In this document: piece after piece, positions 1 through 64,000 of the stretch | How positions within the stretch are numbered: position 1 is the first letter of the stretch | How the letters are laid out: each line of letters begins with the position of its first letter | Assembly (NCBI GenBank): GCA_027532775.1 | Contig: JAPZTO010000006.1 | Coordinates: 136,047-200,046, forward strand | Length of the DNA: 64,000 bases | DNA from: Beijerinckiaceae bacterium | Lineage (GTDB): Bacteria > Pseudomonadota > Alphaproteobacteria > Rhizobiales > Beijerinckiaceae | Reading direction: 5' to 3' | Position numbers and translations under genes: made by a program | The notes under the pieces: model-generated | Database searches by the model: none | What the model saw: the letters and a program-made list of their open reading frames with translations, nothing else | Told to the model about the DNA's origin: nothing

Positions 1-231
1 GAGCATCGGCGCCTCGTCACGCTCGCCCTCGCCGATGACGATGGTGCCATCGATCGGCAGGCGGTTCAGTTCCCGCCGCATCGCATCCACCGCCGCCTGG
101 TCCGCCGCCTTCTCGTTGCCGCGCCCGCGCAGCTTGGCCGAGGCCACCGCCGCCCGCTCCGTCACGCGGACGAGTTCCATCGTGAGGATGCGTTCGATGA
201 TTTTGTCTTCCGAAACGACGAGATCGACCAT
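1..231 (-). CDS. glpX: Class II fructose-1,6-bisphosphatase, 5' part (runs off the window)
   Basis: Not in the ORF track; manual minus-strand translation from ATG 231 gives [77 protein letters not shown], the GlpX N-terminal signature. Lies downstream of hom. Confidence 0.92.
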
Positions 232-318
232 GGGACAGCCTTGTGGTTCTTGGTTATGAATGCATGAGGTTAGGTCGCGCGGCTTCTAGCAGGGCCGCGC
301 GCCTTCGTCACCCTCTTG

Positions 319-1620
319 CTACCGCTCGATGCGGATGACCTGCGGCGGGCCGTCGAGCACACCATCCTCGGCAATGGCGGCCACGGCGTTGCGGATCAGC
401 AGTTCCGTGGTGGCATAGGTGATCAGGATCACCGGCACCGAGCCATTGGCGTTGCGGCGGGCATCGCGGCCCTTCTGCAGGATGGATTCGAGGCTGATGC
501 CACGTTCCGCCATGCGCGTGGCGATGATCGCTGCCGCGCCCGGCCGGTCCATGACCTGCAGGCGGATATAATAGCCACCCTCATGGCGCTGCATCGGCGC
601 GCGGATCGGCTTGTCGAGTTCGCGCGAAGGCCGGCCGAACATGGCCACCTGGTTGCCGCGGGCGAGATCGACAATATCACCCACCACGGCCGAGGCCGTC
701 GCTCCGCCGCCGGCACCGGGGCCGACCAGCGTGATCGTGCCGACGGGATCGGCATCGATGGAGACGGCATTGGTCACGCCCATCACGCCGGCAAGCTGGC
801 TCGACCGCGACACCATGGTCGGGTGGACGCGCTGCTCGATGCCCGCCGCCGTGCGTTCGGCCACGCCGAGCAGCTTGATGCGGAAGCCGAGTTCCTCGGC
901 CATTTCGAGATCGAGCGGCGTCACGCCGGAAATGCCCTCGACATAGACGGCATCGCCATCGACCTCGGTGCCGAAAGCCAGCGCCGTCAGCAGGGCCAGC
1001 TTGTGGGCGGTGTCATAGCCCTCGATGTCGAAGGTCGGATCCGCCTCGGCATATCCAAGCTCCTGCGCCGCCTTCAGGCATTGCTGGAAATCGAGCCCCT
1101 CGGCCTCCATCCGGCTGAGAATGTAGTTGCAGGTCCCATTGAGGATGCCCGAAACGCGGCGCATCGTGTTGCCGACGAGGGCCTCGCGCAGGGCCTTGAT
1201 CACCGGGATGCCACCGGCCGCCGCCGCTTCGAAGGCGATGGTCGTGCCATGGGCTTCAGCCGCCAAAGCGAGGGACTGGCCATGCGCCGCGAGCAAGGCC
1301 TTGTTGGCCGTCACGACCGGCTTGCCCGCCGCCAGCGCAGCTTCGACCAGCGCCTTGGCCTGCCCGTCGGAGCCGCCCATCAGCTCGACGACGAGATCAA
1401 CCTCCGGGTCCTTCGCCAGCGCAACCGGATCATCATGCCAGCGATAGCCGGAGAGATCGACGCCACGATCACGGCCCTTCGTGCGGGCAGAAACCGCGAC
1501 GATCCGGATCGGTCGGCCGGCACGGACCGACAGTTCGTTATGGGCCGAGGTGAGGATCCGGATCGTGGCGGCACCGACCGTCCCGAGCCCGGCAATGCCG
1601 ATCCTGAGTGCGTCTGCCAT
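319..1620 (-). CDS. hom: Homoserine dehydrogenase with C-terminal ACT domain
   Basis: GIAGLGTVG Rossmann motif, VVTANKALLA, SGILNGTCNYIL, GYAEADPTFDIEGYD. Confidence 0.95.
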   Translation of the reverse strand: MADALRIGIAGLGTVGAATIRILTSAHNELSVRAGRPIRIVAVSARTKGRDRGVDLSGYRWHDDPVALAKDPEVDLVVELMGGSDGQAKALVEAALAAGKPVVTANKALLAAHGQSLALAAEAHGTTIAFEAAAAGGIPVIKALREALVGNTMRRVSGILNGTCNYILSRMEAEGLDFQQCLKAAQELGYAEADPTFDIEGYDTAHKLALLTALAFGTEVDGDAVYVEGISGVTPLDLEMAEELGFRIKLLGVAERTAAGIEQRVHPTMVSRSSQLAGVMGVTNAVSIDADPVGTITLVGPGAGGGATASAVVGDIVDLARGNQVAMFGRPSRELDKPIRAPMQRHEGGYYIRLQVMDRPGAAAIIATRMAERGISLESILQKGRDARRNANGSVPVILITYATTELLIRNAVAAIAEDGVLDGPPQVIRIER

Positions 1621-1745
1621 GGCCTGTTCCTCCGCCGTCGATTCCGTTCAATCCGGGTTGGCTTCTAGAACAGGATCGGTAGGCGCGGAACCCGCTTTCT
1701 TGCATGGCACCACCCCTTCGGCGGTTTCCTGTGCGCAGGAGCGCA

Positions 1746-2741
1746 TTATCCCGTCGTGATGACGATGCTGCCGGTCTTGTGGCCACCATCGATCAGGGCA
1801 TGCGCCTCACCGATCCGCTCCAGCGGGAAGCGGGCACCGATGGCCGGGCGCAGCCTGCCGGCTTCAGCAAGCGCCATCACCCGGGCCAGCCCCTCCGCAT
1901 TGTCCGGCACCATGCCGCCGATCACCGAACGGCCGGAACGCGCATTGAGCCAGGGCATGGCCATAAAGTCCCATAGCGAGGCGGTGAGCGCCACGAGCCG
2001 GCCACCGGGGCGGGCTAGCCGCACGCTCTGCGAGGCCGGCATCGCCCCGACCGTGTCGATCACGAGATCGAAGGCCCCTTCATGGGTCTGCGGCCAGCCC
2101 GGCGCGCGATAATCGATCACGCCATCAGCGCCCTGTGACTGGACCCAGTTCGCCTTGCCGGCGCTGCAGCAGGCAGTCACCGTTGCGCCGGCAGCTCGGG
2201 CGAGCTGCATGACGGCGACACCGACGGCCCCGCCCGCGCCGATTACCAGCACCTTTTCGCCGGAGATCACCGGCGCCTTGGTCTCGAGAAAAAACCGCGC
2301 CGTCATGCCGCCGAAAATCACTGCCGCGGCCTCCTCGAAACCGAGGGATTCCGGCTTGGCGGCGATCGCCTTGCGCTCCGCGATCACGCGGTACCCGGCA
2401 TGGCAGCCTTGCGCGGCGCCGGTGCTCGCCACCACATCATCGCCCGGGCGGAATCGCGTGACGCCGGGCCCGACCGCTTCGACAATCCCCGCCAGCGCCG
2501 TGCCGAGGATCGGCTGGCGGGGCCGGCGGAAGCCGAAGGCCAGCCGCGCCATCGGCCCAAAGCCCGGCGGCATGTCCAGCGCGCGCACGCGCCGGTCTGC
2601 GGAATCCAGCGTGCTGGCGAGGATGCGCACCAGAACCTCGCCCGCGCCGGGAACGGGCCGCGGGACTGCCGCGACATGAACGGCGGAGGCATCGCCGTAC
2701 CGCTCGCACAGGGCGGCGCGCATCATCGGAAGATCGCTCAT
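1746..2741 (-). CDS. MDR-family NAD(P)-dependent oxidoreductase (quinone oxidoreductase/zinc-type ADH-like)
   Basis: ILGTALAGIVEAVGPGVTRFRPGDDV GroES-like domain, VLVIGAGGAVG, C-terminal GHKTGSIVIT. Confidence 0.85.
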   Translation of the reverse strand: MSDLPMMRAALCERYGDASAVHVAAVPRPVPGAGEVLVRILASTLDSADRRVRALDMPPGFGPMARLAFGFRRPRQPILGTALAGIVEAVGPGVTRFRPGDDVVASTGAAQGCHAGYRVIAERKAIAAKPESLGFEEAAAVIFGGMTARFFLETKAPVISGEKVLVIGAGGAVGVAVMQLARAAGATVTACCSAGKANWVQSQGADGVIDYRAPGWPQTHEGAFDLVIDTVGAMPASQSVRLARPGGRLVALTASLWDFMAMPWLNARSGRSVIGGMVPDNAEGLARVMALAEAGRLRPAIGARFPLERIGEAHALIDGGHKTGSIVITTG

Positions 2742-2748
2742 GTCCGGC

Positions 2749-3828
2749 TCAGATACTCGGCCGGGCGCTGAGCTGCTTCTTCAGTTCCTGCGTCATCTCG
2801 CCGAGCTTGCGCTCGACCTCGACGCGCTTGCGGCGCCCCTCATCCTGCACCTTCAGCACACCGGTGATCGTGTCGATCAGGTCGCGGTTGGTCTTTTCCA
2901 GCGTCTCGATATCGATGATGCCGCGCTGCGACTGCCGCTCGATCTCGATCGCCTGCGTCTTCATCATTTCCGAGGCCTGCTTGAGCATCTCGTTGGTGGC
3001 ATCGGTGACAGTCTTCTGCATTTCCAGCGCCGAATTCTGCCGCGAAAGGCCGAGCAGGAGAATCATCTTCTGCTTCCAGACCGGGATGGTCAGCTGCGTC
3101 GTGGCCTGCAGGTTCTCGATCAGCGTCTCGTCGCCGGCCTGCACGATCCGGATCTGCGGCAATTGCTGGAAGCCGATCTGGCGCGCCTGCTGGAGATACA
3201 TCACGCGCTTTTCCAGCCGGTCCAAAGCCTGCAAGGCATCCTGATAGGCCTGCGCGGCCATCAGCCCCTCGGTCGTGTTGGCCTTGGCATCGGCCTCGGC
3301 CTTGAGTTCGGCCAGCCGGCCCTTGCGGAATTCCTCGCCATAGGCCTTGCCGGCCTCGATGTAGACGTCGAGTTCGCCAATGGCGGTTTTCGTCTGCTCG
3401 TGCAGTTCATCGAGCATGGCGATGTCGCTGCGGAGCGTTTCCTTGTGGCGATCCAGCTCGATCGTCACGCGGTCGACCTGCCCGGCCACATCCTCGAACC
3501 GCTCCTTGAAGCGCCGCACGCGCGCCTCCATGCTGGTGAAGAGCCGCTGGAACCAGTTCAGCTTGCCGATGGCTGCCGGATCGAGCCCCCGCGCCTTGGC
3601 GAGGATATCGGAGAGCAATTCGCCGGTCTTGCCCATTTCCTTGTTGCGGGTTTCCGCGAGGATCCGGTCGGCGAAATCCGAAACCTGCCGCTGGGCAGCA
3701 TCACCATAGGTCACGATCTGCGAGCGATCCTCGATATCGAGCTCCTTGCGGGCCCTTTCCACCGCAGCCTTGTCGAGCTGGATCGAGGGCAGATGGGCCT
3801 GGGCCCGGAGCTGGTCAGTATCGGACAT
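2749..3828 (-). CDS. Toxic anion resistance protein, TelA/KlaA family
   Basis: Helical 359 aa protein with YGDAAQRQVSDFADRIL, QQLPQIRIVQAGDETLIE and TIPVWK motifs typical of TelA. Confidence 0.82.
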   Translation of the reverse strand: MSDTDQLRAQAHLPSIQLDKAAVERARKELDIEDRSQIVTYGDAAQRQVSDFADRILAETRNKEMGKTGELLSDILAKARGLDPAAIGKLNWFQRLFTSMEARVRRFKERFEDVAGQVDRVTIELDRHKETLRSDIAMLDELHEQTKTAIGELDVYIEAGKAYGEEFRKGRLAELKAEADAKANTTEGLMAAQAYQDALQALDRLEKRVMYLQQARQIGFQQLPQIRIVQAGDETLIENLQATTQLTIPVWKQKMILLLGLSRQNSALEMQKTVTDATNEMLKQASEMMKTQAIEIERQSQRGIIDIETLEKTNRDLIDTITGVLKVQDEGRRKRVEVERKLGEMTQELKKQLSARPSI

Positions 3829-4019
3829 GGATCGCTTCCTCTTCTGCCCGCCGGCACCATCTGGCGCGGCAGGTCGCGCGTAAGGTAAGGATGCGACACG
3901 CCGATGTCAGGAGGCTGGGCAACATTTCGTTGCACGGGCGCCGGCAGAAAGGTGCGCAATCGCACATTGGCAGGCCCGCGCTTTCGGTATGGGATGTCAC
4001 CGAAGAGAGAGGAAGGCCC

Positions 4020-4541
4020 ATGCCTGCGAGATCGCCTGTCACATCCATGGGCTGCGCCCTTGCCGCCTTCATGACACTGGCCCTGCCTGCCCTGGCGAGC
4101 CCCGCAGCCTGTGACGCCATCCAGAACGGGTTCAATGCCGTGGCCAGCGTGCCCGCCTACCGGCAGCTGGTCGAGACCGGCCAGAAGGGCGAGCGCATGG
4201 AGGGCGTGATCATCGGCGAGACCGTCTACATGCGGGTCGAAGAGAAGTGGATGCGGATGCGGCTCAAGCCGGGCGGTCGCAAGGGCATGCTCAACCAGAT
4301 CATGTCGATGTCGTCGATCACGGATTGCCGCGAAATGCGCGCGGAAGCGCTGCCCTCGGGCATGCGCACGAAAGTCTACGAATTCATGATGACTCCGCCC
4401 CAAGGCATGCCCGGTGTGCCGAACAAGCCAGCGAAAAACACGGTGTGGATCGGAGTGGATGATGGCCTCGTCTACCGGCAGGTGAGCGACGAGATCACGG
4501 TCACGCTGTCCTACGACAAGGTGGTGCCGCCGATCCCGTGA
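4020..4541 (+). CDS. Hypothetical exported protein
   Basis: ATG 4020 after GAGAGGAAGG; Sec-like signal (CALAAFMTLALPALASPAA-C). Upstream extension of the 3891 ORF is not supported. Confidence 0.68.
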   Translation: MPARSPVTSMGCALAAFMTLALPALASPAACDAIQNGFNAVASVPAYRQLVETGQKGERMEGVIIGETVYMRVEEKWMRMRLKPGGRKGMLNQIMSMSSITDCREMRAEALPSGMRTKVYEFMMTPPQGMPGVPNKPAKNTVWIGVDDGLVYRQVSDEITVTLSYDKVVPPIP

Positions 4542-4558
4542 GGGGTGGGCTTTTCACC

Positions 4559-4903
4559 TCACGGTTCGCGCAGGAAAAATCCCTGCACTTCTGAAAAGTC
4601 GAGAACCTTGCCTGCGAAATGCCGCGCATCTGGCTCTGTTGTGAAAAAGATCACTTCGAGCCCGCACAGCATCTGGATATGGCGTTCAATCTCCGGACGC
4701 ATGCTCTTCATGTAAAATGAAACGATCGGCATTTCCCTCGTTTTCCCGTTGTTATAGTGGAGATAAGCCCAAGCTACAGAAACTATGTCTGGCTCTTCGG
4801 ATGGGAATTCCTTGATCCACTCCTGAAGAAGTTTTCCGATCTCACGGATCGTTCTTCGAGAAAACGTGAAGTTTATCGGTGGGCATTTTTCGTAGCACGG
4901 CAT
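4559..4903 (-). CDS. Hypothetical protein (AT-richer cassette)
   Basis: 114 aa ORF with visibly AT-richer codon use than the flanking genes; no family recognised. Confidence 0.55.
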   Translation of the reverse strand: MPCYEKCPPINFTFSRRTIREIGKLLQEWIKEFPSEEPDIVSVAWAYLHYNNGKTREMPIVSFYMKSMRPEIERHIQMLCGLEVIFFTTEPDARHFAGKVLDFSEVQGFFLREP

Positions 4904-4943
4904 CGGAATTGATAATCAAATTGGAAAACGACGTTTCTGAAAC

Positions 4944-5270
4944 CTATCTTCGATAAATGATCTTATCGCCGTCCATTTCAAACTCACCGCCCGCATCCCA
5001 GTTTTTTGCTGGAGGCAGACAAACGATGAATCCAAACTGACTATCCCGGCATCGAAAAGGAAACTGCGACAACTTTTCTTCCATGATCCATCCCAACCCA
5101 TATTTTGCGGGGACAGCTCGGATCAACTGGCCGGTCTTGTTATCCGTGACAGCGCCCCCTAAACTCCAGGCTACAAGTGGAAAGGCTTCGACGCCCAATC
5201 GGGCACCGACGACTTCGTCAGTCATTTCTTTTACAATGACAGCTCTCAATCGAGCTCCAAACTGAAACAT
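4944..5270 (-). CDS. Hypothetical protein (AT-richer cassette)
   Basis: Open frame extends to 5303; ATG 5270 (MFQFGARL) avoids overlap with the upstream gene and follows AAGG. No family recognised. Confidence 0.55.
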   Translation of the reverse strand: MFQFGARLRAVIVKEMTDEVVGARLGVEAFPLVAWSLGGAVTDNKTGQLIRAVPAKYGLGWIMEEKLSQFPFRCRDSQFGFIVCLPPAKNWDAGGEFEMDGDKIIYRR

Positions 5271-5283
5271 TTTTGATGACCTT

Positions 5284-5692
5284 TCAGTAATTGATATAGC
5301 CATCGGGACAATTATTACCTTCGTAAATTACACTAAACTGATAGTCGAATGTCTTGTCATAGAAGGTACAGATGGACTGGTTGGACTCGCTCAGATAGTT
5401 CCAGCCAGAAAGGACGCCACTGAACTGAACGCGCCCTGCAATGAGGCCACCACCCCCGCCGCCCCCGTCCATTGCCCGCCATCGCTGCTGCCGGCGGGAA
5501 CACGTGGCTGGCTTGGGCGATATTTCCGGCGGAGCGCCGCATAGTCGGCCTTAAGCGCGAACAGGCGCAGGTGGAAATCGGCAAGAACACGAGCGCGGCT
5601 CAGTTCTTCAGCCGCCGCCTTCTCGCGCAGGGCGATCTGGAAGGCGGGCTCGAAGCGGAGATCGAACGGGGCTGACGACGGGATGGGATCAT
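5284..5692 (-). pseudogene. Doubly frameshifted gene encoding a KYRPSQPRVPAGSSDGGQWT-motif protein
   Basis: AAGGAGG RBS (5700-5706) 7 nt before ATG 5692. A start-less frame encodes DPIPSSAPFDLRF...RRKYRPSQPRVPAGSSDGGQWT; the next frame encodes GGGGGGLIAGRVQF...CPDGYINY*. Adding one G after the ATG and one G to the G5 run near 5463-5467 gives a continuous 136 aa ORF. Confidence 0.55.
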
Positions 5693-5778
5693 GGCAGCGC
5701 CTCCTTGTTGCGCCGCCATGATATAAACTTAAATTCCTATTGAAGGAATATTGTCCTTCTTCGTTTTCCCCGTTCCCG

Positions 5779-6999
5779 TCACACCGCGCGTTTGATGCCG
5801 ATCACGTTGTGCAGGGTCGAATCAGCACCGTCGAAGAACTTCTTGAGGTTGCGCGCGGCCTGCCGGATGCGCTGCTCGTTCTCGACAATGGCGAGGCGGA
5901 CGAATTCATCGCCATGCTCGCCGAAGCCGAGACCGGGGGCGACGGCGACTTCCGCCTTCTCGACCAGCAGCTTGGCAAATTCGACCGAGCCGAGATGCCG
6001 GAACTTCTCCGGAATCTGCACCCAGGCGAACATTGTCGCCTCCGGCACCGGAATGTCCCAGCCGGCCTTGCCGAAGCTCTCGATCAGGGCATCGCGCCGC
6101 TTGCGATAGACATCGCGCATCTCGCGGATGCAATCATCCGGGCCGTTGAGGGCAGCCGTGGCCGCAACCTGGATCGGCGTGTAAGCGCCGTAATCGAGAT
6201 AGGATTTCACCCGCGCCAATGCCGCGATCAGCCGTTCGTTGCCCACGGCGAAGCCCATGCGCCAGCCGGCCATGGAGAAAGTCTTCGACATGGACGTGAA
6301 TTCGACCGTGCAATCCATTGCGCCCGGCACCTGCAGCACGGAAGGCGGCGGGCTGGCCTCGTCGAAATAGACTTCGGCATAGGCGAGGTCGGAGAGCAGG
6401 ATGATTTCGTGCTTCTTCGCGAAGGCGACGAGATCACGGTAGAAATCGAGCCCGGCGACGAAGGCCGTCGGGTTCGAGGGATAGCAGACGACCAGCGCGA
6501 TCGGCTTGGGCACCGAATGCATGATCGCCCGCTCGAGCGCGGGGAACATGGCCGGGGTCGGCTCGGCCGGAACGGAGCGGATCACGCCGCCGGCCATCAG
6601 GAAGCCGAAAGCATGGATCGGATAGGAAGGGTTCGGCACGAGCACCACATCGCCGGGGCCGGTAATGGCCTGCGCCATGTTGGCGAAGCCTTCCTTCGAG
6701 CCCAGGGTCGCGACGACCTGCGTGTCCGGGTTGAGCTTCACGCCGAAGCGGCGCTCGTAATAGGCCGCCTGCGCCCGGCGGAGGCCGCCGATGCCCTTGG
6801 ACGCGGAATAGCGGTCCGTGCGGGGCTTGCCGGCGGTCTCGACGAGCTTCTCGATCACATGCCGGGGTGCCGGCAGATCGGGGTTCCCCATCCCCAGATC
6901 GATGATATCGGCCCCGTTAGCTCGCGCCTGCGCCTTGATCTTGTTGACCTGTTCGAAAACATAGGGCGGCAATCGGCGGATGCGGTGGAACTCGTTCAT
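5779..6999 (-). CDS. PLP-dependent class I/II aminotransferase (AlaC/YfdZ-like; often annotated LL-diaminopimelate aminotransferase)
   Basis: RIRRLPPYVF, IIDLGMGNPD, LSDLAYAEVYFD and PLP-lysine motif SMSKTFSMAGWRMGF. Confidence 0.9.
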   Translation of the reverse strand: MNEFHRIRRLPPYVFEQVNKIKAQARANGADIIDLGMGNPDLPAPRHVIEKLVETAGKPRTDRYSASKGIGGLRRAQAAYYERRFGVKLNPDTQVVATLGSKEGFANMAQAITGPGDVVLVPNPSYPIHAFGFLMAGGVIRSVPAEPTPAMFPALERAIMHSVPKPIALVVCYPSNPTAFVAGLDFYRDLVAFAKKHEIILLSDLAYAEVYFDEASPPPSVLQVPGAMDCTVEFTSMSKTFSMAGWRMGFAVGNERLIAALARVKSYLDYGAYTPIQVAATAALNGPDDCIREMRDVYRKRRDALIESFGKAGWDIPVPEATMFAWVQIPEKFRHLGSVEFAKLLVEKAEVAVAPGLGFGEHGDEFVRLAIVENEQRIRQAARNLKKFFDGADSTLHNVIGIKRAV

Positions 7000-7165
7000 C
7001 TCTCTGGCTTTCGTTGTCTCTTCTCAAAGGGTGGCCTGCCAGCCGGCAGACCGGCTCAACCGGCGGGGAACCGGCAGCATGCCGATGACGCAGCATGATG
7101 CCGAAGTCTAGCATGAAATGGCGATTCGGCATGCCTGGTCGCCATTTCGCCGGCCGGAACGCCGC

Positions 7166-7495
7166 TTACCGCCCCTTCGGGCAGCCGAAGGGGAAGAAAG
7201 TGCTGGCCATGCCGGCATTCATGCCCCGGATCACCAGCGCATTGGCAAGGCGCAGTTCCTCCGGGCTTTTCGGGCAGACATCCCGCTCGCCCGCGCAGCC
7301 GCCGGCGAGAAAGGCTTCGTGCCGGGCCAGAAACTCCACGCCGAGGCCTGTCCGGCCGAAACGCTGCAAAGCTTCCGCCGTCGCCTTCGTATAGATCTCG
7401 CATTTCACGCGCGGCCAGTCGTCCGGGGCGGTCTGCTGCGCAAGGATCGATTGGGGCAGGAGGATGAGTGCCGCAATCGGCAGGAAATGGCGCAT
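7166..7495 (-). CDS. Hypothetical small exported protein with 4 Cys
   Basis: Signal peptide MRHFLPIAALILLPQSILAQ; 109 aa; 3 nt from the upstream gene. Confidence 0.65.
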   Translation of the reverse strand: MRHFLPIAALILLPQSILAQQTAPDDWPRVKCEIYTKATAEALQRFGRTGLGVEFLARHEAFLAGGCAGERDVCPKSPEELRLANALVIRGMNAGMASTFFPFGCPKGR

Positions 7496-7498
7496 GGC

Positions 7499-7933
7499 TC
7501 ATTCCGCCTGCGCAGGCGCGGCCGGGCGGAGGCGCGGCGGCACGCGGCCATCATAAGACGAAGGGGGCTTCGGCCGGTTCGCGAAGGCCCGGCTCCGCTG
7601 GCGCTGGGCATCGAGTTCCTTCTCCATCGTCTGCAACTCCGTCGTCGAACGCTGCACGCCGGACCGCTGCGGCGTTACGCCGACGGGGATATAATCCTGC
7701 TGGGCAGGGCGCGCTTCCCGGACGAAGGCAGCCGGCTCTCCAATTGTGGTGGTGACACGGAGCCGGTTCGCCAGCGCATTCTCCGCCGGCTTCTCGCGCG
7801 TCTCGGATGCGGCCGGCGCCGCCGCGACCGGAGCCGGTGGCGTCCCGTCGGTGGCGCAGGCGGCCAGCAGCCCCGCAAGGGCCGGAACCAGCAGGAACAT
7901 GCGCGGGGACAGGGGCATGGCGAAATTCCTCAT
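7499..7933 (-). CDS. Hypothetical lipoprotein
   Basis: Lipobox LLAA-C after a hydrophobic stretch; Pro/Ala linker. Confidence 0.65.
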   Translation of the reverse strand: MRNFAMPLSPRMFLLVPALAGLLAACATDGTPPAPVAAAPAASETREKPAENALANRLRVTTTIGEPAAFVREARPAQQDYIPVGVTPQRSGVQRSTTELQTMEKELDAQRQRSRAFANRPKPPSSYDGRVPPRLRPAAPAQAE

Positions 7934-8146
7934 CAGGCCGTCCGGGATGCCACCAGAAGCGTCAGAGCATCAGAGCGCATCACCTTTATTCTTTGCTTAA
8001 GCCCGCGAACAAGGCACAATTCAGGCCCGCTCCGTCTTGTCCCTGCCCCGCCGGGAAAGCTTCGACAAATTCCGCACTGGCCAAGATTGCGGGGCGCGTT
8101 AGAACAAGCATAAGTCCGGCATATGACCGGGCAGACGGAGGAAACC

Positions 8147-10546
8147 ATGGACGCCGCGGGAAGCAAGTCGGGACGCCGGAAGCCAGGCCGGGCCGTCGCA
8201 CCCGAAGCACGGCGTCCGCCGGACAGCACCGCGACTGCCAAGGCCGGCAAACCGGCAACGAAGGTTGCGGACATTCCCGTCCGCAAAGGCAAGGCAGCAG
8301 AACCGGGCAAGACCGCCGAAAAGGGCAAGACCGCCGAAAAAGCCAAAGCGCGCGACAAGAACAAGACGCCTGAGAAGAACAAGGCAACCGGCAAGGCGCG
8401 AACTGTCGAGAAGGCCAAGTCGGCCGAGAAGGCCAAGTCCCCCGAGAAGGCCAAGTCCCCCGAGAAAGGCAAGTCGGCGGACAAGAGCAAAGGCGCGACG
8501 GCCTCGACCCCGTCAACCAAGATGAAAGGCGCTTTGCCGCCGGTCATGGCGAAGGGCCGCGCAGGGGTGATCGAAGTCAGCGTGGCGGCTCCGCCTGTCA
8601 AGCCGGCCTCCGCCAAGCAAGCCTCCGACAAGGTGGCCGCACCGGCCCGGCCTGTCTCTGCCAGCGATGTCCCTCCCCCGCCCAAGCCTGCGGCGGCGCC
8701 CGAGAGATCGGCGGCGGCGCCTGACAAGCCTGCAGCAGCGAACCAGAACGGTACAACGCCCGAGCCGGCCCTGCCGCCGCCGCTCGACATGGAGAAGCTC
8801 ACGCAGGTCTCGACCGAGATCCTGACCGAAAGCGGCAAGGCCGGTGCCGCCATGCTGAAGGCGCTCGAGACCGGCGAAGCGGCCAGCCTCGTGCCCGACG
8901 AAGGCGCGGAAATCGCCAAGACGCTGGGCGCCGTGGCACAATACTGGCTGCAGGACCCCAAAAGGCTGGTCGAGGCGCAGAAGAATATCTCGCTCGACCT
9001 GATCAACCTGTGGAACGCCACGTTGCATCATGTCAGCGGCGACAAGCCGGAACCGGTGGCGCAGATGCCGGCGCGGGACGCGCGCTTCGCTGATCCGGAA
9101 TGGAACGAGCACCCCTATTTCAACTTCCTGAAACAGGCTTATTTCCTGGGTTCGAACTGGGTCCAGGGGCTCGTCGACAAGGCCGAGACGCTGGATGACC
9201 ACACCAAGCTCAAGGCCGCCTTCTATGTGCGCCAGCTGGCCAGTGCGCTTTCGCCATCGAATTTCGTGATGACCAATCCCGAACTGCTCCGCACCACAAT
9301 CCAGGAGCAGGGCGAGAATATCGCGCGGGGCATGAAGATGCTCGCCGAGGATATCGATGCCGGGAAGGGTGAATTGCGCATCCGCCAGACCGATGGCAGC
9401 GCCTTCGAGGTGGGCAAGAACCTCGCGACGACGCCGGGCAAGGTGGTGTTCCGGAACGAGCTGTTCGAGCTGATCCAGTACACGCCGATGACGGAAACCG
9501 TCTTCAAGACGCCGTTGCTGATCGTGCCGCCCTGGATCAACAAGTTCTACATTCTCGATCTCAACCCCGAGAAGAGCTTCATCCGCTGGGCTGTCAGCCA
9601 GGGGCTGACCGTTTTCGTGATCTCGTGGATCAACCCGGATGCCCGGCACCGGACCTACGATTTCGAAGCCTATATGAAGAAGGGCGTTCTCGAGGCGATC
9701 CGACAGATCGAGGAAGCCACGGGCGAGAAATCGGTCGATACGATCGGCTATTGCGTTGGCGGCACGCTTCTCGCGGTGACCCTCGCCTATATCGCGCAGG
9801 GCAAGCGGCCGGAGCGGATCCGAAGCGCCACCTTCTTCACCACACAGGTGGATTTCACCCATGCCGGCGAGTTGCTGGCTTTCGTCGACGAGCAGCAGAT
9901 TGCGGCGGTCGAGGAGATCATGGCCAAGTTCGGCTACCTGCCGGGCGAGAAAATGGCCGGTGCCTTCAACATGCTGCGGCCGAATGACCTCATCTGGTCA
10001 TATATGGTCAATAACTATCTCAAGGGGAAGCAGCCACCGGCCTTCGACCTGCTGTTCTGGAATTCCGATTCCACGCGCATGGCCGAGGCCAATCACAGCT
10101 ACTACCTGCGCAATTGCTACCTTCATAACCGGCTCGCCAAGGGCGAGATGGTGATCGGCGGGCGGAAGCTCGACCTGAAGAAGGTGACGATCCCGATCTA
10201 CAATCTCGCCGCGAAGGAAGACCATATCGCGCCAGCCAAGTCGGTCTTTGTCGGCTCGGGGCTGTTCGGCGGCCCGGTCACCTATGTCATGGCCGGGAGT
10301 GGCCATATCGCCGGCGTGATCAACCCCGCCTCCAAGCCGAAATACCAGTACTGGACCGGCGGCCCCGTGCACGGCACGTTCGAGCAATGGGTCAACCAGG
10401 CGACCGAGCATCCCGGCACCTGGTGGCCGAACTGGCTGGACTGGGTGACCAAAGGCGGCAAGCGGGTTGCCGCGCGGATACCCGGGGATGGCAAGCTGAA
10501 GCCGTTGGCCGATGCGCCGGGCACCTATGTTCGGATCAAGGCCTGA
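8147..10546 (+). CDS. phaC: Class I poly(3-hydroxyalkanoate) synthase with ~214 aa low-complexity N-terminal extension
   Basis: PPWINKFYILDL, lipase-box-like GYCVGG (catalytic Cys), DLLFWNSDST, AKEDHIAP, GSGHIAG. GGAGG RBS favours ATG 8147 over 8123. Confidence 0.95.
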   Translation: MDAAGSKSGRRKPGRAVAPEARRPPDSTATAKAGKPATKVADIPVRKGKAAEPGKTAEKGKTAEKAKARDKNKTPEKNKATGKARTVEKAKSAEKAKSPEKAKSPEKGKSADKSKGATASTPSTKMKGALPPVMAKGRAGVIEVSVAAPPVKPASAKQASDKVAAPARPVSASDVPPPPKPAAAPERSAAAPDKPAAANQNGTTPEPALPPPLDMEKLTQVSTEILTESGKAGAAMLKALETGEAASLVPDEGAEIAKTLGAVAQYWLQDPKRLVEAQKNISLDLINLWNATLHHVSGDKPEPVAQMPARDARFADPEWNEHPYFNFLKQAYFLGSNWVQGLVDKAETLDDHTKLKAAFYVRQLASALSPSNFVMTNPELLRTTIQEQGENIARGMKMLAEDIDAGKGELRIRQTDGSAFEVGKNLATTPGKVVFRNELFELIQYTPMTETVFKTPLLIVPPWINKFYILDLNPEKSFIRWAVSQGLTVFVISWINPDARHRTYDFEAYMKKGVLEAIRQIEEATGEKSVDTIGYCVGGTLLAVTLAYIAQGKRPERIRSATFFTTQVDFTHAGELLAFVDEQQIAAVEEIMAKFGYLPGEKMAGAFNMLRPNDLIWSYMVNNYLKGKQPPAFDLLFWNSDSTRMAEANHSYYLRNCYLHNRLAKGEMVIGGRKLDLKKVTIPIYNLAAKEDHIAPAKSVFVGSGLFGGPVTYVMAGSGHIAGVINPASKPKYQYWTGGPVHGTFEQWVNQATEHPGTWWPNWLDWVTKGGKRVAARIPGDGKLKPLADAPGTYVRIKA
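8300..8497 (+). repeat. Eleven imperfect 18-bp tandem units inside phaC encoding (E/D)K(A/G/N)K(S/T/A)(A/P)
   Basis: EPGKTA EKGKTA EKAKAR DKNKTP EKNKAT GKARTV EKAKSA EKAKSP EKAKSP EKGKSA DKSKGA; units at 8426 and 8444 are identical (gagaaggccaagtccccc). Confidence 0.85.
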
Positions 10547-10681
10547 GACCGCGCGCCTGTTCCCTCGCCTCTGCTGACTGATTGCCGAAGCCCGCCCGGG
10601 GTGGCCAACCCGTGCTGCCGCGTCGGTCGAGCTAGCCGGCCAGCCGGGCAGATGCCCCGTTTTGGACCGGATCATCAGCAC

Positions 10682-10708
10682 AAAAAAAGGGACCGGTTTC
10701 CCGGTCCC
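10682..10708 (-). terminator. Rho-independent terminator of the FadL-like gene
   Basis: Minus strand GGGACCGG-GAAA-CCGGTCCC followed by T7. Confidence 0.85.
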
Positions 10709-10748
10709 CTCGCCCCCTGCAGGCTTATGGGATGAAGCGGCAGGCCGC

Positions 10749-12041
10749 TCAGAACTTTGCGATAACCGGCGCTTCCTTCTTCACCGGCGCGCCCCAGCGC
10801 GAGGTCAGGCCGAAGGAGAGAAGATGGGCATCACCCTTCGATTCCCCGACGAAGACCGAGCCAGCCGTCAGCGTCTGGGTGATCGGCGCCTTCTTGATGT
10901 GGAGATACGAGTAGGAGGCGTTGATGCTCATCCGCTCGGACCAGTCATAGGTGAAGCCGGTCGAGAGCCAGAGGCGGTCATTATCCGGCAGCGAGGCGCG
11001 GCGGACGGCATCCGTCACCGGCGAGATCTCGTAACCGACACCGGCACGCAGCGTCAGCTTGTCGTTGTAGCGATATTCGCCGCCGAGCGAGAAGAACCAG
11101 CCGTCGCTGTAGCCGAACGGCAGGACAGCCGGGAAGCCCGCCGCCTGGTTCTTGAGCGCGGCATGGCCGATACGGCCCCAGTTCTGCCACTCCACCGAGG
11201 CGAGCAGGTCGAACTTGGTGTGCAGCGTCTGGCGCAGCGAGAGGTTGATACGGTTCGGAAGGTTGAGCGTGCCCTTCGAATTCGACGAGGAAGCCGCGCC
11301 GAACACCGTGGTGCCCTCGATCGGCTGGTCGATGAACGAGCGCCAGCCAAGGCCGATCTGCGTCGTCTTGGTCGGGGTGAAGGTGAGGCCTGCGGTCATG
11401 CCGAAGCCCCAGCCGTCAGCCTGCGTGATCCCGGCACCGGCGGCACCGGCCGGCGGCGTGGGCACAACCTGGCGGGCACTGGCATACTGGATCTGCAAGC
11501 CGACGCCGAACGACCACATCTCGTTGAGCTTGTAGGCCACGGAGGGCGTCAGCGTGATGATGCGGAGCTTGGTCGTCGAGGCGATGAAGCTGGTGCGCGA
11601 GAGCGGATCGGCCTTGGTGGTGTTGCCATAGGTCGAGTTCAGCGAAACGCCGAGATAGATCTTCTCGCTCAGCGGATACACCACGTAGGTGGCAGGCACG
11701 AAGTAATCCATGCCGATATCGCCGGAGAGCGGGCGGGCATTGAGGCCGGGGTTCAGCGGCGAGGCGCCGGTATAGGTGCCGGTGATCTTCGTGGTCGGAA
11801 TGCCAAACGTGTAGTTCGAATCCAGCGTGAAGCGGTTGAAGCCGGTCATCGTGGCCGGGTTCATGAACATGGAGGCCGCCGAGCTCGAGCCCGGCGCCGC
11901 GGCGCCCGCATAGGCCGAGCCGTTGAAAACCGTGCTCTGCGAAGAGTTGATGAAGCCACCGGCCAGCGCCGGTGCCGCAAAGGCGCCCGCGAGGGCGAGG
12001 CCCGTGCTTGCGGCGAGTGCGGTTTTCAAAATCGATTTCAT
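10749..12041 (-). CDS. Outer-membrane long-chain fatty acid transporter, FadL/OmpP1/TodX family
   Basis: Signal peptide, GGFINSSQS..GSAYAG, ASMFMNPATM hatch motif, SLPDNDRLWLSTG, beta-strand pattern, terminal Phe. Confidence 0.88.
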   Translation of the reverse strand: MKSILKTALAASTGLALAGAFAAPALAGGFINSSQSTVFNGSAYAGAAAPGSSSAASMFMNPATMTGFNRFTLDSNYTFGIPTTKITGTYTGASPLNPGLNARPLSGDIGMDYFVPATYVVYPLSEKIYLGVSLNSTYGNTTKADPLSRTSFIASTTKLRIITLTPSVAYKLNEMWSFGVGLQIQYASARQVVPTPPAGAAGAGITQADGWGFGMTAGLTFTPTKTTQIGLGWRSFIDQPIEGTTVFGAASSSNSKGTLNLPNRINLSLRQTLHTKFDLLASVEWQNWGRIGHAALKNQAAGFPAVLPFGYSDGWFFSLGGEYRYNDKLTLRAGVGYEISPVTDAVRRASLPDNDRLWLSTGFTYDWSERMSINASYSYLHIKKAPITQTLTAGSVFVGESKGDAHLLSFGLTSRWGAPVKKEAPVIAKF

Positions 12042-12471
12042 ACCATGCCCCTTGCGTTACCCGGCGCTCATGTGAATCGGACGCCGTTTGTCCCGTCTTC
12101 ACCATTTTGCAGAGCCGATTACGCCATGCAACCGTCACATTTCCGGAGCGCCCGCGCCCTCGAAAGCCATGCTGCACTGCCAAATCCTGCAAATTGCCGG
12201 GGTTTCCGAGGGGGTCCGGAGAAAATCGTCCGGAAATTTGGTTCATGGGTGAACTTTGCCCGACAATCCGACCGGAGTCACGAGGTCCGGTTGCCCCCAA
12301 ATCTTCCGATCCCGGTCATGCTTTTGTAACTAGTGTTGCGCGTCGACAACAATCGGCCGGCGACCGTCCGCTTTTTCGCGAAGACCACGCGAAGTCCCGC
12401 CTTGCAAAGCCCTGACGTTCAGCGTTCTATGCGGCGGGGGAGTACGATCAAGGCGTGATGCGGGGTATCCA

Positions 12472-13320
12472 ATGAAACTGGTCAGGTTTGGGCAACCGGG
12501 AAAAGAAAAGCCGGGGCTCATCGATGGGCAGGGCAAGATCCGTGATCTTTCGGACCATGTTCCGGATATCGCGGGCAACGCCCTTTCCAGGAAGTCACTT
12601 GCCAAGATTGCCAAGCTGAAGGTGGACAAGCTGCCGCTCGTGCGGGGCCGGCCGCGCCTCGGCGCCTGTGTCGGCGACGTTGGCAATTTCATCGCTGTCG
12701 GGCTGAATTACGCCGATCATGCGGCAGAGACCGGGGCGCCGATTCCGGTGGAACCGATTCTCTTCAACAAGGCGCCGTCCTGCATCGTCGGTCCGAATGA
12801 CGATGTGACGATCCCGCGTGGCTCGCAGAAGACCGACTGGGAAGTCGAGCTGGCGATCGTGATCGGCGAGCGTTGCAGCTATGTCGAGGAAAAGGACGCG
12901 ATGAGCGTCATTGCCGGCTTCTGCGTCTGCAATGACGTGTCGGAGCGCGCCTATCAGATCGAGGGCACCGGCCAGTGGATGAAGGGCAAGGGCTGCCCGA
13001 CTTTCGGCCCGCTTGGTCCGTGGCTCGTCACGCCGGACGAGATTGCCGATGTGCAGAAGCTCGGCATGTGGCTCGATGTGAACGGCAAGCGGATGCAGAA
13101 CGGCTCCACGGCCACGATGATCTTCGGCGTGACATTCCTGGTCTCCTACATTTCGAAGTTCCTGATGCTCGAACCGGGCGATGTCATCACCACGGGCACG
13201 CCGCCGGGCGTCGGCATGGGCATGAAGCCGCAGGTCTATCTCAAGCCGGGCGATATCGTGCGCCTCGGAATTGACGGGCTCGGCGAGCAGAAGCAGCTCT
13301 TCAACGCCTGGCAGGGCTGA
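12472..13320 (+). CDS. Fumarylacetoacetate hydrolase family protein
   Basis: VGLNYADH, DWEVELAIVIG, NDVSER, KGKGCPTFGPLGP, GDVITTGTPPGVG. Confidence 0.92.
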   Translation: MKLVRFGQPGKEKPGLIDGQGKIRDLSDHVPDIAGNALSRKSLAKIAKLKVDKLPLVRGRPRLGACVGDVGNFIAVGLNYADHAAETGAPIPVEPILFNKAPSCIVGPNDDVTIPRGSQKTDWEVELAIVIGERCSYVEEKDAMSVIAGFCVCNDVSERAYQIEGTGQWMKGKGCPTFGPLGPWLVTPDEIADVQKLGMWLDVNGKRMQNGSTATMIFGVTFLVSYISKFLMLEPGDVITTGTPPGVGMGMKPQVYLKPGDIVRLGIDGLGEQKQLFNAWQG

Positions 13321-13332
13321 GCACCGGCAGGA

Positions 13333-14316
13333 TCAGCGCGCCCAGGCTCTGGCCAGCGCGCTGATATTGCCTCCGAGCATCCCATCCCAGATATCGCCCT
13401 CCCCGAGCGCGAGCCCACCCGGCACGCGTTCCGGGAAGCGGCGCGCATAGAGCGGCAACCAGCTAAGCTGGCCGCGCGCCAGCGGCTTCTGCGTCGCATT
13501 CGCCTTGATCGCCATGGATTTCGGATCTGCGTAGTTCTCGAGCACCAGCCGGGCAAGGCGGTGGATCGCGGCATCCTTGCGAGGATACCAGTTCTCGCCG
13601 CGCCGGGCCGCGAGTTCGGCCAGCATGACCAGCGGCTTGATCGAGAAGGCGTGGTAATGCAGCGCCATGCCTGCCCGGGCGGTTTCGCGCGGGAGGCTGC
13701 CATCCCGCTCGATATGCGTCATCGCCTCGGCATAGGTCTCCGCGGCCAGCGCCCAGTGGCGGGCATTCCCCGTCGCTGTCGCGGAAGCGCCAAGTGCGAA
13801 GCCGAGCCAATAGTAATGGTTGTTCGGTTGTGCCTTGCGCTTCGGATAATCAGCCGCCACGGCATTGGCGACGCGGTCCAGCCAGAGCTCGATCTGCCGG
13901 CGCTCGGCCTCGGGCAGGTCCGGCTTGGCCATGAGATAGGCCATGGCAATGGCGGCAAGCGCCCATTTCCGCTCGTAATGCGCCTGGATCTCGCTCATCC
14001 GCCCCAGCAGGGCGCCACCGGCAGCCCAATGCGCGATCCAGCGCCCCGCGCATTGGTTCCAGGTCTTGCTGCCGGCAAGGCCGCGGCTGGAAAATCGCGT
14101 CACCTCGCGCCGGAAATCCTCAAGCGGCTTGACCGAGGCCATCCGGCGATCCCAGGCAGCCTGGTCGACGATGGAATTGGCCTTGTCGGTGTAGAAGCGG
14201 TTCGAGGTGATGTCGACAACAGCGGCCGGCGGCGGCGGGCAGGTTTCCTGCCCCCGGGCGGAGGAGGCCAGGATCAGGCCGACAACAAGCGCAACAGGCA
14301 GGACAAGGCGATGCAT
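13333..14316 (-). CDS. Exported alginate lyase, AlgL/PL5-like
   Basis: True start ATG 14316 (MHRLVLPVALVVGLILASSARG signal); NNHYYW matches the PL5 NNHSYW motif; DGSLPRETARAGMALHYHAFS. The longer 15063 frame merely overlaps argC. Confidence 0.8.
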   Translation of the reverse strand: MHRLVLPVALVVGLILASSARGQETCPPPPAAVVDITSNRFYTDKANSIVDQAAWDRRMASVKPLEDFRREVTRFSSRGLAGSKTWNQCAGRWIAHWAAGGALLGRMSEIQAHYERKWALAAIAMAYLMAKPDLPEAERRQIELWLDRVANAVAADYPKRKAQPNNHYYWLGFALGASATATGNARHWALAAETYAEAMTHIERDGSLPRETARAGMALHYHAFSIKPLVMLAELAARRGENWYPRKDAAIHRLARLVLENYADPKSMAIKANATQKPLARGQLSWLPLYARRFPERVPGGLALGEGDIWDGMLGGNISALARAWAR

Positions 14317-14363
14317 CAGGGTTCTCCCGCCCCGAAACATCGCCCGAACATGGCAAGGAAGCG

Positions 14364-15320
14364 TTACATCCCGACCATCAGCTTGAGATTCTGCACCGCC
14401 GCGCCCGAGGCGCCCTTGCCGAGATTGTCGAGCCGGGCGACGAGCACAGCCTGGCCCCGCGCGGCATTGCCGAACACGAAGAGTTCCAGCCTGTTGGTGC
14501 TGTTGAGCGCCTCCGGCTCGAGCTTGCCCTTGAGCGCGAGGGTCTCCTCCTCGCTGGCGACATGCACGAAGGTGCTGCCGGCATAATGCGCGGCGAGCGT
14601 GTTGCGCAGGTCGTTGATGCTGGTGCCGGCGCGCAAGGTCGAGAGATGAAGAGGCACGGAAACCAGCATCCCCTGCCGGAAATTGCCGACGGAGGGCACG
14701 AAGACCGGAGTGCGGGACAACGTGGAATAGGCCGTGAGTTCCGGCAGGTGCTTGTGCGCAAGCCCGAGGCCATAGAGTTCGAAGGCCGGCGCGACGCCGG
14801 TCTCGTAAGCCTCGATCATGCCCTTGCCACCGCCGGAATAGCCGGACACGGCGTTGATCGTCACCGGATGGTCCTTCGCCATGATGCCGGCATCGACAAG
14901 CGGCCGCAGCAGCGCGATGCCGCCGGTCGGATAGCAGCCCGGATTGGCGACGCGCTCCGCCGCGGCAATCCGCGCGGCATGGCCGGGCGCGAGTTCGGGG
15001 AAACCATAGACCCAGCCCGGCGCGACGCGATGGGCGGTCGAGGCATCGATGAAGCGCGGGCAATCGCTGCCCAATGTCTCGCCGAGGGCCACGGCTTCCT
15101 TGGCGGCCTCGTCGGGCAGGCAGAGGATGACGACATCGACGCCGGCCATCAGCGCCTTCTTGGCGCCGACATCCTTGCGGGCTTCCGGCGCGATGGACCG
15201 GATCTCGAAACCGGGCTCGCGGGCCAGCAGATCGCGGATCTGGAGGCCGGTGGTTCCGGCCTCGCCATCGATGAAGACGGCAGGTTTCGCACCCTTGAGC
15301 GGGGAGAACTGTGCAGACAT
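14364..15320 (-). CDS. argC: N-acetyl-gamma-glutamyl-phosphate reductase (type 2)
   Basis: [47 protein letters not shown]. Confidence 0.95.
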
Positions 15321-15395
15321 GGGATGACTCCAGGAATGGGCGGCAGGCAGCGGTTAAGGCCGCAAGATGTCAGAGGGATGAATCCGGCTACCGGA

Positions 15396-15440
15396 TTATC
15401 CTCGTCGTCGCATCGCGATGTGACAGGCCCTGAGGGGCAT
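15396..15440 (-). promoter_or_regulatory. Candidate Arg-rich leader peptide MPLRACHIAMRRRG* with overlapping hairpin upstream of argC
   Basis: GGAGAG RBS at 15450-15445; Arg codons AGG and CGA-CGA-CGA; stop codon lies in the hairpin AATCCGG-TAG-CCGGATT (15381-15397); 75 nt before argC. Confidence 0.5.
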
Positions 15441-15544
15441 CACGCTCTCCCGGATGGCAAGGGCGCCAATCCTGGGCGCCAATGCCGCGATGCATGCCGG
15501 CTTCACGCCGGAAATGCAAGCGGATTTGCGCAGCAGCCCCGTGC

Positions 15545-15871
15545 TCAGGAGACGCGACGGCTGCGGTTGAGGAAGGCTGCGAAGAACAGCCAGGGCAGGA
15601 TCAGCCCGCTGCCGGCGAGGATCAGGCCGAGAAGCCGGCCGAACTGCATAGCCTGTGGCGCGTTGTTGGCCAGGGCCGGCATGAACTGGATCAACCCGAA
15701 GGCGAGGATCGGCGTGAAGAAGGCCGCGAGGCTCCAGCGGATGCGGACGCCAAGCGCCTTGCCCGGTGCGAACAGGATCAGGATCGCCGGGAGGAAGACC
15801 AGGAGTGCAATCAGGCCGAGGGCAAAGGCGCGCATGGGATTCCGGTTCGATTTGGGTTCGGGCATTCCCAT
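15545..15871 (-). CDS. Hypothetical membrane protein (about 3 TM)
   Basis: Three hydrophobic stretches in 108 aa. Confidence 0.65.
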   Translation of the reverse strand: MGMPEPKSNRNPMRAFALGLIALLVFLPAILILFAPGKALGVRIRWSLAAFFTPILAFGLIQFMPALANNAPQAMQFGRLLGLILAGSGLILPWLFFAAFLNRSRRVS

Positions 15872-16002
15872 AGCCGGAGGCGGCCGTCCCCGCTAGGACG
15901 AAATCTCGCCGGGCGCGTAGGGATGCGCCGGATGGAAGAGAATGGGTCCGGGCTTGCGGGGGCCTGTCGATCCGCTATTCCTCAACAAAGAAGGAAACGC
16001 GC

Positions 16003-16758
16003 ATGAACCTCCCGACCGGCAATCCCCGCCTCGATGCCTATCTCGCCCGCGGTTACGAGGAGGTGCGGGGAATGTCCTCCGGCTTTGCTGCCTCCATCGC
16101 CGGCCATCTCATCCGCCGGCAATCCGAGATGGGGATCGGCGGCCATCTGGCGGAAATCGGCACCTTCGAAGGGCGGTTCTTCATCGCCATGGCGCTGGGC
16201 CTGAAGGCCGGGGAACATGCGATCGGTGTCGATGTCTTCACCTGGCCGAGCGAGAAGGTGCTGGACAATCTCCACGCGCATTGCCGGCGCTTCGGCCTCG
16301 GCCCCGCGGAATACACTGCGATCAAGGGCAATACGCGCGGCATGACGGGGGATGACCTGCTCGCCCCGGCCGGCGGTGGCGCGATCCGCTTCTTCCATAT
16401 CGATGGCGAGCATGACGATGCGAATGTCACGCAGGATCTCGACCTCGCCGCGCCATTGATGCATCCGCACGGGCTGATCTGCCTCGATGACATGCTGCAT
16501 CCCGGCTATCCGGAACTGACCGAGAGCGTGCATCGCTGGCTGCGCGCGCACCCCGAATGGCGGGTGCTCGCCATTCTCGACCGGGAGGATATTGTCGCGG
16601 CGGCGAAATATGTGCTCTGCCGGGTTGAGAGCGTGGCTCTCTACGAAAAAGACCTGCTGGAGGCTTTCGCCGCGCAGGTCTTTCCGATGGGCGCCGAATG
16701 TGTCGGCCATTTCACGATGGTTCTGACCCCGACGCCGCGCCTCGCGATCGTGGACTGA
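16003..16758 (+). CDS. Class I SAM-dependent methyltransferase (Methyltransf_24-like)
   Basis: LAEIGTFEGR, IGVDVF, FFHIDGEH, GLICLDD motifs. Confidence 0.82.
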   Translation: MNLPTGNPRLDAYLARGYEEVRGMSSGFAASIAGHLIRRQSEMGIGGHLAEIGTFEGRFFIAMALGLKAGEHAIGVDVFTWPSEKVLDNLHAHCRRFGLGPAEYTAIKGNTRGMTGDDLLAPAGGGAIRFFHIDGEHDDANVTQDLDLAAPLMHPHGLICLDDMLHPGYPELTESVHRWLRAHPEWRVLAILDREDIVAAAKYVLCRVESVALYEKDLLEAFAAQVFPMGAECVGHFTMVLTPTPRLAIVD

Positions 16759-16785
16759 TCGCCAGACGGCTTGTTCCGGGCGAAG

Positions 16786-17649
16786 TTACTCTGGCCTGAC
16801 TTGCCGGATGCGCTGTCCCTCCGGCTTCGGGCGGACGACATTGACGGGGCCGTTGGCCTGCGGGCCATGGACGGGGCCGTTGGCCTGCGGGCCATGACGG
16901 TGCCGCGGGCCCGTTACCACCACGGCACCGGAACGGCCGGGTGTCACGAATGCATCATCCGAGCGCAGGACCGGGCGGGCTGCCGGCGTGCGCGGATGCA
17001 CGGTGACAATCCCGTCGCGGCGGGTCCGCCAGGAGCCGGCATCCTCGCGATAGGCCGAGGAATAGGTGTTCCGCGGCTGCGGGCGGGGCCGGTAGGCATA
17101 GCCATAGGGGCGGTCTACCTCGGCATGGGACTGGGCCCATTGACGCTGCGGCCGGCGCTGGAGACCGTTCTCGACATAGACATCGGCATGGGCCGCCGCG
17201 CGATGGCGATAGCCCTGCGGATGGTGCCCGTAGGCCGGGCGATGGCGCCAGGTCTGGCCGTGGCGCCCCTCATAGGCACGGGGATGGATGCTCTCGGGGC
17301 GATAGGCGTAGCCCGGGCGATAGGCATGGTTGCGCCGGGCGATATAGGCCGGCGTATGGCCATCGCCATATTCGACCATCACCGAGCGGCGGCTGCGAAC
17401 CGGGCGATGCCCGAAGGCATAGGGCGTGGCGCAACGGCAATTCTCGTCCCAGACCGTATGGCGGTTGCCATAGCCGCGGCCATGATGGCCATAATGGCCG
17501 TAACCATGAATGCCGCCGGAGGAAACATCCGGCACCGGGTGGTAATAGACCAGCGGGAAGCCCGGCTGGTAATGCTGCGCCTGCGCCTGGGCAGGGGCGG
17601 AAAAGCCGAAGACGGCCAGAAAACCGGAAGCCAGAACTGCGCGGAACAT
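16786..17649 (-). CDS. Exported Tyr/His/Arg/Gly/Pro-rich low-complexity protein
   Basis: Signal MFRAVLASGFLAVFGFSAPAQA; GGAGG-like context upstream; biased composition. Confidence 0.65.
   Translation of the reverse strand: MFRAVLASGFLAVFGFSAPAQAQAQHYQPGFPLVYYHPVPDVSSGGIHGYGHYGHHGRGYGNRHTVWDENCRCATPYAFGHRPVRSRRSVMVEYGDGHTPAYIARRNHAYRPGYAYRPESIHPRAYEGRHGQTWRHRPAYGHHPQGYRHRAAAHADVYVENGLQRRPQRQWAQSHAEVDRPYGYAYRPRPQPRNTYSSAYREDAGSWRTRRDGIVTVHPRTPAARPVLRSDDAFVTPGRSGAVVVTGPRHRHGPQANGPVHGPQANGPVNVVRPKPEGQRIRQVRPE
16843..16896. repeat. Perfect 27-bp tandem duplication (HGPQANGPV x2)
   Basis: gacggggccgttggcctgcgggccatg at 16843 and 16870. Confidence 0.92.
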
Positions 17650-17776
17650 GATGGACCTCTAACGCGAAACAGGCCTCCACTAGGACTCGCTTCAGCAGTT
17701 GCGTCAATCTGGGACAGGCGCCCGACGCTGATTTCCTTTCTGTTAACATTACCGCCGGGGCGGGTTCCGGCAGCGC

Positions 17777-17808
17777 AAAAAGAAAAAGGCCCGGTTTCCC
17801 GGGCCTTT
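17777..17808 (-). terminator. Rho-independent terminator of rplM-rpsI
   Basis: Minus strand AAAGGCCCGG-GAAA-CCGGGCCTTT followed by TTCTTTTT. Confidence 0.85.
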
Positions 17809-17835
17809 CGCAATTCTGGGTTCGACGAGGCGCGA

Positions 17836-18312
17836 TCAGCGCTTCGAGAACTGGAAGGACCGGCGGGCCTTGGCCTTGCCGTACTTCTTGCGCTCGACCA
17901 CGCGGCTGTCGCGGGTCAGGAAGCCACCCTTCTTGAGCACGCCCCGGAGTTCGGGCTCATAGAAGGTGAGCGCGCGGGAAATGCCATGACGCACCGCGCC
18001 GGCCTGGCCGGAGAGGCCGCCGCCATTGCACGACACCATGATGTCATACTGGTCGACGCGGCCAGCAGCCACGAGCGGCTGGTTCAGCAGCATGCGCAGC
18101 ACCGGGCGGGCGAAATAGACCTCGAGCGCACGGTTGTTGACCGTGATCTTGCCGGAACCCGGCTTGATCCAGACGCGGGCGACCGCGTCCTTGCGCTTGC
18201 CGGTGGCATAGGCACGACCAAGCTTGTCGAGCTTCTGGACATGGACCGGCGCTTCAGCCTGGACCGACGCCTTGGCGCCGAGATCGGCGAGAGAAGACAG
18301 AACCTCAGCCAT
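17836..18312 (-). CDS. rpsI: 30S ribosomal protein S9
   Basis: [45 protein letters not shown]. Confidence 0.98.
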
Positions 18313-18314
18313 GA

Positions 18315-18800
18315 TTACCCGAGCCTCGTATTCTTGGAGTTGAGCGATGCCACATCCAGCACCTGCGGCTGCTGGGCATCATGCGGATGGGCGGCGCCCT
18401 TGTAGACGCGGAGATTGCCGAGCTGCTGGCGACCCAGCGGGCCGCGCGGGAGCATGCGCTCGACGGCCTTCTCGACGATCCGCTCCGGGAAACGGCCCTC
18501 GATGATGAACTTCGCCGACCGTTCCTTGATCCCGCCGGGATAGCCGGTGTGGTGGTAATAGTTCTTCTGGGACAGCTTGCGACCCGTGAACACCACCTTC
18601 TCGGCGTTGATCACGATGACGTTGTCGCCCATGTCCACATGGGGCGTGAAGCTGGCTTTGTGCTTGCCGCGAAGCCGCATGGCGATGATCGAAGCGAGGC
18701 GGCCCACAACGAGGCCGGTGCCATCGATCACAATCCACTTCTTTTCGACTTCGGCCGGCTTCGCCACGAACGAACGCGTGGCAGAGGTCAGGGCCTTCAT
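18315..18800 (-). CDS. rplM: 50S ribosomal protein L13
   Basis: [45 protein letters not shown]; ATG 18800 chosen from the GAGG RBS. Confidence 0.97.
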
Positions 18801-18968
18801 GGTCATCCTCGAAGGGTTGCATCCGAAAACAAGAGGCGACGCCGAAGCGCCGCCACCGAAGCCAAGCGTATAGGCGTTCGCGGAGACGCGGTCAACGTCT
18901 TTCTTTCGCGCCATTCCGACGAAAAGCATGAAAATTCATGGCCTTAACTGACGTGGTATTATTTTACC

Positions 18969-19421
18969 TTATCCAGCTGCACCAGGCGGGATCGAATAGG
19001 TGCCGGTGACATGGGCTACCGGCTCCTCATGCGCCTCGGAAAACAGCGTCACCTCGCCGACGCAGAGCCGCTTGCCGGCCTTGAGCAGCCGGCATTCGGC
19101 GATGAGATCGGCCTTGTCGGGCTTGCGGAGGAAATTTATCGAGAGATTGGTCGTCACCGCCAGCGCCACCCGCCCCGAAACGGAGAGCACGGCCACGTAG
19201 AGTGCAAGGTCGGAGAGCATCATCATGGCCGGGCCGGACAGGGTGCCGCCCGGCCGGATATGGCGCGGATGATAGGCGAGCCGCAGCCGGCAGGAGCCAT
19301 GCGCCACCGACTCGATGGAAACACTGCGTCCGCCATGGTGGATCTCGGGAAAGACCTCATCGAGGAAGGCTTCCATTTCGGCGCGGTCGAGGGCAGGCTT
19401 CTTCTCGGGTGCGGCGGGCAT
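18969..19421 (-). CDS. PaaI-family hot-dog thioesterase
   Basis: RPGGTLSGPAMMMLSD, AVTTNLSINFLRK, PVAHVTGTYSIP. Confidence 0.85.
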   Translation of the reverse strand: MPAAPEKKPALDRAEMEAFLDEVFPEIHHGGRSVSIESVAHGSCRLRLAYHPRHIRPGGTLSGPAMMMLSDLALYVAVLSVSGRVALAVTTNLSINFLRKPDKADLIAECRLLKAGKRLCVGEVTLFSEAHEEPVAHVTGTYSIPPGAAG

Positions 19422-19525
19422 CGGCAGGCGCTTTCGGTTTCGGGGCCGGGAAGCCGCCTTTCCGGAAAGGCAGCACCGCAACGGCAGATCGGGCATCGAC
19501 CCGCTTCGACGGAGGGACAAAGGTG

Positions 19526-20326
19526 ATGACCCCAGCGGCACTTGTCGAGGCCCCTGCCCCGCTGATCCACATCGCGGATCGCGGCGCCATCCGCGTCGTC
19601 ACGCTGGCCAACCCGCAGCGGCGCAACCCGCTCTCGACGTCGATGATCGCCGCCCTGCATGGCGCGCTTCGGGATGCGGGCCAGGACAGCACTGTCCGGG
19701 TGGTGCTGCTGGCGCATGAGGGCCCTGCCTTTTCTGCCGGCCATGACCTCCGGGAAATCCAGGCGGCGCGGGCGACGGCGGATCACGGGCGCAGCTTCTT
19801 CACCAACCTGATGGCGGCCTGCTCCGCCATGATGCTCCAGATCCGCGCGATGCCGCAACCGGTGATCGCGGTTGTCGAGGGCGTGGCGACCGCCGCCGGC
19901 TGTCAGCTCGTCGCGACATGCGACCTAGCGATTGCCGGGGCGGAAGCCCGTTTCGCGACCCCCGGCGTGAATATCGGTCTGTTCTGCTCGACGCCGATGG
20001 TTGCGCTCTCGCGCAATATCAGCCCGAAACACGCGATGGAAATGCTGCTCACGGGGGATCTTGTCGATGCCGCGACAGCCGCACGGTTCGGCCTCGTCAA
20101 CCGGGTTGTCCCCGCCGGCATGGCGCTGGCGGAAGCCGAGGCGCTGGCGCGGCAGATCGCGGGCAAGCCTGCCGCCGTGCTGAAGATCGGCAAGGAGGCC
20201 TTCTACCGCCAGAACGAACTCGATCTCGAGGCCGCCTATGCCTATGCAGGCGGCGTGATGGTGGAGAACATGCTCATGCTCGAGGCGCAGGAAGGGATTG
20301 CCGCCTTCGTGGCTCCAAAGCGGTAG
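19526..20326 (+). CDS. Enoyl-CoA hydratase/isomerase family (ECHDC3-like, canonical Glu residues absent)
   Basis: FSAGHDLRE, ATAAGCQLVATCD, FATPGVNIGLFCSTP. Confidence 0.9.
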   Translation: MTPAALVEAPAPLIHIADRGAIRVVTLANPQRRNPLSTSMIAALHGALRDAGQDSTVRVVLLAHEGPAFSAGHDLREIQAARATADHGRSFFTNLMAACSAMMLQIRAMPQPVIAVVEGVATAAGCQLVATCDLAIAGAEARFATPGVNIGLFCSTPMVALSRNISPKHAMEMLLTGDLVDAATAARFGLVNRVVPAGMALAEAEALARQIAGKPAAVLKIGKEAFYRQNELDLEAAYAYAGGVMVENMLMLEAQEGIAAFVAPKR

Positions 20327-20382
20327 TTCGGCAGCCGCGAATCCCCCTAGCGAAAATCCGTCTTCTGCTTCAGAGGAAAGGC

Positions 20383-20910
20383 ATGAACCACGATTCCTAT
20401 TCCGACGCCGTCATCCGCAGCATCCTGAAGCGCGTTCGCCGCATCGCCATGGTGGGCGCCAGCGAGAACCCGGCCAAGCCGAGTTTCTTCGTGTTCAAAT
20501 ATCTCGTCGAGCGCGGCTATGACGTGATCCCGGTCAATCCCGGCCGTGTCGGGACCGAGATGCTCGGCCGCCCCTTCCTGCCGAGCCTTGCCGCCATCGA
20601 CGGCCCGGTCGACATGGTCGATATCTTCCGCAACTCGGAAGCGGCGCTGCCGATCGTCCGGGAAGCCTTGGCCCTTGCGCCGAAGCCGCAGGTGATCTGG
20701 ATGCAGCTAACCGTCCGGAATGACGAAGCAGCTGCATTGGCCGAGGCTGCGGGGCTCGAAGTCATCATGAACCGCTGCCCCAAGATCGAGTTCGGCCGCC
20801 TCTCGGGCGAAATTTCGTGGCAGGGCGTGAATTCACGGATCCTCTCCGCCAAGCGACCGGCCCTTTCGACCAAGGGGTTCCAGAAGCTGACGCTGGACCG
20901 GAAGACGTGA
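20383..20910 (+). CDS. CoA-binding domain protein (YccU-like)
   Basis: IAMVGASENPAKPS, GYDVIPVNP, VDMVDIFR, VIWMQL, MNRCPKIE. Confidence 0.9.
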   Translation: MNHDSYSDAVIRSILKRVRRIAMVGASENPAKPSFFVFKYLVERGYDVIPVNPGRVGTEMLGRPFLPSLAAIDGPVDMVDIFRNSEAALPIVREALALAPKPQVIWMQLTVRNDEAAALAEAAGLEVIMNRCPKIEFGRLSGEISWQGVNSRILSAKRPALSTKGFQKLTLDRKT

Positions 20911-20962
20911 GGCGCATCCCGGGATAGGCGGATAGTCCGTTCTTCAAAACGAACAATCCCGA

Positions 20963-20991
20963 TTGACGAACGAATTTCCGTTTTATAGAAC
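20963..20991 (+). promoter_or_regulatory. Candidate sigma70 promoter of metY
   Basis: TTGACG-N17-TAGAAC ending 25 nt before ATG 21017. Confidence 0.45.
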
Positions 20992-21016
20992 AAGCTTGCT
21001 TCTGGAGGAGACCCCG

Positions 21017-22306
21017 ATGACCGATCACGCCCCTGGCTTCTCGACCCTTGCCGTCCATGCCGGCGCCCAGCCGGATCCGGCCACCGGCGCGCGCGCCACG
21101 CCGATCTACCAGACCACGTCTTTCGTGTTTGACGATGTCGACCATGCCGCCTCGCTGTTCGGGCTGCAGGCTTTCGGCAACATCTATACCCGCATCGGCA
21201 ACCCGACCAATGCCGTGCTGGAAGAACGCGTTGCGGCGCTCGAGGGCGGCACGGCCGCGTTGGCGGTGGCTTCCGGCCACGCGGCCGAGCATCTCGTCTT
21301 CCACACGCTGCTGGAGCCGGGCGACGAGTTCGTCGCGGCCAAGAAGCTTTATGGCGGCTCGATCAACCAGTTCAACCACGCCTACAAGAAGTTCGGCTGG
21401 AATGTCGTCTGGGCCGAGAATGACGAAGCCGCCAGTTTCGAGAAGGCGATCACGCCGAAGACCAAGGCGATCTTCATCGAATCCATCGCCAATCCGGGTG
21501 GGGTGATCTTCGATATCGCTGCCATCGCGGCCGTCGCCCGCAAGGCCGGCATTCCGTTGATCGTCGACAATACGCTCGCCTCCCCCTATCTCATCCGCCC
21601 GATCGAGCATGGCGCCGACATCGTGGTCCATTCGCTCACCAAGTTCCTCGGCGGCCATGGCAATTCGATCGGTGGCGTCATCGTCGATGGCGGCACGTTC
21701 GACTGGCTCAAGGCCGGGCAGAAATACCCGTCGCTGACTGCGCCGCGGCCGGAATATGCGGGGATGGTGCTGGCAGAAACCTTCGGCAATTTCGCTTTCG
21801 CGATTGCCTGCCGCGTGCTCGGCCTGCGTGATCTCGGCCCGGCCATCTCGCCGTTCAACGCGTTCCAGATCCTGACCGGCATCGAGACGTTGCCGCTGCG
21901 TATGCAGAAGCATTCGGACAATGCCCTCGCCGTGGCGAAGTTCCTGTCCACGCATCCGGCCGTCTCCTGGGTGTCCTATCCGGGTCTCGAGACCGACAAG
22001 TACCATGCCCTCGCCAAGCGCTACACGCCCAAAGGTGCGGGCGCGGTCTTCACCTTCGGCCTCAAGGGTGGCAACGCGGCCGGCATCGCGCTGGTCTCGA
22101 ACCTCAAGCTGTTCTCGCATCTGGCGAATGTCGGCGATACCCGCAGCCTCGTCATCCACCCGGCCTCGACCACGCATCGCCAGCTCACCGACGAGCAGAA
22201 GACGATCGCCGGCGCCGGCCCGGAAGTGGTGCGGCTGTCGGTCGGGATCGAGGATGTGGCGGATCTGATCGCCGATCTCGACCAGGCCCTGAACGCCGGG
22301 GCCTGA
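21017..22306 (+). CDS. metY: O-acetylhomoserine aminocarboxypropyltransferase (OAH sulfhydrylase)
   Basis: GARATPIYQTTSF, YTRIGNPT, HSLTKFLGGHG, HLANVGD; GGAGGAG RBS. Confidence 0.93.
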   Translation: MTDHAPGFSTLAVHAGAQPDPATGARATPIYQTTSFVFDDVDHAASLFGLQAFGNIYTRIGNPTNAVLEERVAALEGGTAALAVASGHAAEHLVFHTLLEPGDEFVAAKKLYGGSINQFNHAYKKFGWNVVWAENDEAASFEKAITPKTKAIFIESIANPGGVIFDIAAIAAVARKAGIPLIVDNTLASPYLIRPIEHGADIVVHSLTKFLGGHGNSIGGVIVDGGTFDWLKAGQKYPSLTAPRPEYAGMVLAETFGNFAFAIACRVLGLRDLGPAISPFNAFQILTGIETLPLRMQKHSDNALAVAKFLSTHPAVSWVSYPGLETDKYHALAKRYTPKGAGAVFTFGLKGGNAAGIALVSNLKLFSHLANVGDTRSLVIHPASTTHRQLTDEQKTIAGAGPEVVRLSVGIEDVADLIADLDQALNAGA

Positions 22307-22352
22307 CCGGCCGAGATCATGCGGTGCCGCCCCGCTGGGCCCGCCACGACAT

Positions 22353-23438
22353 TCAAGGCGCCGGTTTCACCACCGGCGCCGTTTTCATGGCATGCATGAC
22401 GGCATAGCCGAGCACGAGGAAGGCCAGAGCCTGATGGGCAAGGCCGGCCCAGATCGGCACGACAAGCAGCAGGGTCACGATGCCGAGCACGGCCTGCGCG
22501 CTGACCAGCCCGAACAGGTGCCAGGCCCGCCGCGCCAAAGCGGTGCCCCGCAGCGCGATGGCATGCCAGAGCGCCAGCGCGAAGAGCAGATAGGCCCCGA
22601 CCCGGTGGTTGAACTGCACAAGGGTGGGGTTGTCGACGAAATTCTCGCCCAAGGGCTGCGTCACGAAGAGCTTGCCCAAAGGTGGCACGAGCGCGCCATC
22701 CATCAGCGGCCAGGTATTGTAGGTGAAGCCGGCGCGCGAGCCGGCAACCAGCCCGCCTAGCGCGATCTGCGCCAGAACGCCGAGAACCAGCCCCCAGGCG
22801 GCGAGGCGCATCCCCGCCCCTTCTGCCCGGCCAGCCCCGAAGGTGCCGTAGCGCGTCGCCATCGCCACCAGCCCGATGAAGAACAGGCTCGCGAAGGTGA
22901 GATGCAGCGTCAGCTTGACCGGGGCGACGGCGATCATGCCCGGCTCGAGGCCGGAGCGGACCATGATCCAGCCGATGGCGCCCTGCAGGCCGAGCAGCAG
23001 GCCGAGGCCGAAGGTCGCGACGGCCAGCCAGCCGCGGATCACGCCCGTCAGCAGGAAGGCGAGGAAACCGCCGAGCATGACGAGGCCGATGAACCGTCCG
23101 AGCTGGCGATGGCCCCATTCCCACCAGTAGATGAACTTGAACTCGCCGAGTGACATGCCGGCATTGAGCAGCTTGTATTGCGGGCTGGCCTGATAGAGCG
23201 CGAATTCGCGTGCCCAATCCGCTGCATTGAGCGGCGGGATGGCACCGATGACCGGCTTCCATTCGGTGATGGAGAGACCAGACCCGGTCAGCCGCGTCGC
23301 CCCGCCGACTGTGACCATCACCAGGACCAGCACGATCAGCGTCAGCAGCCAGATCCGGAAGGCCCGCGCGCCGGAGACCCGGAGGCCACCGGCCATGCCG
23401 GTCCCAAGGGCGGGAGGGTGGGTCTCCATCAGCGTCAC
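22353..23438 (-). CDS. ctaA: Heme A synthase (COX15/CtaA type 2)
   Basis: VGGATRLTGSGLSITEWKP, IYWWEWGHR, LQGAIGWIMV, QFNHR, HQ motifs. Confidence 0.93.
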   Translation of the reverse strand: MTLMETHPPALGTGMAGGLRVSGARAFRIWLLTLIVLVLVMVTVGGATRLTGSGLSITEWKPVIGAIPPLNAADWAREFALYQASPQYKLLNAGMSLGEFKFIYWWEWGHRQLGRFIGLVMLGGFLAFLLTGVIRGWLAVATFGLGLLLGLQGAIGWIMVRSGLEPGMIAVAPVKLTLHLTFASLFFIGLVAMATRYGTFGAGRAEGAGMRLAAWGLVLGVLAQIALGGLVAGSRAGFTYNTWPLMDGALVPPLGKLFVTQPLGENFVDNPTLVQFNHRVGAYLLFALALWHAIALRGTALARRAWHLFGLVSAQAVLGIVTLLLVVPIWAGLAHQALAFLVLGYAVMHAMKTAPVVKPAP

Positions 23439-23538
23439 GGTGCCGCTTCCTTCTTGCCGGATCGGATTTCATGGTCGATATGCACGATCGAACGCGACGG
23501 ACAAGTGCCCAATGGTCGCGGAAGCCCAGAGAGACAGC

Positions 23539-23745
23539 ATGAACCCCCGGATCAAGAAGTTCATCGGCGCATTGGCCATGGTCCTGTTCGTGGCCTTCTA
23601 TGCGCTCGTCATCGCGGCGCTTGCCCCCCGGATCCTGACGGGCGCCTCCAAGGTGACGGAGATGGTGTTCTACCTCGTCGCCGGCCTCGCCTGGGTGCTG
23701 CCGTTGCTGCCGCTGATCCGCTGGATGGAGCGGCGCAAGGCCTGA
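23539..23745 (+). CDS. Small 2-TM protein, DUF2842-like
   Basis: MNPRIKKFIGALAMVLFVAFY...FYLVAGLAWVLPLLPLIRWM. Confidence 0.8.
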   Translation: MNPRIKKFIGALAMVLFVAFYALVIAALAPRILTGASKVTEMVFYLVAGLAWVLPLLPLIRWMERRKA

Positions 23746-23746
23746 T

Positions 23747-24757
23747 TCAGCCCTTCAGGGCGAAGGGAATGCCGGAAACCAGCGCCCTCATGTAGCGCGG
23801 ATGCTGGTAATGCCCGTTGACCGAAATGCGCGGCAGGGCATGGAGGGGTTGCCCCGGCTTCAGCACGCCTGGCCGCGTCGTCACGGCGAGGCTGTAGCCC
23901 GCTTCGCGCGCCATCGTGAATTCACGCAAGCCGGCCGAGCCGGCATCGCCGACGGGATAGGCGAAAACCAGCGGATCGACATCCAGTTCCTCGCGGATGC
24001 GGCGGCGGCTTTCCTCGATCTCGACCCGGGCACGCTCGACCGGGATCCGCGCGAGACGGGGATGGCTGGCAGTATGGGCGCCAATGCTGGCCAGCGGGTG
24101 CCGGGCGAGGTAGCGCAGGTCCTGCCAATCCATGCAGAGGCTTTCCACCCGGCCGAGCGGATCGAGGCCAGCCGTATCCACCAGCACGCGCATAGTCTGT
24201 TCGAGCACGCTCTCGTCATGCCGGCGCAGGCGCCAGTAGATCTTGCGCCACAGGGCCAGCCGTTCCTCGGCCGTACCCGCCGGGCCTTCGACAACACCAT
24301 CCGGAAAGGCGAGCCGGATGGCTGGCTGGCGTTCGATCGCCTCCTCGAGGTCGAGCCACCAGAGCGGAGCGGTCCTGTCGGCAAAGCCGGTGCAGACGAA
24401 CATCGTGAAGGGCGCGCCATGCGCCTCCAGCACGGGCAAGGCATGGCGCGCATTGTCGCGGTACCCGTCATCGAAGGTCAGCGCGGCGACGGGCGGCCCC
24501 CGTTCTGCCAGCCGGGCCGGGACCTCGTCCAGCGGCACGATGACGTAGCCGAGATCGGCGAGCAGGCGCAGCGTCTGGTCGAGAAAATCCGGCGTGATCG
24601 AGAGGCCGGCATTTTCGGGCATCCTCGCCACCGGTTCCGGCGCAACATGATGGAAGGTGAGGATCACGCCGCGGCCACGGCACCGTGGCGCGAGCCAGCG
24701 ATCGGCCCCCGTCAGGGCGATCGTGGACAGGACCGTGCGGATCAGGGCGTGGCGCAT
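23747..24757 (-). CDS. Polysaccharide deacetylase (CE4/NodB)
   Basis: ILTFHHV, LTFDDGYRDN, IGAHTASHP, FAYPVG. Confidence 0.9.
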   Translation of the reverse strand: MRHALIRTVLSTIALTGADRWLAPRCRGRGVILTFHHVAPEPVARMPENAGLSITPDFLDQTLRLLADLGYVIVPLDEVPARLAERGPPVAALTFDDGYRDNARHALPVLEAHGAPFTMFVCTGFADRTAPLWWLDLEEAIERQPAIRLAFPDGVVEGPAGTAEERLALWRKIYWRLRRHDESVLEQTMRVLVDTAGLDPLGRVESLCMDWQDLRYLARHPLASIGAHTASHPRLARIPVERARVEIEESRRRIREELDVDPLVFAYPVGDAGSAGLREFTMAREAGYSLAVTTRPGVLKPGQPLHALPRISVNGHYQHPRYMRALVSGIPFALKG

Positions 24758-24834
24758 GGAATCGCGCGGGCTCCAGCGAATCGTGGCATGCACCATTCTA
24801 GACATGTCCGCCATCAAGTTGTCGTGAATTCACC

Positions 24835-25965
24835 ATGGCCGAGCCATCGCTCCTGCGCGCCGAGATCCTGCTGCCCGAGGCGGCCAGTTTCGCGCGTCTC
24901 GATGGCGCGATGACGACACCGTTCCAGGCGACCGGCTGGCTGCGGCATTTCCTCGAGGCGCATCGCGAAACCGGGCGGCTGCGGCTGCTCCGGCTGGTCA
25001 CGCCGGGCGGCGCGGAGATCCTGCTGCCGCTGCTGGTGCACCGGGCGCGCGGCGCGACCGTTGCCGTGAAGATCGGTGGTGCCCATGCCAGCTATTTCAC
25101 GCCCGGCCTTGTCGGCGAGGTGCCGGCGCTGAATGCGGCCGAGCTTGTGCCGGCCTTGCGGCAGGCCGCCCGCGCGGGGGCGATCGACGCGCTGCTGTTC
25201 GAGGACATGCTTCCCGCCTGGCGGGGCCGGAAGAACCCGCTGATGGCGCTCGATGCCCGCATGGCGCCGAACGACGCCGCCTTCCTGACGCTCGGTGATG
25301 ATGCCGAAGCGCTGCTCGGTTTCCTCCTCGACAAGGATGCGCGGAAGAAACTGCGGGCGAAATCGGCCCGGCTCTCGGAAATGGGCGGGCTGGCGGCCCA
25401 CTGGGTCGAGGAACCGGCGGCGATCGAGACCGCGCTCGCCCTGTTCTTCTACTGGAAGACACAGCAGTTTTCAGCCCGTGGCCTGCCCGACGCCTTCGGC
25501 GACGAGGCCGTGCGCCGGTTCATCGTCCGGGCCGCGCATGAACCGGAGGGCGGCATCAAGCTCTTTGCGCTCTCGATTGCCGGGCGTCCGGTCGCGCTGA
25601 TCGGCGGGGCAATGCATGACGGGCATTTCGCGGGCATGTTCACCGCCTATGATCCGCGACCCGATATTGCCAAGCACAGCCCGGGCGAGGTGATGCTGCA
25701 GGCCCTCCTGCCGGCGCTGATCGAGGCCGGCTGTCGCGGCTTCGATCTCGGCGCAGGCGATGCCCGCTACAAGACGCGGTTCTGCCCGGAAAAGCAGACC
25801 CTGTTCGATGCCGCCCTCGGCGTCACGCTTCGCGGCCGCCTCCATGCGCAGCTCTGGTGCATCACCCGGCGGATGAAGGGGCGGATCAAGCGCAGCCCGC
25901 GTCTGATGGCGCTGGTGGATACGTGGCGGCGAAAGCGGCGCAAGCCGGCGCCTGGCGCGGCCTGA
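24835..25965 (+). CDS. GNAT acetyltransferase, CelD/BcsL-like
   Basis: AYDPRPDIAKHSPGEVML, FDLGAGDARYK. Confidence 0.82.
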   Translation: MAEPSLLRAEILLPEAASFARLDGAMTTPFQATGWLRHFLEAHRETGRLRLLRLVTPGGAEILLPLLVHRARGATVAVKIGGAHASYFTPGLVGEVPALNAAELVPALRQAARAGAIDALLFEDMLPAWRGRKNPLMALDARMAPNDAAFLTLGDDAEALLGFLLDKDARKKLRAKSARLSEMGGLAAHWVEEPAAIETALALFFYWKTQQFSARGLPDAFGDEAVRRFIVRAAHEPEGGIKLFALSIAGRPVALIGGAMHDGHFAGMFTAYDPRPDIAKHSPGEVMLQALLPALIEAGCRGFDLGAGDARYKTRFCPEKQTLFDAALGVTLRGRLHAQLWCITRRMKGRIKRSPRLMALVDTWRRKRRKPAPGAA

Positions 25966-25974
25966 CAGAAGCCG

Positions 25975-28242
25975 TCAGGCCGTCTCATCCTGGAAGCGGG
26001 GCATGGTGTCGTTGGCAGCGGCATGTTCGCTGCCGGTCTCGTCACCCAGCACATAGACCGGCGCGTCCCGGCAGGCCTCGAGGCGCGAGACCACTTTCTG
26101 CAGGACCGGGTCATCATCGGGGCGCTGCGAGAGAACGATCACGACATCGCCGAGTTCGGTGAAGAACTCGCCGGGGCCACCAAGGGCACCGAGTTCAATC
26201 ACGATGTGCGTGTAGCTCTGCCGCAGGGCCTCGACCAGCGTGACGACGGCGTTCCGGCCCGTTGGCTGGACGATCTTCGCACCGAGCACCATCCCTGCGG
26301 GAATGACATGCAGGCGCGAGCGCGCATCGCGGTGGATGATGTCACCCAGCGGGGCTACCCGGTCGAGCCAGGCGCCGAGGCCGGGCGCCCCGTGCGGCAG
26401 CAGACGCGAGAACAGGTTGCCGGAGCGCCCCTTTTCGTGGCCGACAAGGTCGACCACGACGGCCGCACCATCCTCGGCGAGGCGACGGGCAAAGCGCAGG
26501 GCACTGAGGCCGGGTTGCGGCGAGGCGTCGAGCGTGAAGACAAGCACGACCTTGCCCTGCCCGGTGAAATCCATCATGGCCAGTTCGGCAGCGAGGAGAT
26601 CCGCCGGCGCGGTCTCGGAACCGGGCCTGCGGCGCATCCCCGGCGTGACCGCCGGAGCAGGCGGCTGGAGGAGCGGTTCCTGCGCCTTGCGGCCAAGGCC
26701 GAAGGGCAGCAGCAGCCCGCCGAGGAGCGAGGGCTTCTGCGCCTCCCATGGCAGAGGGTGCGGGTCAGCCGCGGCGCCGGGACCGGAAACCGGTGCCGGG
26801 CCGGCCGGCATGTCATAGCCATAGGCGTCGAGATAGGCCGGCATGGCCTGGCGGGCCATCAGCGCCTGTGTCGCGATCAGCGTCGAGGAAACCACCAGCG
26901 TGCCGAGGGTCGCAAGGAGGATGATCGGGATCTTCTTCGGGAAGGTCGGCTCGCTTTGCGGGAAGGCACGGGAGATCACCCGTGCATCGGCAGGCTGGGT
27001 GCTTTCGGTCGAACGCGCGGCGGCATCGAGGAACTTGTTCCGGTAGGAATTGAGCTGCTCGCGAAGGGCCAAAGCATCGCGCTCCAGCGCCTTGAGCTGG
27101 ACCTCGTCCTCGTTGGACAGGGCTGTCGCCTTTTTCTGGTTGTCGAGCTCGGCCTGCATCGAGGTGACGCGGGCACCGGCCGCACGTGAATCGTTCTCGA
27201 AGGCGCGGGCCGCCCGTTCGGCCGCCGCCCGGACCTGGCCCTCGAGATCCTGAAGTTGCGAGGCCAGTTCCTTCATGCGCGGATGGCCGGGCAGCAGGGT
27301 CCGCTCCTCGAGCGCGATCTGCGCCTTCAGCGAGGCGCGCTGTTCGAGCAGGCGGCGGACAAGCTCGTTGTTGATGATTTCGGAAGTCTCGAACACCTTC
27401 CCCAGCCGCAGGGCATCGCGGATGATCTTCGCTCGGGCCTGCAGATCGGCCTGCTGCGAGCGGGCCAGCGAGAGTTGTGTATTCAGCTCCGAAAGCTGCT
27501 GCGTGGTAATGTTCGTGTTGTTGGTGCTGACAAAGAGCCCCTTCGAGGAGCGGAACGCCTCGACCTTGGCTTCCGCCTGCTGGACGCGCTTCATCAGCGG
27601 CTCGACGGCCTTTTCCAGCCATTCCGAGGTGACACGGCTGGTCTGGGTTTTCGCGCCTTCCTCGCGCGCGAGATATTCCTCGGCGATCCGGTTAGCGACA
27701 TTCGCCGCGAGCTGCGGGTCCTGCGACTGGAACTCGATCGCGATCACGCGGGACTTGCCGAGCGGATAGACCAGCAAGCGGCGGAAATACATTTCCAGCA
27801 CGCGCTCGTCCTGGGGGATGGTCCGCGGGTCCTTCTGGAGGCCGAGAGCGATCAGGATCGTGCCCGACAGCCCGACCCCGTTCTGGACGGGATCATATTC
27901 GGCGCGCTTGTGCAGGCCCATCTCGTGGATGACCTTCAGCGCGAGATCCTTCGACATGACGTTCTGGACCTGGCTCGCCACCGCTTCCGGGTCGATGGCG
28001 GGGTCGCTGCCGCGCGTATCCCGGTCGGGACGCGAATAGACCGTCTCGCGGTTTTCCAGCAGGACACGCGCCTCGCCGGTATAGCGGGGCGTCAGGAGGC
28101 TGACGGCCAGCATCGCGAGGCCGAACGCGACGGCCGTCGGGACGATGATCCAGAACTTCTTCCGCCACAGGGCCGCAGCGACACCGCCGACGCTCTCATG
28201 CGTCGCGGGGGGCACAGCCGGGATGCGTTCCGCCGAATCCAT
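25975..28242 (-). CDS. Polysaccharide co-polymerase/export protein (GumC/Wzc-like) with degenerate kinase domain
   Basis: LWRKKFWII-TM-PRYTGEARVLL (Wzz domain), long coiled coil, P.FPKK-TM2; C-terminal domain lacks Walker A and a Tyr cluster. Confidence 0.88.
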   Translation of the reverse strand: MDSAERIPAVPPATHESVGGVAAALWRKKFWIIVPTAVAFGLAMLAVSLLTPRYTGEARVLLENRETVYSRPDRDTRGSDPAIDPEAVASQVQNVMSKDLALKVIHEMGLHKRAEYDPVQNGVGLSGTILIALGLQKDPRTIPQDERVLEMYFRRLLVYPLGKSRVIAIEFQSQDPQLAANVANRIAEEYLAREEGAKTQTSRVTSEWLEKAVEPLMKRVQQAEAKVEAFRSSKGLFVSTNNTNITTQQLSELNTQLSLARSQQADLQARAKIIRDALRLGKVFETSEIINNELVRRLLEQRASLKAQIALEERTLLPGHPRMKELASQLQDLEGQVRAAAERAARAFENDSRAAGARVTSMQAELDNQKKATALSNEDEVQLKALERDALALREQLNSYRNKFLDAAARSTESTQPADARVISRAFPQSEPTFPKKIPIILLATLGTLVVSSTLIATQALMARQAMPAYLDAYGYDMPAGPAPVSGPGAAADPHPLPWEAQKPSLLGGLLLPFGLGRKAQEPLLQPPAPAVTPGMRRRPGSETAPADLLAAELAMMDFTGQGKVVLVFTLDASPQPGLSALRFARRLAEDGAAVVVDLVGHEKGRSGNLFSRLLPHGAPGLGAWLDRVAPLGDIIHRDARSRLHVIPAGMVLGAKIVQPTGRNAVVTLVEALRQSYTHIVIELGALGGPGEFFTELGDVVIVLSQRPDDDPVLQKVVSRLEACRDAPVYVLGDETGSEHAAANDTMPRFQDETA

Positions 28243-28285
28243 GCGGAAACTCCTTTCACTTCAAAAGAAAGGCTGAACGAACATG

Positions 28286-28353
28286 GTTTCATTCGCGTTA
28301 AGGCCGGTCATGGCCGCGCGGAAACCCCGCCGGATTGATCATTCGTTAACCAT
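28286..28353. promoter_or_regulatory. Candidate CtrA sites in the divergent wzc/wza promoter region
   Basis: GTTTC-N7-TTAA (28286-28301, near match to GTTAA-N7-TTAA) and TTAACCAT (28346-28353). Confidence 0.4.
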
Positions 28354-28397
28354 AAGCGGGCAAGGTCGGCACTGTAGAAATCGCCTCGAGTCTTGTC

Positions 28398-28961
28398 ATG
28401 CGCCTGGTACGGATCCTTGGAACCCTCGCCTTCGCCCTGGCCGTTTCGGCCTGCGCGAACGGCGTGCGTTACAATCATCAGTATCTCGAAATGGAAGCGC
28501 ATGCCCCCTACACGCTGGCGGGCGGTGACCGCCTGCGTGTGATCGTCTTCGGGCAGGACAGCCTTTCCAATTCCTATGCCGTCGACGGGGCCGGCCGGAT
28601 CGCGATGCCGCTGATCGGCGTGATCGAGGCCCAGGGCCGCACCACGCTGCAACTCGCCCGGTCGATCGAGGACCGGCTCCGCGCCGGTTATCTGCGCGAG
28701 CCGAAGGTTTCGGTCGAGGTCGAGACATACCGGCCCTTCTTCGTGCTTGGCGAAGTGAATGCCTCCGGCCAGTTCCCCTATGTCAACAACATGACCGTGC
28801 AGACCGCCATTGCCATTGCCGGCGGATTTGCCCCGCGTGCCAACCGGAACTATGCCGAACTGACACGCGCGACGCCGGAAGGCATGGTGACCGTGGCTGT
28901 TCCGATGACGATGCCGGTCCGCCCCGGCGATACGATCGTCATCAAGGAACGCTTCTTCTGA
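28398..28961 (+). CDS. Outer-membrane polysaccharide export lipoprotein (Wza/OPX family)
   Basis: Lipobox VSA-C; YTLAGGDRLRVIVFGQ, MPLIG, GEVNASGQFPY, PVRPGDTIVIKERFF. Confidence 0.92.
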   Translation: MRLVRILGTLAFALAVSACANGVRYNHQYLEMEAHAPYTLAGGDRLRVIVFGQDSLSNSYAVDGAGRIAMPLIGVIEAQGRTTLQLARSIEDRLRAGYLREPKVSVEVETYRPFFVLGEVNASGQFPYVNNMTVQTAIAIAGGFAPRANRNYAELTRATPEGMVTVAVPMTMPVRPGDTIVIKERFF

Positions 28962-30121
28962 TGTCCGACGGCGCCTTGCCCGCGCGCGCAGAGCGCCCGC
29001 TCCGGATCCTCTACGTCTTCCGCGCCCCGGTCGGCGGGCTGTTCCGCAATGTCTTCGACGTCATCCGCGCCCTCGCCGCACGCGGGCATTCGATCGGGCT
29101 TCTCTGCGACAGCCAGACCGGCGGCGAACGAGGCGAAAGGCTGCTTGCGCAGCTGGCGCCGCTCCTGCCGCTCGGGATCCATCGGATGCCGATGCATCGC
29201 AACCCGCACTGGACCGACCTTCCCGCCCTGATGAAGATCCGGGCGCTGGTGCGTGACCATGATGTCGATGTCATTCATGGCCACGGCGCGAAAGGCGGCC
29301 TCTATGCGCGTTTTCCAAGCTTCCGGAAGCAGGGCGGACGGCCGATCCGCTGCTACACCCCGCATGGCGGCAGCCTGAACTACTATCCCGGCTCGCTCGC
29401 CCACAAGGGGTTCATGTTTGTGGAGAAGCTGCTGGAATCCTCCACCGACCTTTTCCTGTTCGAGAGCCGGTTCATCAACGACCGCTATGCCGAATTCGTC
29501 TGCAGGACGGAAAAGCCGGTCGTGATCGCGCTCAATGGCCTGCACCAGCATGAATTCGAGCCGGTTGTCCCGCGGGAGGACGCGACGGACTTCCTCTATG
29601 TCGGGGAATTCCGCGAGGCCAAGGGCATCGACACGCTCGTCGAGGCGCTCTTCCTTCTCGCTGCGGATGGCGTCTTTCCGACGATTACCATGGTCGGTTC
29701 CGGCCCCTCGGAAGCAAGGATCCGCCAGATGATCGTCGAGCGCGGCCTCGGGGGCAGCTTCCGCTGGCAAGGCGTCACGCCGGCCAGCGAGGCGTTCCGG
29801 CTCGGCCGCATCATGGTGGTGCCCTCCCGCTTCGAATCCCTGCCCTATATCGTGCTCGAGGCCGTTGCGGGGCAATTGCCGCTGATCAGCACGCATGTCG
29901 GCGGGATTCCGGAAGTCCTGCCCCGGGACTATCCGCTGCTGATCCCGCCGAATGATCCGGCCCGGCTGGCCGAGGCGATGCGAAAAGCCGTGCAGACGCC
30001 CTTCGAAGCCCTGCGGCAAACGGCAGCGCGGCTTTCCGCCGATGTGCAGACGCGGTTCACCGTTCCGCTGATGGTCAACACCGTCGAGGGGGCCTATCGC
30101 CGCGTGCTGGAGAAGGGCTGA
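28961..30121 (+). CDS. GT4 glycosyltransferase
   Basis: VFRAPVGGLFR, HGHGAKGG, VPSRFESLPYIVLEA; start overlaps the wza stop. Confidence 0.92.
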   Translation: MSDGALPARAERPLRILYVFRAPVGGLFRNVFDVIRALAARGHSIGLLCDSQTGGERGERLLAQLAPLLPLGIHRMPMHRNPHWTDLPALMKIRALVRDHDVDVIHGHGAKGGLYARFPSFRKQGGRPIRCYTPHGGSLNYYPGSLAHKGFMFVEKLLESSTDLFLFESRFINDRYAEFVCRTEKPVVIALNGLHQHEFEPVVPREDATDFLYVGEFREAKGIDTLVEALFLLAADGVFPTITMVGSGPSEARIRQMIVERGLGGSFRWQGVTPASEAFRLGRIMVVPSRFESLPYIVLEAVAGQLPLISTHVGGIPEVLPRDYPLLIPPNDPARLAEAMRKAVQTPFEALRQTAARLSADVQTRFTVPLMVNTVEGAYRRVLEKG

Positions 30122-30134
30122 GCGCCCGCCCGGC

Positions 30135-30149
30135 TTAACCGGATCTTGA
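30135..30149. promoter_or_regulatory. Candidate CtrA-like site upstream of the Wzy-like gene
   Basis: TTAA-ccggatc-TTGA, one mismatch from TTAA-N7-TTAA. Confidence 0.35.
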
Positions 30150-30195
30150 TCGCTGCCGACTAGCGTTCCCCCGCAGGCGCGTTTTACGCCTGCGC

Positions 30196-31575
30196 GTGGA
30201 GTTTGCGTTGCGTTCGAGGTTCCAAGGCGGAAAGCTGTCCGGGCCAGGCCTGCCCCGGCCCGGCTGGATGCGCCATTCCCCCTTCCCGTCCGGGTTGCTG
30301 ATGCCCGCCCATGCCGGCGAGCCCTTCCTGCTGCTGATGCTGGCGCTGATGGTGTTCACCGGGGCCTTCGTCATCTTCGACATTGCCTACAACCTCACGA
30401 GCATCGCCACTGTCGGGCTGTTCGCGCTGATGGGCCTACGCTTCGACCGGCGGAATGCCCCGCTCCTGCTGTTCCTGATGGTGTTCAATCTCGCCGGCCT
30501 GATCGCGCTGCAACCGCATCTCGATTTTGACGACAGCCGGGAATTCATCATCGGCACCTGCTTTGTCGCGACAACGGCCGCCTTTTTCTGCATGGCGATG
30601 AACCAGAATGCGATCCAGCGCCTCGAGGCCATCAAATGGGGCCTGCTGGCCGGGGCAAGCGCGGCCTCGCTGGCCGGGATCATTGGCTATCTCAACATTG
30701 CAGGCCTCGGCGCAGTTTTCACCATGCATGAGGGGCGCGTCTCCGGCACATTCCGCGACCCGAACGTGCTGGGCTCGTTCCTCGTCCTGCCGGCCCTTTT
30801 TCTCATCCATGACTTCCTGCGCGAGCCGCGCTGGCGGCTGTTGCGCGCGGCTTTGCTGGGGCCGATCCTCCTCGGCCTGTTCCTGACCTATTCGCGCGGG
30901 TCATGGGCAGCGATGGTCATCGGGTCGGCGGTTCTCGTCGGGCTGATGTTCGTGACGGCCCGCAACGACCAGATGCGCGCGCGGCTGACATTGCTGACCC
31001 TCGCCGGCTTCTTCGCCCTCGCGATCGGCTTCGCCGCGATCCTCTCGATCGACCGGATTGCCGAGGTCTTCGCCGACCGGTTCACCCTGCAGAAGGACTA
31101 TGATTCCGGCCCGTCCGGGCGCTTCGGCAACCAGCTCCGCTCGCTGCCGGACCTGTTGTCCCGGCCGCTGGGGCACGGCCCGAACCGGTTCTGGCTCTTC
31201 TATCCCGAGAACCCGCACAATACCTACCTGATGGCCTTTGCTTCCTATGGATGGCTCGGCGGGATCACCTTCCTCGCCTTCATCATCTCCACGATCGTGA
31301 TCTCGTGGCGGACGGTCATGCTGCGCACGCCGTTCCAGCCCTATGCCGTGGTGATCTTCGCCGGGCTCATTCCGCATCTCGTCCAGAATTTCCAGATCGA
31401 CACCGACCGCTGGCGTCATCTCTTCATGATCTATGGCCTGAGCTGGGGGCTAGCGGCGGCCTCGCGCCGGTGGCTGGACGAATACCGCTTCTATGCGAAC
31501 CTCGCCTATGCGAGCGCCCGGGACCGCGTTCGCCCGCCAGAAACCCCGCCCCTGCAGCCGCAGCCGGCGGAATAG
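30196..31575 (+). CDS. Wzy_C/O-antigen ligase family membrane protein (start uncertain: 30196, 30268 or 30301)
   Basis: Many TM segments; RVSGTFRDPNVLG, LTYSRGSW, PHNTYL. Confidence 0.88.
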   Translation: MEFALRSRFQGGKLSGPGLPRPGWMRHSPFPSGLLMPAHAGEPFLLLMLALMVFTGAFVIFDIAYNLTSIATVGLFALMGLRFDRRNAPLLLFLMVFNLAGLIALQPHLDFDDSREFIIGTCFVATTAAFFCMAMNQNAIQRLEAIKWGLLAGASAASLAGIIGYLNIAGLGAVFTMHEGRVSGTFRDPNVLGSFLVLPALFLIHDFLREPRWRLLRAALLGPILLGLFLTYSRGSWAAMVIGSAVLVGLMFVTARNDQMRARLTLLTLAGFFALAIGFAAILSIDRIAEVFADRFTLQKDYDSGPSGRFGNQLRSLPDLLSRPLGHGPNRFWLFYPENPHNTYLMAFASYGWLGGITFLAFIISTIVISWRTVMLRTPFQPYAVVIFAGLIPHLVQNFQIDTDRWRHLFMIYGLSWGLAAASRRWLDEYRFYANLAYASARDRVRPPETPPLQPQPAE

Positions 31576-31581
31576 CGCGCC

Positions 31582-32799
31582 CTAGACTCGGGCGATGAGC
31601 CCGGCATAGACCTCCTCGAGCCGGCGGCAATGCCGTTCGAGGCTGTAGGGATCGGCCCAGTATCGACGGTAGGCCCCTTCGGAGAGCCGCCTCGCAGTGC
31701 CGTCATCCGAGAGGGCAGCCAGTGCCCGGGCGAGATCGGCCGGGTCGGCCTGCCGGAACCACAAGCCGTTCTCGCCATCAACGACACTGTCCCGGGCGGC
31801 GCAGCCATCGGCGGCTATCACCGGCGTGCCGAGCGCCAGCGCCTCGAGAACGGTCAGCGGCTGGCCCTCGTGCCAGAGCGAGGGGAAGACCAGCGCCCGG
31901 GCCGCCCGGAGATGGCGGCGGACACCGGCGGCATCCTGCCAGCCGACCAGCCGCGCCTCGGGAAAGCGTTGGCGCAACTCGTCGGCCAGCGGGCCATCGC
32001 CCACGAAAACCGGCGTGATGCCGGCAATCCGCGCGGCCTCGGCGAAGACGAAGATGCCCTTCTCCGTCGACAGACGGCCAAGATAGAGGATCTCGCCCGA
32101 GGCCGGATCGGGCTTGGGGCCGAGATCCTCGGCCTCGATCGGGTTGGCGATCTCGTGCAGGCGGGTTCCGGCGGGCAGGTGCGGCGCAATCACATCCCGC
32201 TGGTAGGCGTGGAAATAGACGATATCCGGCAAGGCCTCGGGCAGCCGGTGGACATGCTTCATCGCCGCTGTCCGCACACTCCGCCACGCCTTGTGGAGGC
32301 GGGAGCGCGAATCGCATGCCGTGGCGAGGCAGGCCGGAGAGAGCGGCCGCAGCGGGCAGTGCCGGTGCTGGACGTAGTTGTAGAAGCCTCCATTCGGGCA
32401 GAGCAGGAAATACTCGTGCATCGTGTAGAGTGCGGGAAGCCCCGATTTCCGGATCGGGCCGGCAATCGAGGAGGACAGCGCCTTGGCCCAGCCATGGACA
32501 TGGATCACCGTGTCGCCGCGCGGCTGCGAAGCCAGCAGAGTCTCGAGCGCTTCGGCAGCGGCTTCGTTGTGAATGCCCCGCCAGGCGGCACGCAGGGTCG
32601 AGCCATCCTTGATCAGTTCGCTCTGGCCCAACACATGGACCGGGATGCCGGCCGCCGCCAGTTCCGCCGCCGCCGGGCCTACCGCCGCGAAGACGATCGG
32701 CTCGTGCCCGCGCGCCTTCAGCCCGAGCGCCGAATCGAGCGCGACCTTGGCCTGTCCGCCATTGACGAACGCCGTATCCAGAACCAGCACGATGCGCAT
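31582..32799 (-). CDS. GT4 glycosyltransferase
   Basis: TMHEYFLLCPNG, YLGRLSTEKG, FPSLWHEGQPLTVLEA. Confidence 0.9.
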   Translation of the reverse strand: MRIVLVLDTAFVNGGQAKVALDSALGLKARGHEPIVFAAVGPAAAELAAAGIPVHVLGQSELIKDGSTLRAAWRGIHNEAAAEALETLLASQPRGDTVIHVHGWAKALSSSIAGPIRKSGLPALYTMHEYFLLCPNGGFYNYVQHRHCPLRPLSPACLATACDSRSRLHKAWRSVRTAAMKHVHRLPEALPDIVYFHAYQRDVIAPHLPAGTRLHEIANPIEAEDLGPKPDPASGEILYLGRLSTEKGIFVFAEAARIAGITPVFVGDGPLADELRQRFPEARLVGWQDAAGVRRHLRAARALVFPSLWHEGQPLTVLEALALGTPVIAADGCAARDSVVDGENGLWFRQADPADLARALAALSDDGTARRLSEGAYRRYWADPYSLERHCRRLEEVYAGLIARV

Positions 32800-32999
32800 G
32801 AGGCTTCTCCCGACAGGCAGGGTCTAGCCGAGATTGGTGAACAATCCAGAACCGGAGAAAAGGAGCGGCCAGCAGGGTCAGCGGTTGGGCGAAGCATTTG
32901 AAACATGGCGCGTGCTCCATGGCACGGCATGGAAACTGCCCTTGTTCTTAAAGGAACCGACGAAGCCACGCCCGCAAGGGTTGCCTGGAGGAGCCCCAG

Positions 33000-33599
33000 A
33001 TGATTGCCAAAACGCCGATCCCCGAACCGTCCGCCTTGTCCCGCCGATCGCTACTGACGCTTCTGGGCGCAGCGTTGCCGACGGCATCGGCCCTGGCACA
33101 GGCGATCCCACCCGGTGTGCCGGGTCGCCTCACCTTCGACGGCCGCACCTTCCTGTTCCGTTTCGCCAAGAACGGGCTGCATGAATTCACACCGGAGCCC
33201 GAGACCGATCTCCATGGCTTTACCAACATGCTCACCGTCAACGTGCTGAAGACCGTGACAGATCCCGAGGCTCTTGCCCGGATGGCGAACGGTGTGGTCG
33301 CACGCTCGCAGCAGTTGGGTCGGATCATGAAGACGGCATCGAAGCCCGCCAAGCCTGGCAGCCCGGCCGAACACCTGATTGTCGCGGTTCTCGGTCAGCC
33401 CAAATTCCTCGAAGCTGCCTTCACCCGGGTCTTCCTGCTCGGCGGATGCGGCTTTGCCATGGTCTATTCGTATCGCATCTACCAGGAAAAGGCCGGTCCA
33501 GCCATGGCCGAATGGCTCAATGCCAATGGCAACAGGCTCGAAGCCAATTTGGTGAAATGGAATGATTTCGCGCTGATCGAACCGATGGCGAAGGCCTGA
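33000..33599 (+). CDS. Hypothetical Tat-exported protein
   Basis: SRRSLL twin-arginine motif followed by a hydrophobic stretch and ALA-Q. Confidence 0.68.
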   Translation: MIAKTPIPEPSALSRRSLLTLLGAALPTASALAQAIPPGVPGRLTFDGRTFLFRFAKNGLHEFTPEPETDLHGFTNMLTVNVLKTVTDPEALARMANGVVARSQQLGRIMKTASKPAKPGSPAEHLIVAVLGQPKFLEAAFTRVFLLGGCGFAMVYSYRIYQEKAGPAMAEWLNANGNRLEANLVKWNDFALIEPMAKA

Positions 33600-33675
33600 A
33601 CACCCCCGGGCATGCCGGCCGGGCACGACGCTGACCTGTGCGCCGGCGCACCGCCGCAGCCCGGCTTGCGCGACT

Positions 33676-33756
33676 AGAAACAGCGGAACAGGGCCGCTGA
33701 AACAACTCCGTCAGAACTGAAACAAACCGACGCCCCCGCAACACGGCGCTGAAACA
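33676..33756 (+). promoter_or_regulatory. Cluster of direct TGAAACA repeats
   Basis: TGAAACA at 33698, 33718, 33750 and AGAAACA at 33676. Confidence 0.55.
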
Positions 33757-33833
33757 GCCCCGGCCTAGAACCGGATCATCGCAAAACGGCGCCGCAAGGG
33801 TGCCGATGGCAACAGAAAACAGGAAGGTGCATC

Positions 33834-34157
33834 ATGAATATGATCGTCAAGACCCTCGCCACCGCCCTGCTGGGCCTCGGTCTCTCGGTCGGCATGGCTC
33901 AGGCCGCGCTGTCACCCAAGGCCGCGCCGGAACCCAAGCCGGCCGCGAAGAATGTCCGCCCGGTCATCAAGGAGAGCGACCGCCCGATCGTGGCACCGGA
34001 AGGTTGTCTCGCCAACGGCCTCCCCAACGGCTCGACCTGCACTGCGGAGACAGGCACCAGCCGCACGGGCGCGCCGATCCGGGTCATCCCGCTTTACAAG
34101 GTCACCAAGGTCGAGGTTTGCCTGCCGGATACCGGTGATTGCCAGCCGCGCCGCTAA
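33834..34157 (+). CDS. Small exported protein with 4 Cys
   Basis: Signal MNMIVKTLATALLGLGLSVGMAQA; GGAAGG RBS. Confidence 0.7.
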   Translation: MNMIVKTLATALLGLGLSVGMAQAALSPKAAPEPKPAAKNVRPVIKESDRPIVAPEGCLANGLPNGSTCTAETGTSRTGAPIRVIPLYKVTKVEVCLPDTGDCQPRR

Positions 34158-34199
34158 AGCGTTTGATGCTTGCGTCGCATCCAGCTCCGGACCTCCCCA

Positions 34200-34802
34200 G
34201 TGATCACGCTCTATGCCCTCAAGCCACGCTTCCAGGCCCTGCTTCGGCCCTTCGTGGCGCGCCTTGCCGCGCAGGGGTTCACCGCAAACCAGGTGACCGT
34301 TGCCGCAGCGGCCGGCTCGATTCTTGTCGGCCTGTTGCTGGTCGCGCTGCCCCATTGGCGGTTCCTGTTCCTGATCCTGCCGATATGGCTGGCTGCCCGG
34401 ATGGCGCTGAACGCCATTGACGGCATGCTGGCCCGCGAACACGGTCAGAAGAGCCGGCTTGGCGGGTATCTCAACGAACTGGGCGATGTGATTTCCGATG
34501 CCGCTCTACTGCTGCCTTTCGTGTTCCTGCCGCCTTTCGGGCCTGTCTCCACCATTACCGTGATGGTCCTTGCCGCGGCTTCCGAACATGCCGGGGCGAT
34601 GGGGCCGATGGTCGGCGCAAGCCGCCGCTACGATGGACCGCTTGGCAAGAGTGACCGCGCCTTGGTCATCGGCGCGCTGGGCCTCTGGATCGGGCTCGGC
34701 CTGCCCCTGCCCGCCCTGCTCGGATGGCTCATGCCGATCCTGGCCCTGCTGCTTGTCATGACCCTTGCCAACCGCATTCGTGGCGGCCTCCGCGAACCCT
34801 GA
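34200..34802 (+). CDS. CDP-alcohol phosphatidyltransferase (YnbA-like)
   Basis: TLYALKPRFQALLRP N-terminus; DGMLARE...GGYLNELGDVISD variant of the CDP-alcohol motif; GPLGKSDRA. Confidence 0.88.
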   Translation: MITLYALKPRFQALLRPFVARLAAQGFTANQVTVAAAAGSILVGLLLVALPHWRFLFLILPIWLAARMALNAIDGMLAREHGQKSRLGGYLNELGDVISDAALLLPFVFLPPFGPVSTITVMVLAAASEHAGAMGPMVGASRRYDGPLGKSDRALVIGALGLWIGLGLPLPALLGWLMPILALLLVMTLANRIRGGLREP

Positions 34803-34820
34803 CCACAAGGAAACCTTCCC

Positions 34821-36581
34821 GTGACCCGCGCGCCTGTCGAACGGCACTTCACCACCCATGACGGCGAGAGCCTGTTTTTCCGCCATTGGCCGGCGGCGAG
34901 CGGCACACCGCGCGGCGCCATCCTGCTGTTCCATCGTGGACATGAGCATGGCGGCCGGATGGCGCATCTTGTCGATGAACTCGATCTGCCGGATTTCGCC
35001 TTCTACGCCTGGGATGCGCGCGGGCATGGCCTGTCGCCCGGCGAGCGGGGGGCCTCGCCCTCGTTCGGCACCTCGGTGCGGGACATCCAGACGTTCGTGC
35101 AGCACATTACCGGCGCGGACGGCATCGCGGTGCAGGACATGGCCATTGTCGCGCAGTCGGTTGGCGCGGTCCTTGCCGCAACCTTCGTGCATGATTACGC
35201 ACCCGCGCTGCGCGCGATGGTGCTGGCGTCTCCGGCCTTCTCGGTGAAGCTTTATGTGCCCTTCGCCCGATCCGGACTGAAACTGATGCAGCGCCTGAAG
35301 GGCAACTTCTTCGTCAACTCCTACGTCAAGCCGCGCTTCCTCACGCATGACCCGGCGCGGCAGGCTTCGTATGCCACCGATCCGCTCATCACGCGGCCGA
35401 TTGCGGTCAACATCCTGCTGGGGCTCTACGAAGCGGCTGAGCGGGTTGTAAAGGATGCAAGGGCGATCCAGGTTCCCACGCAATTGCTGATTTCCGGTGC
35501 CGATTTCGTCGTGCGCCACCAGCCGCAGCATGATTTCTTCGTTCGGCTCGGCACGCCGGTGAAGGAGCGGCATGTCCTGCCCGGCTTTTTCCATGACACA
35601 TTGGGCGAGCGTGACCGAGCGAAGGCGATCGCCGAGGCGCGGCGCTTCCTGCTCGAACGGTTTGACGCGCCGCTCGACCGCCCGGACCTCAAGGATGCGC
35701 ATCGGTACAGCGCTTCGCGTGATGAAGCCGACGCGCTGGCCTCACCGCTTCCCCTCCTGTCTCCGCGCGGACTCTACTGGGCTGGCTACCGTGCCAATCT
35801 CCGGATCGGCGGCTTCCTGTCGAAGGGGATCGCCCTCGGACTCAAGACCGGTTTCGATTCCGGCTCGACGCTCGATTATGTCTATCGAAACCAGCCCGAC
35901 GGTCTCGGTGCGATGGGCAGGCAGGTCGACCGGACCTATCTTGACGCGATCGGATGGAAGGGCATCCGCCAGCGCAAGGTGAATATCGAGGAGATGATCC
36001 GGGTTGCGCTGGCGCGCCTTGCGCAGGCCGGCCAACCGAGACACGTGATGGATATTGCAGCCGGGCATGGCCGGTACGTCCTGGAAGCACTGACAGCCAC
36101 AACCGACCGTCCCGATTCGATCACGCTGCGCGATTACCATGAACTCAATGTCGAGGGGGGGCGTGCATTGATCGCGCAGAAAGGCCTCGATGACCTCGCT
36201 CGCTTTGAGAAGGCCGATGCTTTCGACCGGGAATCCATAGCCCGGGCAGACCCCAAGCCGACGCTTGGCATCGTCTCGGGACTGTATGAGCTGTTCCCGG
36301 ACAATGATCTTGTGCGCCGCTCGCTCGACGGCTTCGCCGCTGCCATCGCGCCGGGTGGATATCTCATCTATACCAACCAGCCATTTCACCCGCAGCTCGA
36401 GATGATCGCGCGGGCCTTGACCTCCCACCGCGGCGGGCAAGCCTGGGTCATGCGCCGGCGCAGCCAGGCAGAGATGGACCAGCTCGTCGCGGCGGCAGGC
36501 TTCGACAAGATCGACCAGCGGATCGACGAATGGGGCATCTTCACGGTTTCCCTGGCCCGGCGCCGGACGGGGGCTCCATGA
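34821..36581 (+). CDS. Alpha/beta hydrolase fused to a SAM-methyltransferase domain (YnbC-like)
   Basis: LFHRGHEHGGR, AQSVGA nucleophile elbow, GFFHD; GFDSGSTLDYVYRN, MDIAAGHGRY, SGLYELF. Confidence 0.88.
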   Translation: MTRAPVERHFTTHDGESLFFRHWPAASGTPRGAILLFHRGHEHGGRMAHLVDELDLPDFAFYAWDARGHGLSPGERGASPSFGTSVRDIQTFVQHITGADGIAVQDMAIVAQSVGAVLAATFVHDYAPALRAMVLASPAFSVKLYVPFARSGLKLMQRLKGNFFVNSYVKPRFLTHDPARQASYATDPLITRPIAVNILLGLYEAAERVVKDARAIQVPTQLLISGADFVVRHQPQHDFFVRLGTPVKERHVLPGFFHDTLGERDRAKAIAEARRFLLERFDAPLDRPDLKDAHRYSASRDEADALASPLPLLSPRGLYWAGYRANLRIGGFLSKGIALGLKTGFDSGSTLDYVYRNQPDGLGAMGRQVDRTYLDAIGWKGIRQRKVNIEEMIRVALARLAQAGQPRHVMDIAAGHGRYVLEALTATTDRPDSITLRDYHELNVEGGRALIAQKGLDDLARFEKADAFDRESIARADPKPTLGIVSGLYELFPDNDLVRRSLDGFAAAIAPGGYLIYTNQPFHPQLEMIARALTSHRGGQAWVMRRRSQAEMDQLVAAAGFDKIDQRIDEWGIFTVSLARRRTGAP

Positions 36582-37927
36582 ACAGCCCGATACCCCACCC
36601 GATGAATCCCGTCACGCAGCCGCAACCTGCAGAGGCCCGGCCCATCGCCCGGGCCTTCGCCTATCTCGCCGGACTCGGCGCATTTTTCTATGCCAGCTAC
36701 GGGTTCGCCAACTGGGTCAGCAGCCTGCGGGCCGATGTCCCGGCCATCGTTTTCGGCTGGGAACGCGCAGTGCCGTTTCTCGCATGGACGATCGTTCCTT
36801 ACTGGACGACGAACCTGTTCTACGCCACGTCCCTGCTTTTCACGCGGACCCGCCGGGAACTTGATGTCCATGCCCGGCGGCTGCTCACCGCGCAGGTCAT
36901 CGCGGTGACGTTTTTCCTGATCGCTCCGCTCAAGTTCTCGTGGCCGAAGCCGGATACGTCCGGTCTATTCGGCTTCTTCTTCGAGGCGCTCGGCGCATTC
37001 GACAAACCGTTCAACCAGGCCCCCTCGCTGCATGTGGCACTGACCGTAATCCTGATCGCACGGTTTTCCCGATTGCTGCCACAGCGCTGGTTCGCGCTGT
37101 TTCTCGGCTGGTCGGTGCTGGTCGTCGCCTCGGTGATGACCACCTTCCAGCACCATTTCATCGATATCCCGACCGGTGCCCTGCTGGGGCTCGCCTGCCT
37201 CTGGTTCTGGCGCGACGACGGCACCACTGCGATCGACGCGATGCGGTTGACGGACGATCCACGGCGTCGCCGGCTCGCCCTGCTCTACAGTTTCGGCGCG
37301 ATCGCCTGTTCTCTGCCGGCAATCAGCCTTGGCGGCTGGGCGTTGTGGCTGTTCTGGCCGGCGCTGTCACTCGCCATGGTGGCACTGGCCTATCTTCTGC
37401 TGGGTCCAGCCACTTTCATGAAAGACGAGACCGGGGCCATCGCATGGCCCGCCCGTCTGCTGCTCGCACCCTATCTTGGTATGGCTTGGCTGAACTCCCG
37501 GCTCTGGACGCGGAACGACCGGAGCGCCCCCCGCGTGGCCGACGGCGTCCATCTCGGGCGTTTTCCTGCGGCAGGCGAAGCGGCCGAGTTCGATGCCGTG
37601 ATCGACCTGACCGCGGAAATGTCGCGCGGCCAGCCGCATGCCGGGTGGCTGGCCTTGCCGATGCTCGACCTCGTTGCCCCGACGCCTCACGACTTGCGGC
37701 GCGCTGCGGCGGCGATCGAGGCTGCGCACCGCGAGTCCGGCATGGTTCTGGTCTGCTGTGCGCTGGGCTACGGCCGGAGCGTCGCCGCATTGCTCGTCTG
37801 GCTCGTGATGACGGGCCGCGCGCCGGATCTGGCAACCGCGCTCGCGCAGATGCAGATCATCCGGCCCCGACTGGCCCTTAACCCGGCCCAACGCGAGGCC
37901 GTTCAACAGGCGATCCATGGTGGATGA
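36578..37927 (+). CDS. PAP2-like membrane phosphatase fused to a dual-specificity phosphatase domain (YnbD-like)
   Basis: ATGA overlap with the upstream stop; NQAPSLH, TTFQHHFID; C-terminal VCCALGYGRS (CX5R). Confidence 0.87.
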   Translation: MNSPIPHPMNPVTQPQPAEARPIARAFAYLAGLGAFFYASYGFANWVSSLRADVPAIVFGWERAVPFLAWTIVPYWTTNLFYATSLLFTRTRRELDVHARRLLTAQVIAVTFFLIAPLKFSWPKPDTSGLFGFFFEALGAFDKPFNQAPSLHVALTVILIARFSRLLPQRWFALFLGWSVLVVASVMTTFQHHFIDIPTGALLGLACLWFWRDDGTTAIDAMRLTDDPRRRRLALLYSFGAIACSLPAISLGGWALWLFWPALSLAMVALAYLLLGPATFMKDETGAIAWPARLLLAPYLGMAWLNSRLWTRNDRSAPRVADGVHLGRFPAAGEAAEFDAVIDLTAEMSRGQPHAGWLALPMLDLVAPTPHDLRRAAAAIEAAHRESGMVLVCCALGYGRSVAALLVWLVMTGRAPDLATALAQMQIIRPRLALNPAQREAVQQAIHGG

Positions 37928-38369
37928 ATCGGAAATCCGGGCCCGCCCGGTGGTGATGGCGGCCCTGCTCCGGCAGGGTCGGCTGGTCCATGGTGTCGGC
38001 CTCGTCTTCCTTGTCGCGACCCTCGCTCTTGCGATCGGTCTTGCGCTTGATGGCAGACTTGCCGGACCAGCGGCACTGCTCCTGGGCTGCGGCCTTCTGG
38101 CGGGGCTGGGGGAGAGCTGGTTCGCCTTCAGGGTTGCGCTGGATGCGGATCTGTTCCGCCGGATCGGCGCCGGTCAGCTGACGCTGGACGGGCTTGATGC
38201 CGCGCTGTCCGGACTGGGACTGCTGCCGCAGGGCAAGGCAGGCCGCCCACTCGACGCCCGCATGGCAGGGGCAAAGGCGTTGCTGGCCAAACAGGTTGGC
38301 CTTGCCGGGCTGCAGCTCATATTGCTTCTGGCGATGCTTGCGATCCTCATCCTGCGGACCCCGTCATGA
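37917..38369 (+). CDS. Hypothetical membrane protein of the ynb-like operon
   Basis: Three hydrophobic stretches; RVALDADLF; overlaps both neighbours. Confidence 0.7.
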   Translation: MVDESEIRARPVVMAALLRQGRLVHGVGLVFLVATLALAIGLALDGRLAGPAALLLGCGLLAGLGESWFAFRVALDADLFRRIGAGQLTLDGLDAALSGLGLLPQGKAGRPLDARMAGAKALLAKQVGLAGLQLILLLAMLAILILRTPS

Positions 38370-39013
38370 ATGCGCCAAACCGGTTTCTCCCGAAGGTCAT
38401 CGCCCTCGCTGTCACCGGCTTTGCTCGGCTTGTTACCGGTGTGAGGCCGGAATGGCGCGGATGCGAGCCTGCGCCCCGTCGCAGGGTCTATTTCGCCAAC
38501 CATGCCAGCCATGGCGATTTCGTGCTCATCTGGACAGTGCTTCCGGCCGCGCTGCGGGCCCGAACCCGCCCGGTGGCCGCCGGGGATTATTGGGGAGGAG
38601 ACGGGCTTCGCGGGTATATCGGCCGGGCTGTTTTCAATGCGGCATTGATTGACCGAACTCCAGAGCCTGGCCAGCAGCACCCGATCGACTACTTGCGCGG
38701 CGTGCTTGCGGAAGGATCCTCGCTGATCTTCTTTCCGGAGGGTACGCGAAACACCACCGATGCCGTGCTGTTGCCGTTCAAAAGCGGTCTCTTTCGCCTC
38801 GCCGAGGGCGATTCGGAAACCGAGTTCGTCCCGGTCTGGATCGACAATCTCTCGCGCGTCATGCCCAAGGGGCAATTCCTCCCGATCCCCCTGCTCTGCT
38901 CGGTGACCTTCGGTGCGCCGATGCATCACGAACCGGGCGAGGAGAAAACCGCCTTTCTCAATCGCGCACGCGAGGCGCTGCTCGCGCTCAAGCCTAAAGG
39001 CCCTGCTGCATGA
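38366..39013 (+). CDS. PlsC-family lysophospholipid acyltransferase
   Basis: NHASHGD (HX4D) and FFPEGTR. Confidence 0.9.
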   Translation: MNAPNRFLPKVIALAVTGFARLVTGVRPEWRGCEPAPRRRVYFANHASHGDFVLIWTVLPAALRARTRPVAAGDYWGGDGLRGYIGRAVFNAALIDRTPEPGQQHPIDYLRGVLAEGSSLIFFPEGTRNTTDAVLLPFKSGLFRLAEGDSETEFVPVWIDNLSRVMPKGQFLPIPLLCSVTFGAPMHHEPGEEKTAFLNRAREALLALKPKGPAA

Positions 39014-39951
39014 ATACCCCTGCCGAAGTCCTGATGCTGTTCGGCGGCATTCTCGCCGTGCTGGTTGTGGCCACCACAATCGGCCAGGTTCTGGCACGCC
39101 GCGTCGGGCCAGAACCCAGCCCTACGATCGAGAACCTGAACCAGCGCATCCTCGCCTGGTGGGTGATGGTGGGACTGATCGGACTCGCCTTCCTGTTCGG
39201 CAAGACGGGCGTGATCCTGCTGTTTGCATTTACATCCTTCGCGGCCCTGCGCGAATTCCTGACATTGACACCGACCCGGCTCGGCGACCATTGGGCGCTG
39301 CTGGCAGCCTTCCTCGTCGTTCTGCCGGTGCAGTATTACCTGATCTGGATCGAGTGGTACGGGCTCTATTCGATCTTCATCCCCGTCTATGCCTTCCTGC
39401 TGCTGCCGATCATCGCGGCAGTCAGCGGTGACACAACGCGATTTCTGGAGCGTGTCGCCTTCGTCCAATGGGGGCTGATGATCACGGTGTTTTGCGTGAG
39501 CCATGTCCCGGCATTCCTGACGCTGGATATTCCCGGCCATGCCGGCAAGCAGGTCCTGCTGGTCGCCTTTCTCGTGATCGTGGTGCAGGGCTCCGATGTC
39601 CTGCAATACGTGTTCGGCAAGCTCTTCGGCCGTCACAAGGTGGCGCCGAGCCTTTCACCCTCCAAGACATGGGAGGGCCTGATCGGCGGCGTGGCCTCGG
39701 CGAGCCTTGTCGGCGCAGGGTTATGGTGGATCACGCCCTTCTCACCCTTCCAGGCGGGAATCATCGCGCTGATCGTCTGCCTGATGGGCTTTTTCGGCGG
39801 GCTCGTCATGTCGGCCATCAAACGGGATCGTGGCGTGAAGGATTGGGGTCGGATGATCGAGGGGCATGGCGGCATGCTTGACCGCCTCGACAGCGTGATC
39901 TTCGCTGCCCCGATCATGTTCCACATCACGCGGTACTGGTTCAGCGCGTAG
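39010..39951 (+). CDS. Phosphatidate cytidylyltransferase, CdsA paralogue (YnbB-like)
   Basis: SDVLQYVFGK, SPSKTWEG, IKRDRGVKDWG, GHGGMLDRLDS. Confidence 0.92.
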   Translation: MNTPAEVLMLFGGILAVLVVATTIGQVLARRVGPEPSPTIENLNQRILAWWVMVGLIGLAFLFGKTGVILLFAFTSFAALREFLTLTPTRLGDHWALLAAFLVVLPVQYYLIWIEWYGLYSIFIPVYAFLLLPIIAAVSGDTTRFLERVAFVQWGLMITVFCVSHVPAFLTLDIPGHAGKQVLLVAFLVIVVQGSDVLQYVFGKLFGRHKVAPSLSPSKTWEGLIGGVASASLVGAGLWWITPFSPFQAGIIALIVCLMGFFGGLVMSAIKRDRGVKDWGRMIEGHGGMLDRLDSVIFAAPIMFHITRYWFSA

Positions 39952-40951
39952 CCGGGCGCCAGGGCGAATCCGGCCGGATGAACCGGGCGATCTCGGCCAA
40001 CGGGATCTCTGCCGACTCGGCAGGTGGGCTCAAGGTGGTCCAGGAGACGGTCACCTTGTCCGCTCCGAAGGCCCAGATCACGCCCTTGCCACCGGAGAGG
40101 ATCTCCTCGAGCCGCTCGTCCAGTTCGTCGGGCCGGTTGATGTCGCGGCGCAGCGCTTCGTGCATGACCTTCCGCCAATTGGCATTCCGCTCGAAGACCG
40201 CGGAAAGCGACACGGGAGCGCCCGTCATCATGTCAATGTTCAGACCGACATCCCGGTCGGGGACCGCCGTGCCGGCATCGACATGCTCGTTGAACTGCAG
40301 GCTCAGAAGGCGTTGCCCAAGATAGGAAACCGCGTAGGTCCGGGTCACGGCACCGTTCAGCGTAATCCGGCCGGCGATCAACGGCTTCTCCGGGGCGATC
40401 ATGCGGCGCAGGGCCGCCTCGAAGGCCTTCATGGCCGGTTCCGGCGCGCCGGACATCACCGGCATGACATCCTCCGTGATCCACCCCATGCGCCGGTCCG
40501 ACGGATCATCCGCCGGGTGGATCCGGAATTCGGTTCGCAGCCTTGGCTCGATTCGGATACCGTCCACCGTGACGACCGACAGCCCGGCCAGGTGCCCGGC
40601 TCTCTGGGTCATCAATTCGGCGAGGCACTGCGAAACCTCGCCCAGAGCATCTGGCTTACGGGCGCGATCGACAGCGCAGAGCCGGTCCGCATAGGCATTG
40701 AACTGGCGCTGCGATTCCTTCAGCGCCGCAGCTTGTGGTGGCGACAGCCTGCTCAGGAGCGGCGCATAGGCCGCGGCCATTTCCGAATCGGTCCGGCGAG
40801 CGTCCTCCGTGGCGCAGGTCGCGCGCTCGCGGGCGGTCACCGCCTTCCGGCAATCGAAGCTGGCGGGTGTCTCGGGAGCCTGGGCAAAAGCCGAGAAGGC
40901 TGTGCCGGCAAGAAAAACGGCCGCACGAGCGGCCGGAGTCAGAATACGCAT
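39941..40951 (-). CDS. Exported protein with N-terminal LprI/DUF1311-like domain
   Basis: Signal peptide then ASFDCRKA..ERATC...D..MAAAY, LKESQRQF, CLAE; start ATG 40951 after GGAG. Confidence 0.7.
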   Translation of the reverse strand: MRILTPAARAAVFLAGTAFSAFAQAPETPASFDCRKAVTARERATCATEDARRTDSEMAAAYAPLLSRLSPPQAAALKESQRQFNAYADRLCAVDRARKPDALGEVSQCLAELMTQRAGHLAGLSVVTVDGIRIEPRLRTEFRIHPADDPSDRRMGWITEDVMPVMSGAPEPAMKAFEAALRRMIAPEKPLIAGRITLNGAVTRTYAVSYLGQRLLSLQFNEHVDAGTAVPDRDVGLNIDMMTGAPVSLSAVFERNANWRKVMHEALRRDINRPDELDERLEEILSGGKGVIWAFGADKVTVSWTTLSPPAESAEIPLAEIARFIRPDSPWRPATR

Positions 40952-40992
40952 CGGAGGTTCTCCCTCGGGGGCAAGGGCAGCGGCTTGGAGGA

Positions 40993-41412
40993 TCAGGCGG
41001 CGTTCGGCAGGGCATCGGGAGCGGCAAGGCGCGGAACAAGTTCGCCGAGCAGCTTGCGCCAGGCCTGTTCGGCACTGGCAGTGAATTCTTCCTCGAACCG
41101 GCTGCGCAGGGTCGCGACAAGCGCTTCGGCCAGAACAAGCAGGACGTGAAGCGGCACCCGACCACCGGCACGATCGAGATAGCTTTCGAGCAAGGCCTCG
41201 AGCCGCTCGGGTCGGTCGAGCAGACCAGTCACCATGTCGATCGCGGGGGGGATCTCGATGCGGAGGTTCTGGACATCGCGAGGCAGATGGCCGCGCATCC
41301 AGGGATTGGCCCAGCAGGCCCGGGCAAGGCACTCGGCGCCGAAGGCATGGCCGAGCATGGCGACTTCGCCGGCCTGGCGACGGATCAGGGCAAGTTCGGC
41401 TTCATTCAGCAT
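40993..41412 (-). CDS. Globin-fold-like protein lacking the proximal His
   Basis: MLNEAELALIR A-helix start and LAEALVATLRSRFEEEFTASAEQAW G/H helices; no His at the expected F8 position. Confidence 0.6.
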   Translation of the reverse strand: MLNEAELALIRRQAGEVAMLGHAFGAECLARACWANPWMRGHLPRDVQNLRIEIPPAIDMVTGLLDRPERLEALLESYLDRAGGRVPLHVLLVLAEALVATLRSRFEEEFTASAEQAWRKLLGELVPRLAAPDALPNAA

Positions 41413-41514
41413 GGTATCGACTCCGTCTCGGCAGGTCTCGTGGGCAGAGGTCTCGATTGACGCATCCGGTCCGGCACCCGGGGGGTGGTGCTTGAGCGGA
41501 GGGATGGCCGGAGA

Positions 41515-41715
41515 TCAGCGAGCGCGGGTGATGTCGACGCCGTAACCTGTCTGGCCCGGCTGCTGGACGAAGCCGCCGGCCGGAACGAGCCGGTCCTGCC
41601 GCTTGGTGTAGACCGCCGTTTCGGCCTGGGCGCCCGGACCGGACGTGATGGCGGCAAAAGCGAGGGCGGTAACCAGGGTCAGGGCGAAAGTCAGGGCGAT
41701 GTTGCGGTAGAACAT
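41515..41715 (-). CDS. Small exported protein (66 aa)
   Basis: AGGAGG RBS; signal peptide ending GAQA; TKRQDRL motif. Confidence 0.65.
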   Translation of the reverse strand: MFYRNIALTFALTLVTALAFAAITSGPGAQAETAVYTKRQDRLVPAGGFVQQPGQTGYGVDITRAR

Positions 41716-41772
41716 GATGGCCTCCTGAAGCGTCTTGTCTGTTTTTCGATGTTCATCGTTCTGGCGGTTGTC

Positions 41773-41832
41773 TGTTTCGCCTGAGCGATGCCCATCGCCT
41801 TTCTGTGTTTCAGAATGGCTCGACGTGTTTCA
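41773..41832 (-). promoter_or_regulatory. Direct TGAAACA repeats upstream of the 66 aa gene
   Basis: Plus-strand TGTTTCA at 41826 and 41806, TGTTTCG at 41773. Confidence 0.55.
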
Positions 41833-41867
41833 GAAGACCGTGCGTTGCCGCACCGGACGAGGCGGTG

Positions 41868-42548
41868 TCACTCCCCGGCGAGGCGTCCTGCCCGATCAAG
41901 CACGGCGGGCCAGACCGGCTTGTTCGCATAGCGCTGGACGATGGCGGCATGAGCGGCCTTCGCGCCGTCACATTGCCGGGCGTTGCCCTCCTCCACCAGC
42001 TGCTGGCGCCGCGCAGCGGGAATGTCGGCCTTGAGGCCTTGCTTCACGCCGAGACAGGCCTCCAGCCGACCGAGATGCTGGCGGATATCTTCCGGGATGG
42101 TGGCGTCAGCCGGGCCCGGCTTGCTGTCGCCGGTTTCCTTGAGAGCGCGAAAGGCCAGGCCGGGATCATAGGCTTTCAGTGGCTCACCATCGCCATCCGG
42201 CTGCCAGTAGCTGTAGGTCACGGCTTTCTCGTTGTATGTGAGCACTTCGAGGTAGGTGACCGCGCCGTTCTGACGCAGCGTCATGTGGACCTCGCTGGAA
42301 GGGCGCTTTGCGGTGGCAAGGTATTTTGTCGCGGAGACCCGGCGCGCCTTCCAGTTCTCGCTGGTGCCCTTCTTGCGCAACACGGCTAGTTCCTCAGCCT
42401 CGATGCCTTCCGTGGTGTTGTCGAACACTTCGGCTGGCAGCAACGGCAGCCATTCCGCAATCACTTTCGATGAAGGCGGCTTGGCCGATGCCGTCGCCAC
42501 GACCAGAAGCGATATCGTGGCGGTGGCAGCCAGGCAGAGCATTTTCAT
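41868..42548 (-). CDS. Hypothetical exported protein
   Basis: Signal MKMLCLAATATISLLVVATASA; C-terminal Cys pair (ACLG...RQCD). Confidence 0.65.
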   Translation of the reverse strand: MKMLCLAATATISLLVVATASAKPPSSKVIAEWLPLLPAEVFDNTTEGIEAEELAVLRKKGTSENWKARRVSATKYLATAKRPSSEVHMTLRQNGAVTYLEVLTYNEKAVTYSYWQPDGDGEPLKAYDPGLAFRALKETGDSKPGPADATIPEDIRQHLGRLEACLGVKQGLKADIPAARRQQLVEEGNARQCDGAKAAHAAIVQRYANKPVWPAVLDRAGRLAGE

Positions 42549-42793
42549 CAGCAATTTCCTTCCTGTTGATCAGGCGTGTGCGGGCCGGTACGGTTCATCT
42601 TGCCCTGATCTGGCATGCGAGCGTTCCGGGGCGCCGTGCGATGTGACACATGCCAAGATGGCATAAGCGCGCGGGTGGCAGAAAGGGTGCTGAAATAATC
42701 GCTGCAACAGATGGCATCGCCGTGAAATGCGGCGCAGCCATCCTTGCAGCATGAAGACCGGGCCCGACCCAGCCCGACCGCCGGAGATCTGCC

Positions 42794-43123
42794 ATGCCCA
42801 ACCCTCGCTTCCTCCACCGTCTCGCCGTCGGCTTTAGCGTCGCAGGGGGGACCCTGCTGGCCATTTCCACGGCCTCGGCATTCTTCTGCTATGTGCCTGA
42901 AAAGCCGGAAGGCCCGGTGGCACTGCGCGAACGCCCCGATCCACAGGCGAAGATCGTCGCGATGATGCCGCCTGGCGGTATGGTTCGGGAAGTAAAGGGA
43001 AATTCCCGCCACAAGGAATGGGTCCAGGTCCTCTGGATTGCAGATCAGGCCCAGCAGAAGAAGGTGACCGGCCGTGGCTGGGTGGTCCACAGCCAGATCC
43101 ATGGCGGCGAATGCGAGGACTGA
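42794..43123 (+). CDS. Exported bacterial SH3-like domain protein
   Basis: Signal peptide; VALRERPDPQAKIV, EWVQV, GRGWV. Confidence 0.72.
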   Translation: MPNPRFLHRLAVGFSVAGGTLLAISTASAFFCYVPEKPEGPVALRERPDPQAKIVAMMPPGGMVREVKGNSRHKEWVQVLWIADQAQQKKVTGRGWVVHSQIHGGECED

Positions 43124-43227
43124 CGACGGGGCAGAACCCTTCGCCTTGCAGTCTTTGAAGAGCATTCCCCGGCTTTACATCCGGCAACTCCCTGCGGCAC
43201 AAAGTACCGGAACTGAGGGGGCAGGGC

Positions 43228-45921
43228 TTGACGTCGGTTCTGGATGGATCGGGAACGGATTTATGGCCGTCGCGTTGGGAATGGCGGCCGGACGACGACT
43301 CGCTCCTTATCGGCGCAGGGCTTGGCCGCCTGCTTGGCTGGCAACCCGGTGAAACGGGCATCGGTGCGCGATTCGTGGCCCGCGTCCATGCCGAGGATCT
43401 CGCCCGCCACCAATCCGAAATGCGAAAACTGTTGCGCGGCGAACCAGGCTTTACCTGCGCTTCGCGCGTGCTGGCCGCCAATGGAATCATGCTCTGGCTG
43501 TTCCTCTCGGCGCAGGCGGAACGCGACGGTTGCGGCCGCGTCACCCTCGTCAGGGGTCATGCGCATGTGATCGAGGAACCGCGTCATGGTACCGCCGTGC
43601 CAGGGCTGCCTTTTGCGGTGGCAGACCTGTTCTCGGCCGGAATCGCCGCTCTCGAAGCGAGCGAGGCCGAAAAAACAAGGCGGCTTGCGGCCGAGGAGAG
43701 CGCGTTCTCGCAGCGCGAGTTCCTGTCAACCGTGAGCCACGAGATCCGGAACCCGCTGACTGTCATCTTTGCCAATATCGGCATGCTGCGTGCCCGCGCC
43801 GAACAGCAACGCGACACGGGGCTGCTGCAGCGCCTGGCCGCCCTGGAGCGGGCGGGCAAACACCTGCGCGACCTCGTTTCCGACGTGCTCGATCTCGCGA
43901 AGATCGAAGCCGGCCACCTGACGGTGGAGCCGGAGTGGTTCGAGCTGGAGCCCTTGCTGCTCGAGATCGAGGAAATGGGCAATGCGCTGACGCGGGACAA
44001 CGGCGTGATGTTCCTGCTCGATACGCCGCTTGATCTCGGCCGCATGATGGGCGACCGGCTGAAACTGAAGCAGATCATGCTCAACCTCGTCGGAAATGCC
44101 GCCAAGTTCACCCGCGAGGGTCGAATCACGCTCAGCGTCATTGATGGCGGAAGCAGCCTCATCTTCGCCGTTTCGGATACGGGCCCGGGCATCCCGCCGG
44201 ACCGGCTCGACACTCTCTTCAAGGCCTTTTCGCAAGTCGGCGGTTCGAATGCGCCCCGCGCTGCGGGGACCGGGCTGGGGCTCTACATTTCCGAACGATA
44301 TGTCCGCATGCTGGGCGGACGCCTGTCCGTGAGCAGCCGGCTCGGAGAGGGCAGCACGTTCGACTTTGCCCTGCCCCGGGTGCTCCAGCCCGAAGTCATG
44401 CGCGTTCCGCCGGCCCGCTGCGAGAACCGGCTGGTCATCGGCCATACCGAGGATCTGGGCACGCTCGATCCGCATCTGCAGATGCGGGCCACGAATGCGA
44501 TGATCGCACGCCATCAGTTCGATTCGCTGACCGCGATGGACTCGACCGGGCGGCTGCGGCCTGGGCTGGCGGAGAGCTGGGAGCCGCTCGGCACCGAGGG
44601 CTGGCGGTTCACCCTGCGCCGCGGCGTGAGCTTTCATGACGGAACGCCCTTTGATGGCGAGGATGTGCTGGCGACCTTCGATCGGCTCAGGAAACTCGGC
44701 GGACCCTATGCCAGCTTTCTCAAGTCGATTACCCGCGTTGCATTGCCGGAGCCATACCGCCTCGATGTGTTCACGGATGGCGCCCAGCCCTTGTTGCCGA
44801 TCGATCTCAGTCTGCTCTCGATCATCAATCGACGGTTCCGCGACGCGGAGACCGCCGCATTCGACCGGCTGGAGGCCACACTCGGCACAGGTCCCTTCCG
44901 GCTCAAGGCCCGGCTTGGTTCCCGAACACTGCAGTTCGACGGGTTTCCGGCATATTGGGGCGGGCCACCCGAATGGGAACAACTGGAGTTCAGGCTGATC
45001 GATGAAAGTGGACTGGCCAGCGTCAGTGCCCTCCTCGCCGGCGAGGTGGACCTGATCGACAATGTCGGGCCGGACCAGTATCTCGACCTGCAGCGACGTG
45101 ATGACGTCATGCTGTCGACTTGCGAGAGCAACCGGGTCTGGTATCTGTTCTTTGACCAATCGCGTGATGCCTCGCCTTTTATCACGGATCGGTCAGGCAA
45201 GCCGCTGGATCGCAACCCGCTGAAGGATCCGCGGGTCAGACGGGCGATTTCACTCTCCATCGACCGGGAGTTCATCACGACGCGCCTGATGGCCGGCCAG
45301 GGGACGCCGTTGGGCGACGTCGCCGGGCCAGGTATCTTCGGCGTCAACCCCGCTTTGACTCCGCCCCTCTTTGATCCGACAACGGCGCGGCGGCTGATGG
45401 CCGAAGCGGGATATCCGGACGGGTTCGGCATTACCCTGCACGGCTCACGGGACCGGTCTTTCCACGGAGCGACCACGCTCAGGGCCATCGCCCTGATGCT
45501 CAACGCCATCGGCATTCTGTGCAAGCCGGAAGCCTTGGCTGCCGCCGAGTTTTACCCGCGCGCGGCCAAGCGCGATTTCAGCTTCGGCTTGTCGGGTTGG
45601 GGATCGGTGACCGGCGAGACATCGTACACCCTTCGCCTGCTGCTCTGCTCTCCGGACACGGCACGTGGCTTTGGCGGAGCGAATCGCGGTGGTTACGCCA
45701 ACCCGGATCTCGATGCGATTGTGGGAGAGGCCGTGCGGACGATGGACGACGATGTGCGTCGTCGGCTGCTCGAACGTGCCTCCGCCATCGCCATGGGCGA
45801 TGTAGCGATTGCTCCGATCTGTGCACGCCGTACCACCTGGGCGATGAAGAAAGGCCTGCGCTATGAAGCGCAAATGGATGGAGCGCTCCTCGCGATGGCT
45901 GCCCGCCGCGCGCGCGATTGA
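43228..45921 (+). CDS. PAS-HisKA-HATPase histidine kinase fused to a C-terminal family-5 solute-binding domain
   Basis: PAS_3 (WEW, VHAED, NGIMLW); H-box FLSTVSHEIRNPL, N-box NLVGNAAKFT, DTGPGI, GTGLGL; then TLDP...LAESWE..WRFTLRRGVSFHDGTPFDGEDV, GTGPF (SBP_bac_5). No TM segment or signal peptide. Confidence 0.88.
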   Translation: MTSVLDGSGTDLWPSRWEWRPDDDSLLIGAGLGRLLGWQPGETGIGARFVARVHAEDLARHQSEMRKLLRGEPGFTCASRVLAANGIMLWLFLSAQAERDGCGRVTLVRGHAHVIEEPRHGTAVPGLPFAVADLFSAGIAALEASEAEKTRRLAAEESAFSQREFLSTVSHEIRNPLTVIFANIGMLRARAEQQRDTGLLQRLAALERAGKHLRDLVSDVLDLAKIEAGHLTVEPEWFELEPLLLEIEEMGNALTRDNGVMFLLDTPLDLGRMMGDRLKLKQIMLNLVGNAAKFTREGRITLSVIDGGSSLIFAVSDTGPGIPPDRLDTLFKAFSQVGGSNAPRAAGTGLGLYISERYVRMLGGRLSVSSRLGEGSTFDFALPRVLQPEVMRVPPARCENRLVIGHTEDLGTLDPHLQMRATNAMIARHQFDSLTAMDSTGRLRPGLAESWEPLGTEGWRFTLRRGVSFHDGTPFDGEDVLATFDRLRKLGGPYASFLKSITRVALPEPYRLDVFTDGAQPLLPIDLSLLSIINRRFRDAETAAFDRLEATLGTGPFRLKARLGSRTLQFDGFPAYWGGPPEWEQLEFRLIDESGLASVSALLAGEVDLIDNVGPDQYLDLQRRDDVMLSTCESNRVWYLFFDQSRDASPFITDRSGKPLDRNPLKDPRVRRAISLSIDREFITTRLMAGQGTPLGDVAGPGIFGVNPALTPPLFDPTTARRLMAEAGYPDGFGITLHGSRDRSFHGATTLRAIALMLNAIGILCKPEALAAAEFYPRAAKRDFSFGLSGWGSVTGETSYTLRLLLCSPDTARGFGGANRGGYANPDLDAIVGEAVRTMDDDVRRRLLERASAIAMGDVAIAPICARRTTWAMKKGLRYEAQMDGALLAMAARRARD

Positions 45922-45933
45922 GCCATTGCCGGC

Positions 45934-46302
45934 TCAGGCGGCTTCCTCGATACCATCCGAGACAAGGGCAAAGGCGCTGCTCCAGGCTGATCGCGCTGGA
46001 CCGGTGAAGCCATCGCCGATCACTTCCTGCAGGGTATCCAACAGCGCGATTCCCATGGACGCGCAGATCTCGGGGCTATAGCGCATGCCGGCCTGCTCGC
46101 AGGCAGCCACCAGCAACTCGGCAAGGAAGCCGTGCGGGGTTTCCGCGCGGCTGGTCAGGCTGGCGAGCCAATTGCCTTGCGGCGCCCCGCTGGGCAGCAG
46201 CCCGGGCGTGATGCGGCCGAAAACAGCCGCAAAACGCTCGGCCCGCATGGACAGCGTAACAAGCTGGTCTTCCATCAGACGTTGGTCATTCGTGATCAGC
46301 AT
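45934..46302 (-). CDS. Second globin-fold-like protein lacking the proximal His
   Basis: C-terminal MGIALLDTLQEVIGDGFTGPARSAWSSAFALVS matches single-domain globin G/H helices; start ATG 46302. Confidence 0.62.
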   Translation of the reverse strand: MLITNDQRLMEDQLVTLSMRAERFAAVFGRITPGLLPSGAPQGNWLASLTSRAETPHGFLAELLVAACEQAGMRYSPEICASMGIALLDTLQEVIGDGFTGPARSAWSSAFALVSDGIEEAA

Positions 46303-46402
46303 TGCTGCCTCGACACCTCGATTGTGATGCTGGCAGGATGGGTCGGATCGGTTTCCACGCCATGCCGGGCGGGCCCGGCCTTGTTTCAGATGTTTCGCAC
46401 CG

Positions 46403-47128
46403 TCAGTCGCCGACGAACACGTATCCGACGCCCCGTACGGTCTTGATGTATCGTGGCGTGTCGGGATTCGGCTCGATTTTCTTGCGAAGCCGGGTAATGC
46501 GGATGTCAACGGCGCGTTCTGTGTCCCCCGTATCGCCATTGCCGGAATAATCGAGAATCTGGCTACGCGAGAGCGGCCTCCCGGCCCGCGTGGCGAGCAC
46601 CATCAGCAGGTCCAGTTCCAAAGCGGTCAAATCCATGGGCGCGCCCTTCGGGTCGAGCAGTACCCGCGAATCGAGGTCGAGCACCATACCGCCAAAGCGC
46701 AGACGTTTGCCGGAAGGTTCAGGCGCGACCGCCGCAGTTGGCGCGACTGCGGCCGGCAACCGGCGCAAGACACTGCGGACGCGTGCGAGAACCTCCCGCA
46801 ATTCGCATGGCTTGACGATGTAATCGTCCGCGCCGAGTTCGAGGCCGATAATGCGATCGATCGGCGTGCCTGCGGCGGTGGCAAAGATAATCCCGGTCCG
46901 GAACCCCTTGCCCCGGAGCCAGCGCGCAACGGAGAGCCCGTCCTCGCCGGGCATCGCGATATCGAGGACCGCAAGATCAAACGGCGCGGCCTCGATCGCC
47001 TCCCGGAACGTGCTGCCGCGGGCAAAGCCCTCGACCTCAAAACCGTTCATGGCGAGATATTCGACCACGGCATCGCGCAGATCGTCCTCGTCATCGACTA
47101 CGGCGATCCGCTTGTGATCTTCGGCCAT
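46403..47128 (-). CDS. OmpR-family response regulator
   Basis: AVVDDE, VLDIAMPGEDG, GADDYIVKP, VDIRITRLRKKIE, IKTVRGVGY. Confidence 0.93.
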   Translation of the reverse strand: MAEDHKRIAVVDDEDDLRDAVVEYLAMNGFEVEGFARGSTFREAIEAAPFDLAVLDIAMPGEDGLSVARWLRGKGFRTGIIFATAAGTPIDRIIGLELGADDYIVKPCELREVLARVRSVLRRLPAAVAPTAAVAPEPSGKRLRFGGMVLDLDSRVLLDPKGAPMDLTALELDLLMVLATRAGRPLSRSQILDYSGNGDTGDTERAVDIRITRLRKKIEPNPDTPRYIKTVRGVGYVFVGD

Positions 47129-47287
47129 GCCCAACCTTCTCCCTTGCCGGTCAGATTGACGCCTTGCCGTATTCCGACCGTCGCAGGGCCCGAATGCGGG
47201 CGCCCCCCGAACGTGCAGTCCTTGACTTGGCGGGTGGATTCTGATCCCGATCCCGGCGTCTTGTAACCGAACCGGAACCTCGGGCAA

Positions 47288-47971
47288 ATGGCCTCACGCG
47301 GCCGGATCATCCTTATCGACGATGAAATCGACCTGATCAGCGCCTTCGCGGAGTATCTGGTCGATCGCGGGTTCGATGCTGTCGCTGCCGATGGCGCCTA
47401 TGCCTTTGACGGGCTGGTGGCACAGCGCAAGCCAGACCTCGTGGTCCTCGATCTCGCCATGCCAGGCGAATCCGGCCAGGAGTTGCTGCTGCGCATCCGG
47501 GCAGGCAGCGATATTCCCGTCATCATCATGACCGGGCGGGCGGAACTCGTCGACCGGGTCCTCTGCCTTGAGATGGGCGCTGACGACATCGTCCAGAAGC
47601 CCATCGAACCCCGCGAACTGGTGGCGAGGATCCAGGGCCTGCTCGACCGGCGGCAGGGCCGACCACGCGATATCGTCCGGCTCGAGCGGACCACGGTCGA
47701 TCTGCGTGCCGCCCTCGTCATGCATGATAACGGTACCGAGGAACGGTTGACGATCAGCGAGATCATGCTGTTCCGCGCCTTCCTGGCCAACCCGTACAAG
47801 TTGCTGACACGAGACGAGATTCTCGATCTCGCCCCGGCCCAGGACCGGGATGCGCTTGACCGTTCGGTGGATCCGCGCGTCGCACGGCTGAAACGTAAGC
47901 TCGCTACAGAGTCGATCGAAACTCGGCGGGGACACGGCTATGTCTATGTTCCGAAGGCCGAAAAATCATAA
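47288..47971 (+). CDS. OmpR-family response regulator
   Basis: ILIDDE, VLDLAMPG, GADDIVQKP, DRSVDPRVARLKRK, TRRGHGY. Confidence 0.92.
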   Translation: MASRGRIILIDDEIDLISAFAEYLVDRGFDAVAADGAYAFDGLVAQRKPDLVVLDLAMPGESGQELLLRIRAGSDIPVIIMTGRAELVDRVLCLEMGADDIVQKPIEPRELVARIQGLLDRRQGRPRDIVRLERTTVDLRAALVMHDNGTEERLTISEIMLFRAFLANPYKLLTRDEILDLAPAQDRDALDRSVDPRVARLKRKLATESIETRRGHGYVYVPKAEKS

Positions 47972-48026
47972 GCGGCTGGAGCTGTCCTTCGGCTCCGCTC
48001 ACCCGGGAATGCCTGGAGACTGAACG

Positions 48027-49964
48027 ATGCCCCCCCCCTCATCCGCGTGGCTTGATGCGTTGCAGATGCCTGACGGCCAAGCGCTCCGCGCCCTCATCGA
48101 TGCCTGTCCGTCACGCGTTTCCGTTGTCACAGCGGACCATCGCTATCTCTATGCCAACCCCGAATTCCTGAACTTCATTGGGATTCCCCTTGAATCCTTG
48201 ATCGGCCGTGCGGCACGGGATGTGTTGGGACAGGATGTCTATGCTGCGTTCTCGGCAACGGCTCGCCAACTGAGGCCGGACCATTCACCGCGCTGGGAGG
48301 GCTGGATCAACTTCGCGAATGGGGCAAGGCGCAACATCGAGGTCACGATGGTGCCCTACACCCCCGTGGGGAACGTGATCGACGCGATTTTTGTCTTCGC
48401 GCGCGATCTCAGCGACGTGAAGCAGCAAGAACAGGAATTGCGGGAGAGCCTCGCAAGCCTGCAGCAGTCAGAATCTGCTCGCAACGCGTCCGAACAGGTC
48501 AACACCCAGATTGTGCGGAGTGCACTGGACGCATTCATCCTTGCGGACAGCGACGGCAAGATCCGCGACTTCAACCCCGCTGCCGAGGACATGCTCGGCT
48601 ACCGGCGCGAAGACGCGGTCGGAAAGCTGCTTTCTGAGCTGATCATCCCGCATGAGCACAGGGCTGCCCATGATGCCGGCATGAAGCGGTACATGGCCAC
48701 CGGTGTCTCGCGTGTGCTGGGCAAACGCATGCAACTCGAGGCGCTGGCCGTCACCGGCGAGCGCATTCCAGTCGAAGTCACGCTCAACGAGGTCAAGCTC
48801 CCCGACCAGCATCTCTTCACGGCGCATATGCGCGACCTGCGTGAAAGCCGACGCCAGCAGGCGGAAATCGAGGCGCAACGCTCGCGCATTACCCAGATCG
48901 AGAAACTCTCCGCGATGGGTTCATTGCTCGCGGGGGTTGCACATGAACTGAACAACCCGCTCGCCATTCTGCTTGCACAGGCGACCCTACTGCGCGAGAA
49001 GGCACCGTCCGGTGACATCCGGCAGCGGGCAGAGCGGATCCATGCAGCTGCAGAGCGCGCGGGCCGTATCGTCAAGAGCTTCCTGGCTCTCGCGCGCGAG
49101 AAGCCACCAGTCCGCGAGCTGTCGGACCTGAACCAGGTTATCGACAACACCCTGCAAATGCTTGCCTATGGCCTGCGGACAGCGGGAATCGAGGTTGAAA
49201 AGCACCTCGATCCGGGCATGCCGAGGCTCAGAATCGATTCCGACATGATTGGCCAGGTCATCGCCAATATCGTCCTGAACAGCCAGCAGGTTCTGATGAA
49301 CCACCCGAGGCCGCGGATCCTGACGCTGCGGACCCATGCTGCAATCGATCATGCGACACTCGAAATTGCGGATAACGGCCCCGGCGTGCCCGCCGAGGTG
49401 GCCGACCGGATCTTTGACCCTTTCTTCACAACCAAGCCGGCCGGTGTCGGCACCGGCATCGGGCTCGCGATCTGCAAGGACATTATCCAGGCGCATGGCG
49501 GCAAACTCGAGCTGGCGTCCGGCCCGGCACGCGGCGCTCTGTTCCGGATCACGCTTCCGCATGCGGCGGAGGAACCGGCGAATGCTGAGAGCGCGGAAGA
49601 GCAAGGGGCGGGCGAGCGCATCCTGGTGGTGGATGATGAAGTGGATGTCGGGGAGAGCCTCGGCGAAATCCTCGATGCACTGGGCCATCGCGTTACAGTG
49701 ACAGCCTCTGCTCTGCGGGGGCTCGACATGCTGCGCGCGGAACCCTTTGACCGCGTGTTTGTGGATCTCCGGATGCCGGAGATCAGCGGACATGAATTCC
49801 TGAGGGAGCTGCACGAGATGCAGCCTGCCGTGGCGGCCCGCAGCGTGCTGATGACCGGCGATACGGTCCGGGGTCCGGCAACGCTTCTCGGAGGGGTCGA
49901 TGTCCATGTGATGGAGAAGCCGTTTTCCTTCGACGACATCCGCACGGCCCTCGCCCGCGCCTGA
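48027..49964 (+). CDS. Soluble PAS-PAS hybrid histidine kinase with C-terminal receiver
   Basis: Two PAS domains (YLYANP; FNPAAEDMLGY...IIP), AGVAHELNNPL, DNGPGV, FFTTKPAGVGTGIGL, receiver LVVDDE/VDLRMP/EKPF. Confidence 0.93.
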   Translation: MPPPSSAWLDALQMPDGQALRALIDACPSRVSVVTADHRYLYANPEFLNFIGIPLESLIGRAARDVLGQDVYAAFSATARQLRPDHSPRWEGWINFANGARRNIEVTMVPYTPVGNVIDAIFVFARDLSDVKQQEQELRESLASLQQSESARNASEQVNTQIVRSALDAFILADSDGKIRDFNPAAEDMLGYRREDAVGKLLSELIIPHEHRAAHDAGMKRYMATGVSRVLGKRMQLEALAVTGERIPVEVTLNEVKLPDQHLFTAHMRDLRESRRQQAEIEAQRSRITQIEKLSAMGSLLAGVAHELNNPLAILLAQATLLREKAPSGDIRQRAERIHAAAERAGRIVKSFLALAREKPPVRELSDLNQVIDNTLQMLAYGLRTAGIEVEKHLDPGMPRLRIDSDMIGQVIANIVLNSQQVLMNHPRPRILTLRTHAAIDHATLEIADNGPGVPAEVADRIFDPFFTTKPAGVGTGIGLAICKDIIQAHGGKLELASGPARGALFRITLPHAAEEPANAESAEEQGAGERILVVDDEVDVGESLGEILDALGHRVTVTASALRGLDMLRAEPFDRVFVDLRMPEISGHEFLRELHEMQPAVAARSVLMTGDTVRGPATLLGGVDVHVMEKPFSFDDIRTALARA

Positions 49965-49988
49965 ACGGCGCCGGGATCCCATTCTCGG

Positions 49989-50016
49989 CGGGCCCGGCCT
50001 CGAAAGGCTGGGCCCG
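49989..50016. terminator. GC-rich hairpin between convergent genes
   Basis: CGGGCCCGGCCT-CGAA-AGGCTGGGCCCG; no clear U tract. Confidence 0.45.
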
Positions 50017-50046
50017 TCATGCGATCAAACCGGCGGTCGCGGTCTG

Positions 50047-50667
50047 TCAGAGCACGACCACGCGGGTGCCGACCCGGACACGGTTGTAGAGGTCGGTCAC
50101 GTCCTCGTTCAGCATCCGAATGCACCCCGAGGACACCGCCTCGCCGATGGATTCCGGCTCGTTGGAGCCATGGATCCGGTAGATCGACGAGCCGAGATAC
50201 AGGGCCCGGGCTCCGAGGGGGTTGTCCTCGCCGCCCTTCATATGGGTCGGCAGATCGGGACGGCGCTTCAGCATGGCTGCCGGCGGGCGCCAATCCGGCC
50301 ATTCCTGCTTCATCGAGACGGTGTGCGAGCCGGTCCAGCCGAAGCCCGGCCGACCGACGCCGACCGCGTAGCGAATGGCCTTGCCATTTTCGAGGACCAG
50401 GTAAAGCCGGCGCTCTGCGCTGTTTACCACGATGGTCCCGGGGACATGGCTGGTCTGGTACTCGACGACCGTCGGCGGGATGACGGGCCGCACGGGAGCC
50501 GAGGCGCGGTAGGGTTCAAGGTGCTTCGGATTCATGACCGAGGCGACCTGGACAGGGTTTCCTTCGGCGCGGGCGGCCGGGCTGGCAAGCGCCATGCCGG
50601 CGCCGAGGGCGACAGCGAGGGTCAAGGGAAGGAAGCGGGTGAAGCGATGGTTGGGACGGAAGGACAT
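50047..50667 (-). CDS. L,D-transpeptidase (YkuD/ErfK family)
   Basis: NPLGARALYL, RIHGSNEP, SSGCIRM; signal peptide. Confidence 0.94.
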   Translation of the reverse strand: MSFRPNHRFTRFLPLTLAVALGAGMALASPAARAEGNPVQVASVMNPKHLEPYRASAPVRPVIPPTVVEYQTSHVPGTIVVNSAERRLYLVLENGKAIRYAVGVGRPGFGWTGSHTVSMKQEWPDWRPPAAMLKRRPDLPTHMKGGEDNPLGARALYLGSSIYRIHGSNEPESIGEAVSSGCIRMLNEDVTDLYNRVRVGTRVVVL

Positions 50668-50780
50668 CTGCGGCTCTCGAGTAGGGTGTCGGGGATCTCT
50701 GAGGTCGTTGATCTTCGGGGTTTTCAGGCTTCGCCTTGCAGCGATGTATTCGTTTCGATGGTCATGGTTTCGCAGGCTGT

Positions 50781-50945
50781 TGTTTCGTGAAGCCGCCGCC
50801 CGGTGGCGCCGGATGTTTCAACCCGTGAAACAATGTCCTTTTGGCCGAACGCTCAGGGGAAGGCTGTGTGGTGACGCACAGGTGGCAAAGGGCTCGGCCT
50901 TGCGGGTCCGCCATGCAGGGCGCCCGCGGTGAAACATTTGAAACA
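50781..50945. promoter_or_regulatory. TGAAACA motifs in the divergent ldt/51021 intergenic region
   Basis: Minus copies at 50814-50820 and 50781-50787 (CGAAACA); plus copies at 50826, 50930 and 50939. Confidence 0.5.
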
Positions 50946-51020
50946 GCCCTGATGGATCGGCAGCTGCGGTGGGAAATCCGCCACTGCGAGAACGGCTTCA
51001 TGAGACTTCAGGAGCCATCC

Positions 51021-52382
51021 ATGATCAATGCCGCTCGCATTCCCGACACGCTCGCCCTCGCCATTCTGGCTGGCGTCGCACTTTCTCCCGTCACGTCCAC
51101 CTTCGCGCAGGGCGCAGGCCCGTCTCCCGAGCGCTGCACCGCTGACGGCATCGACTGGGCCAAGTCTGCCGTCTATGCCCGCGCCCGCCATTTCTCCGAT
51201 GCCGGACGGGAACCTCGCGCGCCGGTCATCTGCACGGTGACCCGCGTGGTCGAGGCCAAGCTGGGCCAAACACTGCTCCGGCTGACCGAGGGCCGACTCA
51301 ACATGGAAAAGGCCGATGGCGTCCAATTGCCGGTCCGGTTGATCGATGTCGCCCGGATGGAGGCCGATGGCCCGCGCTCGCTGGCGAGGCTGCTGCTGGA
51401 TGGTGACCCTGTGAACCGGGCAGAGATTTTCGAACCGCAGTTCAACAACGCGGATGGTACGATCCTCGTCCGGCTCGCGCCGCGGCATGACTGGATTTTC
51501 GCCGTGACGGGCAACACCGTCACCGCCGTGCCGGCCTTTGACTGGCAGGAACAGGTCCGGGCGACGCTGCCGGCGGACCAGCGCCATGGCCGCGTGCTGT
51601 CCATCGATGTCGAGCGCATGGAAGGGCGGCTGGCCCTGCGTCGCTCCGGGACGAATCCGGCAGAGCCACTGCCAAGCGCCTTCGAGGACAGCCGCATGGC
51701 GGTCGCGAAACTTGCCTTCCGCAACGGCAAGCTGGAGGTCGACTCCACAACCATTGCTGCGCGAAAGCCCGATGACGAGTTGCTGTTCGCCGAGTTTGCC
51801 GACTCGGAAGAGGACATTCGCAAGAAGGCAGGCAAACTGCCGCCGCGGGTTGAGCCTTGCGCGCTGGGCGGGTGGTCGAACGACACTGACCGGAAGGGCC
51901 TGAATGTCCGGGCAGCGCCAAATGCTGCTGCTCCGGTCCTCGGCATCGTTCCGCCGCCACGCCGGGACAGGCAGACCGAGAACGAGTTCGGGCCCGATCC
52001 GATCAAGGCCGAATTTACAGTCCTCGGCTTTCGTGACGGCTGGTTCCTGATCGGCGAAATCACCGCCCCCGGCGTGGCTTACGGCGTCGCTTATCCCCGC
52101 AAGGCACCCAAACCCTACAAGGGGCAGGGCTGGGTCCATGCGCGGCTGGTCGGCGGCGCGTTGGCCAATGGTGGCTTGCCGACCGGCCAGTTGCATGTGT
52201 CGCCGCATGCCGATTCCGCGACGCTGGAGGTTCGTGACGAGGATGGAAACCCGATCGGCCTTGATGGCACGCCCTTTACCCTTCTCGCTTGCTCGGGCCG
52301 ATGGGGCCTCGTGGAGTTCAAGGGCGGCAAGCGCGGCTGGTGGCGCTCGATCTGCTCGAATCAAGTCACGAACTGCAGCTGA
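51021..52382 (+). CDS. Exported protein with two C-terminal SH3-like repeats
   Basis: Signal peptide; DTDRKGLNVRAAP, RDGWFLI, GQGWVHARL, CSGRWGLVE..GWWRSICSNQVTNC. Confidence 0.7.
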   Translation: MINAARIPDTLALAILAGVALSPVTSTFAQGAGPSPERCTADGIDWAKSAVYARARHFSDAGREPRAPVICTVTRVVEAKLGQTLLRLTEGRLNMEKADGVQLPVRLIDVARMEADGPRSLARLLLDGDPVNRAEIFEPQFNNADGTILVRLAPRHDWIFAVTGNTVTAVPAFDWQEQVRATLPADQRHGRVLSIDVERMEGRLALRRSGTNPAEPLPSAFEDSRMAVAKLAFRNGKLEVDSTTIAARKPDDELLFAEFADSEEDIRKKAGKLPPRVEPCALGGWSNDTDRKGLNVRAAPNAAAPVLGIVPPPRRDRQTENEFGPDPIKAEFTVLGFRDGWFLIGEITAPGVAYGVAYPRKAPKPYKGQGWVHARLVGGALANGGLPTGQLHVSPHADSATLEVRDEDGNPIGLDGTPFTLLACSGRWGLVEFKGGKRGWWRSICSNQVTNCS

Positions 52383-52428
52383 GGCCGCGGTCCGGAAACA
52401 ATCAACATCTCTGAAGGAGAACCAATCG

Positions 52429-52752
52429 ATGAAACGCAGCTTTTCCTTTGCCGGTGCGATGGCCGGCCTTCTCGTGGTGATTGCGGGCGCCATGCCCGCT
52501 GGAGCCACCGGCTTCTGCCATCTCCGCAAGACCGCAGACGGCTTCGTGGCCTTGAGAGCCGAGCCGAGTCCGGCAGCGAAAATGGTCGGCCGGATGCGCC
52601 CGAGCGACGAAGTGCTCATCGGAGAAGGCGAGAAGGGGCAATGGGTCGAAGTGACGTGGTGGCGCGGCACCGAGCGCCTCGACAAGGGATTCGAGAAGCA
52701 TGCCGGAAAAGGCTGGGTCAATCGCCGCCTGATCGCCGATGATTGTGGCTGA
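52429..52752 (+). CDS. Exported bacterial SH3-like domain protein
   Basis: AAGGAG RBS; DGFVALRAEPSPAAKMV, QWVEV, KGWV; paralogous to 42794-43123. Confidence 0.72.
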   Translation: MKRSFSFAGAMAGLLVVIAGAMPAGATGFCHLRKTADGFVALRAEPSPAAKMVGRMRPSDEVLIGEGEKGQWVEVTWWRGTERLDKGFEKHAGKGWVNRRLIADDCG

Positions 52753-52888
52753 ATGCAAAAGACCCTTGCGTCGTCGGCCAATGCCCCAGAGCCCGATCGC
52801 AGGGCCTGATGCGGCCCGGCACATCTCTCCCCGGTACCGGCCGGCCAACAGGGCCGCTGACGTTTCGCGACGCGCGTGCCGAAAGACG

Positions 52889-52917
52889 TTGCCAGCCCCG
52901 GATTGAGCCCCTATAAG
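52889..52917 (+). promoter_or_regulatory. Sigma70 promoter of tRNA-Pro
   Basis: TTGCCA-N17-TATAAG followed by a GC-rich discriminator before the tRNA. Confidence 0.65.
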
Positions 52918-52928
52918 CCGGGGCTCGT

Positions 52929-53006
52929 CGGAGTGTAGCGCAGCCTGGTTAGCGCACTAGTCTGGGGGACTAGGGGTCGTGGGTTCGAATCCCGCCACTC
53001 CGACCA
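52929..53006 (+). tRNA. tRNA-Pro (GGG)
   Basis: Cloverleaf: CGGAGTG/CACTCCG acceptor stem, GCGC D-stem, CTAGT-CTGGGGG-ACTAG anticodon arm, GTGGG-TTCGAAT-CCCGC T-arm, encoded CCA. Confidence 0.97.
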
Positions 53007-53007
53007 T
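52961..53007 (+). repeat. att core repeat (tRNA-proximal copy, 47 bp)
   Basis: tctgggggactaggggtcgtgggttcgaatcccgccactccgaccat, repeated at 57824. Confidence 0.92.
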
Positions 53008-53072
53008 TCTAAGCATCTGAATTTGATGACAAATTCAAACTGACTGTTCTCGATTTTATTCTCAACTATGCC

Positions 53073-53095
53073 TTGGGTCGTCACCGGGTCGTCAC
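53073..53095 (+). repeat. Candidate integrase arm-type site (left)
   Basis: ttgggtcgtcaccgggtcgtcac (GGGTCGTCAC twice), identical to 57684-57706. Confidence 0.75.
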
Positions 53096-53122
53096 GTGTC
53101 GGCATTTTCGGGAGGCCACAGC

Positions 53123-53497
53123 ATGTTCACCGGGCACGAGTATCAATCGGAATTCACCGAGGTCTGCCAGAAACTGGCAGGCGAAGCCAAATCCGAAAGC
53201 GAAGTGAAAAATGCACTGATTGGACTCGAATGGATAATCTGGGAGGCCATTCGCGGAGCACTCATTCAAGGGTCAGCTGTTTTAGGGTTTGGTTTTGTTT
53301 TTATTCCCGCATACGCGCTTGGGGTTAATCCGCGAGAGAACTGGAGCACAGGACTTTTCTTGCTCTGTCTTGCTCTGGCGGCAATGCTCCTGATCTATTG
53401 GACGCTTCGCCTGTCGCTCTTTTTGGGCCTCACGAAACACGTGCGTAGCCATCGATTCGGGAAACTCGATTTCCAAAACGATCCGACTACCGACTAG
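53123..53497 (+). CDS. Island cargo: small 2-TM hypothetical protein
   Basis: GGGAGG RBS before ATG 53123; two hydrophobic segments. Confidence 0.6.
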   Translation: MFTGHEYQSEFTEVCQKLAGEAKSESEVKNALIGLEWIIWEAIRGALIQGSAVLGFGFVFIPAYALGVNPRENWSTGLFLLCLALAAMLLIYWTLRLSLFLGLTKHVRSHRFGKLDFQNDPTTD

Positions 53498-53974
53498 GGC
53501 TTGAACTGCCAACTGCATAGCGCTGTCCCCGACGACTGATACGTGTGAGTTCCCCAACACCCTTCACAATTGGGCCGGCGTATCATTCGCGAACCGCTAT
53601 CCACCGTTAGAAATCGGTCGCTCACGCCACGCTTTCCAATATTCCCCTGTATCTTCTGGCGGGTCGCGCATCTACGCGCGCGCCCGTGCGTATTGCTGTC
53701 GAAACGCTACGTGGAGATGTGCGCGCTAACCGAAGTGCGTTTCTAATCCCGGACAATCCCAGAAAGGAACTCGCTTCGTTCACTCATGAAGCATGGCAAA
53801 TCACGAGGCTTGTTGTCAAAGCAACAAAAATGGCTCTGCCTCGCACCAATTTGCAGTGGTCTTAGAGGACCGCAGCCAACAAAACGCTTGGCGAGCAGCT
53901 TTGGTTGCCATAAGCCTTGCCAAAAGGCGATCCAAATGGGGGACGCCAGACCAAGATGATGGAGGTACATTTTA

Positions 53975-54515
53975 GTGTTCTTCAAAAAGATATCTGAAGA
54001 AAATGAAATATCTCAACTTGGCCGGTTTGCAGGGCAGCATTTAGCATTCGCGTCGACCGTTTTATCTAATGATGGTCAAGTTATTCCCTTTGCAGTTTGT
54101 TTTCATGTTGGCCTGATAAAGGGCACCATGATAAACAAGCAGGTTTTTGTTGCCGATAGCTACGAAGAAAGCTGTTATCATGCGCAGATTTGGTTTGATA
54201 ACCCCCCCCTTTAAGAACGTAAAAAAAGTAGCGATGTGCTTTGATGGTTTTATTACAATAAATGACGTTAGATCAGACGCTCTGTTCGTGGTGACAAAGT
54301 CTGGCACTACGGATATCATGTTTCAAGTTGCGCTCCCTTACTCGAAAACAGAGAGCAACGAATACTATTTTGAGAAGCCCTTGATAATGTTTCCTGAAGG
54401 AAAATCACGGCTTCAGTCGCTCTCCAACGATGTAGAGTTGGCTGTTTACGCCGGTCGTGCGGATTCTGGCATTCCAAGAGGTGAAATCCCAAAATGGGGA
54501 AAATCTTTCCATTAG
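53975..54515 (+). pseudogene. Island cargo gene split by a C8 homopolymer frameshift
   Basis: GGAGG RBS before GTG 53975; frame 1 ends ...WFDNPPL* just after C8 (54202-54209); with C7 it reads ...WFDNPPFKNVKK... through to stop 54515 (179 aa). Confidence 0.65.
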
Positions 54516-54791
54516 AAGACTTGCGCCTCATGTCGTTACCCCAACAGACAGGCCGACACACCGAATGCGCAACGCTCTTGCCAATGTCGGACTTTGCAGA
54601 CGACCCGGTCTAATAGTTATTTTAGCTGCCACGCCCGAATGGCGCGTACAGGCTGAAAATGCAGGGGCGGGATAAAATCCCGTGTTATTATCGCAGCTTG
54701 CATTGGCGTTTATCTGGCAGGGGCCGCCCGGCGGCTTTCCTTGCGTCTCGCGGGCGGCACTATCGCGTCCCATATTCGGCACCGTTCAGTC

Positions 54792-55169
54792 TCAGAAGCG
54801 GGACGGTTGCCATGCCTCGAAAGCGAGGGTCGCCGGGTCGCCGGTTGCGTCGTTTGGATAGGTGGCGAGCGCATAGCGACTTGGCTTGTTCCGGGATTGA
54901 AACTTTCCGACGCGCACAACCGCAATCCAGCCACATGCCTCCAACTCGTTAAGCGCACGCGCGCCTTGCGACTTGCCTTTGCCGATGGCCTCGCCAGCCT
55001 GCCGAACGCTGAAATCCCTCAGGCCGTTTTCGCCGTGCCGATAGTGCGCAAGCATGAACGCCAACAGCTTTACGGCATCGCCGGAAAGTTCTCGCCATGC
55101 TGGCAGCGTGAGCCATTCGGCATAGATTCTTGCATGCCGCCTGTCGCGGAATTGAGTTGCGCGGGCCAT
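54792..55169 (-). CDS. Winged-HTH protein, possibly replication-related
   Basis: AWRELSGDAVKLL...FSVRQAGEAIGKGKSQGARALNELEACGWI pattern. Confidence 0.62.
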   Translation of the reverse strand: MARATQFRDRRHARIYAEWLTLPAWRELSGDAVKLLAFMLAHYRHGENGLRDFSVRQAGEAIGKGKSQGARALNELEACGWIAVVRVGKFQSRNKPSRYALATYPNDATGDPATLAFEAWQPSRF

Positions 55170-55273
55170 GTCAGTCCACCATCCGCGCTAGAAGGGCCAG
55201 GAATGGGCCAAGGATGGAATCGGCCCGGTGAATGAGGGCGGGGAAGAATCCCCGCCCATGGGCGTGCCAAGCC

Positions 55274-55552
55274 TCAGGAACGCGCATCGTCGCCATCCGG
55301 GGCAATGAGGCCGCGTGCACAAGCCTCACCATAGGCTCCGCATATGGCATCCGCGAGTTTGGGCAGATGGGAAAGTCCCAAGGCGAGGCCATCCCTGCCC
55401 GGACGCATGACGCCATCCGGCGCGGCATAAAAGACGCGCAGGTGGATGATGGTTCGCCCTTGGAAGCTGTCCAAGAGCACGCGGATCGTTTCGCGGTTCG
55501 AGCGAGGCCATTCATCAATCACGATAGGAAAAGCGGGACGGTTCATGCGCAC
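55274..55552 (-). CDS. PC4/transcriptional coactivator p15-like ssDNA-binding protein
   Basis: ETIRVLLDSFQGRTIIHLRVFY..DGVMRPGRDGLAL..LPKL pattern. Confidence 0.72.
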   Translation of the reverse strand: MRMNRPAFPIVIDEWPRSNRETIRVLLDSFQGRTIIHLRVFYAAPDGVMRPGRDGLALGLSHLPKLADAICGAYGEACARGLIAPDGDDARS

Positions 55553-55555
55553 GTG

Positions 55556-55762
55556 TCAGGCCGCGCGCGTCGTGGAGATGCGCCGATGCTGAGCAAGCCA
55601 CGCATCAAGGTCGTGCTGGGCGTAAAGGCATCGTCGCCCGATTTTGAGGTAAACCGGGCCTTTGCCCGTCATCCGGAGCTTTTCGAGGGTGGATTCGCCC
55701 AAGCCCAGATATGCTGCCGCCTCGGAAGTGTTGAGTGTCGTGAAGCCGTTCGCAACGGTCAT
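55556..55762 (-). CDS. AlpA/excisionase-like HTH protein
   Basis: LNTSEAAAYLGLGESTLEKLRMTGKGPVYLKIGRRCLY..DLDAWL. Confidence 0.88.
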   Translation of the reverse strand: MTVANGFTTLNTSEAAAYLGLGESTLEKLRMTGKGPVYLKIGRRCLYAQHDLDAWLAQHRRISTTRAA

Positions 55763-55873
55763 CCGCTTTTCCTTTCTGCCAGCAGGGGGCGCGGGATGCG
55801 CGCTGGCCCCCTTTGAAGAGCACAGGAAAAACGTGGCGGGTGGTCGCTAATTCAGACGCGGGCCGTGACTAAT

Positions 55874-56356
55874 TCAAACGACGTGTCTGCATTTTTGCAG
55901 GCTACGGCGGGCCGCGCTAACAGCCGCAACGAAATGGTCATGCGACATCAATCCCGCCTCAATGCGCCTGTGCAGCAACCAAACGACAATCTCCATGTCG
56001 CTTTTGGCCAGCAGGTCCTTGGCAAGGCTTTTGTCGCGCGGCGAGTGCCAAGTATCAGGATTGCGTTCGCGGAATAGTCTCACGAATGCGAGAGCGTTAA
56101 GTGCATCCCTGTTTCGGGTGTCCGGTGCTGGCTTCGGTCCTCGCTTCCCGGGAACCGCGAGAATGCCGCCAAACGGCTTTCCTCCGTTCGCGCCCTTCCT
56201 CTGGGGGCTTGCCAAGAGAACGCGCAAAATCTTGAATTTGACGTTGTCACGGATGGCGGGCGGCACCTTGGCTAGCGGCTGCCGAGCAAAATCAAGATTC
56301 CTGTCCTTGGCTATGGATTTCCTGCCCGCACCGGGTCGTTTACCACCGCTAGGCAC
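55874..56356 (-). CDS. Basic hypothetical protein coupled to the integrase
   Basis: GTG 2 nt after the int stop; N-terminal GGKRPGAGRK. Confidence 0.55.
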   Translation of the reverse strand: MPSGGKRPGAGRKSIAKDRNLDFARQPLAKVPPAIRDNVKFKILRVLLASPQRKGANGGKPFGGILAVPGKRGPKPAPDTRNRDALNALAFVRLFRERNPDTWHSPRDKSLAKDLLAKSDMEIVVWLLHRRIEAGLMSHDHFVAAVSAARRSLQKCRHVV

Positions 56357-56358
56357 GG

Positions 56359-57660
56359 TCAGCCCCCGCGCGAAAGAGGGATAACGTTTTCCGGTCGCGT
56401 GTCCTCCCCCATTGCCGCAACGAGGGTCGCACCAATCGCATTCGAGGCGCGGCGCAATGGATCATCGGCAAGATGCGCGTAACGCTGGGTCGTGGTGGGT
56501 TGCTTATGCCCAAGAAGCTTTCCGACAATCTGCAAGCCCATGCCGCCGCCGGCACCGAAGCTGGCGAAGGTATGTCGCAAGTCATGTAAGCGAACACCTT
56601 CCAAGCCGGCGCGGCGCGCAACTGAGCGCCATGGCCGATGCAGGTCAGCGCGCGGCTTTTCATTCTCCTGCCCGGCACTTTCGCCGGCGATGACATATCG
56701 GCCTAATCGAGGCAATTTCGCCAACACGTCGAGGGCAGGCGCATTGAGGATGACGATTTTCCGACCACTCTTTGAATCCGGCAAAAGCAGGATACCGCGC
56801 TCGAAATCGATATGCGTCCATTCGAGATTGAGGATTTCCCGCAACCGGCAACCGGTCAGGATGAGAAGCCGCAATGCTGCCGCCGCATGCTCACCAATTT
56901 TTGCAACGCGGTTTTCAGCCTTGGGCGCGTGCTTCGCCTTCTTTGCCGGGTCCGGCTCCCAAGGAATGCCGTCGCGTTCAGCCTCACGGATTGCGTCACC
57001 AAGCCGGGCCAATTCCTCCGATGTCAGGTAGCGTTCACGCGGGCTTTCCGGAAACGGCTTAATGCCTTTCGTTGGGTTGAAGCCTTCCGCAACAAGACCT
57101 GTCTCCTCCGCATAGCGATAGAAGCCGGATAGCGCGACGATGACGCGGTTTGCAGTCACAGCCCTTGTCGCTCCCAAATCAGCGTGCAGCCGCCGAACCG
57201 CTTCGCGCGACACGTCCGCCAGCTTCTTTTTTCCAATGCGGGGCAGAATGTGCTTGTTGAAGTAAAGAGCCATCAAGTTGCGGCTCGACGCTTTCAGATG
57301 GAGCATGCCGCGCGCCTCGTAAGTCTCGAAAACGGCCTCAACGGTTTCAGCCTTGCGCGATTCCTTACGCGTTCCCGCCGGGTCCTGACCGAGGCGAACC
57401 AATGCCAAAAGCCGCCTCGCCTCGCTTCGCGCGGCATCGGCCTCCAGAGTATGCGCCGAACCAATCTTGAACCGCCGCACAGCAACACCGCGCCCGCCTT
57501 CACCGGGTCGATATTCGATAACCCAAGATTTCTCGCCGGACGGATAGACGCGAAGTCCGAAGCCCTTCACATCGCTGTCGCGCAAGGTGAAGCGCGCGGT
57601 TTCGGGCTGGGCCGCGTCAACGGCCCTCTTGGTCAGCTTTACGGCGGGGCGATGAGCCAT
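56359..57660 (-). CDS. Tyrosine recombinase/integrase with N-terminal arm-binding domain (P4-like)
   Basis: N-terminal RDSDVKGFGLRV..KSW arm domain; catalytic R (TGCRLRE), K (SKSG), HDLRH, LLGH, Y (QRYAH). Confidence 0.96.
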   Translation of the reverse strand: MAHRPAVKLTKRAVDAAQPETARFTLRDSDVKGFGLRVYPSGEKSWVIEYRPGEGGRGVAVRRFKIGSAHTLEADAARSEARRLLALVRLGQDPAGTRKESRKAETVEAVFETYEARGMLHLKASSRNLMALYFNKHILPRIGKKKLADVSREAVRRLHADLGATRAVTANRVIVALSGFYRYAEETGLVAEGFNPTKGIKPFPESPRERYLTSEELARLGDAIREAERDGIPWEPDPAKKAKHAPKAENRVAKIGEHAAAALRLLILTGCRLREILNLEWTHIDFERGILLLPDSKSGRKIVILNAPALDVLAKLPRLGRYVIAGESAGQENEKPRADLHRPWRSVARRAGLEGVRLHDLRHTFASFGAGGGMGLQIVGKLLGHKQPTTTQRYAHLADDPLRRASNAIGATLVAAMGEDTRPENVIPLSRGG

Positions 57661-57683
57661 CGAAATTCCCTTCCAAAACCGCT

Positions 57684-57706
57684 TTGGGTCGTCACCGGGT
57701 CGTCAC
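57684..57706 (+). repeat. Candidate integrase arm-type site (right)
   Basis: Identical 23-mer to 53073-53095, just upstream of the int start. Confidence 0.75.
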
Positions 57707-57823
57707 CGATCAGCGAAACACCAGAAGCCTTGCGGAGAGAAAATAAGGAAATCTGTCAAAAATTCAATCGGATATGGACACTGCCCACAGCCTACGGAAC
57801 CACCCGGAAAACCTGAAAATCAA

Positions 57824-57869
57824 TCTGGGGGACTAGGGGTCGTGGGTTCGAATCCGCCACTCCGACCAT
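57824..57869 (+). repeat. att core repeat (distal copy, 46 bp, one C missing)
   Basis: tctgggggactaggggtcgtgggttcgaatcc-gccactccgaccat. Confidence 0.92.
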
Positions 57870-57977
57870 CTTTCCCGCCATCGAATGCAAGCTTGTTTCC
57901 GATCTCCGGAGACGCGCTTTGCGCACGGCTCGCGGCATCGTCCGGAGGCGATCGGGGGGAACCCACGGCTGGTCGGA

Positions 57978-58670
57978 TCAGGCCTCGTCCAGCGTCTCCA
58001 CATAGCGCAAGCCGGCTTTCGCGAGGCCCTCGCGCATGGCGTACATGTCGAGACCGAGTTCGCCGGAGGCGAGGCGCTGGCGTTTTTCGGTCTCGTTCGC
58101 TTCGCGCTTTGCGCCAAGTTCGGCGATCCGCGCGGCATCGGCCCGGGGCACGACCACCACGCCATCATCATCGGCGACGATGACATCGCCCGCATGAACC
58201 AGTGCGCCGGCGCAGATGACCGGCACATTCACCGCACCGAGCGTCGCCTTCACCGTACCCTTGGCGGAAATCGCCCTCGACCAGACCGGGAATCCCATCT
58301 CCGTTAGCGTGCGGATATCGCGGACACCCGCGTCGATGATCAGCGCCTGCACCCCGCGCGCCTTGAGCGAGGTGGCGAGGAGATCGCCGAAATAGCCATC
58401 GGTCGACGGGGCCGTGACCGCCACGACGAGCACATCACCCGGCCGGCATTGCTCGACCGCGACATGCAACATCCAGTTGTCGCCCGGCTGGGCGAGGACC
58501 GTGATGGCGCTGCCGGCAATGGCGGCACCGGGATAGATCGGCCGCATATAGGGCTGCATCAGGCCGATCCGGCCCATGGCCTCGTGGGTGGTGGAGACGC
58601 CGAGGCCGGCCAGGCGCTCGATGGCGGCGGGTTCGGCCCGCTCGACCCGGGTGACGACGATTGTTTTCAC
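57978..58670 (-). CDS. galC: 4-carboxy-4-hydroxy-2-oxoadipate aldolase/oxaloacetate decarboxylase (GalC/LigK)
   Basis: [44 protein letters not shown]; GTG overlaps the upstream stop. Confidence 0.9.
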
Positions 58671-59392
58671 GCGAGTTCCTCCAGAGCCTGCGGGAAGAGG
58701 CGCTGATAGGCCTCGCCATAGGTCATGGCGCGACCGGAATTGCGCCCGCCCTGCACGCCGCGATTGAGCGCGACACGGGTATAGTATTCCCAGAGATGCT
58801 TCTGCGCCGCCAGCACCTCGAAGGCCTTGCGCTTGGTTTCCCAGACATCGTCGATGTTGAGGATCACATTCGGTTTGAAATTGCATTGCTCGGGCTGGTG
58901 CGGCTCGAACAGGAAAACGGGCGGGGCAGCATAGGCGCGGTCCGGATCGGGCTTGTGGCCGGCTGCCTGCGCGATGATGCGGGCCTCCTGGGCCAGCCGC
59001 GTCGCCTCGGGATGGTCGATATTGTACGGATCCTCGAGGCTGTGGGTGAGGATGAAGCTCGGCTTCAACTCGTGGTTGATATCGACCAGCCGGTCGATGA
59101 TGGCCTCGGTGCCGCGCAGGGGGTAATCCCCCGCATCGAAGAACTCGATCTCGGCGCCGAGAATGGCGGCGGCGCGCTCGGCCTCGTCGCGGCGCTGCGC
59201 CTTGACCTCGGCGAGGCTCACGCCGGCCTTCTTCCAGGCGAACTGGCTCTCGCCGCGCTCGCCATAGGAAAGGCAGGCGATCTTCACCCGGTAGCCCTTG
59301 GCAACATGGAGCGCGATGGCGCCCCCGGCCCGCCAGACGAAATCCCCCGGATGGGCGGTGACGACAAGGCCGGTCTTGGTGGATGCACTCAT
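58667..59392 (-). CDS. galB: 4-oxalomesaconate hydratase, GalB (PIG-L family)
   Basis: [45 protein letters not shown]. Confidence 0.88.
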
Positions 59393-59405
59393 TCGGGATT
59401 TCCGA

Positions 59406-60512
59406 TCATTCGGCAGCGTGAGGAAGGGTTCCCGCCTCGGCGGGCTGGCGGGCGAAGGCAATGCCATCGAACAGCTTGCGCGCGGTCCGCAGCAGGCCGG
59501 CACGCGTGACAACCGGCGCCGCCTCGGTCCCTTCCACTTCAAGGCGGACGGAGAATTCGCCGGTCGGATGTTCGACCGAGAGCGTCCGGACCCGGCCCGA
59601 GGGCATGCGGGCCACGGCAGCGGCCGGCGAGCCGGGGAGAACGGCTGCCGTCGCCACCGTGACCGCCGCAAAGACGCCGATCGAGGCATGACATTCATGC
59701 GGGATGAAACTGCGCGTCAGGATATGGCCGCCCGCCACCGGCGGCGCGACGAGGGCGATTTTCGGCACGACCTTGCCCGAGACATCACCGAGATTCATCA
59801 AAGGGCCAGCCTCAAGCCGGATCGCCTCGATCCGGGCCTTGAGTTCAGCATCCTTGTCGAGCTGGTCGCGGGGTTCCTGCCCCGTCCGGCCGAGATCGGC
59901 GGCGCGCATCACGATGACGGGCATGCCATTGTCGATCAGCGTGCAGGGCACGCCTTGGATGACATCGACCACGTTGCCGGTGGGCAGGAGCTTGCCGCAG
60001 ACCGAGCCTTCCGCATCGAGGAAATCGATTGCAATCGGCGCCGCGGTGCCGGGCGCGCCGTCAATCCGGGCCGCGCCGAGATAGTTCACCACGCCACCGG
60101 GCGTTTCGACGAGGATCTCGGCGATCGTGCCGGTATTGAGCGTGCGCACCTTGACCCGCGTCTCGGGATGGCGGGCCTCGATGAGGCCGCGCTCGATGGC
60201 GAAGGGCACCACGCCGGCGAGGATGTTGCCGCAATTCGGGGTCGTATCGACCATCGGTTTGTCCACGCCGACCTGCGCGAACAGGAAATCGATGTCGCAG
60301 CCCGGCTCGACCGAACGCGAGACGATGGCCACCTTCGAGGTCAATGGATGCGCGCCGCCCAACCCATCGACCTGGCGCGGATCGGGCGAGCCCATCAGGC
60401 TGAGCAGCAGCGCATCCCGCGCGGCGGGATCGGCGGGCAGGTCCTCGGCGAGGAAATAGGCCCCTTTCGAGGTGCCGCCCCGCATCATCATGCATCGAAC
60501 GCCCCGGAGCAT
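59406..60512 (-). CDS. galD: 4-oxalomesaconate tautomerase (PrpF/GalD/LigU family)
   Basis: MRGGTSKG, QVDGLGGAHPLTSKVA, NCGN, CHASIG, EHPTG, RTARKLFDG. Confidence 0.9.
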   Translation of the reverse strand: MLRGVRCMMMRGGTSKGAYFLAEDLPADPAARDALLLSLMGSPDPRQVDGLGGAHPLTSKVAIVSRSVEPGCDIDFLFAQVGVDKPMVDTTPNCGNILAGVVPFAIERGLIEARHPETRVKVRTLNTGTIAEILVETPGGVVNYLGAARIDGAPGTAAPIAIDFLDAEGSVCGKLLPTGNVVDVIQGVPCTLIDNGMPVIVMRAADLGRTGQEPRDQLDKDAELKARIEAIRLEAGPLMNLGDVSGKVVPKIALVAPPVAGGHILTRSFIPHECHASIGVFAAVTVATAAVLPGSPAAAVARMPSGRVRTLSVEHPTGEFSVRLEVEGTEAAPVVTRAGLLRTARKLFDGIAFARQPAEAGTLPHAAE

Positions 60513-60795
60513 CGTGGTTTCCCGTTTCCCTGGGGGACCAGACCGGGCAGAACCATGCCGGCTGTCCTTCCTGTCCGAGACAGATGCTCCGCCCGGTTTG
60601 ATGAATCAAATGATCGTTTTGCACGGATTGATGAGCTGCATTCAAAGCCCGTCCCGACCTCCTCCGGTTTCGAGGTCGACGACCCAGGCATGCAAGACCT
60701 TCATCAATGGGCGCGAAAATCCAATTTGATTCAGCAGCGAGGCACCCGCATCCTGCACGCGACCAGAAGGCCGAACGCCCGCCCCGAGGAAAGCC

Positions 60796-61761
60796 GTGTC
60801 CCTGACCGAGCCCTGCCATGACATCGCGCATCTCGCCCATGTCGAGATGTATACCGACCGCTACGAGGACAGCCTGCGCTTCTTCACCGAGATCTACGGC
60901 CTCACCCTCACGGCGGAGGACGAGCATTCCGCCTATCTCCGGGCCTTCGACGATTACGAATTCCACAGCCTCAAGCTGACGCGCCACACGACAACCGGAG
61001 TGGGGCATGTCGCCTATCGCGCCAGTTCGGAGGCCGCCCTGCAGCGCCGGGTGCGCGCCATCGAGGCCAGCGGGTTCCACATCCATGGCTGGACCGAAGG
61101 CGATCTCGGCCATGGCCGCGCTTTCCGCTTCGAGGATCCGTTCGGCCATGTCTTCGAGATCTATTACGACACGCATCGCTATGTGCCGCCGGCGGGCCAG
61201 AAGGCGGCGCTGAAGAACATCGCCCAGCGCTATCACGGCCGCGGCGCCTGCCCGCGGCGGCTCGACCATCTCAACCTGCTGGCGAGCGATGTGCGCGAGT
61301 TCCGGCGCTTCATGGAAACCTGCCTCGGCAGCCGCGTGACCGAGATGATCCAGCTCGACAATGGCCGGATCGGCGGGTGCTGGTTCACGATCAACAACAA
61401 GACCTATGATCTCGCCTGCACCGAGGAGCATGGTGGCGGCACGGGGCGCCTGCACCATGTGACCTATGCCACCGACCAGCGCGAGGACATCCTGCGCGCG
61501 GCGGATATCTTCCTCGAGAACGGCGTGCATATCGAAACCGGGCCGCACAAGCATGCGATCCAGGGCACGTTCTTCCTCTATGTCTGGGAGCCGGCGGGCA
61601 ACCGCGTGGAACTGGCCAATGCCGGAGCGCGGCTCATCCTGGCGCCGGACTGGGAGCCGATCATCTGGACCGAAACCGACCGGAAGAAGGGCCAGGCCTG
61701 GGGGTTGAAGACGATCGAGACCTTCCACACGCATGGCACGCCGCCGGCGAAGAAGGACTGA
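60796..61761 (+). CDS. VOC-family extradiol dioxygenase (catechol 2,3-dioxygenase-like)
   Basis: AHLAHVE, RLDHLNL, GRLHHV, GPHKHAI, FLYVWEPAGNRVEL (2-His-1-Glu metal set intact). Confidence 0.9.
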   Translation: MSLTEPCHDIAHLAHVEMYTDRYEDSLRFFTEIYGLTLTAEDEHSAYLRAFDDYEFHSLKLTRHTTTGVGHVAYRASSEAALQRRVRAIEASGFHIHGWTEGDLGHGRAFRFEDPFGHVFEIYYDTHRYVPPAGQKAALKNIAQRYHGRGACPRRLDHLNLLASDVREFRRFMETCLGSRVTEMIQLDNGRIGGCWFTINNKTYDLACTEEHGGGTGRLHHVTYATDQREDILRAADIFLENGVHIETGPHKHAIQGTFFLYVWEPAGNRVELANAGARLILAPDWEPIIWTETDRKKGQAWGLKTIETFHTHGTPPAKKD

Positions 61762-61767
61762 GCGCTC

Positions 61768-62943
61768 TCAGGCCCCTGCCAGCCGCGTGCCGAGTTCGGC
61801 CAGCCTGTCCGCGCCGACATTGGCGAAGGCGATACGGAGATGGGTTTCCTGCCCCGGGCCGAAATAGGGCCCCGGCAAAGCCAGCACCCCGCTTTCCAGC
61901 GCCAGCTTGCGCGCCGCCTCCCGCGCGGGCAGGCCCGGGAAGGGATGGGCGGCAAAGGCGAAATAGGCGCCGAGGGAATCGAGCCGCCAGCCCGGCAGGG
62001 GTGCGAAGGCAGCGCGGCAGGCCGCCGCTCGGCGCACCAGATCGTCGCGCTGGCCATGGCGCCAGCTGCGCAGGCCCTCGATGGCCCAGGCGACCACCCT
62101 TTGGGCAAGGCGGGCCGGGCAGATCTGCATCGTGTCCAGCACCTTGGCGATCTCGGCCATGGTTTCCGGCGCGGCCGCCATCGCCCCGAGCCGGTGGCCC
62201 GGCACGGCATAGGCCTTCGAAAAGGAATAGAGCTGGATCACCGCATCGCCCCAGCCGGGATCGGCCAGCAGATCATGCGGGCGGCCGCTGCCAGCGGGCA
62301 GGAAATCGCGGTAGGTCTCGTCGAGGATGAGGGCCAGCCCGCGCTGCCGCGCCAGTTCCGCGAAGGCCGCGATTATGGTCGGCGGGTAGATGGCGCCGGT
62401 GGGGTTGTTCGGCGTGACGAGCACGATGGCGCGGGTGGCGGGCGTGATCCGCGCCGCCGCCTCCGCCACATCCGGGACGAAGCCCGTTTCCGGGCGGCAT
62501 GGCAGGGGCTGCGCTGCAATACCCAGCATATCCAGCGCCATCTTGTGGTTGAAATACCACGGCGTGGGCAGCATGACAGCGTCGCCCGCGCCGGCAATCG
62601 CCATCACGGCGACCATGAAGGCCTCGTTGCAGCCCGCCGTGATCGCGACCGATTCCACCGGGAGAGAGGCGCCATACAGCGCGCCGGTCTCCGCCGCATA
62701 GGCCTCGCGCAATTCGGCATCGCCCAGGATCGGGCCGTAGCGGGTGCAATCGGCATGGCCGGCAGCCTCGGCGAGGCGCTCCAGCATCGCGGCCGGCGGC
62801 GGCTCGCCGGGAACCGCCTGCGACAGGTCGATCATCGGGCCGTACCGCCCGTCATAATCGCGGCGCCAGCCCTGCGCCTCGGGAATGGGGGGTGAATCGA
62901 CCGCGAGCAGGCGCGGGTTGAGGCGGTAGGCAAGCTTTGTCAC
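61768..62943 (-). CDS. PLP-dependent class I/II aminotransferase
   Basis: IDLSQAVP, LVTPNNPTG, LDETYRDF, SFSKAYAVPGHRLG; GTG start at 62943. Confidence 0.88.
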   Translation of the reverse strand: MTKLAYRLNPRLLAVDSPPIPEAQGWRRDYDGRYGPMIDLSQAVPGEPPPAAMLERLAEAAGHADCTRYGPILGDAELREAYAAETGALYGASLPVESVAITAGCNEAFMVAVMAIAGAGDAVMLPTPWYFNHKMALDMLGIAAQPLPCRPETGFVPDVAEAAARITPATRAIVLVTPNNPTGAIYPPTIIAAFAELARQRGLALILDETYRDFLPAGSGRPHDLLADPGWGDAVIQLYSFSKAYAVPGHRLGAMAAAPETMAEIAKVLDTMQICPARLAQRVVAWAIEGLRSWRHGQRDDLVRRAAACRAAFAPLPGWRLDSLGAYFAFAAHPFPGLPAREAARKLALESGVLALPGPYFGPGQETHLRIAFANVGADRLAELGTRLAGA

Positions 62944-63081
62944 GGAGGGTCCTCGGGATATCCGGGCGACCTTAGCCCGCCATAGCGGCGGTGCAAGGGC
63001 TGGCTTCGCGCTTGCATGGGCGGATGCATTGACGGAACGCGCGCCCGTGCCATGTTCGATAGACAGAGAAGGAGACGTCCC

Positions 63082-63858
63082 ATGCTGCGCCCTCTCGCTT
63101 TTGCCTTCTGGCTGCTGGCCTCGGCCCTGCCCGCCCTTGCCGAAGCCTGCCTCGGCCCCATCGCCCGGGCGCCGGACGGCACGCCCATTTCCCGCGCGGC
63201 GCTGCAGAACGGCGAGGTGCGGATCACCTATGTCGGCCATTCCACTTTCACGATCGAGAGCCCGCAAGGCGTGACGGCGGCAACCGATTACAGCGATTAC
63301 TTCCGGCCGCCCTTCCTGCCGACCATTGCGACGATGAACCACGCCCATTCGAGCCATTTCACCTACCGGCCGGACCCCGCGATCCGGCATGTCCTGCGTG
63401 GCTGGGCGCATGAGGGGCGCACGCCGTCCTTCGATGTGCAGGAGCGCGACATGCGCGTCCGCAATGTGCCGACCAATATCCGCGATGGCGGGGCCACCGA
63501 ATTCTCCGGCAATTCGATCTTCATTTTCGAGGTGGGTGGCCTTTGCATCGCCCATCTTGGCCATCTCCACCACACGCTGACGCCGGACCATCTCAAGGCG
63601 ATCGGGCAGGTGGATATCCTGATGGCGGCGGTCGACGGCTCCTGGACGCTGGATCTCGACGGGATTGTCGAGGTGATCACGCAATTGCAGCCGAAAGTGG
63701 TGATCCCGATGCATTTCATCACCGAATACTCGCTGCAGCGCTTCCTCTCGCATATCGGGACGCGCTACCCGGTCGAGCGCCTGACCGGGGACAGCGCGGT
63801 GTATTCGCGTGCAAATTTGCCAACGAAACCGGCAATTCAGGTCATGATTGGCCGGTGA
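63082..63858 (+). CDS. Exported metallo-beta-lactamase-fold hydrolase (Lactamase_B_3-like)
   Basis: AAGGAG RBS; ITYVGHSTF, NHAHSSH, AHLGHL, VIPMHF. Confidence 0.85.
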   Translation: MLRPLAFAFWLLASALPALAEACLGPIARAPDGTPISRAALQNGEVRITYVGHSTFTIESPQGVTAATDYSDYFRPPFLPTIATMNHAHSSHFTYRPDPAIRHVLRGWAHEGRTPSFDVQERDMRVRNVPTNIRDGGATEFSGNSIFIFEVGGLCIAHLGHLHHTLTPDHLKAIGQVDILMAAVDGSWTLDLDGIVEVITQLQPKVVIPMHFITEYSLQRFLSHIGTRYPVERLTGDSAVYSRANLPTKPAIQVMIGR

Positions 63859-63889
63859 TTTTTGCTTCAATGCAAACTATAGTAAGGGG

Positions 63890-64000
63890 ATGACACTCAC
63901 CCTTTCTTCCCTTCCCGAAACGCCGGCCATGCCGGTTCTCTTCATCGGCCATGGTTCGCCGATGCATGCCATCGAGGACAGCGCGTTCTCGAGAGCCTGG
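63890..64000 (+). CDS. 4,5-DOPA dioxygenase/YgiD-like LigB-family enzyme, 5' part
   Basis: Manual translation MTLTLSSLPETPAMPVLFIGHGSPMHAIEDSAFSRAW contains the P.LFIGHGSPM signature. Confidence 0.85.
   Translation, partial: MTLTLSSLPETPAMPVLFIGHGSPMHAIEDSAFSRAW

What the first reader, a model, noticed from the sequence alone, without database searches (positions are those of the whole stretch)
40993..49964. Possible undescribed multi-component cytoplasmic signalling module
Seen: within 9 kb are two fully soluble kinases (PAS-HK-SBP5 and PAS-PAS-HK-REC), two divergently transcribed OmpR regulators sharing a 159 bp promoter region, and two globin-like ORFs, one 100 bp downstream of a regulator on the same strand. 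No Hpt gene is visible. Inference: a branched phosphorelay integrating an internal ligand signal with redox or gas signals, possibly controlling the surrounding exported and cell-wall genes.
Basis: inference. Interest (0 to 1): 0.7.

Follow-up and report, generated by a model that had tools for sequence, protein, structure and literature searches.

The report
Two-kinase cassette with its own regulon
Four signalling genes (a soluble kinase fused to a normally exported solute-binding domain, a FixL-like hybrid kinase and two OmpR-type regulators) are inherited together and sit among envelope genes marked by one shared DNA motif, so this is a real but uncharacterised variant of two-component signalling.

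Summary
In detail: all six genes, the 159-bp divergent spacer, the 100-bp gap and the absence of an Hpt gene are as described. The four signalling genes are a conserved, patchily distributed cassette. They lie together in 11 distinct lineages, and in 41 related genomes three of the four (RR2 not searched) occur in exactly the same three. The PAS-HisKA-HATPase-SBP5 protein is a real fusion, not an artefact: about 35 clusters at 90% identity, plus six more distant clusters. Its solute-binding domain starts exactly where exported relatives lose their signal peptide, so it must be cytoplasmic. The hybrid kinase carries a FixL-type PAS domain with the heme-ligand histidine conserved. This resembles the hFixL-FxkR oxygen sensor and is a better gas-sensor candidate than the globins. 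One motif, TGAAACA in phased repeats, is 13-fold enriched in these loci and lies upstream of the neighbouring exported, L,D-transpeptidase, lipid and globin-like genes. That supports control of a local envelope regulon. The two globin-like genes have a true globin fold and are under purifying selection, but they lack the proximal histidine, are confined to the closest sub-clade and look like targets rather than sensors. The ligand, kinase-regulator pairing and phosphoryl flow remain untested. It is a new variant of a known kind.

The parts
43228..45921 (+). HK-SBP5: soluble PAS_3-HisKA-HATPase_c kinase with a C-terminal, signal-peptide-less SBP_bac_5 domain (897 aa)
   Evidence: Pfam. 30-sequence alignment with invariant H171, N, G1, F and G2 boxes and SBP5 motifs. 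AF2 model with confident PAS, CA and SBP5 domains. SBP5 part matches 5u4o at TM 0.89 and GsiB at 0.85. No TM segment.
46403..47128 (-). RR1: OmpR-type response regulator (241 aa), closest to E. coli OmpR among NCBIfam models; proposed binder of the TGAAACA repeats
   Evidence: Pfam and NCBIfam. Orthologs at 50-89% identity in all cassette loci. Recognition helix shared with the regulator of the Rhizobium plasmid module that also has TGAAACA repeats.
47129..47287 (.). 159-bp divergent promoter region of RR1 and RR2, with a conserved CTTGAC and TGCAACC but no TGAAACA
   Evidence: Alignment of eight orthologous spacers.
47288..47971 (+). RR2: second OmpR-type regulator (227 aa) with a short linker, a different recognition helix (DPRVARLKRKL) and a 5-residue deletion in the wing
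   Evidence: Pfam; alignment; orthologs at 45-92% identity.
48027..49964 (+). Hybrid kinase: PAS, FixL-type PAS, HisKA, HATPase_c, receiver (645 aa)
   Evidence: Pfam. PDB phmmer best hits are FixL and DosP heme-PAS domains, with the proximal His aligned. His, H-box and receiver D/T/K are conserved in 9 orthologs and the His in the plasmid homologs.
45934..46302 (-). glob2: His-less globin-fold protein (122 aa), convergent with HK-SBP5 and preceded by the motif
   Evidence: AF2 and Foldseek. Profile against PDB. Homologs only in L098 and L099. dN/dS 0.19.
40993..41412 (-). glob1: second His-less globin-like protein (139 aa), downstream of the 66-aa gene
   Evidence: Pfam 22.9 bits. PDB hits nearly all globins. 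65% identical ortholog in L098. dN/dS 0.38.
46350..46398 (-). Motif cluster upstream of glob2: cGAAACAtcTGAAACA-N25-GGAAACC
41773..41832 (-). Motif cluster TGAAACA-N13-TGAAACA-N26-cGAAACA upstream of the 66-aa gene, glob1 and the LprI gene
41515..41715 (-). 66-aa exported protein, conserved next to the cassette
   Evidence: GC3 0.84. Orthologs in L001, L007 and L098.
39941..40951 (-). Exported LprI-domain (lysozyme-inhibitor-like) protein
   Evidence: Pfam. True start found at 40951. Orthologs in L093 and L098.
41868..42554 (-). 228-aa exported protein of unknown family
   Evidence: Orthologs in L092, L093 and L098.
42691..42729 (+). Degenerate motif pair TGAAATA-N25-TGAAATG upstream of the 109-aa gene and HK-SBP5
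42794..43123 (+). 109-aa exported SH3-like protein directly upstream of HK-SBP5; several paralogs occur in related loci
   Evidence: Pfam SH3_3, weak; tblastn.
50047..50667 (-). YkuD-type L,D-transpeptidase
   Evidence: Pfam. Orthologs at 64-81% identity in L001, L012, L091 and L093.
50781..50945 (.). Divergent control region: inverted repeat ATGTTTCAacccgTGAAACAAT, cGAAACA towards YkuD, and TGAAACAttTGAAACA towards the 453-aa gene
   Evidence: The same inverted-repeat layout occurs in L004.
51021..52382 (+). 453-aa exported protein with an SH3_3 hit; the most widely conserved neighbour
   Evidence: Pfam. Orthologs at 45-54% identity in L001, L012, L091 and L093 (three copies in L093).
32899..33756 (+). 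Motif sites at 32899 (plus GGAAAC at 32931) and at 33676, 33698, 33718 and 33750. The 199-aa gene (33000-33599) lies between them; the 107-aa gene (33834) follows
33834..39951 (+). 107-aa exported protein followed by a lipid operon: CDP-alcohol phosphatidyltransferase, hydrolase-methyltransferase, PAP2-DSP phosphatase, a 150-aa ORF, acyltransferase and cytidylyltransferase
   Evidence: Pfam. Also next to the cassette in L092 and L098.

Best explanation
This is a conserved, horizontally patchy four-gene signalling cassette that controls the envelope gene island around it.

Shown: the four genes travel together. One DNA element, phased TGAAACA repeats at spacings of 9-11, about 20 and about 32 bp, is concentrated at the promoters of the neighbouring genes. 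It follows the cassette into other genera.

Inferred:
1. The hybrid kinase senses O2 or a related gas or redox signal through a FixL-type heme-PAS domain. It signals to RR1, as hFixL does to FxkR.
2. RR1, the OmpR-like regulator, binds the TGAAACA repeats. The promoter-proximal repeat lies upstream of -10-like hexamers, where a -35 element would be expected. RR1 thereby activates genes for exported SH3-like proteins, an L,D-transpeptidase, an LprI-like protein, a lipid-modifying operon and, in this sub-clade, two His-less globins.
3. HK-SBP5 senses a cytoplasmic small molecule. Venus-flytrap closure of the SBP5 domain, tethered about 15 residues behind the ATP-binding domain, alters kinase or phosphatase activity. 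This kinase feeds mainly RR2.
4. The two branches converge on the same island.

The ligand is unknown. Candidates are a glutathione-like or other peptide, a muropeptide, or a metal complex.
For: Co-inheritance:
- HK-SBP5, RR1, RR2 and the hybrid kinase lie within 10 kb in the window, L098, L001, L012, L091, L092, L093, L094, L004 and L013; in G001 (L007) the fourth gene was placed.
- Among 41 relatives, HK-SBP5, the hybrid kinase and RR1 orthologs occur in exactly the same three genomes.

Real fusion:
- 30 aligned full-length members have intact catalytic boxes and a conserved short linker.
- Six further 50%-identity clusters have HisKA-HATPase_c-SBP_bac_5.
- Free relatives carry signal peptides, and the fused domain starts at their mature N-terminus.
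- The complete SBP fold is retained.

Gas sensor:
- PAS2 is closest to FixL and DosP heme domains (E 7.7e-15), with the proximal His aligned.
- That His is invariant in nine orthologs and two plasmid homologs.
- The hFixL-FxkR precedent is described in PMC7888657 and PMC4999443.

Motif:
- 14 sites in the window against 2.9 expected.
- 149 sites in the 3.8-Mb genome, with 10 of the 18 phased sites inside 18 kb.
- 60 observed against 4.6 expected in six loci, and no second motif.
- Present in L001, L012, L091, L092 and L093; no exact copies in the cassette-less L003 and L095.
- All 10 exact copies in the island (32.9-50.9 kb) are intergenic, upstream of island genes.
- The same tandem repeat precedes a globin gene behind a 40%-identical regulator-kinase pair on a Rhizobium plasmid.
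- The same inverted repeat lies next to the cassette in Oceanicola.

RR1 and the motif: RR1 and the Rhizobium regulator share the recognition helix, whereas RR2 differs.

Pairing: RR1-type regulators precede the hybrid kinase in L092, L094, L004, L013, L096 and L097. RR2-type regulators precede HK-SBP5 in L094, L004 and L013.
Against: - No experiment or transcript data exist. Only DNA runs hold this sequence.
- In the window and five relatives, RR2 rather than RR1 is in the operon with the hybrid kinase, so pairing by gene order is inconsistent.
- Heme binding is inferred from one histidine. FixL Arg220 does not align cleanly.
- The HK-SBP5 kinase core resembles hybrid-kinase cores such as TorS, LuxQ and BarA, which normally phosphorylate a receiver domain. 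Its target could therefore be the receiver of the hybrid kinase.
- Three contexts hold the fusion kinase as an orphan (L003, L095, L104).
- No binding site for RR2 was found.
- The regulators' own spacer lacks the motif.
- Exact TGAAACA copies are few or absent in group B loci.
- The ligand class could not be resolved.
Confidence: 0.55

Rival explanations
1. The module is a true multi-step, branched phosphorelay. The hybrid kinase passes phosphate from its His to its own receiver, then to an unlinked Hpt protein, then to RR1 and/or RR2. HK-SBP5 feeds in as a second entry point.
For: The receiver of the hybrid kinase has all catalytic residues. Two small free-standing Hpt candidates exist elsewhere in the genome, at C13:872779 and C10:290399.
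Against: No Hpt gene lies in any of the cassette loci examined. In hFixL-FxkR, the closest described system, the papers read name no Hpt component: they describe a two-component system of hFixL with FxkR as the receiver protein. A component that is needed but never linked would be unusual for a patchy, transferable cassette.
Confidence: 0.15
2. One kinase acts on the other. HK-SBP5 descends from a hybrid kinase whose receiver was replaced by SBP5. It phosphorylates or dephosphorylates the receiver of the FixL-like kinase in trans. The cytoplasmic ligand thereby gates the oxygen pathway, and RR2 acts as a sink or modulator.
For: The best family matches of the HK-SBP5 core are all hybrid kinases: TorS, LuxQ, HrmK, BarA, ArcB and RcsC. 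The SBP5 domain sits exactly where their receiver would be. The shuffled operon pairing argues that all four proteins work as one unit. Only one cis motif was found for two regulators.
Against: RR2 keeps a complete receiver and a DNA-binding domain under strong purifying selection (dN/dS 0.065). In group B it is in an operon with HK-SBP5, the classical sign of a cognate pair. Orphan HK-SBP5 genes exist without the hybrid kinase.
Confidence: 0.15
3. The globin-like proteins are co-sensors. They bind a gas or another ligand and modulate one of the kinases by protein-protein contact.
For: - A glob2 homolog sits convergent to the 3' end of HK-SBP5 in three lineages, even though its other flank differs in L099.
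- A heme-competent globin follows a 40%-identical hybrid kinase in Rhizobium sp. RCAM05350 and Neorhizobium sp. EC2-8.
- Both genes are under purifying selection.
- Non-heme globin sensor domains are known, for example the RsbR N-terminal domain (own knowledge).
Against: - The globins are absent from nine of the eleven lineages with the cassette.
- The F8 His is replaced in both.
- Each has the TGAAACA repeats upstream, like the other target genes. In Rhizobium the motif lies between the kinase and the globin.
- They evolve three to six times faster than the signalling proteins.
Confidence: 0.1
4. The SBP5 domain no longer binds a ligand. It serves as a structural, dimerising or docking module, and the real input of this kinase is its N-terminal PAS domain.
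For: The Asp that anchors the peptide N-terminus in DppA (D408) aligns with Val. The PAS domain has nearly invariant residues such as C77 in the CASR motif.
Against: The SBP5 half is the best conserved part of the protein. It shares the SLDPH, GWGSxTGE and NRGxYxNP motifs with exported, presumably ligand-binding relatives. The PAS domain is missing in several members (P0020, P0021, P0127, P0128), while SBP5 is always present.
Confidence: 0.1
5. The genes are unrelated neighbours, and the fusion gene is an assembly or frameshift artefact.
For: None beyond the prior that two-component genes are abundant in Alphaproteobacteria.
Against: The same four orthologs occur together across two orders with rearranged order. 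Three of the four show an identical phyletic pattern. More than 35 independent full-length fusion sequences exist, with dN/dS of 0.10.
Confidence: 0.02

Closest known systems
hFixL-FxkR oxygen-sensing system of Rhizobium etli and R. leguminosarum (Zamorano-Sanchez 2012; PMC7888657; PMC4999443)
   Same: A hybrid kinase with a FixL-type PAS domain and a C-terminal receiver works with an OmpR-family regulator. That regulator binds short direct hexamer repeats about one helical turn apart. No Hpt is part of the described system.
   Different: The motif here is TGAAACA at spacings of 9-11, 20 and 32 bp, not GTTACA-N4-GTTACA. The targets are exported, cell-wall and lipid genes, not fixK or cco. A second regulator and a second kinase, HK-SBP5, are always attached. 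The Rhizobium plasmid kinases among the hits are only about 27-31% identical. Heme binding is untested.
Venus-flytrap sensor kinases (BvgS and EvgS) and SBP-dependent kinases (ChiS with CBP, LuxQ with LuxP); reviewed in PMC8050422 and PMC5829827
   Same: A periplasmic-binding-protein fold serves as the ligand input of a histidine kinase. CBP, the partner of ChiS, is itself an SBP_bac_5 protein.
   Different: In those systems the binding fold is outside the cytoplasm, either N-terminal to the membrane segments or a separate protein. Here an SBP_bac_5 domain is fused C-terminal to the ATP-binding domain of a kinase with no membrane segment, so it must act in the cytoplasm and on the catalytic domain side.
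Exported family-5 solute-binding proteins (5u4o, GsiB/YliB, DppA, GbpA, MppA, NikA)
   Same: The full two-lobed fold is retained: TM 0.75-0.89, 206 bits to Pfam SBP_bac_5, and about 40% identity to free exported relatives, with shared motifs.
   Different: There is no signal peptide and no partner ABC permease in the island, and the domain is fused to a kinase. The peptide-anchoring Asp of DppA is not conserved. Databases label the protein 'ABC transporter substrate-binding protein', which is misleading.
EnvZ-OmpR
   Same: RR1 scores best against the OmpR model (202 bits). From memory, OmpR half-sites contain GAAACA, as in the ompF F1 site; this was not tested here.
   Different: RR1 is below the OmpR equivalog cut-off (331 bits). 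Its kinases are soluble PAS kinases rather than a membrane osmosensor.
Cytoplasmic SBP5 domains in other signalling proteins
   Same: A family-5 binding fold without an export signal is fused to a cytoplasmic kinase and is presumed to be a ligand sensor.
   Different: The kinase class, architecture and phylum all differ. That note is an unchecked AI report and was not verified here.

Membership tests
HisKA-type histidine kinase (applies to both kinases) | Phospho-acceptor His in the H-box, plus N, G1, F and G2 boxes in the ATP-binding domain | tested here: met
   HK-SBP5: H171, N286/N290, D317-G321, F331/F334 and G349-G351 are invariant in 30 sequences. Hybrid kinase: AHELNNPL, DNGPGV and GTGIGL are conserved in 9 orthologs.
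HisKA-type histidine kinase | Autophosphorylation and transfer to a receiver Asp | not testable with these tools
   Needs biochemistry.
SBP_bac_5 transport solute-binding protein | Family-5 two-lobed fold | tested here: met
   Pfam 206 bits. TM 0.89 to 5u4o and 0.85 to GsiB.
SBP_bac_5 transport solute-binding protein | Signal peptide or lipobox and an extracytoplasmic location | tested here: not met
   The domain starts at the mature N-terminus of its exported relatives, behind a kinase with no TM segment.
SBP_bac_5 transport solute-binding protein | Adjacent ABC permease and ATPase genes | tested here: not met
   No ABC transporter gene appeared among the genes annotated between about 30 and 52 kb of the window. 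Dpp-like operons lie near some homologs (L003, L092) but are not conserved.
hFixL-FxkR system | Hybrid kinase with a FixL-type PAS domain, proximal His and C-terminal receiver | tested here: met
   Heme binding itself was not tested.
hFixL-FxkR system | OmpR-family partner regulator encoded nearby | tested here: met
   RR1 and RR2 are adjacent. An RR1-type regulator is in the operon with the kinase in six loci.
hFixL-FxkR system | K-box GTTACA-N4-GTTACA and fixK as target | tested here: not met
   The enriched element is TGAAACA. No fixK or cco genes appeared among the genes annotated in the island or called in the related loci.
Multi-step His-Asp-His-Asp phosphorelay | Hpt domain or protein | tested here: not met
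   No PF01627 match on the window's contig. No Hpt among the called genes of the related loci. Unlinked candidates exist elsewhere in the genome.
Globin | Globin fold | tested here: met
   glob2: AF2 model with pLDDT 85.8, and the top 50 Foldseek hits are all globins. glob1: Pfam 22.9 bits and nearly all PDB hits are globins.
Globin | Proximal histidine F8 that ligates heme | tested here: not met
   Aligned to the His of the Rhizobium globin (AIKHVGYG), glob2 has Gln (ACEQAGMR) and glob1 has Arg (YLDRAGGR).
OmpR/PhoB-family response regulator (RR1 and RR2) | Receiver with DD, D, T and K residues, plus a winged-helix Trans_reg_C domain | tested here: met
   Pfam; alignment.

The most novel reading that the evidence does not exclude
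HK-SBP5 would be the first histidine kinase shown to use a cytoplasmic family-5 solute-binding domain as its sensor. It would read an internal metabolite pool: glutathione or a gamma-glutamyl peptide, a cell-wall recycling muropeptide, or a metal complex. Together with a heme-PAS oxygen-sensing hybrid kinase, it would form a portable two-input gate. That gate would remodel the peptidoglycan (L,D-transpeptidase, SH3-like proteins) and the membrane lipids of the envelope through one OmpR-like operator code.
Probability: 0.25. Interest if true: 0.75.

Novelty: new variant of a known kind. Interest (0 to 1): 0.55.

Why it matters
Solute-binding proteins are treated as extracytoplasmic parts of transporters or as partners of membrane receptors; the review read here says so in its first line (PMC8050422). 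A conserved kinase with such a domain inside the cell, on the catalytic-domain side, would be a different way of wiring ligand binding to a histidine kinase. It would also correct the database label 'ABC transporter substrate-binding protein'.

The cassette brings its own small regulon and a simple operator, which makes it an unusually tractable system. It has two inputs, two regulators, about seven promoters and one motif. That suits the study of how two kinases share or split outputs, and of what links oxygen or redox state to L,D-transpeptidation and lipid remodelling in freshwater and marine Alphaproteobacteria.

Tried and rejected
- Expression evidence: only DNA runs from lake-water and sediment metagenomes hold the sequence, so co-transcription could not be tested.
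- Literature: searches for SBP_bac_5 with histidine kinase, cytoplasmic solute-binding domain, Venus flytrap with cytoplasmic, and the genus name found no description of this fusion or cassette.
- Second motif for RR2: 7-mer enrichment found only TGAAACA and its overlapping variants.
- Autoregulation: the RR1-RR2 spacer has a conserved CTTGAC and TGCAACC but no TGAAACA.
- Ligand class: no clear answer. PDB sequence and fold matches rank 5u4o (unknown ligand), GsiB, DppA, GbpA, MppA and NikA closely together. A Ralstonia free homolog lies in a Fur-CobW-DksA cluster, which hints at metal. NCBIfam gives a weak nickel-SBP hit.
- Inter-domain geometry of HK-SBP5: the monomer AF2 model has pTM 0.57 and low-confidence DHp helices, so nothing was read from domain packing.
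- Globin homologs in the cassette loci of other lineages: none at E 0.01.
- Pairing by specificity residues: not attempted in earnest, because about ten sequences in two clades are too few for covariation.
- ORFs 42548-43165(-), 43726-45159(-) and 48987-49982(-): treated as non-coding shadows of real genes, from codon-position GC and homology.

Full report
**What is in the sequence**

The region lies in a 65% G+C genome of 3.8 Mb in 17 contigs. The genome was recovered from lake-water metagenomes. Its genus is probably Rhabdaerophilum, because one same-genus match is a MAG with that name.

- 43228-45921(+) encodes 897 residues with PAS_3, HisKA, HATPase_c and SBP_bac_5 (206 bits).
- 48027-49964(+) encodes PAS_4, PAS, HisKA, HATPase_c and a receiver.
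- 46403-47128(-) and 47288-47971(+) encode OmpR-family regulators, called RR1 and RR2 here. They are separated by 159 bp.
- 45934-46302(-) and 40993-41412(-) encode small globin-like proteins. The first starts 100 bp after the RR1 stop.

Neither kinase has a membrane-like segment. No Hpt domain lies on the contig.

**The fusion kinase is real and forms a family**

A search of 5.8 billion proteins found about 35 clusters of full-length homologs (51-80% identity) with the same four domains. The next-best hits are free SBP5 proteins at about 40% identity.

In an alignment of 30 members, the phospho-acceptor His and the N, G1, F and G2 boxes are invariant. So is much of the SBP5 half. The linker between the ATP-binding domain and SBP5 is short and conserved.

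An exhaustive HMMER search of 1.84 billion cluster representatives found six further clusters at 29-38% identity. Pfam confirms that all are HisKA-HATPase_c-SBP_bac_5. The architecture is therefore old and rare, and its N-terminal PAS domain is optional.

The free relatives all have signal peptides. The fused domain begins at their mature N-terminus and shares their SLDPH, GWGSxTGE and NRGxYxNP motifs.

An AF2 model gives confident PAS, catalytic and SBP5 domains. The SBP5 part superposes on 5u4o (TM 0.89), GsiB (0.85), DppA, GbpA, MppA and NikA. A complete binding fold is thus kept, in a protein that can only be cytoplasmic.

I found no paper that describes this. Where a source names these proteins, it calls them transporter binding proteins.

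**The four signalling genes are one unit**

Gene neighbourhoods of homologs show HK-SBP5, RR1, RR2 and the hybrid kinase within 10 kb in ten lineages:
- the window and L098;
- L001, which is the same sequence as L006 and L011;
- L012, L091, L092, L093, L094 and L013;
- L004, from Oceanicola sp. 22II-s10i (order Rhodobacterales).

Orthology was confirmed by tblastn (RR1 50-89%, RR2 45-92%, hybrid kinase 43-84%) and by shared indels. An eleventh lineage is G001. Its short locus L007 holds HK-SBP5, RR1 and RR2, and the hybrid kinase lies beside them.

Three homologs are orphans: L003, L095 and the distant L104.

Among 41 genomes of the same genus, family and order, HK-SBP5, the hybrid-kinase ortholog and the RR1 ortholog occur in exactly the same three genomes. 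RR2 was not searched in this way.

Gene order is not fixed.
- RR2 precedes the hybrid kinase in the window, L098, L001, L012, L091 and L093.
- RR1 precedes the hybrid kinase in L092, L094, L004 and L013.
- RR1-type regulators also precede the kinase in two more distant plasmid modules, L096 and L097.
- In L094, L004 and L013, RR2 precedes HK-SBP5.

The unit is kept while its internal wiring diagram, as read from operons, is shuffled.

**The hybrid kinase looks like hFixL**

The PAS domain next to the kinase core is closest to the heme-PAS domains of FixL (1d06, E 7.7e-15) and DosP. The proximal histidine aligns (RAAHDAGMKRY against HEHDGYLQRY).

That His, the H-box and the receiver Asp, Thr and Lys are conserved in nine orthologs. 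The N-terminal part varies from none to two extra PAS domains, or a dCache domain plus a membrane segment in L092. The plasmid homologs keep the His as well.

Hybrid FixL working with the OmpR-family regulator FxkR through GTTACA-N4-GTTACA boxes is described in Rhizobium. This is the nearest precedent, but the motif and the targets differ here.

**A cassette-linked operator and a local regulon**

- The window has 14 copies against 2.9 expected.
- The whole genome has 149. Of the 18 sites with a phased GAAAC partner, 10 lie between 32.9 and 50.9 kb of the window.
- Across six cassette loci it is the most enriched 7-mer, with 60 observed against 4.6 expected. All other top words overlap it.
- It recurs with the same 20-bp and 32-bp spacings and the same inverted-repeat form in L001, L012, L091, L092 and L093. 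There are no exact copies in the cassette-less L003 and L095, nor in L013.
- All 10 exact copies in the island are intergenic.

The sites lie upstream of the following genes:
- a 199-aa exported protein;
- a 107-aa exported protein followed by a lipid operon;
- a 66-aa exported protein followed by glob1 and an LprI-domain protein;
- glob2;
- a YkuD L,D-transpeptidase;
- a 453-aa exported protein with an SH3_3 hit.

A degenerate pair precedes the 109-aa SH3-like gene and HK-SBP5.

Most of these neighbours are themselves conserved next to the cassette.

Two observations tie the motif to the regulators rather than to the host genome.
- On a Rhizobium plasmid, a regulator and a hybrid kinase (40% identical) are followed by TGAAACAatTGAAACA-N26-AGAAACA and then a genuine globin gene.
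- In Oceanicola, the spacer after HK-SBP5 holds ATGTTTCtgtccGGAAACAT plus phased GAAAC elements in front of an RTX-like gene.

RR1 and the Rhizobium regulator share the recognition helix. RR2 has a different one and a five-residue deletion in the wing. I therefore assign the motif to RR1; this is an inference. The regulators' own spacer has a conserved CTTGAC but no TGAAACA.

**The globin-like genes**

The glob2 family folds as a six-helix globin, with pLDDT 85.8 and all 50 best PDB matches being globins.

glob1 and glob2 are under purifying selection against their L098 orthologs, with dN/dS of 0.38 and 0.19. The signalling genes score 0.055-0.10.

Both lack the F8 histidine.

Homologs exist only in the closest sub-clade. 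These are L098 and L099, whose HK-SBP5 proteins are 80% and 77% identical to the window's. No homologs appear in the other cassette loci.

They carry the motif upstream, so they read as lineage-specific cargo of the regulon. A weak link to this kind of kinase is real, however. A globin follows the homologous kinase in Rhizobium and Neorhizobium, and glob2 stays next to HK-SBP5 in L099 although its other flank differs.

**How it most likely works**

Shown: there is a co-inherited two-kinase, two-regulator cassette, and a cassette-linked operator lies on the surrounding envelope genes.

Inferred:
- The FixL-like kinase reports O2 or redox state to RR1.
- RR1 binds the repeats and activates promoters. 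The proximal repeat lies where a -35 element would be expected.
- HK-SBP5 reports a cytoplasmic ligand, mainly to RR2.
- The two branches meet on the island.

The ligand is open. The peptide-anchoring Asp of DppA is a Val here, while the GW..TGE motif is shared with GsiB and 5u4o. A Ralstonia free homolog sits in a Fur-CobW-DksA cluster.

The rivals, with my odds, are listed in their own section. They are a real relay through an unlinked Hpt, one kinase acting on the other's receiver, globins as co-sensors, and a non-binding SBP5 domain.

**Verdict**

- Observation: confirmed.
- Interpretation: partly supported.
- Class: a new variant of a known kind. It is a two-component system with an undescribed cytoplasmic SBP5 sensor kinase and a self-contained regulon.
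- Interest: moderate to fairly high for signalling specialists.
- Limit: nothing here is experimental.

Noticed in passing
window 34170-39951 (+), with motif sites at 33676-33756: The YnbA-D-like lipid operon is preceded by four phased (T/A)GAAACA repeats. It comprises a CDP-alcohol phosphatidyltransferase, a hydrolase-methyltransferase fusion, a PAP2-DSP phosphatase, an acyltransferase and a cytidylyltransferase. It is also adjacent to the cassette in L092 and L098, so it may belong to the same regulon.
   Followed up: partly
L096 (Rhizobium sp. RCAM05350 plasmid CP087972.1) 6285-9538; Neorhizobium sp. EC2-8 NZ_CP147998.1 about 1601438-1603917: A simpler module: an RR1-like regulator, a PAS-PAS hybrid kinase (40% identical), then TGAAACAatTGAAACA-N26-AGAAACA, then a heme-competent 147-aa globin. 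It could be a minimal relative of the cassette and a good experimental entry point.
   Followed up: partly
L097 (Pleomorphomonas sp. SM30 plasmid pSM30-1) 4217-10548: The same layout with a different second kinase: a divergent OmpR-type pair followed by two hybrid kinases (a 46%-identical PAS type and a GAF-PAS type). The divergent regulator has a degenerate receiver, at 29.7 bits, below the Pfam cut-off.
   Followed up: no
L100-L102 (Ralstonia-like metagenome contigs) 3071-8593: The closest widespread free relative of the fused SBP5 domain (P0042, 39% identity) is an orphan binding protein with no permease. It sits directly after Fur-family, CobW, DksA-like and CobW genes, an arrangement typical of zinc-starvation regulons.
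   Followed up: no
G001:C1:21506-23815 (L103): A same-genus genome that has the cassette also carries a second, orphan three-PAS hybrid kinase (about 63% identical). It has no RR1 or RR2 nearby and lies next to an SH3-like small gene.
   Followed up: partly
own genome C13:396560-396598 (-) and C12:16378 (+): Two distal sites have the island's motif layout (TGAAACA-N25-TGAAACA and TGAAACA-N26-GAAAC). They lie upstream of a 96-aa and a 555-aa exported protein and are possible remote members of the regulon.
   Followed up: partly
window 42548-43165 (-), 43726-45159 (-), 48987-49982 (-): Long ORFs on the opposite strand of real genes are shadow frames typical of high-GC DNA. The real gene at 42794-43123(+) and the 66-aa gene at 41515-41715(-) are easy to miss.
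   Followed up: yes
L004 12907-18332: In Oceanicola the cassette is followed by an RTX-like (HemolysinCabind) protein with its type I secretion ABC and membrane-fusion genes, behind GAAAC repeats. The cargo of the cassette therefore differs between clades but is again exported.
   Followed up: partly
HK-SBP5 residues 54-90 (window about 43387-43497): The PAS_3 domain has nearly invariant H54, D57, R60, H61, C77-A78-S79-R80 and W90. The conserved Cys in CASR may mark a cofactor or redox site.
   Followed up: no

What the first reader, a model, noticed from the sequence alone, without database searches (positions are those of the whole stretch)
43228..45921. Soluble histidine kinase fused to a family-5 solute-binding protein
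Seen: one uninterrupted 897 aa ORF containing PAS_3, an intact HisKA/HATPase, and then, where a receiver would normally sit, a complete SBP_bac_5 (DppA/OppA-like) domain of about 500 aa. There is no TM segment, no signal peptide, no internal signal peptide at the junction (EVMRVPPARCENRLVIG) and no adjacent ABC permeases. Known: family-5 SBPs are normally extracytoplasmic; SgrR-type regulators show that the fold can be used in the cytoplasm as a sensor. Inference: a cytoplasmic kinase gated by a peptide, metal-chelate or metabolite ligand through a C-terminal SBP. I do not know a characterised example of this architecture.
Basis: partly seen in the sequence, partly recalled or inferred. Interest (0 to 1): 0.85.

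Follow-up and report, generated by a model that had tools for sequence, protein, structure and literature searches.

The report
Soluble histidine kinase with cytoplasmic solute-binding domain
This is a real, conserved but rare gene in which a soluble bacterial sensor kinase carries, inside the cell, a complete "transporter-type" ligand-binding clamshell in place of that protein's export signal; it probably senses an internal small molecule and sits in a conserved signalling cluster next to cell-wall genes.

Summary
ORF 43228-45921 (+) encodes 897 aa: PAS, HisKA, HATPase_c, a 17-residue linker, then a full SBP_bac_5 domain. It has no membrane segment or signal peptide, and no ABC permease lies nearby.

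It is not an assembly artefact. About 35 protein clusters at 51-80% identity share the architecture with a gap-free, fixed-length junction. Six more distant clusters at 28-36% identity share the same geometry.

The nearest free binding proteins (about 40% identity) carry Sec or Tat signal peptides. The fused domain starts exactly at their mature N-terminus.

All catalytic kinase motifs are invariant, and the binding domain is as conserved as the ATPase domain. The family is rare and patchy:
- 3 of 23 species in the genus carry it.
- 2 of 400 other sampled genomes of the class carry it.
- About 7 of 1.84 billion 50%-identity clusters have the architecture.

The gene travels with two divergent OmpR-type regulators and a PAS hybrid kinase. 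In closer relatives it also travels with a YkuD L,D-transpeptidase and secreted SH3b-like proteins.

Best reading: a cytoplasmic ligand-gated kinase. The ligand is unknown; peptide, muropeptide and metal chelate all remain possible. I found no described example. I rate it a new variant of a known kind.

The parts
42794..43123 (+). Small secreted SH3b-like protein (109 aa), 104 bp upstream of the kinase on the same strand
   Evidence: It is 34% identical (E 7e-11) to the SH3_3-positive ORF at 52429-52752. Homologues occur in arrays near the fusion in L081, L083, L087 and L103.
43228..45921 (+). The whole HK-SBP5 fusion gene (897 aa, TTG start)
   Evidence: An identical protein (P0002) is on record from 2 contigs. 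The genome holds a single copy.
43261..43572 (+). N-terminal PAS domain (residues about 12-115)
   Evidence: Pfam PAS_3 at residues 34-110, 25.7 bits. The AlphaFold2 model shows a PAS-like sheet with pLDDT 82-92. It is the least conserved part (39% mean pairwise identity) and is absent in P0021/P0022 and most distant subfamilies.
43711..43914 (+). HisKA / DHp domain with the phospho-accepting His171 (SHEIRNPL)
   Evidence: Pfam HisKA, 58.7 bits. His171 is invariant in 29 close and 10 distant sequences. Mean pairwise identity is 75%.
44050..44379 (+). HATPase_c catalytic domain (N, G1, F and G2 boxes)
   Evidence: Pfam, 93 bits. N286, N290, D317, G319, G321, G347 and G349-G351 are invariant.
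44380..44430 (+). Fixed-length 17-residue linker (VLQPEVMRVPPARCENR)
   Evidence: The length is constant in 28 of 29 close members (one has +1) and is kept to within one residue in distant subfamilies. The sequence is only 41% conserved, and it has no hydrophobic stretch.
44431..45921 (+). Complete SBP_bac_5 (cluster C, DppA/GsiB-like) domain without signal peptide
   Evidence: Pfam, 206 bits. Best PDB sequence match is 5u4o at 1.8e-40, then GsiB/YliB and DppA. Foldseek target-normalised TM-score is 0.90. The domain begins at the position of the mature N-terminus of free relatives that carry Sec or Tat signal peptides. Mean pairwise identity is 67%, equal to the CA domain.
46403..47128 (-). 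RR1, an OmpR-family response regulator (241 aa from the internal Met)
   Evidence: Pfam Response_reg plus Trans_reg_C. Orthologues at 66-76% identity lie next to the fusion in L001, L081, L083, L087, L101 and L103, and at 51-52% in L084 and L086.
47288..47971 (+). RR2, a second OmpR-family response regulator, divergent from RR1
   Evidence: Pfam. It is co-conserved with RR1 in the same loci. The divergent intergenic region has conserved blocks (CTTGAC, TGYAACCRAAY) among close relatives.
48027..49964 (+). HK2, a soluble PAS-PAS-HisKA-HATPase_c-REC hybrid kinase
   Evidence: Pfam. Within the genus, orthologues at 72-73% identity occur in exactly the same 3 of 23 species as the fusion, and next to it.
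50047..50667 (-). YkuD-type L,D-transpeptidase with signal peptide
   Evidence: Pfam YkuD, 6.7e-24. Orthologues at 64-81% identity lie near the fusion in L001, L081, L083 and L103.
51021..52382 (+). Secreted SH3_3-containing protein (about 453 aa from Met61 of the 513-aa ORF)
   Evidence: Pfam SH3_3, 1.2e-07. Orthologues at 48-54% identity occur in L001, L081, L083, L101 and L103.
52429..52752 (+). Second small secreted SH3b-like protein (about 107 aa)
   Evidence: Pfam SH3_3, E 1.1e-4. It is a paralogue of 42794-43123.

Best explanation
The gene encodes a soluble, cytoplasmic class-I (HisKA) sensor histidine kinase. Its defining sensor is a complete family-5 solute-binding (Venus-flytrap) domain, joined by a short fixed-length linker to the C-terminus of the ATP-binding domain. 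The fusion arose when a kinase replaced the signal peptide of a DppA/GsiB-like binding protein, probably once, and it has since been kept under strong purifying selection.

Inferred mechanism: a cytoplasmic small molecule binds in the cleft between the two lobes. Lobe closure, passed on through the 17-residue tether, changes how freely the catalytic domain reaches His171. That shifts the balance between kinase and phosphatase activity.

The kinase most likely signals to one or both of the adjacent divergently transcribed OmpR-type regulators (RR1, RR2). It shares them with the neighbouring PAS hybrid kinase HK2, so the locus would be a two-input, two-regulator module. In the closer relatives the likely targets are the flanking envelope genes: a YkuD L,D-transpeptidase and secreted SH3b-like proteins.

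Shown: gene integrity, domain content, cytoplasmic topology, conservation, rarity and synteny. Inferred: ligand binding, gating of the kinase, partner regulators and regulon.
For: - Domains and fold.
- Catalytic residues: His171 and the N, G1 and G2 boxes are invariant across 29 close and 10 distant members.
- Recurrence: about 35 clusters at 51-80% identity have the same Pfam architecture. Six further 50%-identity clusters at 28-36% identity share the same junction geometry, as does one genome hit (G328).
- Selection: the SBP part is as conserved as the CA domain (0.67 against 0.67), while PAS is variable (0.39) and is dispensable in several members. The linker length is fixed.
- Signal peptide: free relatives have Sec or Tat signal peptides, and the fused domain starts at their mature N-terminus.
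- Topology: no TM segment.
- Origin: in a maximum-likelihood tree, all 30 fused SBP domains fall on one side of a branch with 100/96 support against 10 free SBPs.
- Pocket-region motifs: those shared with transport SBPs are retained. GW..TGE aligns with the DppA GWTGD408 region and GsiB GWSASTGE, and an invariant Arg743 lies beside the DppA Arg355 loop.
- Module: the two regulators and the hybrid kinase are beside the fusion in 6 of 8 loci looked up by exact protein, and also in L001 and G001 (G015/L103 duplicates L081).
- Co-inheritance: the fusion and HK2 are present or absent together in the genus, in 3 of 23 species.
- Precedent for a cytoplasmic SBP_bac_5 sensor: SgrR and DsvR (bioRxiv 10.64898/2026.04.01.715812).
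Against: - No ligand is known, and no pocket residue could be mapped in three dimensions because model coordinates and PAE are not available.
- The HGSRDR motif of the main family is not kept in the distant subfamilies, so any ligand may differ between them.
- Sensor domains normally lie N-terminal to the DHp helix. I know of no established mechanism by which a domain placed after the CA domain gates a kinase.
- Two loci (L082, L085) and the distant G328 gene have no adjacent regulators.
- The RR-RR-HK2 core also exists without the fusion (G058), so pairing with RR1 and RR2 rests on guilt by association.
- No shared operator motif was found upstream of the presumed target genes.
- No expression or read data could be obtained.
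Confidence: 0.6

Rival explanations
1. The SBP domain no longer binds a ligand. It serves as a large protein-protein interaction or scaffolding domain, for example docking the partner kinase HK2, a regulator or another protein. The PAS domain, or HK2, would supply the real sensory input.
For: The SBP sits after the catalytic domain, where output or docking domains (REC, HPt) usually lie. The kinase always travels with a second, PAS-rich kinase. Pocket-loop motifs differ between subfamilies.
Against: PAS is the least conserved part and is lost in many members, while the SBP is always kept. Motifs shared with ligand-binding transport SBPs are conserved: GW..TG[ED], NRGxY and DPH. The complete two-lobe fold with its hinge is retained at high model confidence.
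Confidence: 0.2
2. The SBP domain senses a metal-chelate or metallophore rather than a peptide. The kinase would then report cytoplasmic metal status.
For: One of the closest free relatives sampled (P0043, Ralstonia, 39% identity) lies in a Fur/Zur-CobW-DksA-CobW cluster typical of zinc-starvation regulons. NCBIfam's only SBP-type hit among the 25 listed is the nickel SBP Opp5A/NikA. NikA and NikZ are among the fold matches. The main family has its own invariant or near-invariant His, Asp and Arg positions: H406, H738, D742, R743 and H746.
Against: Other close free relatives sit in ordinary Dpp-type peptide operons with M20 peptidases. The best structural and sequence matches are peptide or glutathione binders: 5u4o, GsiB, DppA and GbpA. 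No metal-homeostasis genes lie near the fusion in any locus.
Confidence: 0.12
3. The long ORF is an artefact: two genes (a kinase and an exported SBP) joined by a sequencing or assembly error, or a recent pseudogene-like fusion without function.
For: RefSeq names the one cultured-strain homologue simply 'ABC transporter substrate-binding protein'.
Against: The same in-frame junction with a fixed linker length occurs in more than 35 independent clusters from NCBI, JGI, ENA and Logan assemblies, down to 28% identity. No remnant of a signal peptide is present. Both halves are under equal and strong constraint.
Confidence: 0.01
4. The SBP domain is extracytoplasmic after all, through an unrecognised membrane segment or non-classical export.
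For: A borderline hydrophobic stretch (residues 124-142, Kyte-Doolittle mean 1.61) precedes the DHp helix.
Against: That stretch contains a conserved Asp and continues into the signalling helix. It lies upstream of the kinase, so it could not separate the ATP-dependent CA domain from the SBP. The 17-residue CA-SBP linker is polar and proline-rich.
Confidence: 0.02

Closest known systems
SgrR (E. coli) and DsvR/Vca0578 (V. cholerae): transcription factors with a C-terminal SBP_bac_5 domain
   Same: A complete family-5 solute-binding fold is kept in the cytoplasm, without a signal peptide, at the C-terminus of a signalling protein, and is presumed to act as the ligand sensor.
   Different: Their output is a directly fused winged-helix DNA-binding domain (a one-component system). 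Here the output is an ATP-dependent histidine kinase feeding separate response regulators. By Pfam, this protein has no HTH.
ChiS-CBP (Vibrio), plus TorS-TorT and LuxQ-LuxP
   Same: A histidine kinase is controlled by a solute-binding protein. In ChiS-CBP the binding protein is itself SBP_bac_5 (review PMC8050422). The kinase core here scores best against TorS and LuxQ models, though far below their cut-offs.
   Different: In those systems the binding protein is a separate, exported periplasmic protein that contacts the periplasmic domain of a transmembrane kinase. Here it is covalently fused, C-terminal and cytoplasmic, and the kinase is soluble.
BvgS/EvgS-type kinases with Venus-flytrap (SBP_bac_3) sensor domains
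   Same: A periplasmic-binding-protein fold is built into the kinase polypeptide as a sensor.
   Different: From my own knowledge of the family: the flytraps are family 3, N-terminal, periplasmic, and followed by a membrane helix. Here the domain is family 5, C-terminal and cytoplasmic, and there is no membrane helix.
Free DppA/GsiB-like SBPs of Alpha- and Betaproteobacteria (e.g. P0038-P0043; PDB 5u4o, 1uqw, 1dpp)
   Same: They are 36-44% identical over the whole SBP domain, have the same fold, and share the motifs DPH, GW..TGE and NRGxYSN.
   Different: They carry Sec or Tat signal peptides, and two of the three I looked up lie in or beside ABC-importer operons. The fused domains form their own clade.
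Cytoplasmic C-terminal SBP5 domains on chemoreceptors (e.g. M. xanthus McpK) and on Ser/Thr-kinase-STAND proteins, noted earlier in this scan
   Same: The design principle is the same: an internalised family-5 flytrap at the C-terminal end of a signalling scaffold. These are AI notes and were not checked here.
   Different: The signalling scaffold differs (MCP or Hanks kinase/STAND, against a HisKA kinase). Their relationship to the SBP domain described here was not tested.

Membership tests
Class I (HisKA-type) sensor histidine kinases | DHp domain with a phospho-acceptor His in an H-box | tested here: met
   Pfam HisKA at residues 162-229. His171 in SHEIRNPL is invariant in alignments A1 and A2.
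Class I (HisKA-type) sensor histidine kinases | Bergerat-fold ATP-binding domain with N, G1, F and G2 boxes | tested here: met
   Pfam HATPase_c, 93 bits. N286/N290, D317-G321 and G347-G351 are invariant.
Class I (HisKA-type) sensor histidine kinases | ATP-dependent autophosphorylation and transfer to a receiver Asp | not testable with these tools
   This needs biochemistry. Candidate receivers (RR1, RR2 and the HK2 REC domain) match the Pfam Response_reg model over its full length, and by eye they retain the acidic pocket, the phospho-acceptor Asp and the conserved Lys in their translations.
Hybrid histidine kinases | Receiver (REC) domain fused C-terminal to the catalytic domain | tested here: not met
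   The fusion protein has no Response_reg hit. An SBP_bac_5 domain follows the CA domain instead.
SBP_bac_5 / cluster C solute-binding proteins of ABC importers | Sequence and fold of the two-lobed family-5 binding protein | tested here: met
   Pfam, 206 bits against a cut-off of 32.4. PDB 5u4o at E 1.8e-40. Foldseek target-normalised TM-score 0.90.
SBP_bac_5 / cluster C solute-binding proteins of ABC importers | N-terminal signal peptide or lipobox and an extracytoplasmic location | tested here: not met
   The kinase occupies the place of the signal peptide. No hydrophobic segment is present. The junction Cys is not conserved.
SBP_bac_5 / cluster C solute-binding proteins of ABC importers | Genetic linkage to cognate permease and ATPase genes | tested here: not met
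   No BPD_transp_1 or ABC_tran genes were found in the window between about 38 and 64 kb. In 2 of 8 related loci a Dpp operon lies within 8 kb, but it has its own SBP.
SBP_bac_5 / cluster C solute-binding proteins of ABC importers | Binding of a ligand in the inter-lobe cleft | not testable with these tools
   There are only motif-level hints: GW..TGE, and Arg743 near the DppA Arg355 loop.
SgrR-family regulators | N-terminal winged-helix DNA-binding domain plus a C-terminal cytoplasmic SBP_bac_5 | tested here: not met
   No HTH domain is present. The N-terminal part is PAS plus a kinase. Only the cytoplasmic C-terminal SBP5 feature is shared.
BvgS/EvgS-type Venus-flytrap kinases | N-terminal periplasmic SBP_bac_3 domains followed by a transmembrane helix | tested here: not met
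   The domain here is family 5, C-terminal, and there is no TM segment.

The most novel reading that the evidence does not exclude
The fused flytrap binds a cytoplasmic peptidoglycan-turnover product, such as a murein tri- or tetrapeptide or D-Ala-D-Ala. The kinase, together with HK2 and the two OmpR-type regulators, would adjust expression of the neighbouring YkuD L,D-transpeptidase and secreted SH3b-like wall-binding proteins. That would make it a two-component counterpart of AmpR-type cytoplasmic muropeptide sensing, built from an internalised MppA/DppA-like receptor.
Probability: 0.18. Interest if true: 0.85.

Novelty: new variant of a known kind. Interest (0 to 1): 0.6.

Why it matters
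Histidine kinases are normally pictured with sensors N-terminal to the phospho-accepting helix. Family-5 binding proteins are normally pictured as extracytoplasmic feeders of ABC importers.

This family breaks both habits. It is soluble, and a 500-residue flytrap sits after the catalytic domain on a tether of fixed length. It therefore offers a compact, membrane-free system for asking how a domain placed after the ATP-binding domain can gate a kinase.

Alongside SgrR/DsvR, and the chemoreceptor and Ser/Thr-kinase fusions noted elsewhere in this scan, it suggests that internalised SBP5 domains are a recurring but unstudied class of cytoplasmic sensors.

Databases currently label the family 'ABC transporter substrate-binding protein', which hides it from censuses of two-component systems. 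The conserved link to an L,D-transpeptidase and SH3b proteins gives a concrete and testable hypothesis about cell-wall homeostasis in Hyphomicrobiales. A ligand-specific soluble kinase would also be attractive as a biosensor part.

Tried and rejected
- **Genome-contig scan.** The tool built its patterns from the kinase core, so 79 of 80 loci were ordinary kinases and only L001 was a true member. Four long matches (L011, L042, L067, L071) were tandem kinase genes, not fusions.
- **Names for homologues.** Only one of ten clusters carries a name (WP_088626249.1, Oceanicola sp. 22II-s10i, 'ABC transporter substrate-binding protein').
- **Shared operator.** The conserved TGYAACCRAAY block of the RR1-RR2 intergenic region is not enriched in the window: 6 matches against 3.7 expected. 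It is absent upstream of the fusion, ykuD and SH3 genes.
- **Promoter and terminator scan of 42.5-47.4 kb.** Nothing above background.
- **Lipobox-remnant idea for Cys398.** Rejected because the position is mostly Arg.
- **Named equivalogs for RR1, RR2, HK2, YkuD and the SH3 proteins.** All NCBIfam scores are far below the cut-offs.
- **Small ORF 45934-46302 as a globin sensor.** Only Pfam Globin at E 0.16, and no homologue in any related locus. Left as unproven.
- **Ligand inference from the context of free relatives.** Contradictory: a Zur/CobW cluster in one case and Dpp plus M20 peptidase operons in others.
- **Three-dimensional mapping of pocket conservation and CA-SBP contacts.** Not possible, because the structure tool returns no coordinates or PAE.
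Full report
**1. The observation**

ORF 43228-45921 (+) is the longest frame in its region and encodes 897 aa from a TTG start. A purine-rich GAGGGGG run lies just upstream. The N-terminus aligns with homologues that start MSSVLE....

Pfam finds four domains:
- PAS_3 at residues 34-110, marginal at 25.7 bits
- HisKA at 162-229
- HATPase_c at 275-384
- SBP_bac_5 at 443-807, 206 bits

The AlphaFold2 model, built on a 29-sequence alignment, has mean pLDDT 79.9, with 85-97 over most of the binding domain. Foldseek matches residues about 402-895 to complete cluster-C binding proteins: 5u4o with target-normalised TM-score 0.90, then GsiB/YliB, DppA, GbpA, NikZ and MppA.

The most hydrophobic 19-residue windows have a Kyte-Doolittle mean of 1.6 or less in this protein. 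They fall inside globular cores or in the helix that leads into the DHp domain. The 17-residue CA-SBP linker is polar and proline-rich. Because the catalytic domain needs ATP, the binding domain must be cytoplasmic.

No ABC permease or ATPase gene was found among the ORFs scanned between about 38 and 64 kb of the window.

**2. Not an artefact: a conserved, rare family**

A word-indexed search of 5.8 billion proteins returned about 35 clusters at 51-80% identity with the same four Pfam domains. They come from NCBI, JGI, ENA and Logan assemblies. The next hits are free 520-540-aa binding proteins at about 40% identity.

In the alignment of 29 members, the junction is gap-free and the linker length is fixed; only one member has a single extra residue.

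An exhaustive profile search of 1.84 billion 50%-identity representatives listed only seven clusters in its top 150 with one contiguous match spanning kinase and SBP. One is the main family; the other six are P0124-P0128 and P0197. Weaker fusions scoring below about 380 bits could have been missed.

Those six, plus a genome hit (G328, 810 aa), are 28-36% identical to the window protein. They still share the same junction geometry and invariant H, N, G1 and G2 boxes.

In a maximum-likelihood tree of the binding domains, all 30 fused copies sit on one side of a branch with 100/96 support, against ten free relatives. This is consistent with a single ancient fusion. The G328 branch is long, so that placement is less secure.

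**3. How the fusion was made**

The closest free relatives begin with Sec or twin-arginine signal peptides followed by DLRIAMGADVTSMDPHF-type mature N-termini. The fused domain begins NRLVIGHTEDLGTLDPHL at exactly that point. So the kinase took the place of the signal peptide and nothing else.

The Cys in the window's junction is Arg in most members, so it is not a lipobox remnant.

**4. Constraint**

Mean pairwise identity by region is as follows:

| Region | Mean pairwise identity |
|---|---|
| PAS | 0.39 |
| DHp | 0.75 |
| CA | 0.67 |
| Linker | 0.41 |
| SBP | 0.67 |

PAS is missing in P0021/P0022 and in most distant subfamilies. The SBP is never missing. The binding domain, not PAS, is therefore the defining accessory domain.

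Motifs that the domain shares with ligand-binding transport proteins are retained:
- DPH near the N-terminus.
- GWGSVTGE, aligned with DppA GWTGD408 and GsiB GWSASTGE.
- NRGGYSN.
- An invariant Arg743 next to the position of DppA Arg355. I counted the DppA residue numbers from the alignment; their role in dipeptide binding is from my own recollection of the DppA structures.

The HGSRDRSFHG loop is specific to the main family.

**5. Distribution**

The genome is 3.8 Mb, 99.7% complete, and has one copy. It belongs to an uncultured Hyphomicrobiales lineage. The best named matches to a housekeeping protein are Rhizobiales/Hyphomicrobiales bacteria at about 78% identity, and L001 is a Hyphomicrobiales MAG.

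- Only 3 of 23 species of the genus carry the gene.
- None of 38 other genera sampled in the family and order carry it.
- Among the 400 other genomes drawn evenly from the class, only G001 (also in the genus sample) and the distant G328 version were found.
- The only named homologue is WP_088626249.1 of Oceanicola sp. 22II-s10i, annotated 'ABC transporter substrate-binding protein'.

**6. Genomic context**

In 6 of 8 loci obtained by exact-protein look-up, the fusion lies beside two divergently transcribed OmpR-type regulators and a soluble PAS-(PAS)-HisKA-HATPase-REC hybrid kinase. These are the window, L081, L083, L084, L086 and L087. In L087 the hybrid kinase additionally has a dCache domain.

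tblastn shows the same order in the window and in L001: fusion, RR1, RR2, HK2, YkuD, SH3 protein. The same genes are present in G001, and in G015, whose locus L103 duplicates L081.

Within the genus, the HK2 orthologue (72-73% identity) occurs in exactly the three species that have the fusion, and next to it. The module is therefore inherited as a unit.

A related RR-RR-HK2 core exists without the fusion in G058. This suggests the fusion is an added second input.

In members at 64% identity or more, the cluster also includes some or all of the following:
- a secreted YkuD L,D-transpeptidase
- a secreted SH3_3 protein of about 450 aa
- one to several paralogous SH3b-like proteins of about 105 aa with a conserved N-terminal Cys. 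In the window these are 42794-43123, just upstream of the fusion, and 52429-52752.

Two loci (L082, L085) and G328 lack the regulators.

**7. Mechanism**

The evidence best supports a cytoplasmic ligand-gated kinase, at about 0.6. The flytrap binds an internal small molecule. Closure is then transmitted through the short, length-constrained tether to the catalytic domain, changing kinase or phosphatase output toward RR1 and/or RR2. HK2 provides a second input.

This is inference. No ligand, contact surface or phosphotransfer was or could be shown.

The ligand class is open:
- Fold and sequence neighbours are peptide or glutathione binders.
- One close free relative sits in a Zur/CobW zinc-starvation cluster.
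- Others sit in Dpp plus M20 peptidase operons.
- The envelope-gene neighbourhood suggests peptidoglycan-derived peptides. I give this about 0.18.

Rivals:
- The SBP is a ligand-free docking domain (0.2).
- The ligand is a metal chelate (0.12).
- The SBP is exported (0.02).
- The ORF is an artefact (0.01).

**8. Comparison with what is known**

Reviews of binding proteins in signalling treat only free, extracytosolic proteins acting on transmembrane receptors, including ChiS-CBP with a family-5 protein (PMC8050422; PMC10443332).

Cytoplasmic SBP_bac_5 domains are documented for the transcription factors SgrR and DsvR.

Full-text searches combining the SBP_bac_5 or PF00496 domain terms with histidine-kinase terms found no paper describing this architecture. 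The library lacks most subscription journals, and InterPro could not be queried. No NCBIfam model covers the protein.

Earlier notes of this scan report C-terminal cytoplasmic SBP5 domains on chemoreceptors and on Ser/Thr-kinase-STAND proteins. I did not test these; they suggest a broader design principle.

On membership, the protein meets the sequence-level definitions of a HisKA kinase and of the SBP_bac_5 fold. It fails three defining features: the export and permease-linkage features of transport SBPs, the receiver domain of hybrid kinases, and the HTH of the SgrR family.

**9. Verdict**

This is a real, intact and conserved but rare architecture that current annotation mislabels. It is best filed as a new variant of a known kind: a sensor kinase with a binding-protein-fold sensor, here family 5, cytoplasmic and C-terminal. 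Interest is 0.6. It is unusual for specialists and directly testable, but its function rests on inference.

Noticed in passing
window 52929-53003 and 56359-57660: A tRNA gene (Rfam, 62.5 bits) lies directly downstream of the signalling cluster. About 3.3 kb with few long ORFs follows, then a tyrosine integrase (Phage_integrase plus Arm-DNA-bind_3) on the minus strand. This is probably an integrated element at the tRNA. The signalling cluster lies on the other side of the tRNA.
   Followed up: partly
window 45934-46302 (-): A 122-aa ORF lies between the fusion and RR1. Its sequence pattern faintly resembles a globin (Pfam Globin, E 0.16 only). No homologue was found in any related locus; in L081 and L101 RR1 follows the fusion within about 10-25 bp. 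It may be a lineage-specific gene or not a gene at all.
   Followed up: partly
L081 16355-17368; L103 2589-3602; L087 10731-11380 and 13472-13735; L083 5660-5962, 11883-12191, 16249-16542: The roughly 105-aa secreted SH3b-like proteins form small tandem arrays (up to three in a row) around the signalling module in relatives. This looks like an expanding paralogous family of unknown function.
   Followed up: partly
L104 3071-8593: One of the closest free relatives of the fused SBP (P0043, Ralstonia, 72 member sequences) is an orphan SBP. It lies directly after a Fur-family regulator, two CobW-type GTPases and a DksA-like protein, an arrangement typical of zinc-starvation (Zur) regulons. This hints at a metallophore or metal-related ligand for that branch.
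   Followed up: no
L102 (G058:C1:3704000-3723900) 8622-14729: A genome without the fusion has the divergent RR1-like/RR2-like pair flanked on both sides by two HK2-like hybrid kinases (45-46% identity), another two-kinase/two-regulator arrangement.
   Followed up: partly
L082 and L083 (assembly GCA_036704275.1): One assembly carries two diverged fusion paralogues on different large contigs. P0015 has PAS, lies next to a Dpp operon and has no regulators. P0021 has no PAS and sits in the full regulator/YkuD/SH3 cluster. The assembly has more than 22,000 contigs, so it may hold more than one organism.
   Followed up: no
window 39941-41332 (-) and 41868-42554 (-): Upstream of the cluster lie an LprI (lysozyme-inhibitor) domain protein and a 228-aa secreted protein with no family match. 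The latter has a 43%-identical relative beside the regulators in L087. This is more envelope-related content around the module.
   Followed up: partly

Follow-up and report, generated by a model that had tools for sequence, protein, structure and literature searches.

In this Beijerinckiaceae genome, a gene encoding a two-domain VOC (type I) extradiol-type dioxygenase is transcribed divergently from galD, galB and galC, and we place somewhat better than even odds (a probability of roughly 0.55) on the reading that the enzyme cleaves gallate to 4-oxalomesaconate, alongside LigAB, and feeds GalD, GalB and GalC as a VOC-fold analogue of GalA and DesB. The window is the whole 64,000-nucleotide stretch of DNA that was analyzed, and the features of the locus are collected in Table 1. 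An earlier note on this DNA had described a lower 4-oxalomesaconate pathway divergent from a VOC dioxygenase, and all four genes are present as described, with the metal ligands of the dioxygenase intact; the galA, ligAB, ligC, ligI, regulator and transporter genes that it reported as missing are indeed not found within 57978-61761. To the left, the locus is bordered by a tRNA-Pro remnant and an integrase island, and to the right by a convergent aminotransferase gene (61768-62943), which was ruled out as a pathway member on the basis of its orientation and its presence in only the two closest relatives.

Table 1. Features of the gal/VOC locus, in window coordinates; galC is given from its likely start.
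Feature	Coordinates	Strand	Profile matches and remarks
galC, 4-carboxy-4-hydroxy-2-oxoadipate aldolase	57978..58670	-	NF006731, TIGR02798, PF03737 (RraA-like)
galB, PIG-L-family 4-oxalomesaconate (CHM) hydratase, 241 aa	58667..59392	-	PF02585; start ATG 59392
galD, PrpF-family 4-oxalomesaconate tautomerase, 368 aa	59406..60512	-	NF033377, PF04303
Presumed control region of the divergent galD and VOC genes	60513..60795		283 bp; four half-sites
VOC gene: two-domain, type I extradiol-type ring-cleavage dioxygenase of 321 aa (candidate gallate dioxygenase)	60796..61761	+	PF00903, PF22247

Orthologues of all three lower-pathway enzymes were identified. In the equivalog profile search, the product of the galC open reading frame (57978-58886, minus strand) matched NF006731 at 388 bits (cut-off 179) and TIGR02798 at 373 bits (cut-off 304.5), and its start is likely the GTG at 58670, which has a GGAGG upstream and overlaps the galB stop codon in a GTGA. 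GalB aligns over its full length with the structure of the 4-oxalomesaconate hydratase of P. putida KT2440 (PDB ID: 5cgz, 292 bits), and GalD scores 532 bits against the NF033377 equivalog (cut-off 440) and 359 bits against PF04303.

The VOC protein has tandem VOC domains (PF22247 and PF00903) and its active site in the C-terminal one, the arrangement of type I extradiol enzymes, and its AF2 model (pLDDT 92.9) superposes on AphC (PDB ID: 7q2a) with a Foldseek TM score of 0.93 and an rmsd of 1.3. Identity to type I enzymes is 35% for AphC and for RHA1 3lm4, 28% for homoprotocatechuate 2,3-dioxygenase, and 27% for XylE. By alignment, H158, H221 and E272 correspond to the metal ligands H155, H214 and E267 of homoprotocatechuate 2,3-dioxygenase and are near-invariant among 31 aligned sequences, giving a 2-His-1-carboxylate site; the second-sphere residues Tyr262, His253, Asn160 and Trp196 are conserved as well. 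Unlike these type I enzymes, the protein has a tyrosine, Tyr204, in the column that holds the acid-base histidine of homoprotocatechuate dioxygenase (His200) and of XylE (His199). Of 80 clade members, 79 have tyrosine in this column, as do PDB entry 9wgj and P0122, and the histidine is kept in AphC and 3lm4, in homoprotocatechuate dioxygenase, and in relatives at 49% identity or less. A remodelled active-site motif, WFT[IV]NNK[TSG]YDL, is found in 79 of the 80 species of the gal-linked clade, and conservation of the protein across orders is extremely high. The LigB-type and LigA-like domains of GalA and DesB (PF02900 and PF07746) have no match in the protein.

The closest solved relative is PDB 9wgj (323 aa; 348 bits and about 58% identity over 310 residues), which shares the tyrosine and was deposited as 'Catechol 1,2-dioxygenase', a name that misfits an extradiol VOC enzyme; it may represent the first structural work on the clade. 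Full-text literature searches that covered type I (VOC) gallate dioxygenases, 9wgj and the gene combinations returned no description of the enzyme, and no enzyme assay on any member of the clade was found in the literature.

The gal cluster of P. putida KT2440, described by Nogales et al. in 2005 and 2011, comprises GalA, GalD, GalB, GalC, GalT, GalP and GalR (cited in PMC9867520 and PMC11393088). The present locus shares the GalD, GalB and GalC orthologues and the logic of converting a trihydroxybenzoate via 4-oxalomesaconate to pyruvate and oxaloacetate, and, as in P. putida, the genome also encodes protocatechuate 3,4-cleavage. It differs in that the ring-cleavage gene is of the VOC fold and has no LigB or LigA domain, in gene order, and in having no transporter, porin or regulator: neither a LysR protein of the GalR type nor counterparts of GalT and GalP are encoded in 57978-61761. 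DesB and LigAB of Sphingobium sp. SYK-6 and LigAB and LigAB2 of Novosphingobium aromaticivorans are class III enzymes of the LigB fold that act on gallate, 3-O-methylgallate and protocatechuate (PMC8091115, PMC6888825). The proposed reaction from gallate to 4-oxalomesaconate and the convergence of several ring-cleavage enzymes on one lower pathway have parallels in both organisms, whereas the VOC enzyme belongs to an unrelated superfamily and a PIG-L-type GalB takes the place of the amidohydrolase LigJ.

The linkage to gal genes is a property of the clade. The earlier note had proposed co-occurrence of this VOC clade with galBCD as a check, and such co-occurrence is seen: among 80 other species with the VOC gene at 77 to 95% identity, at least one of galB, galC and galD lies within 9 kb in 76, all three are nearby in 62, and in 43 the genes form a tight galB-VOC-galC-galD operon on one strand. 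These counts overstate independence since the compared genomes are related. The association is far above chance, and the hosts include Hyphomicrobiales, Rhodobacterales and Pantoea/Erwinia, among others; the four loci that lack gal genes (L015, L037, L049 and L083) have an uninformative context. Such pairing in dozens of bacterial species argues that the VOC enzyme probably opens the ring. Genes of the lower catechol meta-pathway were found beside VOC neither at the present locus nor in the clade, unlike type I relatives at 40% identity or less, which keep the catalytic histidine and neighbor 4-oxalocrotonate tautomerase and FAA-hydrolase genes of the classical pathway. In the 80 proteobacterial loci, none of the recurrent neighbor gene clusters that were scanned with Pfam was a tannase.

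We also surveyed 301 genomes of the order. GalD is present in all 27 genomes that carry VOC at 65% identity or more, and in 23 of the 301 both VOC and GalD are present and the search found no LigB-type enzyme; a family-level recheck of five of these 23 gave LigB-family matches that were weak and unlinked. A further 24 genomes have GalD with neither VOC nor LigB, so GalD alone does not require either type of enzyme. The operon conservation, the 23 genomes with no LigB-type enzyme and the catechol contexts of the distant relatives together support the view of the earlier note that VOC is a ring-cleavage enzyme, non-homologous to the LigB-fold ones, that supplies the 4-oxalomesaconate pathway.

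Outside the window, a ligAB pair lies on contig C10 (ligA at 325970-326224, 99 bits; ligB at 326312-327106, 214 bits), next to genes for a LysR protein, an alpha/beta hydrolase, an ABC transporter and VanAB. As in SYK-6, then, the genome has its own LigAB, and the best solved match of its LigB is SYK-6 LigB (1b4u_B, 302 bits); the only other LigB-family gene in the genome is at C8:200029-200691. The suggestion that VOC is used instead of GalA or LigAB holds within the locus and fails for the genome as a whole. The occurrence of galA or ligAB elsewhere was one half of what the earlier note had said would tell against its proposal, and the ligAB pair on C10 supplies that half. Because ligAB is present, the VOC enzyme would act beside LigAB in this lineage, not replace it. 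In a sister species of the same genus, ligAB, vanAB, the hydrolase and the LysR gene are contiguous with galCBD and VOC in one supercluster, and the co-occurrence of LigAB and VOC in a single cluster in relatives argues for different substrates. A YgiD/LigB-like gene, put forward earlier as an alternative ring opener, was rejected: its score to LigB is only 86 bits, it lies after an MBL-fold gene, and only 3 of the 80 loci have a similar gene near VOC.

We infer the following scheme. The VOC protein would be an Fe(II) dioxygenase, using its 2-His-1-carboxylate site to open gallate (3,4,5-trihydroxybenzoate) between C4 and C5 and giving 4-oxalomesaconate directly; GalD would tautomerize this product, GalB would hydrate it to 4-carboxy-4-hydroxy-2-oxoadipate, and GalC would split the latter to pyruvate and oxaloacetate. 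Within a syringate/vanillate/gallate supercluster, split over three contigs in this genome, the locus would be one arm: VanAB would supply the demethylated ring, LigAB and the adjoining hydrolase would process a second ring substrate (3-O-methylgallate or protocatechuate), and the VOC and LigAB arms would meet at GalD, GalB and GalC. The four genes suffice for a full route only when ring cleavage itself yields 4-oxalomesaconate, which fits gallate and not protocatechuate, as gallate cleavage gives 4-oxalomesaconate directly and protocatechuate needs a dehydrogenase and a hydrolase (PMC8091115).

The sequence between galD and VOC contains four TTGATGAA/TTCATCAA-type half-sites (at about 60598-60609, 60625-60642, 60700-60707 and 60726-60736) that form inverted and direct repeats. 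In the two closest relatives these AT-richer blocks are unchanged and the surrounding sequence varies, a pattern that suggests a regulatory role; a search of this intergenic region for a sigma-70 consensus found none. The LysR protein encoded on C10, which is 73% identical to the one adjoining the VOC gene in the sister species, probably controls the divergent promoters. No PcaK-like MFS transporter was found in this genome by tblastn. No RNA dataset was listed as containing this stretch, and the only runs listed with the stretch in full were two lake-water metagenomes, from which this DNA may itself derive.

The main rival, which we regard as unlikely, is that VOC is a protocatechuate 4,5-dioxygenase forming 4-carboxy-2-hydroxymuconate semialdehyde, which a dehydrogenase (a DUF1932 protein in Proteobacteria, an aldehyde dehydrogenase in other phyla) would carry towards 2-pyrone-4,6-dicarboxylate or 4-oxalomesaconate ahead of GalD, GalB and GalC. 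In 39 of 80 loci the module does include or adjoin a DUF1932 NAD(P)-binding gene, which is within the operon itself in Pantoea and G078, and an aldehyde dehydrogenase gene directly follows VOC in the P0122 operon (VOC 54% identical); since gallate cleavage needs no dehydrogenase, these partners are a hint that a dihydroxy substrate is cleaved to a semialdehyde. An equivalog of LigM, the vanillate/3-O-methylgallate O-demethylase, occurs with TRAP transporters in nine loci (matches of 648 and 609 bits, cut-off 580); it counts in favor of the gallate reading, but LigM also demethylates vanillate to protocatechuate. An Amidohydro_2 lactonase-like gene of the LigI-related family follows galD in six loci. 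However, neither the present locus nor many canonical four-gene operons (such as L010) contain a dehydrogenase or a lactone hydrolase, and in this genome the DUF1932 orthologue lies apart, on contig C15, beside a TctC receptor gene and unrelated genes. The DUF1932 protein has no NCBIfam match; one might speculate on a role as a semialdehyde dehydrogenase or as a gallate-forming 3-dehydroshikimate dehydrogenase. Nor did a clear LigI emerge among the four strongest of the five Amidohydro_2 genes in this genome, which were scanned: none resembles the LigI-related match of L026, three match fuconolactonase weakly, below the cut-off, and one has no match. The protocatechuate 3,4-dioxygenase gene pcaH is already present in 37 of 40 VOC genomes (versus 89 of 261 others), so a second protocatechuate route would be redundant. 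In relatives, LigAB, the known protocatechuate 4,5-dioxygenase, is in one cluster with VOC, and on this reading the two enzymes would duplicate each other.

It is distinctly improbable, in our judgment, that VOC instead acts on some other substituted catechol or pyrogallol draining into the 4-oxalomesaconate pathway, either 3-O-methylgallate, as DesZ does, or the product of a neighboring hydroxylase. This would accommodate the LigM-type or VanAB demethylases nearby and the MobA-like FAD hydroxylase found near VOC in eight loci, as well as the six loci with LigI-family-like genes, which would be required if CHMOD, the methyl-ester cleavage product of 3-O-methylgallate, cyclizes to 2-pyrone-4,6-dicarboxylate (PMC8091115). 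The commonest operon, however, has neither an esterase nor LigI, and cleavage of 3-O-methylgallate would there dead-end in 2-pyrone-4,6-dicarboxylate; moreover, the partner of the hydrolase in this lineage is ligAB and not VOC.

LigAB-type enzymes can themselves cleave gallate, as LigAB2 of N. aromaticivorans does (PMC8091115) and as is predicted for a split LigAB in X. citri (PMC11393088), and with ligAB in this genome, and linked to galCBD in the sister species, the gal genes here can be accounted for without VOC. Nevertheless, the extension of this argument, that LigAB on C10 feeds GalD, GalB and GalC and that VOC is a redundant or unrelated catechol or alkylcatechol 2,3-dioxygenase placed there by coincidence, is very improbable: the best named family match of VOC is TIGR03211 (catechol 2,3-dioxygenase) and its closest solved structure of known function is an alkylcatechol dioxygenase, but the TIGR03211 score of 297.2 bits falls under the curated cut-off of 320.2, LigAB is near VOC in just 1 of the 80 loci in which gal linkage is the rule, catechol meta-pathway genes accompany only the distant His-type relatives, and VOC is extremely conserved across orders.

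Gallate and syringate are major breakdown products of tannin and lignin, and pathway reconstructions and lignin-valorization designs presume that the gallate ring is opened by an enzyme of the LigB fold (GalA, DesB or LigAB). Returning to VOC as a gallate dioxygenase, a wider form of the proposal, to which we give slightly less than even credence, is that a convergent VOC-fold gallate dioxygenase that has Tyr204 and no acid-base histidine is the main enzyme for opening the gallate ring in Hyphomicrobiales, Rhodobacterales and Pantoea/Erwinia, that at least 590 species-representative genomes have it wrongly annotated as 'catechol 2,3-dioxygenase', and that the NAD(P)-dependent DUF1932 partner adds an undescribed step. 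If the gallate reading is true, gallate catabolism is being overlooked or wrongly annotated in numerous plant-associated and marine bacteria, among them Rhizobium, Agrobacterium, Pantoea and roseobacters, and the four genes would make up a compact cassette from gallate to central metabolites that could be used for engineering. The natural His-to-Tyr change at a key catalytic position would likewise provide a test case for the mechanism of extradiol dioxygenases. In this genome, the locus would be a fragment of a dispersed syringate/vanillate/gallate supercluster rather than as an isolated oddity.

Four genes occupy positions 57978-61761 of the window (G000:C8:136047-200046), with a 283-bp gap parting galD from the divergent gene for a VOC-fold (type I) extradiol-type dioxygenase, hereafter the VOC enzyme. 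Equivalog matches, the alignment to 5cgz and the VOC domains confirmed the gene calls and coordinates of the earlier note for all four. A GTGA overlap joins the galC start to the galB stop and galD-galB spacing is 13 nt; galC, galB and galD are therefore a single operon. The galD-VOC intergenic region (60598-60736) carries four TTGATGAA/TTCATCAA-type half-sites, the palindrome TTGATGAATCAA among them, which are unchanged in the two nearest relatives and are candidate operators for a regulator encoded elsewhere (LysR or GntR on contig C10).

Features of the gal locus, its flanks and related aromatic genes (unprefixed positions, window; G000, this genome; C, its contigs; L, compared loci)
Feature	Location	Strand or orientation	Remarks
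galC	57978-58670	minus	4-carboxy-4-hydroxy-2-oxoadipate aldolase; equivalogs NF006731 and TIGR02798, both above cut-off
galB	58667-59392	minus	PIG-L protein; end-to-end alignment with solved P. putida 4-oxalomesaconate hydratase 5cgz, 292 bits
galD	59406-60512	minus	4-oxalomesaconate tautomerase equivalog NF033377, 532 bits (cut-off 440)
VOC gene	60796-61761	plus	321-aa two-domain VOC protein
PRK07550-type aminotransferase	61768-62943	convergent	
MBL-fold Lactamase_B_3 gene	63016-63858		after the aminotransferase
YgiD-like LigB-family gene	from ~63848, past window end		after the Lactamase_B_3 gene
ligA	C10:325970-326224		genuine
ligB	C10:326312-327106		genuine; 302 bits to SYK-6 LigB, 236 bits to DesB
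Second aromatic cluster	L007 (G000:C10:316000-335999), ~4100-20000		TRAP, GntR, LysR, hydrolase, ligA, ligB, ABC transporter, MetE-like, vanB, GntR, vanA
DUF1932 copies	L101 6307-7149 (G000:C15:635306-636148); L023:8233-9156; L100:12253-13035		

The AlphaFold model of the VOC enzyme (31 homologues as input) is confident, at pLDDT 92.9; its superposition on AphC (7q2a), an alkylcatechol dioxygenase, and on RHA1 3lm4 gives a TM score of 0.93 at 35% identity. Alignment to homoprotocatechuate 2,3-dioxygenase identifies the metal ligands as H158, H221 and E272 and shows the second-sphere residues Y262, H253, N160 and W196 to be conserved, whereas Tyr204 replaces the acid-base His200. The motif carrying this Tyr, WFT[IV]NNK[TSG]YDL, is found in 79/80 clade species. 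The VOC enzyme does not reach the catechol 2,3-dioxygenase equivalog cut-off (297 vs 320 bits).

Conservation of the VOC protein is unusually high, with copies >80% identical in Rhizobium, Agrobacterium, Devosia, Sulfitobacter and many metagenomes. Scanning one genome per species returned at least 590 relatives, of which the best 80 (77-95% identity) were analyzed; their hosts are Hyphomicrobiales, Rhodobacterales, Pantoea/Erwinia, Arenimonas, Granulosicoccaceae and one Geopsychrobacteraceae genome. Of these 80 loci, 76 carry one or more of galB, galC and galD no further than 9 kb away; the full trio is nearby in 62, and 43 show a tight, same-strand galB-VOC-galC-galD arrangement. A PcaQ-like LysR (52/80), a DUF1932 NAD(P)-binding gene (39/80), TRAP transporters (18/80) and an above-cut-off LigM equivalog (vanillate/3-O-methylgallate O-demethylase; 9/80) also recur at these loci. 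The linkage weakens as identity drops: a 54%-identical homologue lies in a PIG-L-RraA-PrpF-VOC-ALDH context, a 49% homologue follows an RraA-like gene, and homologues at 39-43% retain the histidine and neighbor 4-oxalocrotonate tautomerase and FAA-hydrolase genes, or unrelated genes.

Several individual loci have features of their own. The LysR read divergently from the VOC operon (L018:3230-4450, representative of the 52-locus cluster; L008 7427-8638) is ~400 aa with two HTH_1 stretches, an additional N-terminal HTH preceding a whole PcaQ-like LysR, which is unusual if the gene calls are correct. In eight species (L065, L026, L031, L035, L069, L082, L086 and L089) a MobA-like FAD aromatic hydroxylase with a phenol-hydroxylase dimerisation domain (643 aa; L065:4872-6803) lies ~8 kb upstream of the VOC gene and could make a di- or trihydroxybenzoate substrate. 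The 544-aa metagenomic protein P0088 fuses the VOC enzyme to an RraA-like (GalC) domain. VOC copies of 61-62% identity in two same-genus genomes (G204:C1:61796-62734 and G231:C26:247795-248727) contain a single in-frame TGA, which could reflect a pseudogene or sequencing error.

In one fixed sample of 301 related genomes of the order, the VOC enzyme occurs in 40, GalD above cut-off in 71, pcaH in 126 and a LigB-type enzyme, as similarity to G000's own LigB, in 28. GalD is present in 27/27 genomes with a VOC enzyme of ≥65% identity. VOC and GalD co-occur without a match to the LigB query in 23 genomes; when five of them were examined at family level, the outcome was nothing, or weak, unlinked LigB-family matches. 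Protocatechuate 3,4-dioxygenase is also present in 37/40 VOC genomes. These counts are qualified by the relatedness of the genomes, by the use of a sample and by 24 GalD genomes that lack both candidate ring openers.

The protocatechuate 4,5-cleavage route needs a dehydrogenase and a lactone hydrolase, and the 3-O-methylgallate route an esterase or LigI. Gallate is the sole ring substrate giving 4-oxalomesaconate directly on extradiol-type cleavage (PMC8091115), so galB-VOC-galC-galD would be self-sufficient to pyruvate and oxaloacetate. Because the four-gene set is complete for gallate and the other two substrates need extra enzymes, the VOC enzyme is most likely a gallate dioxygenase analogue: it would open the ring to 4-oxalomesaconate, which the gal enzymes would convert onward. 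Its main rival, a role in protocatechuate 4,5-cleavage, stays in play because the DUF1932 gene recurs and an aldehyde dehydrogenase lies in the distant operon of the 54%-identical homologue. The DUF1932/NAD_binding_2 protein matched no NCBIfam family; it is the module's fifth conserved member and lies within the operon in Pantoea and in the comparison genome G078; the G000 orthologue, on contig C15, is 69% identical to that of G092, a genome of the same genus. Known gallate catabolism requires no dehydrogenase. The YgiD-like gene, the earlier note's alternative candidate, does not belong to the gal module, nor do the adjacent aminotransferase and Lactamase_B_3 genes; this trio (61768-64000 and L006 6063-7740) is kept only in the closest relatives.

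The VOC enzyme had been proposed to stand in for GalA/LigAB; G000 nevertheless encodes genuine LigAB on C10, and the VOC enzyme would act beside LigAB, not replace it. The neighbors of ligAB comprise regulators (one LysR, two GntR), transporters (a TRAP system and a five-gene Liv-type ABC transporter), a PcaD-like alpha/beta hydrolase, a MetE-like gene, and vanB and vanA. In G092, vanB, MetE-like, ABC transporter, ligB, ligA, hydrolase, galC, galB, galD, DUF1932 and LysR form one contiguous run divergent from the VOC gene, and in G078 LysR-galD-galB-galC-DUF1932-VOC adjoins ligBA and vanAB; judged from this gene order, an ancestral supercluster has been broken into three pieces in G000 (gal-VOC on C8, C10, and DUF1932 on C15). 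The MetE-like gene (Meth_synt_2, PRK06520, 537 bits) is retained in the sister species' supercluster at 85% identity, which suggests a role in methoxy-aromatic catabolism. A tRNA-Pro island borders galC: the 3' end of tRNA-Pro(GGG) (52929-53006) is duplicated at ~57826-57869. The low-GC element between the two copies, ~4.9 kb long, encodes a tyrosine integrase (56359-57660, minus), and the island may mark the rearrangement that divided the supercluster.

That LigAB and the VOC enzyme share a cluster points to different substrates. LigAB and the adjoining hydrolase would take 3-O-methylgallate or protocatechuate, and gallate for the VOC enzyme would come from VanAB (from LigM in other taxa); X. 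citri VanAB converts syringate to 3-O-methylgallate and then gallate (PMC11393088). A literature search found no publication on a VOC-fold enzyme of this kind in a gallate pathway; a clade member already has a solved structure, PDB 9wgj, the closest solved relative (348 bits, ~58% identity), which shares the Tyr and was deposited as "Catechol 1,2-dioxygenase". We class the gal locus as a known pathway with non-orthologous displacement of, or addition to, its ring-cleavage step.
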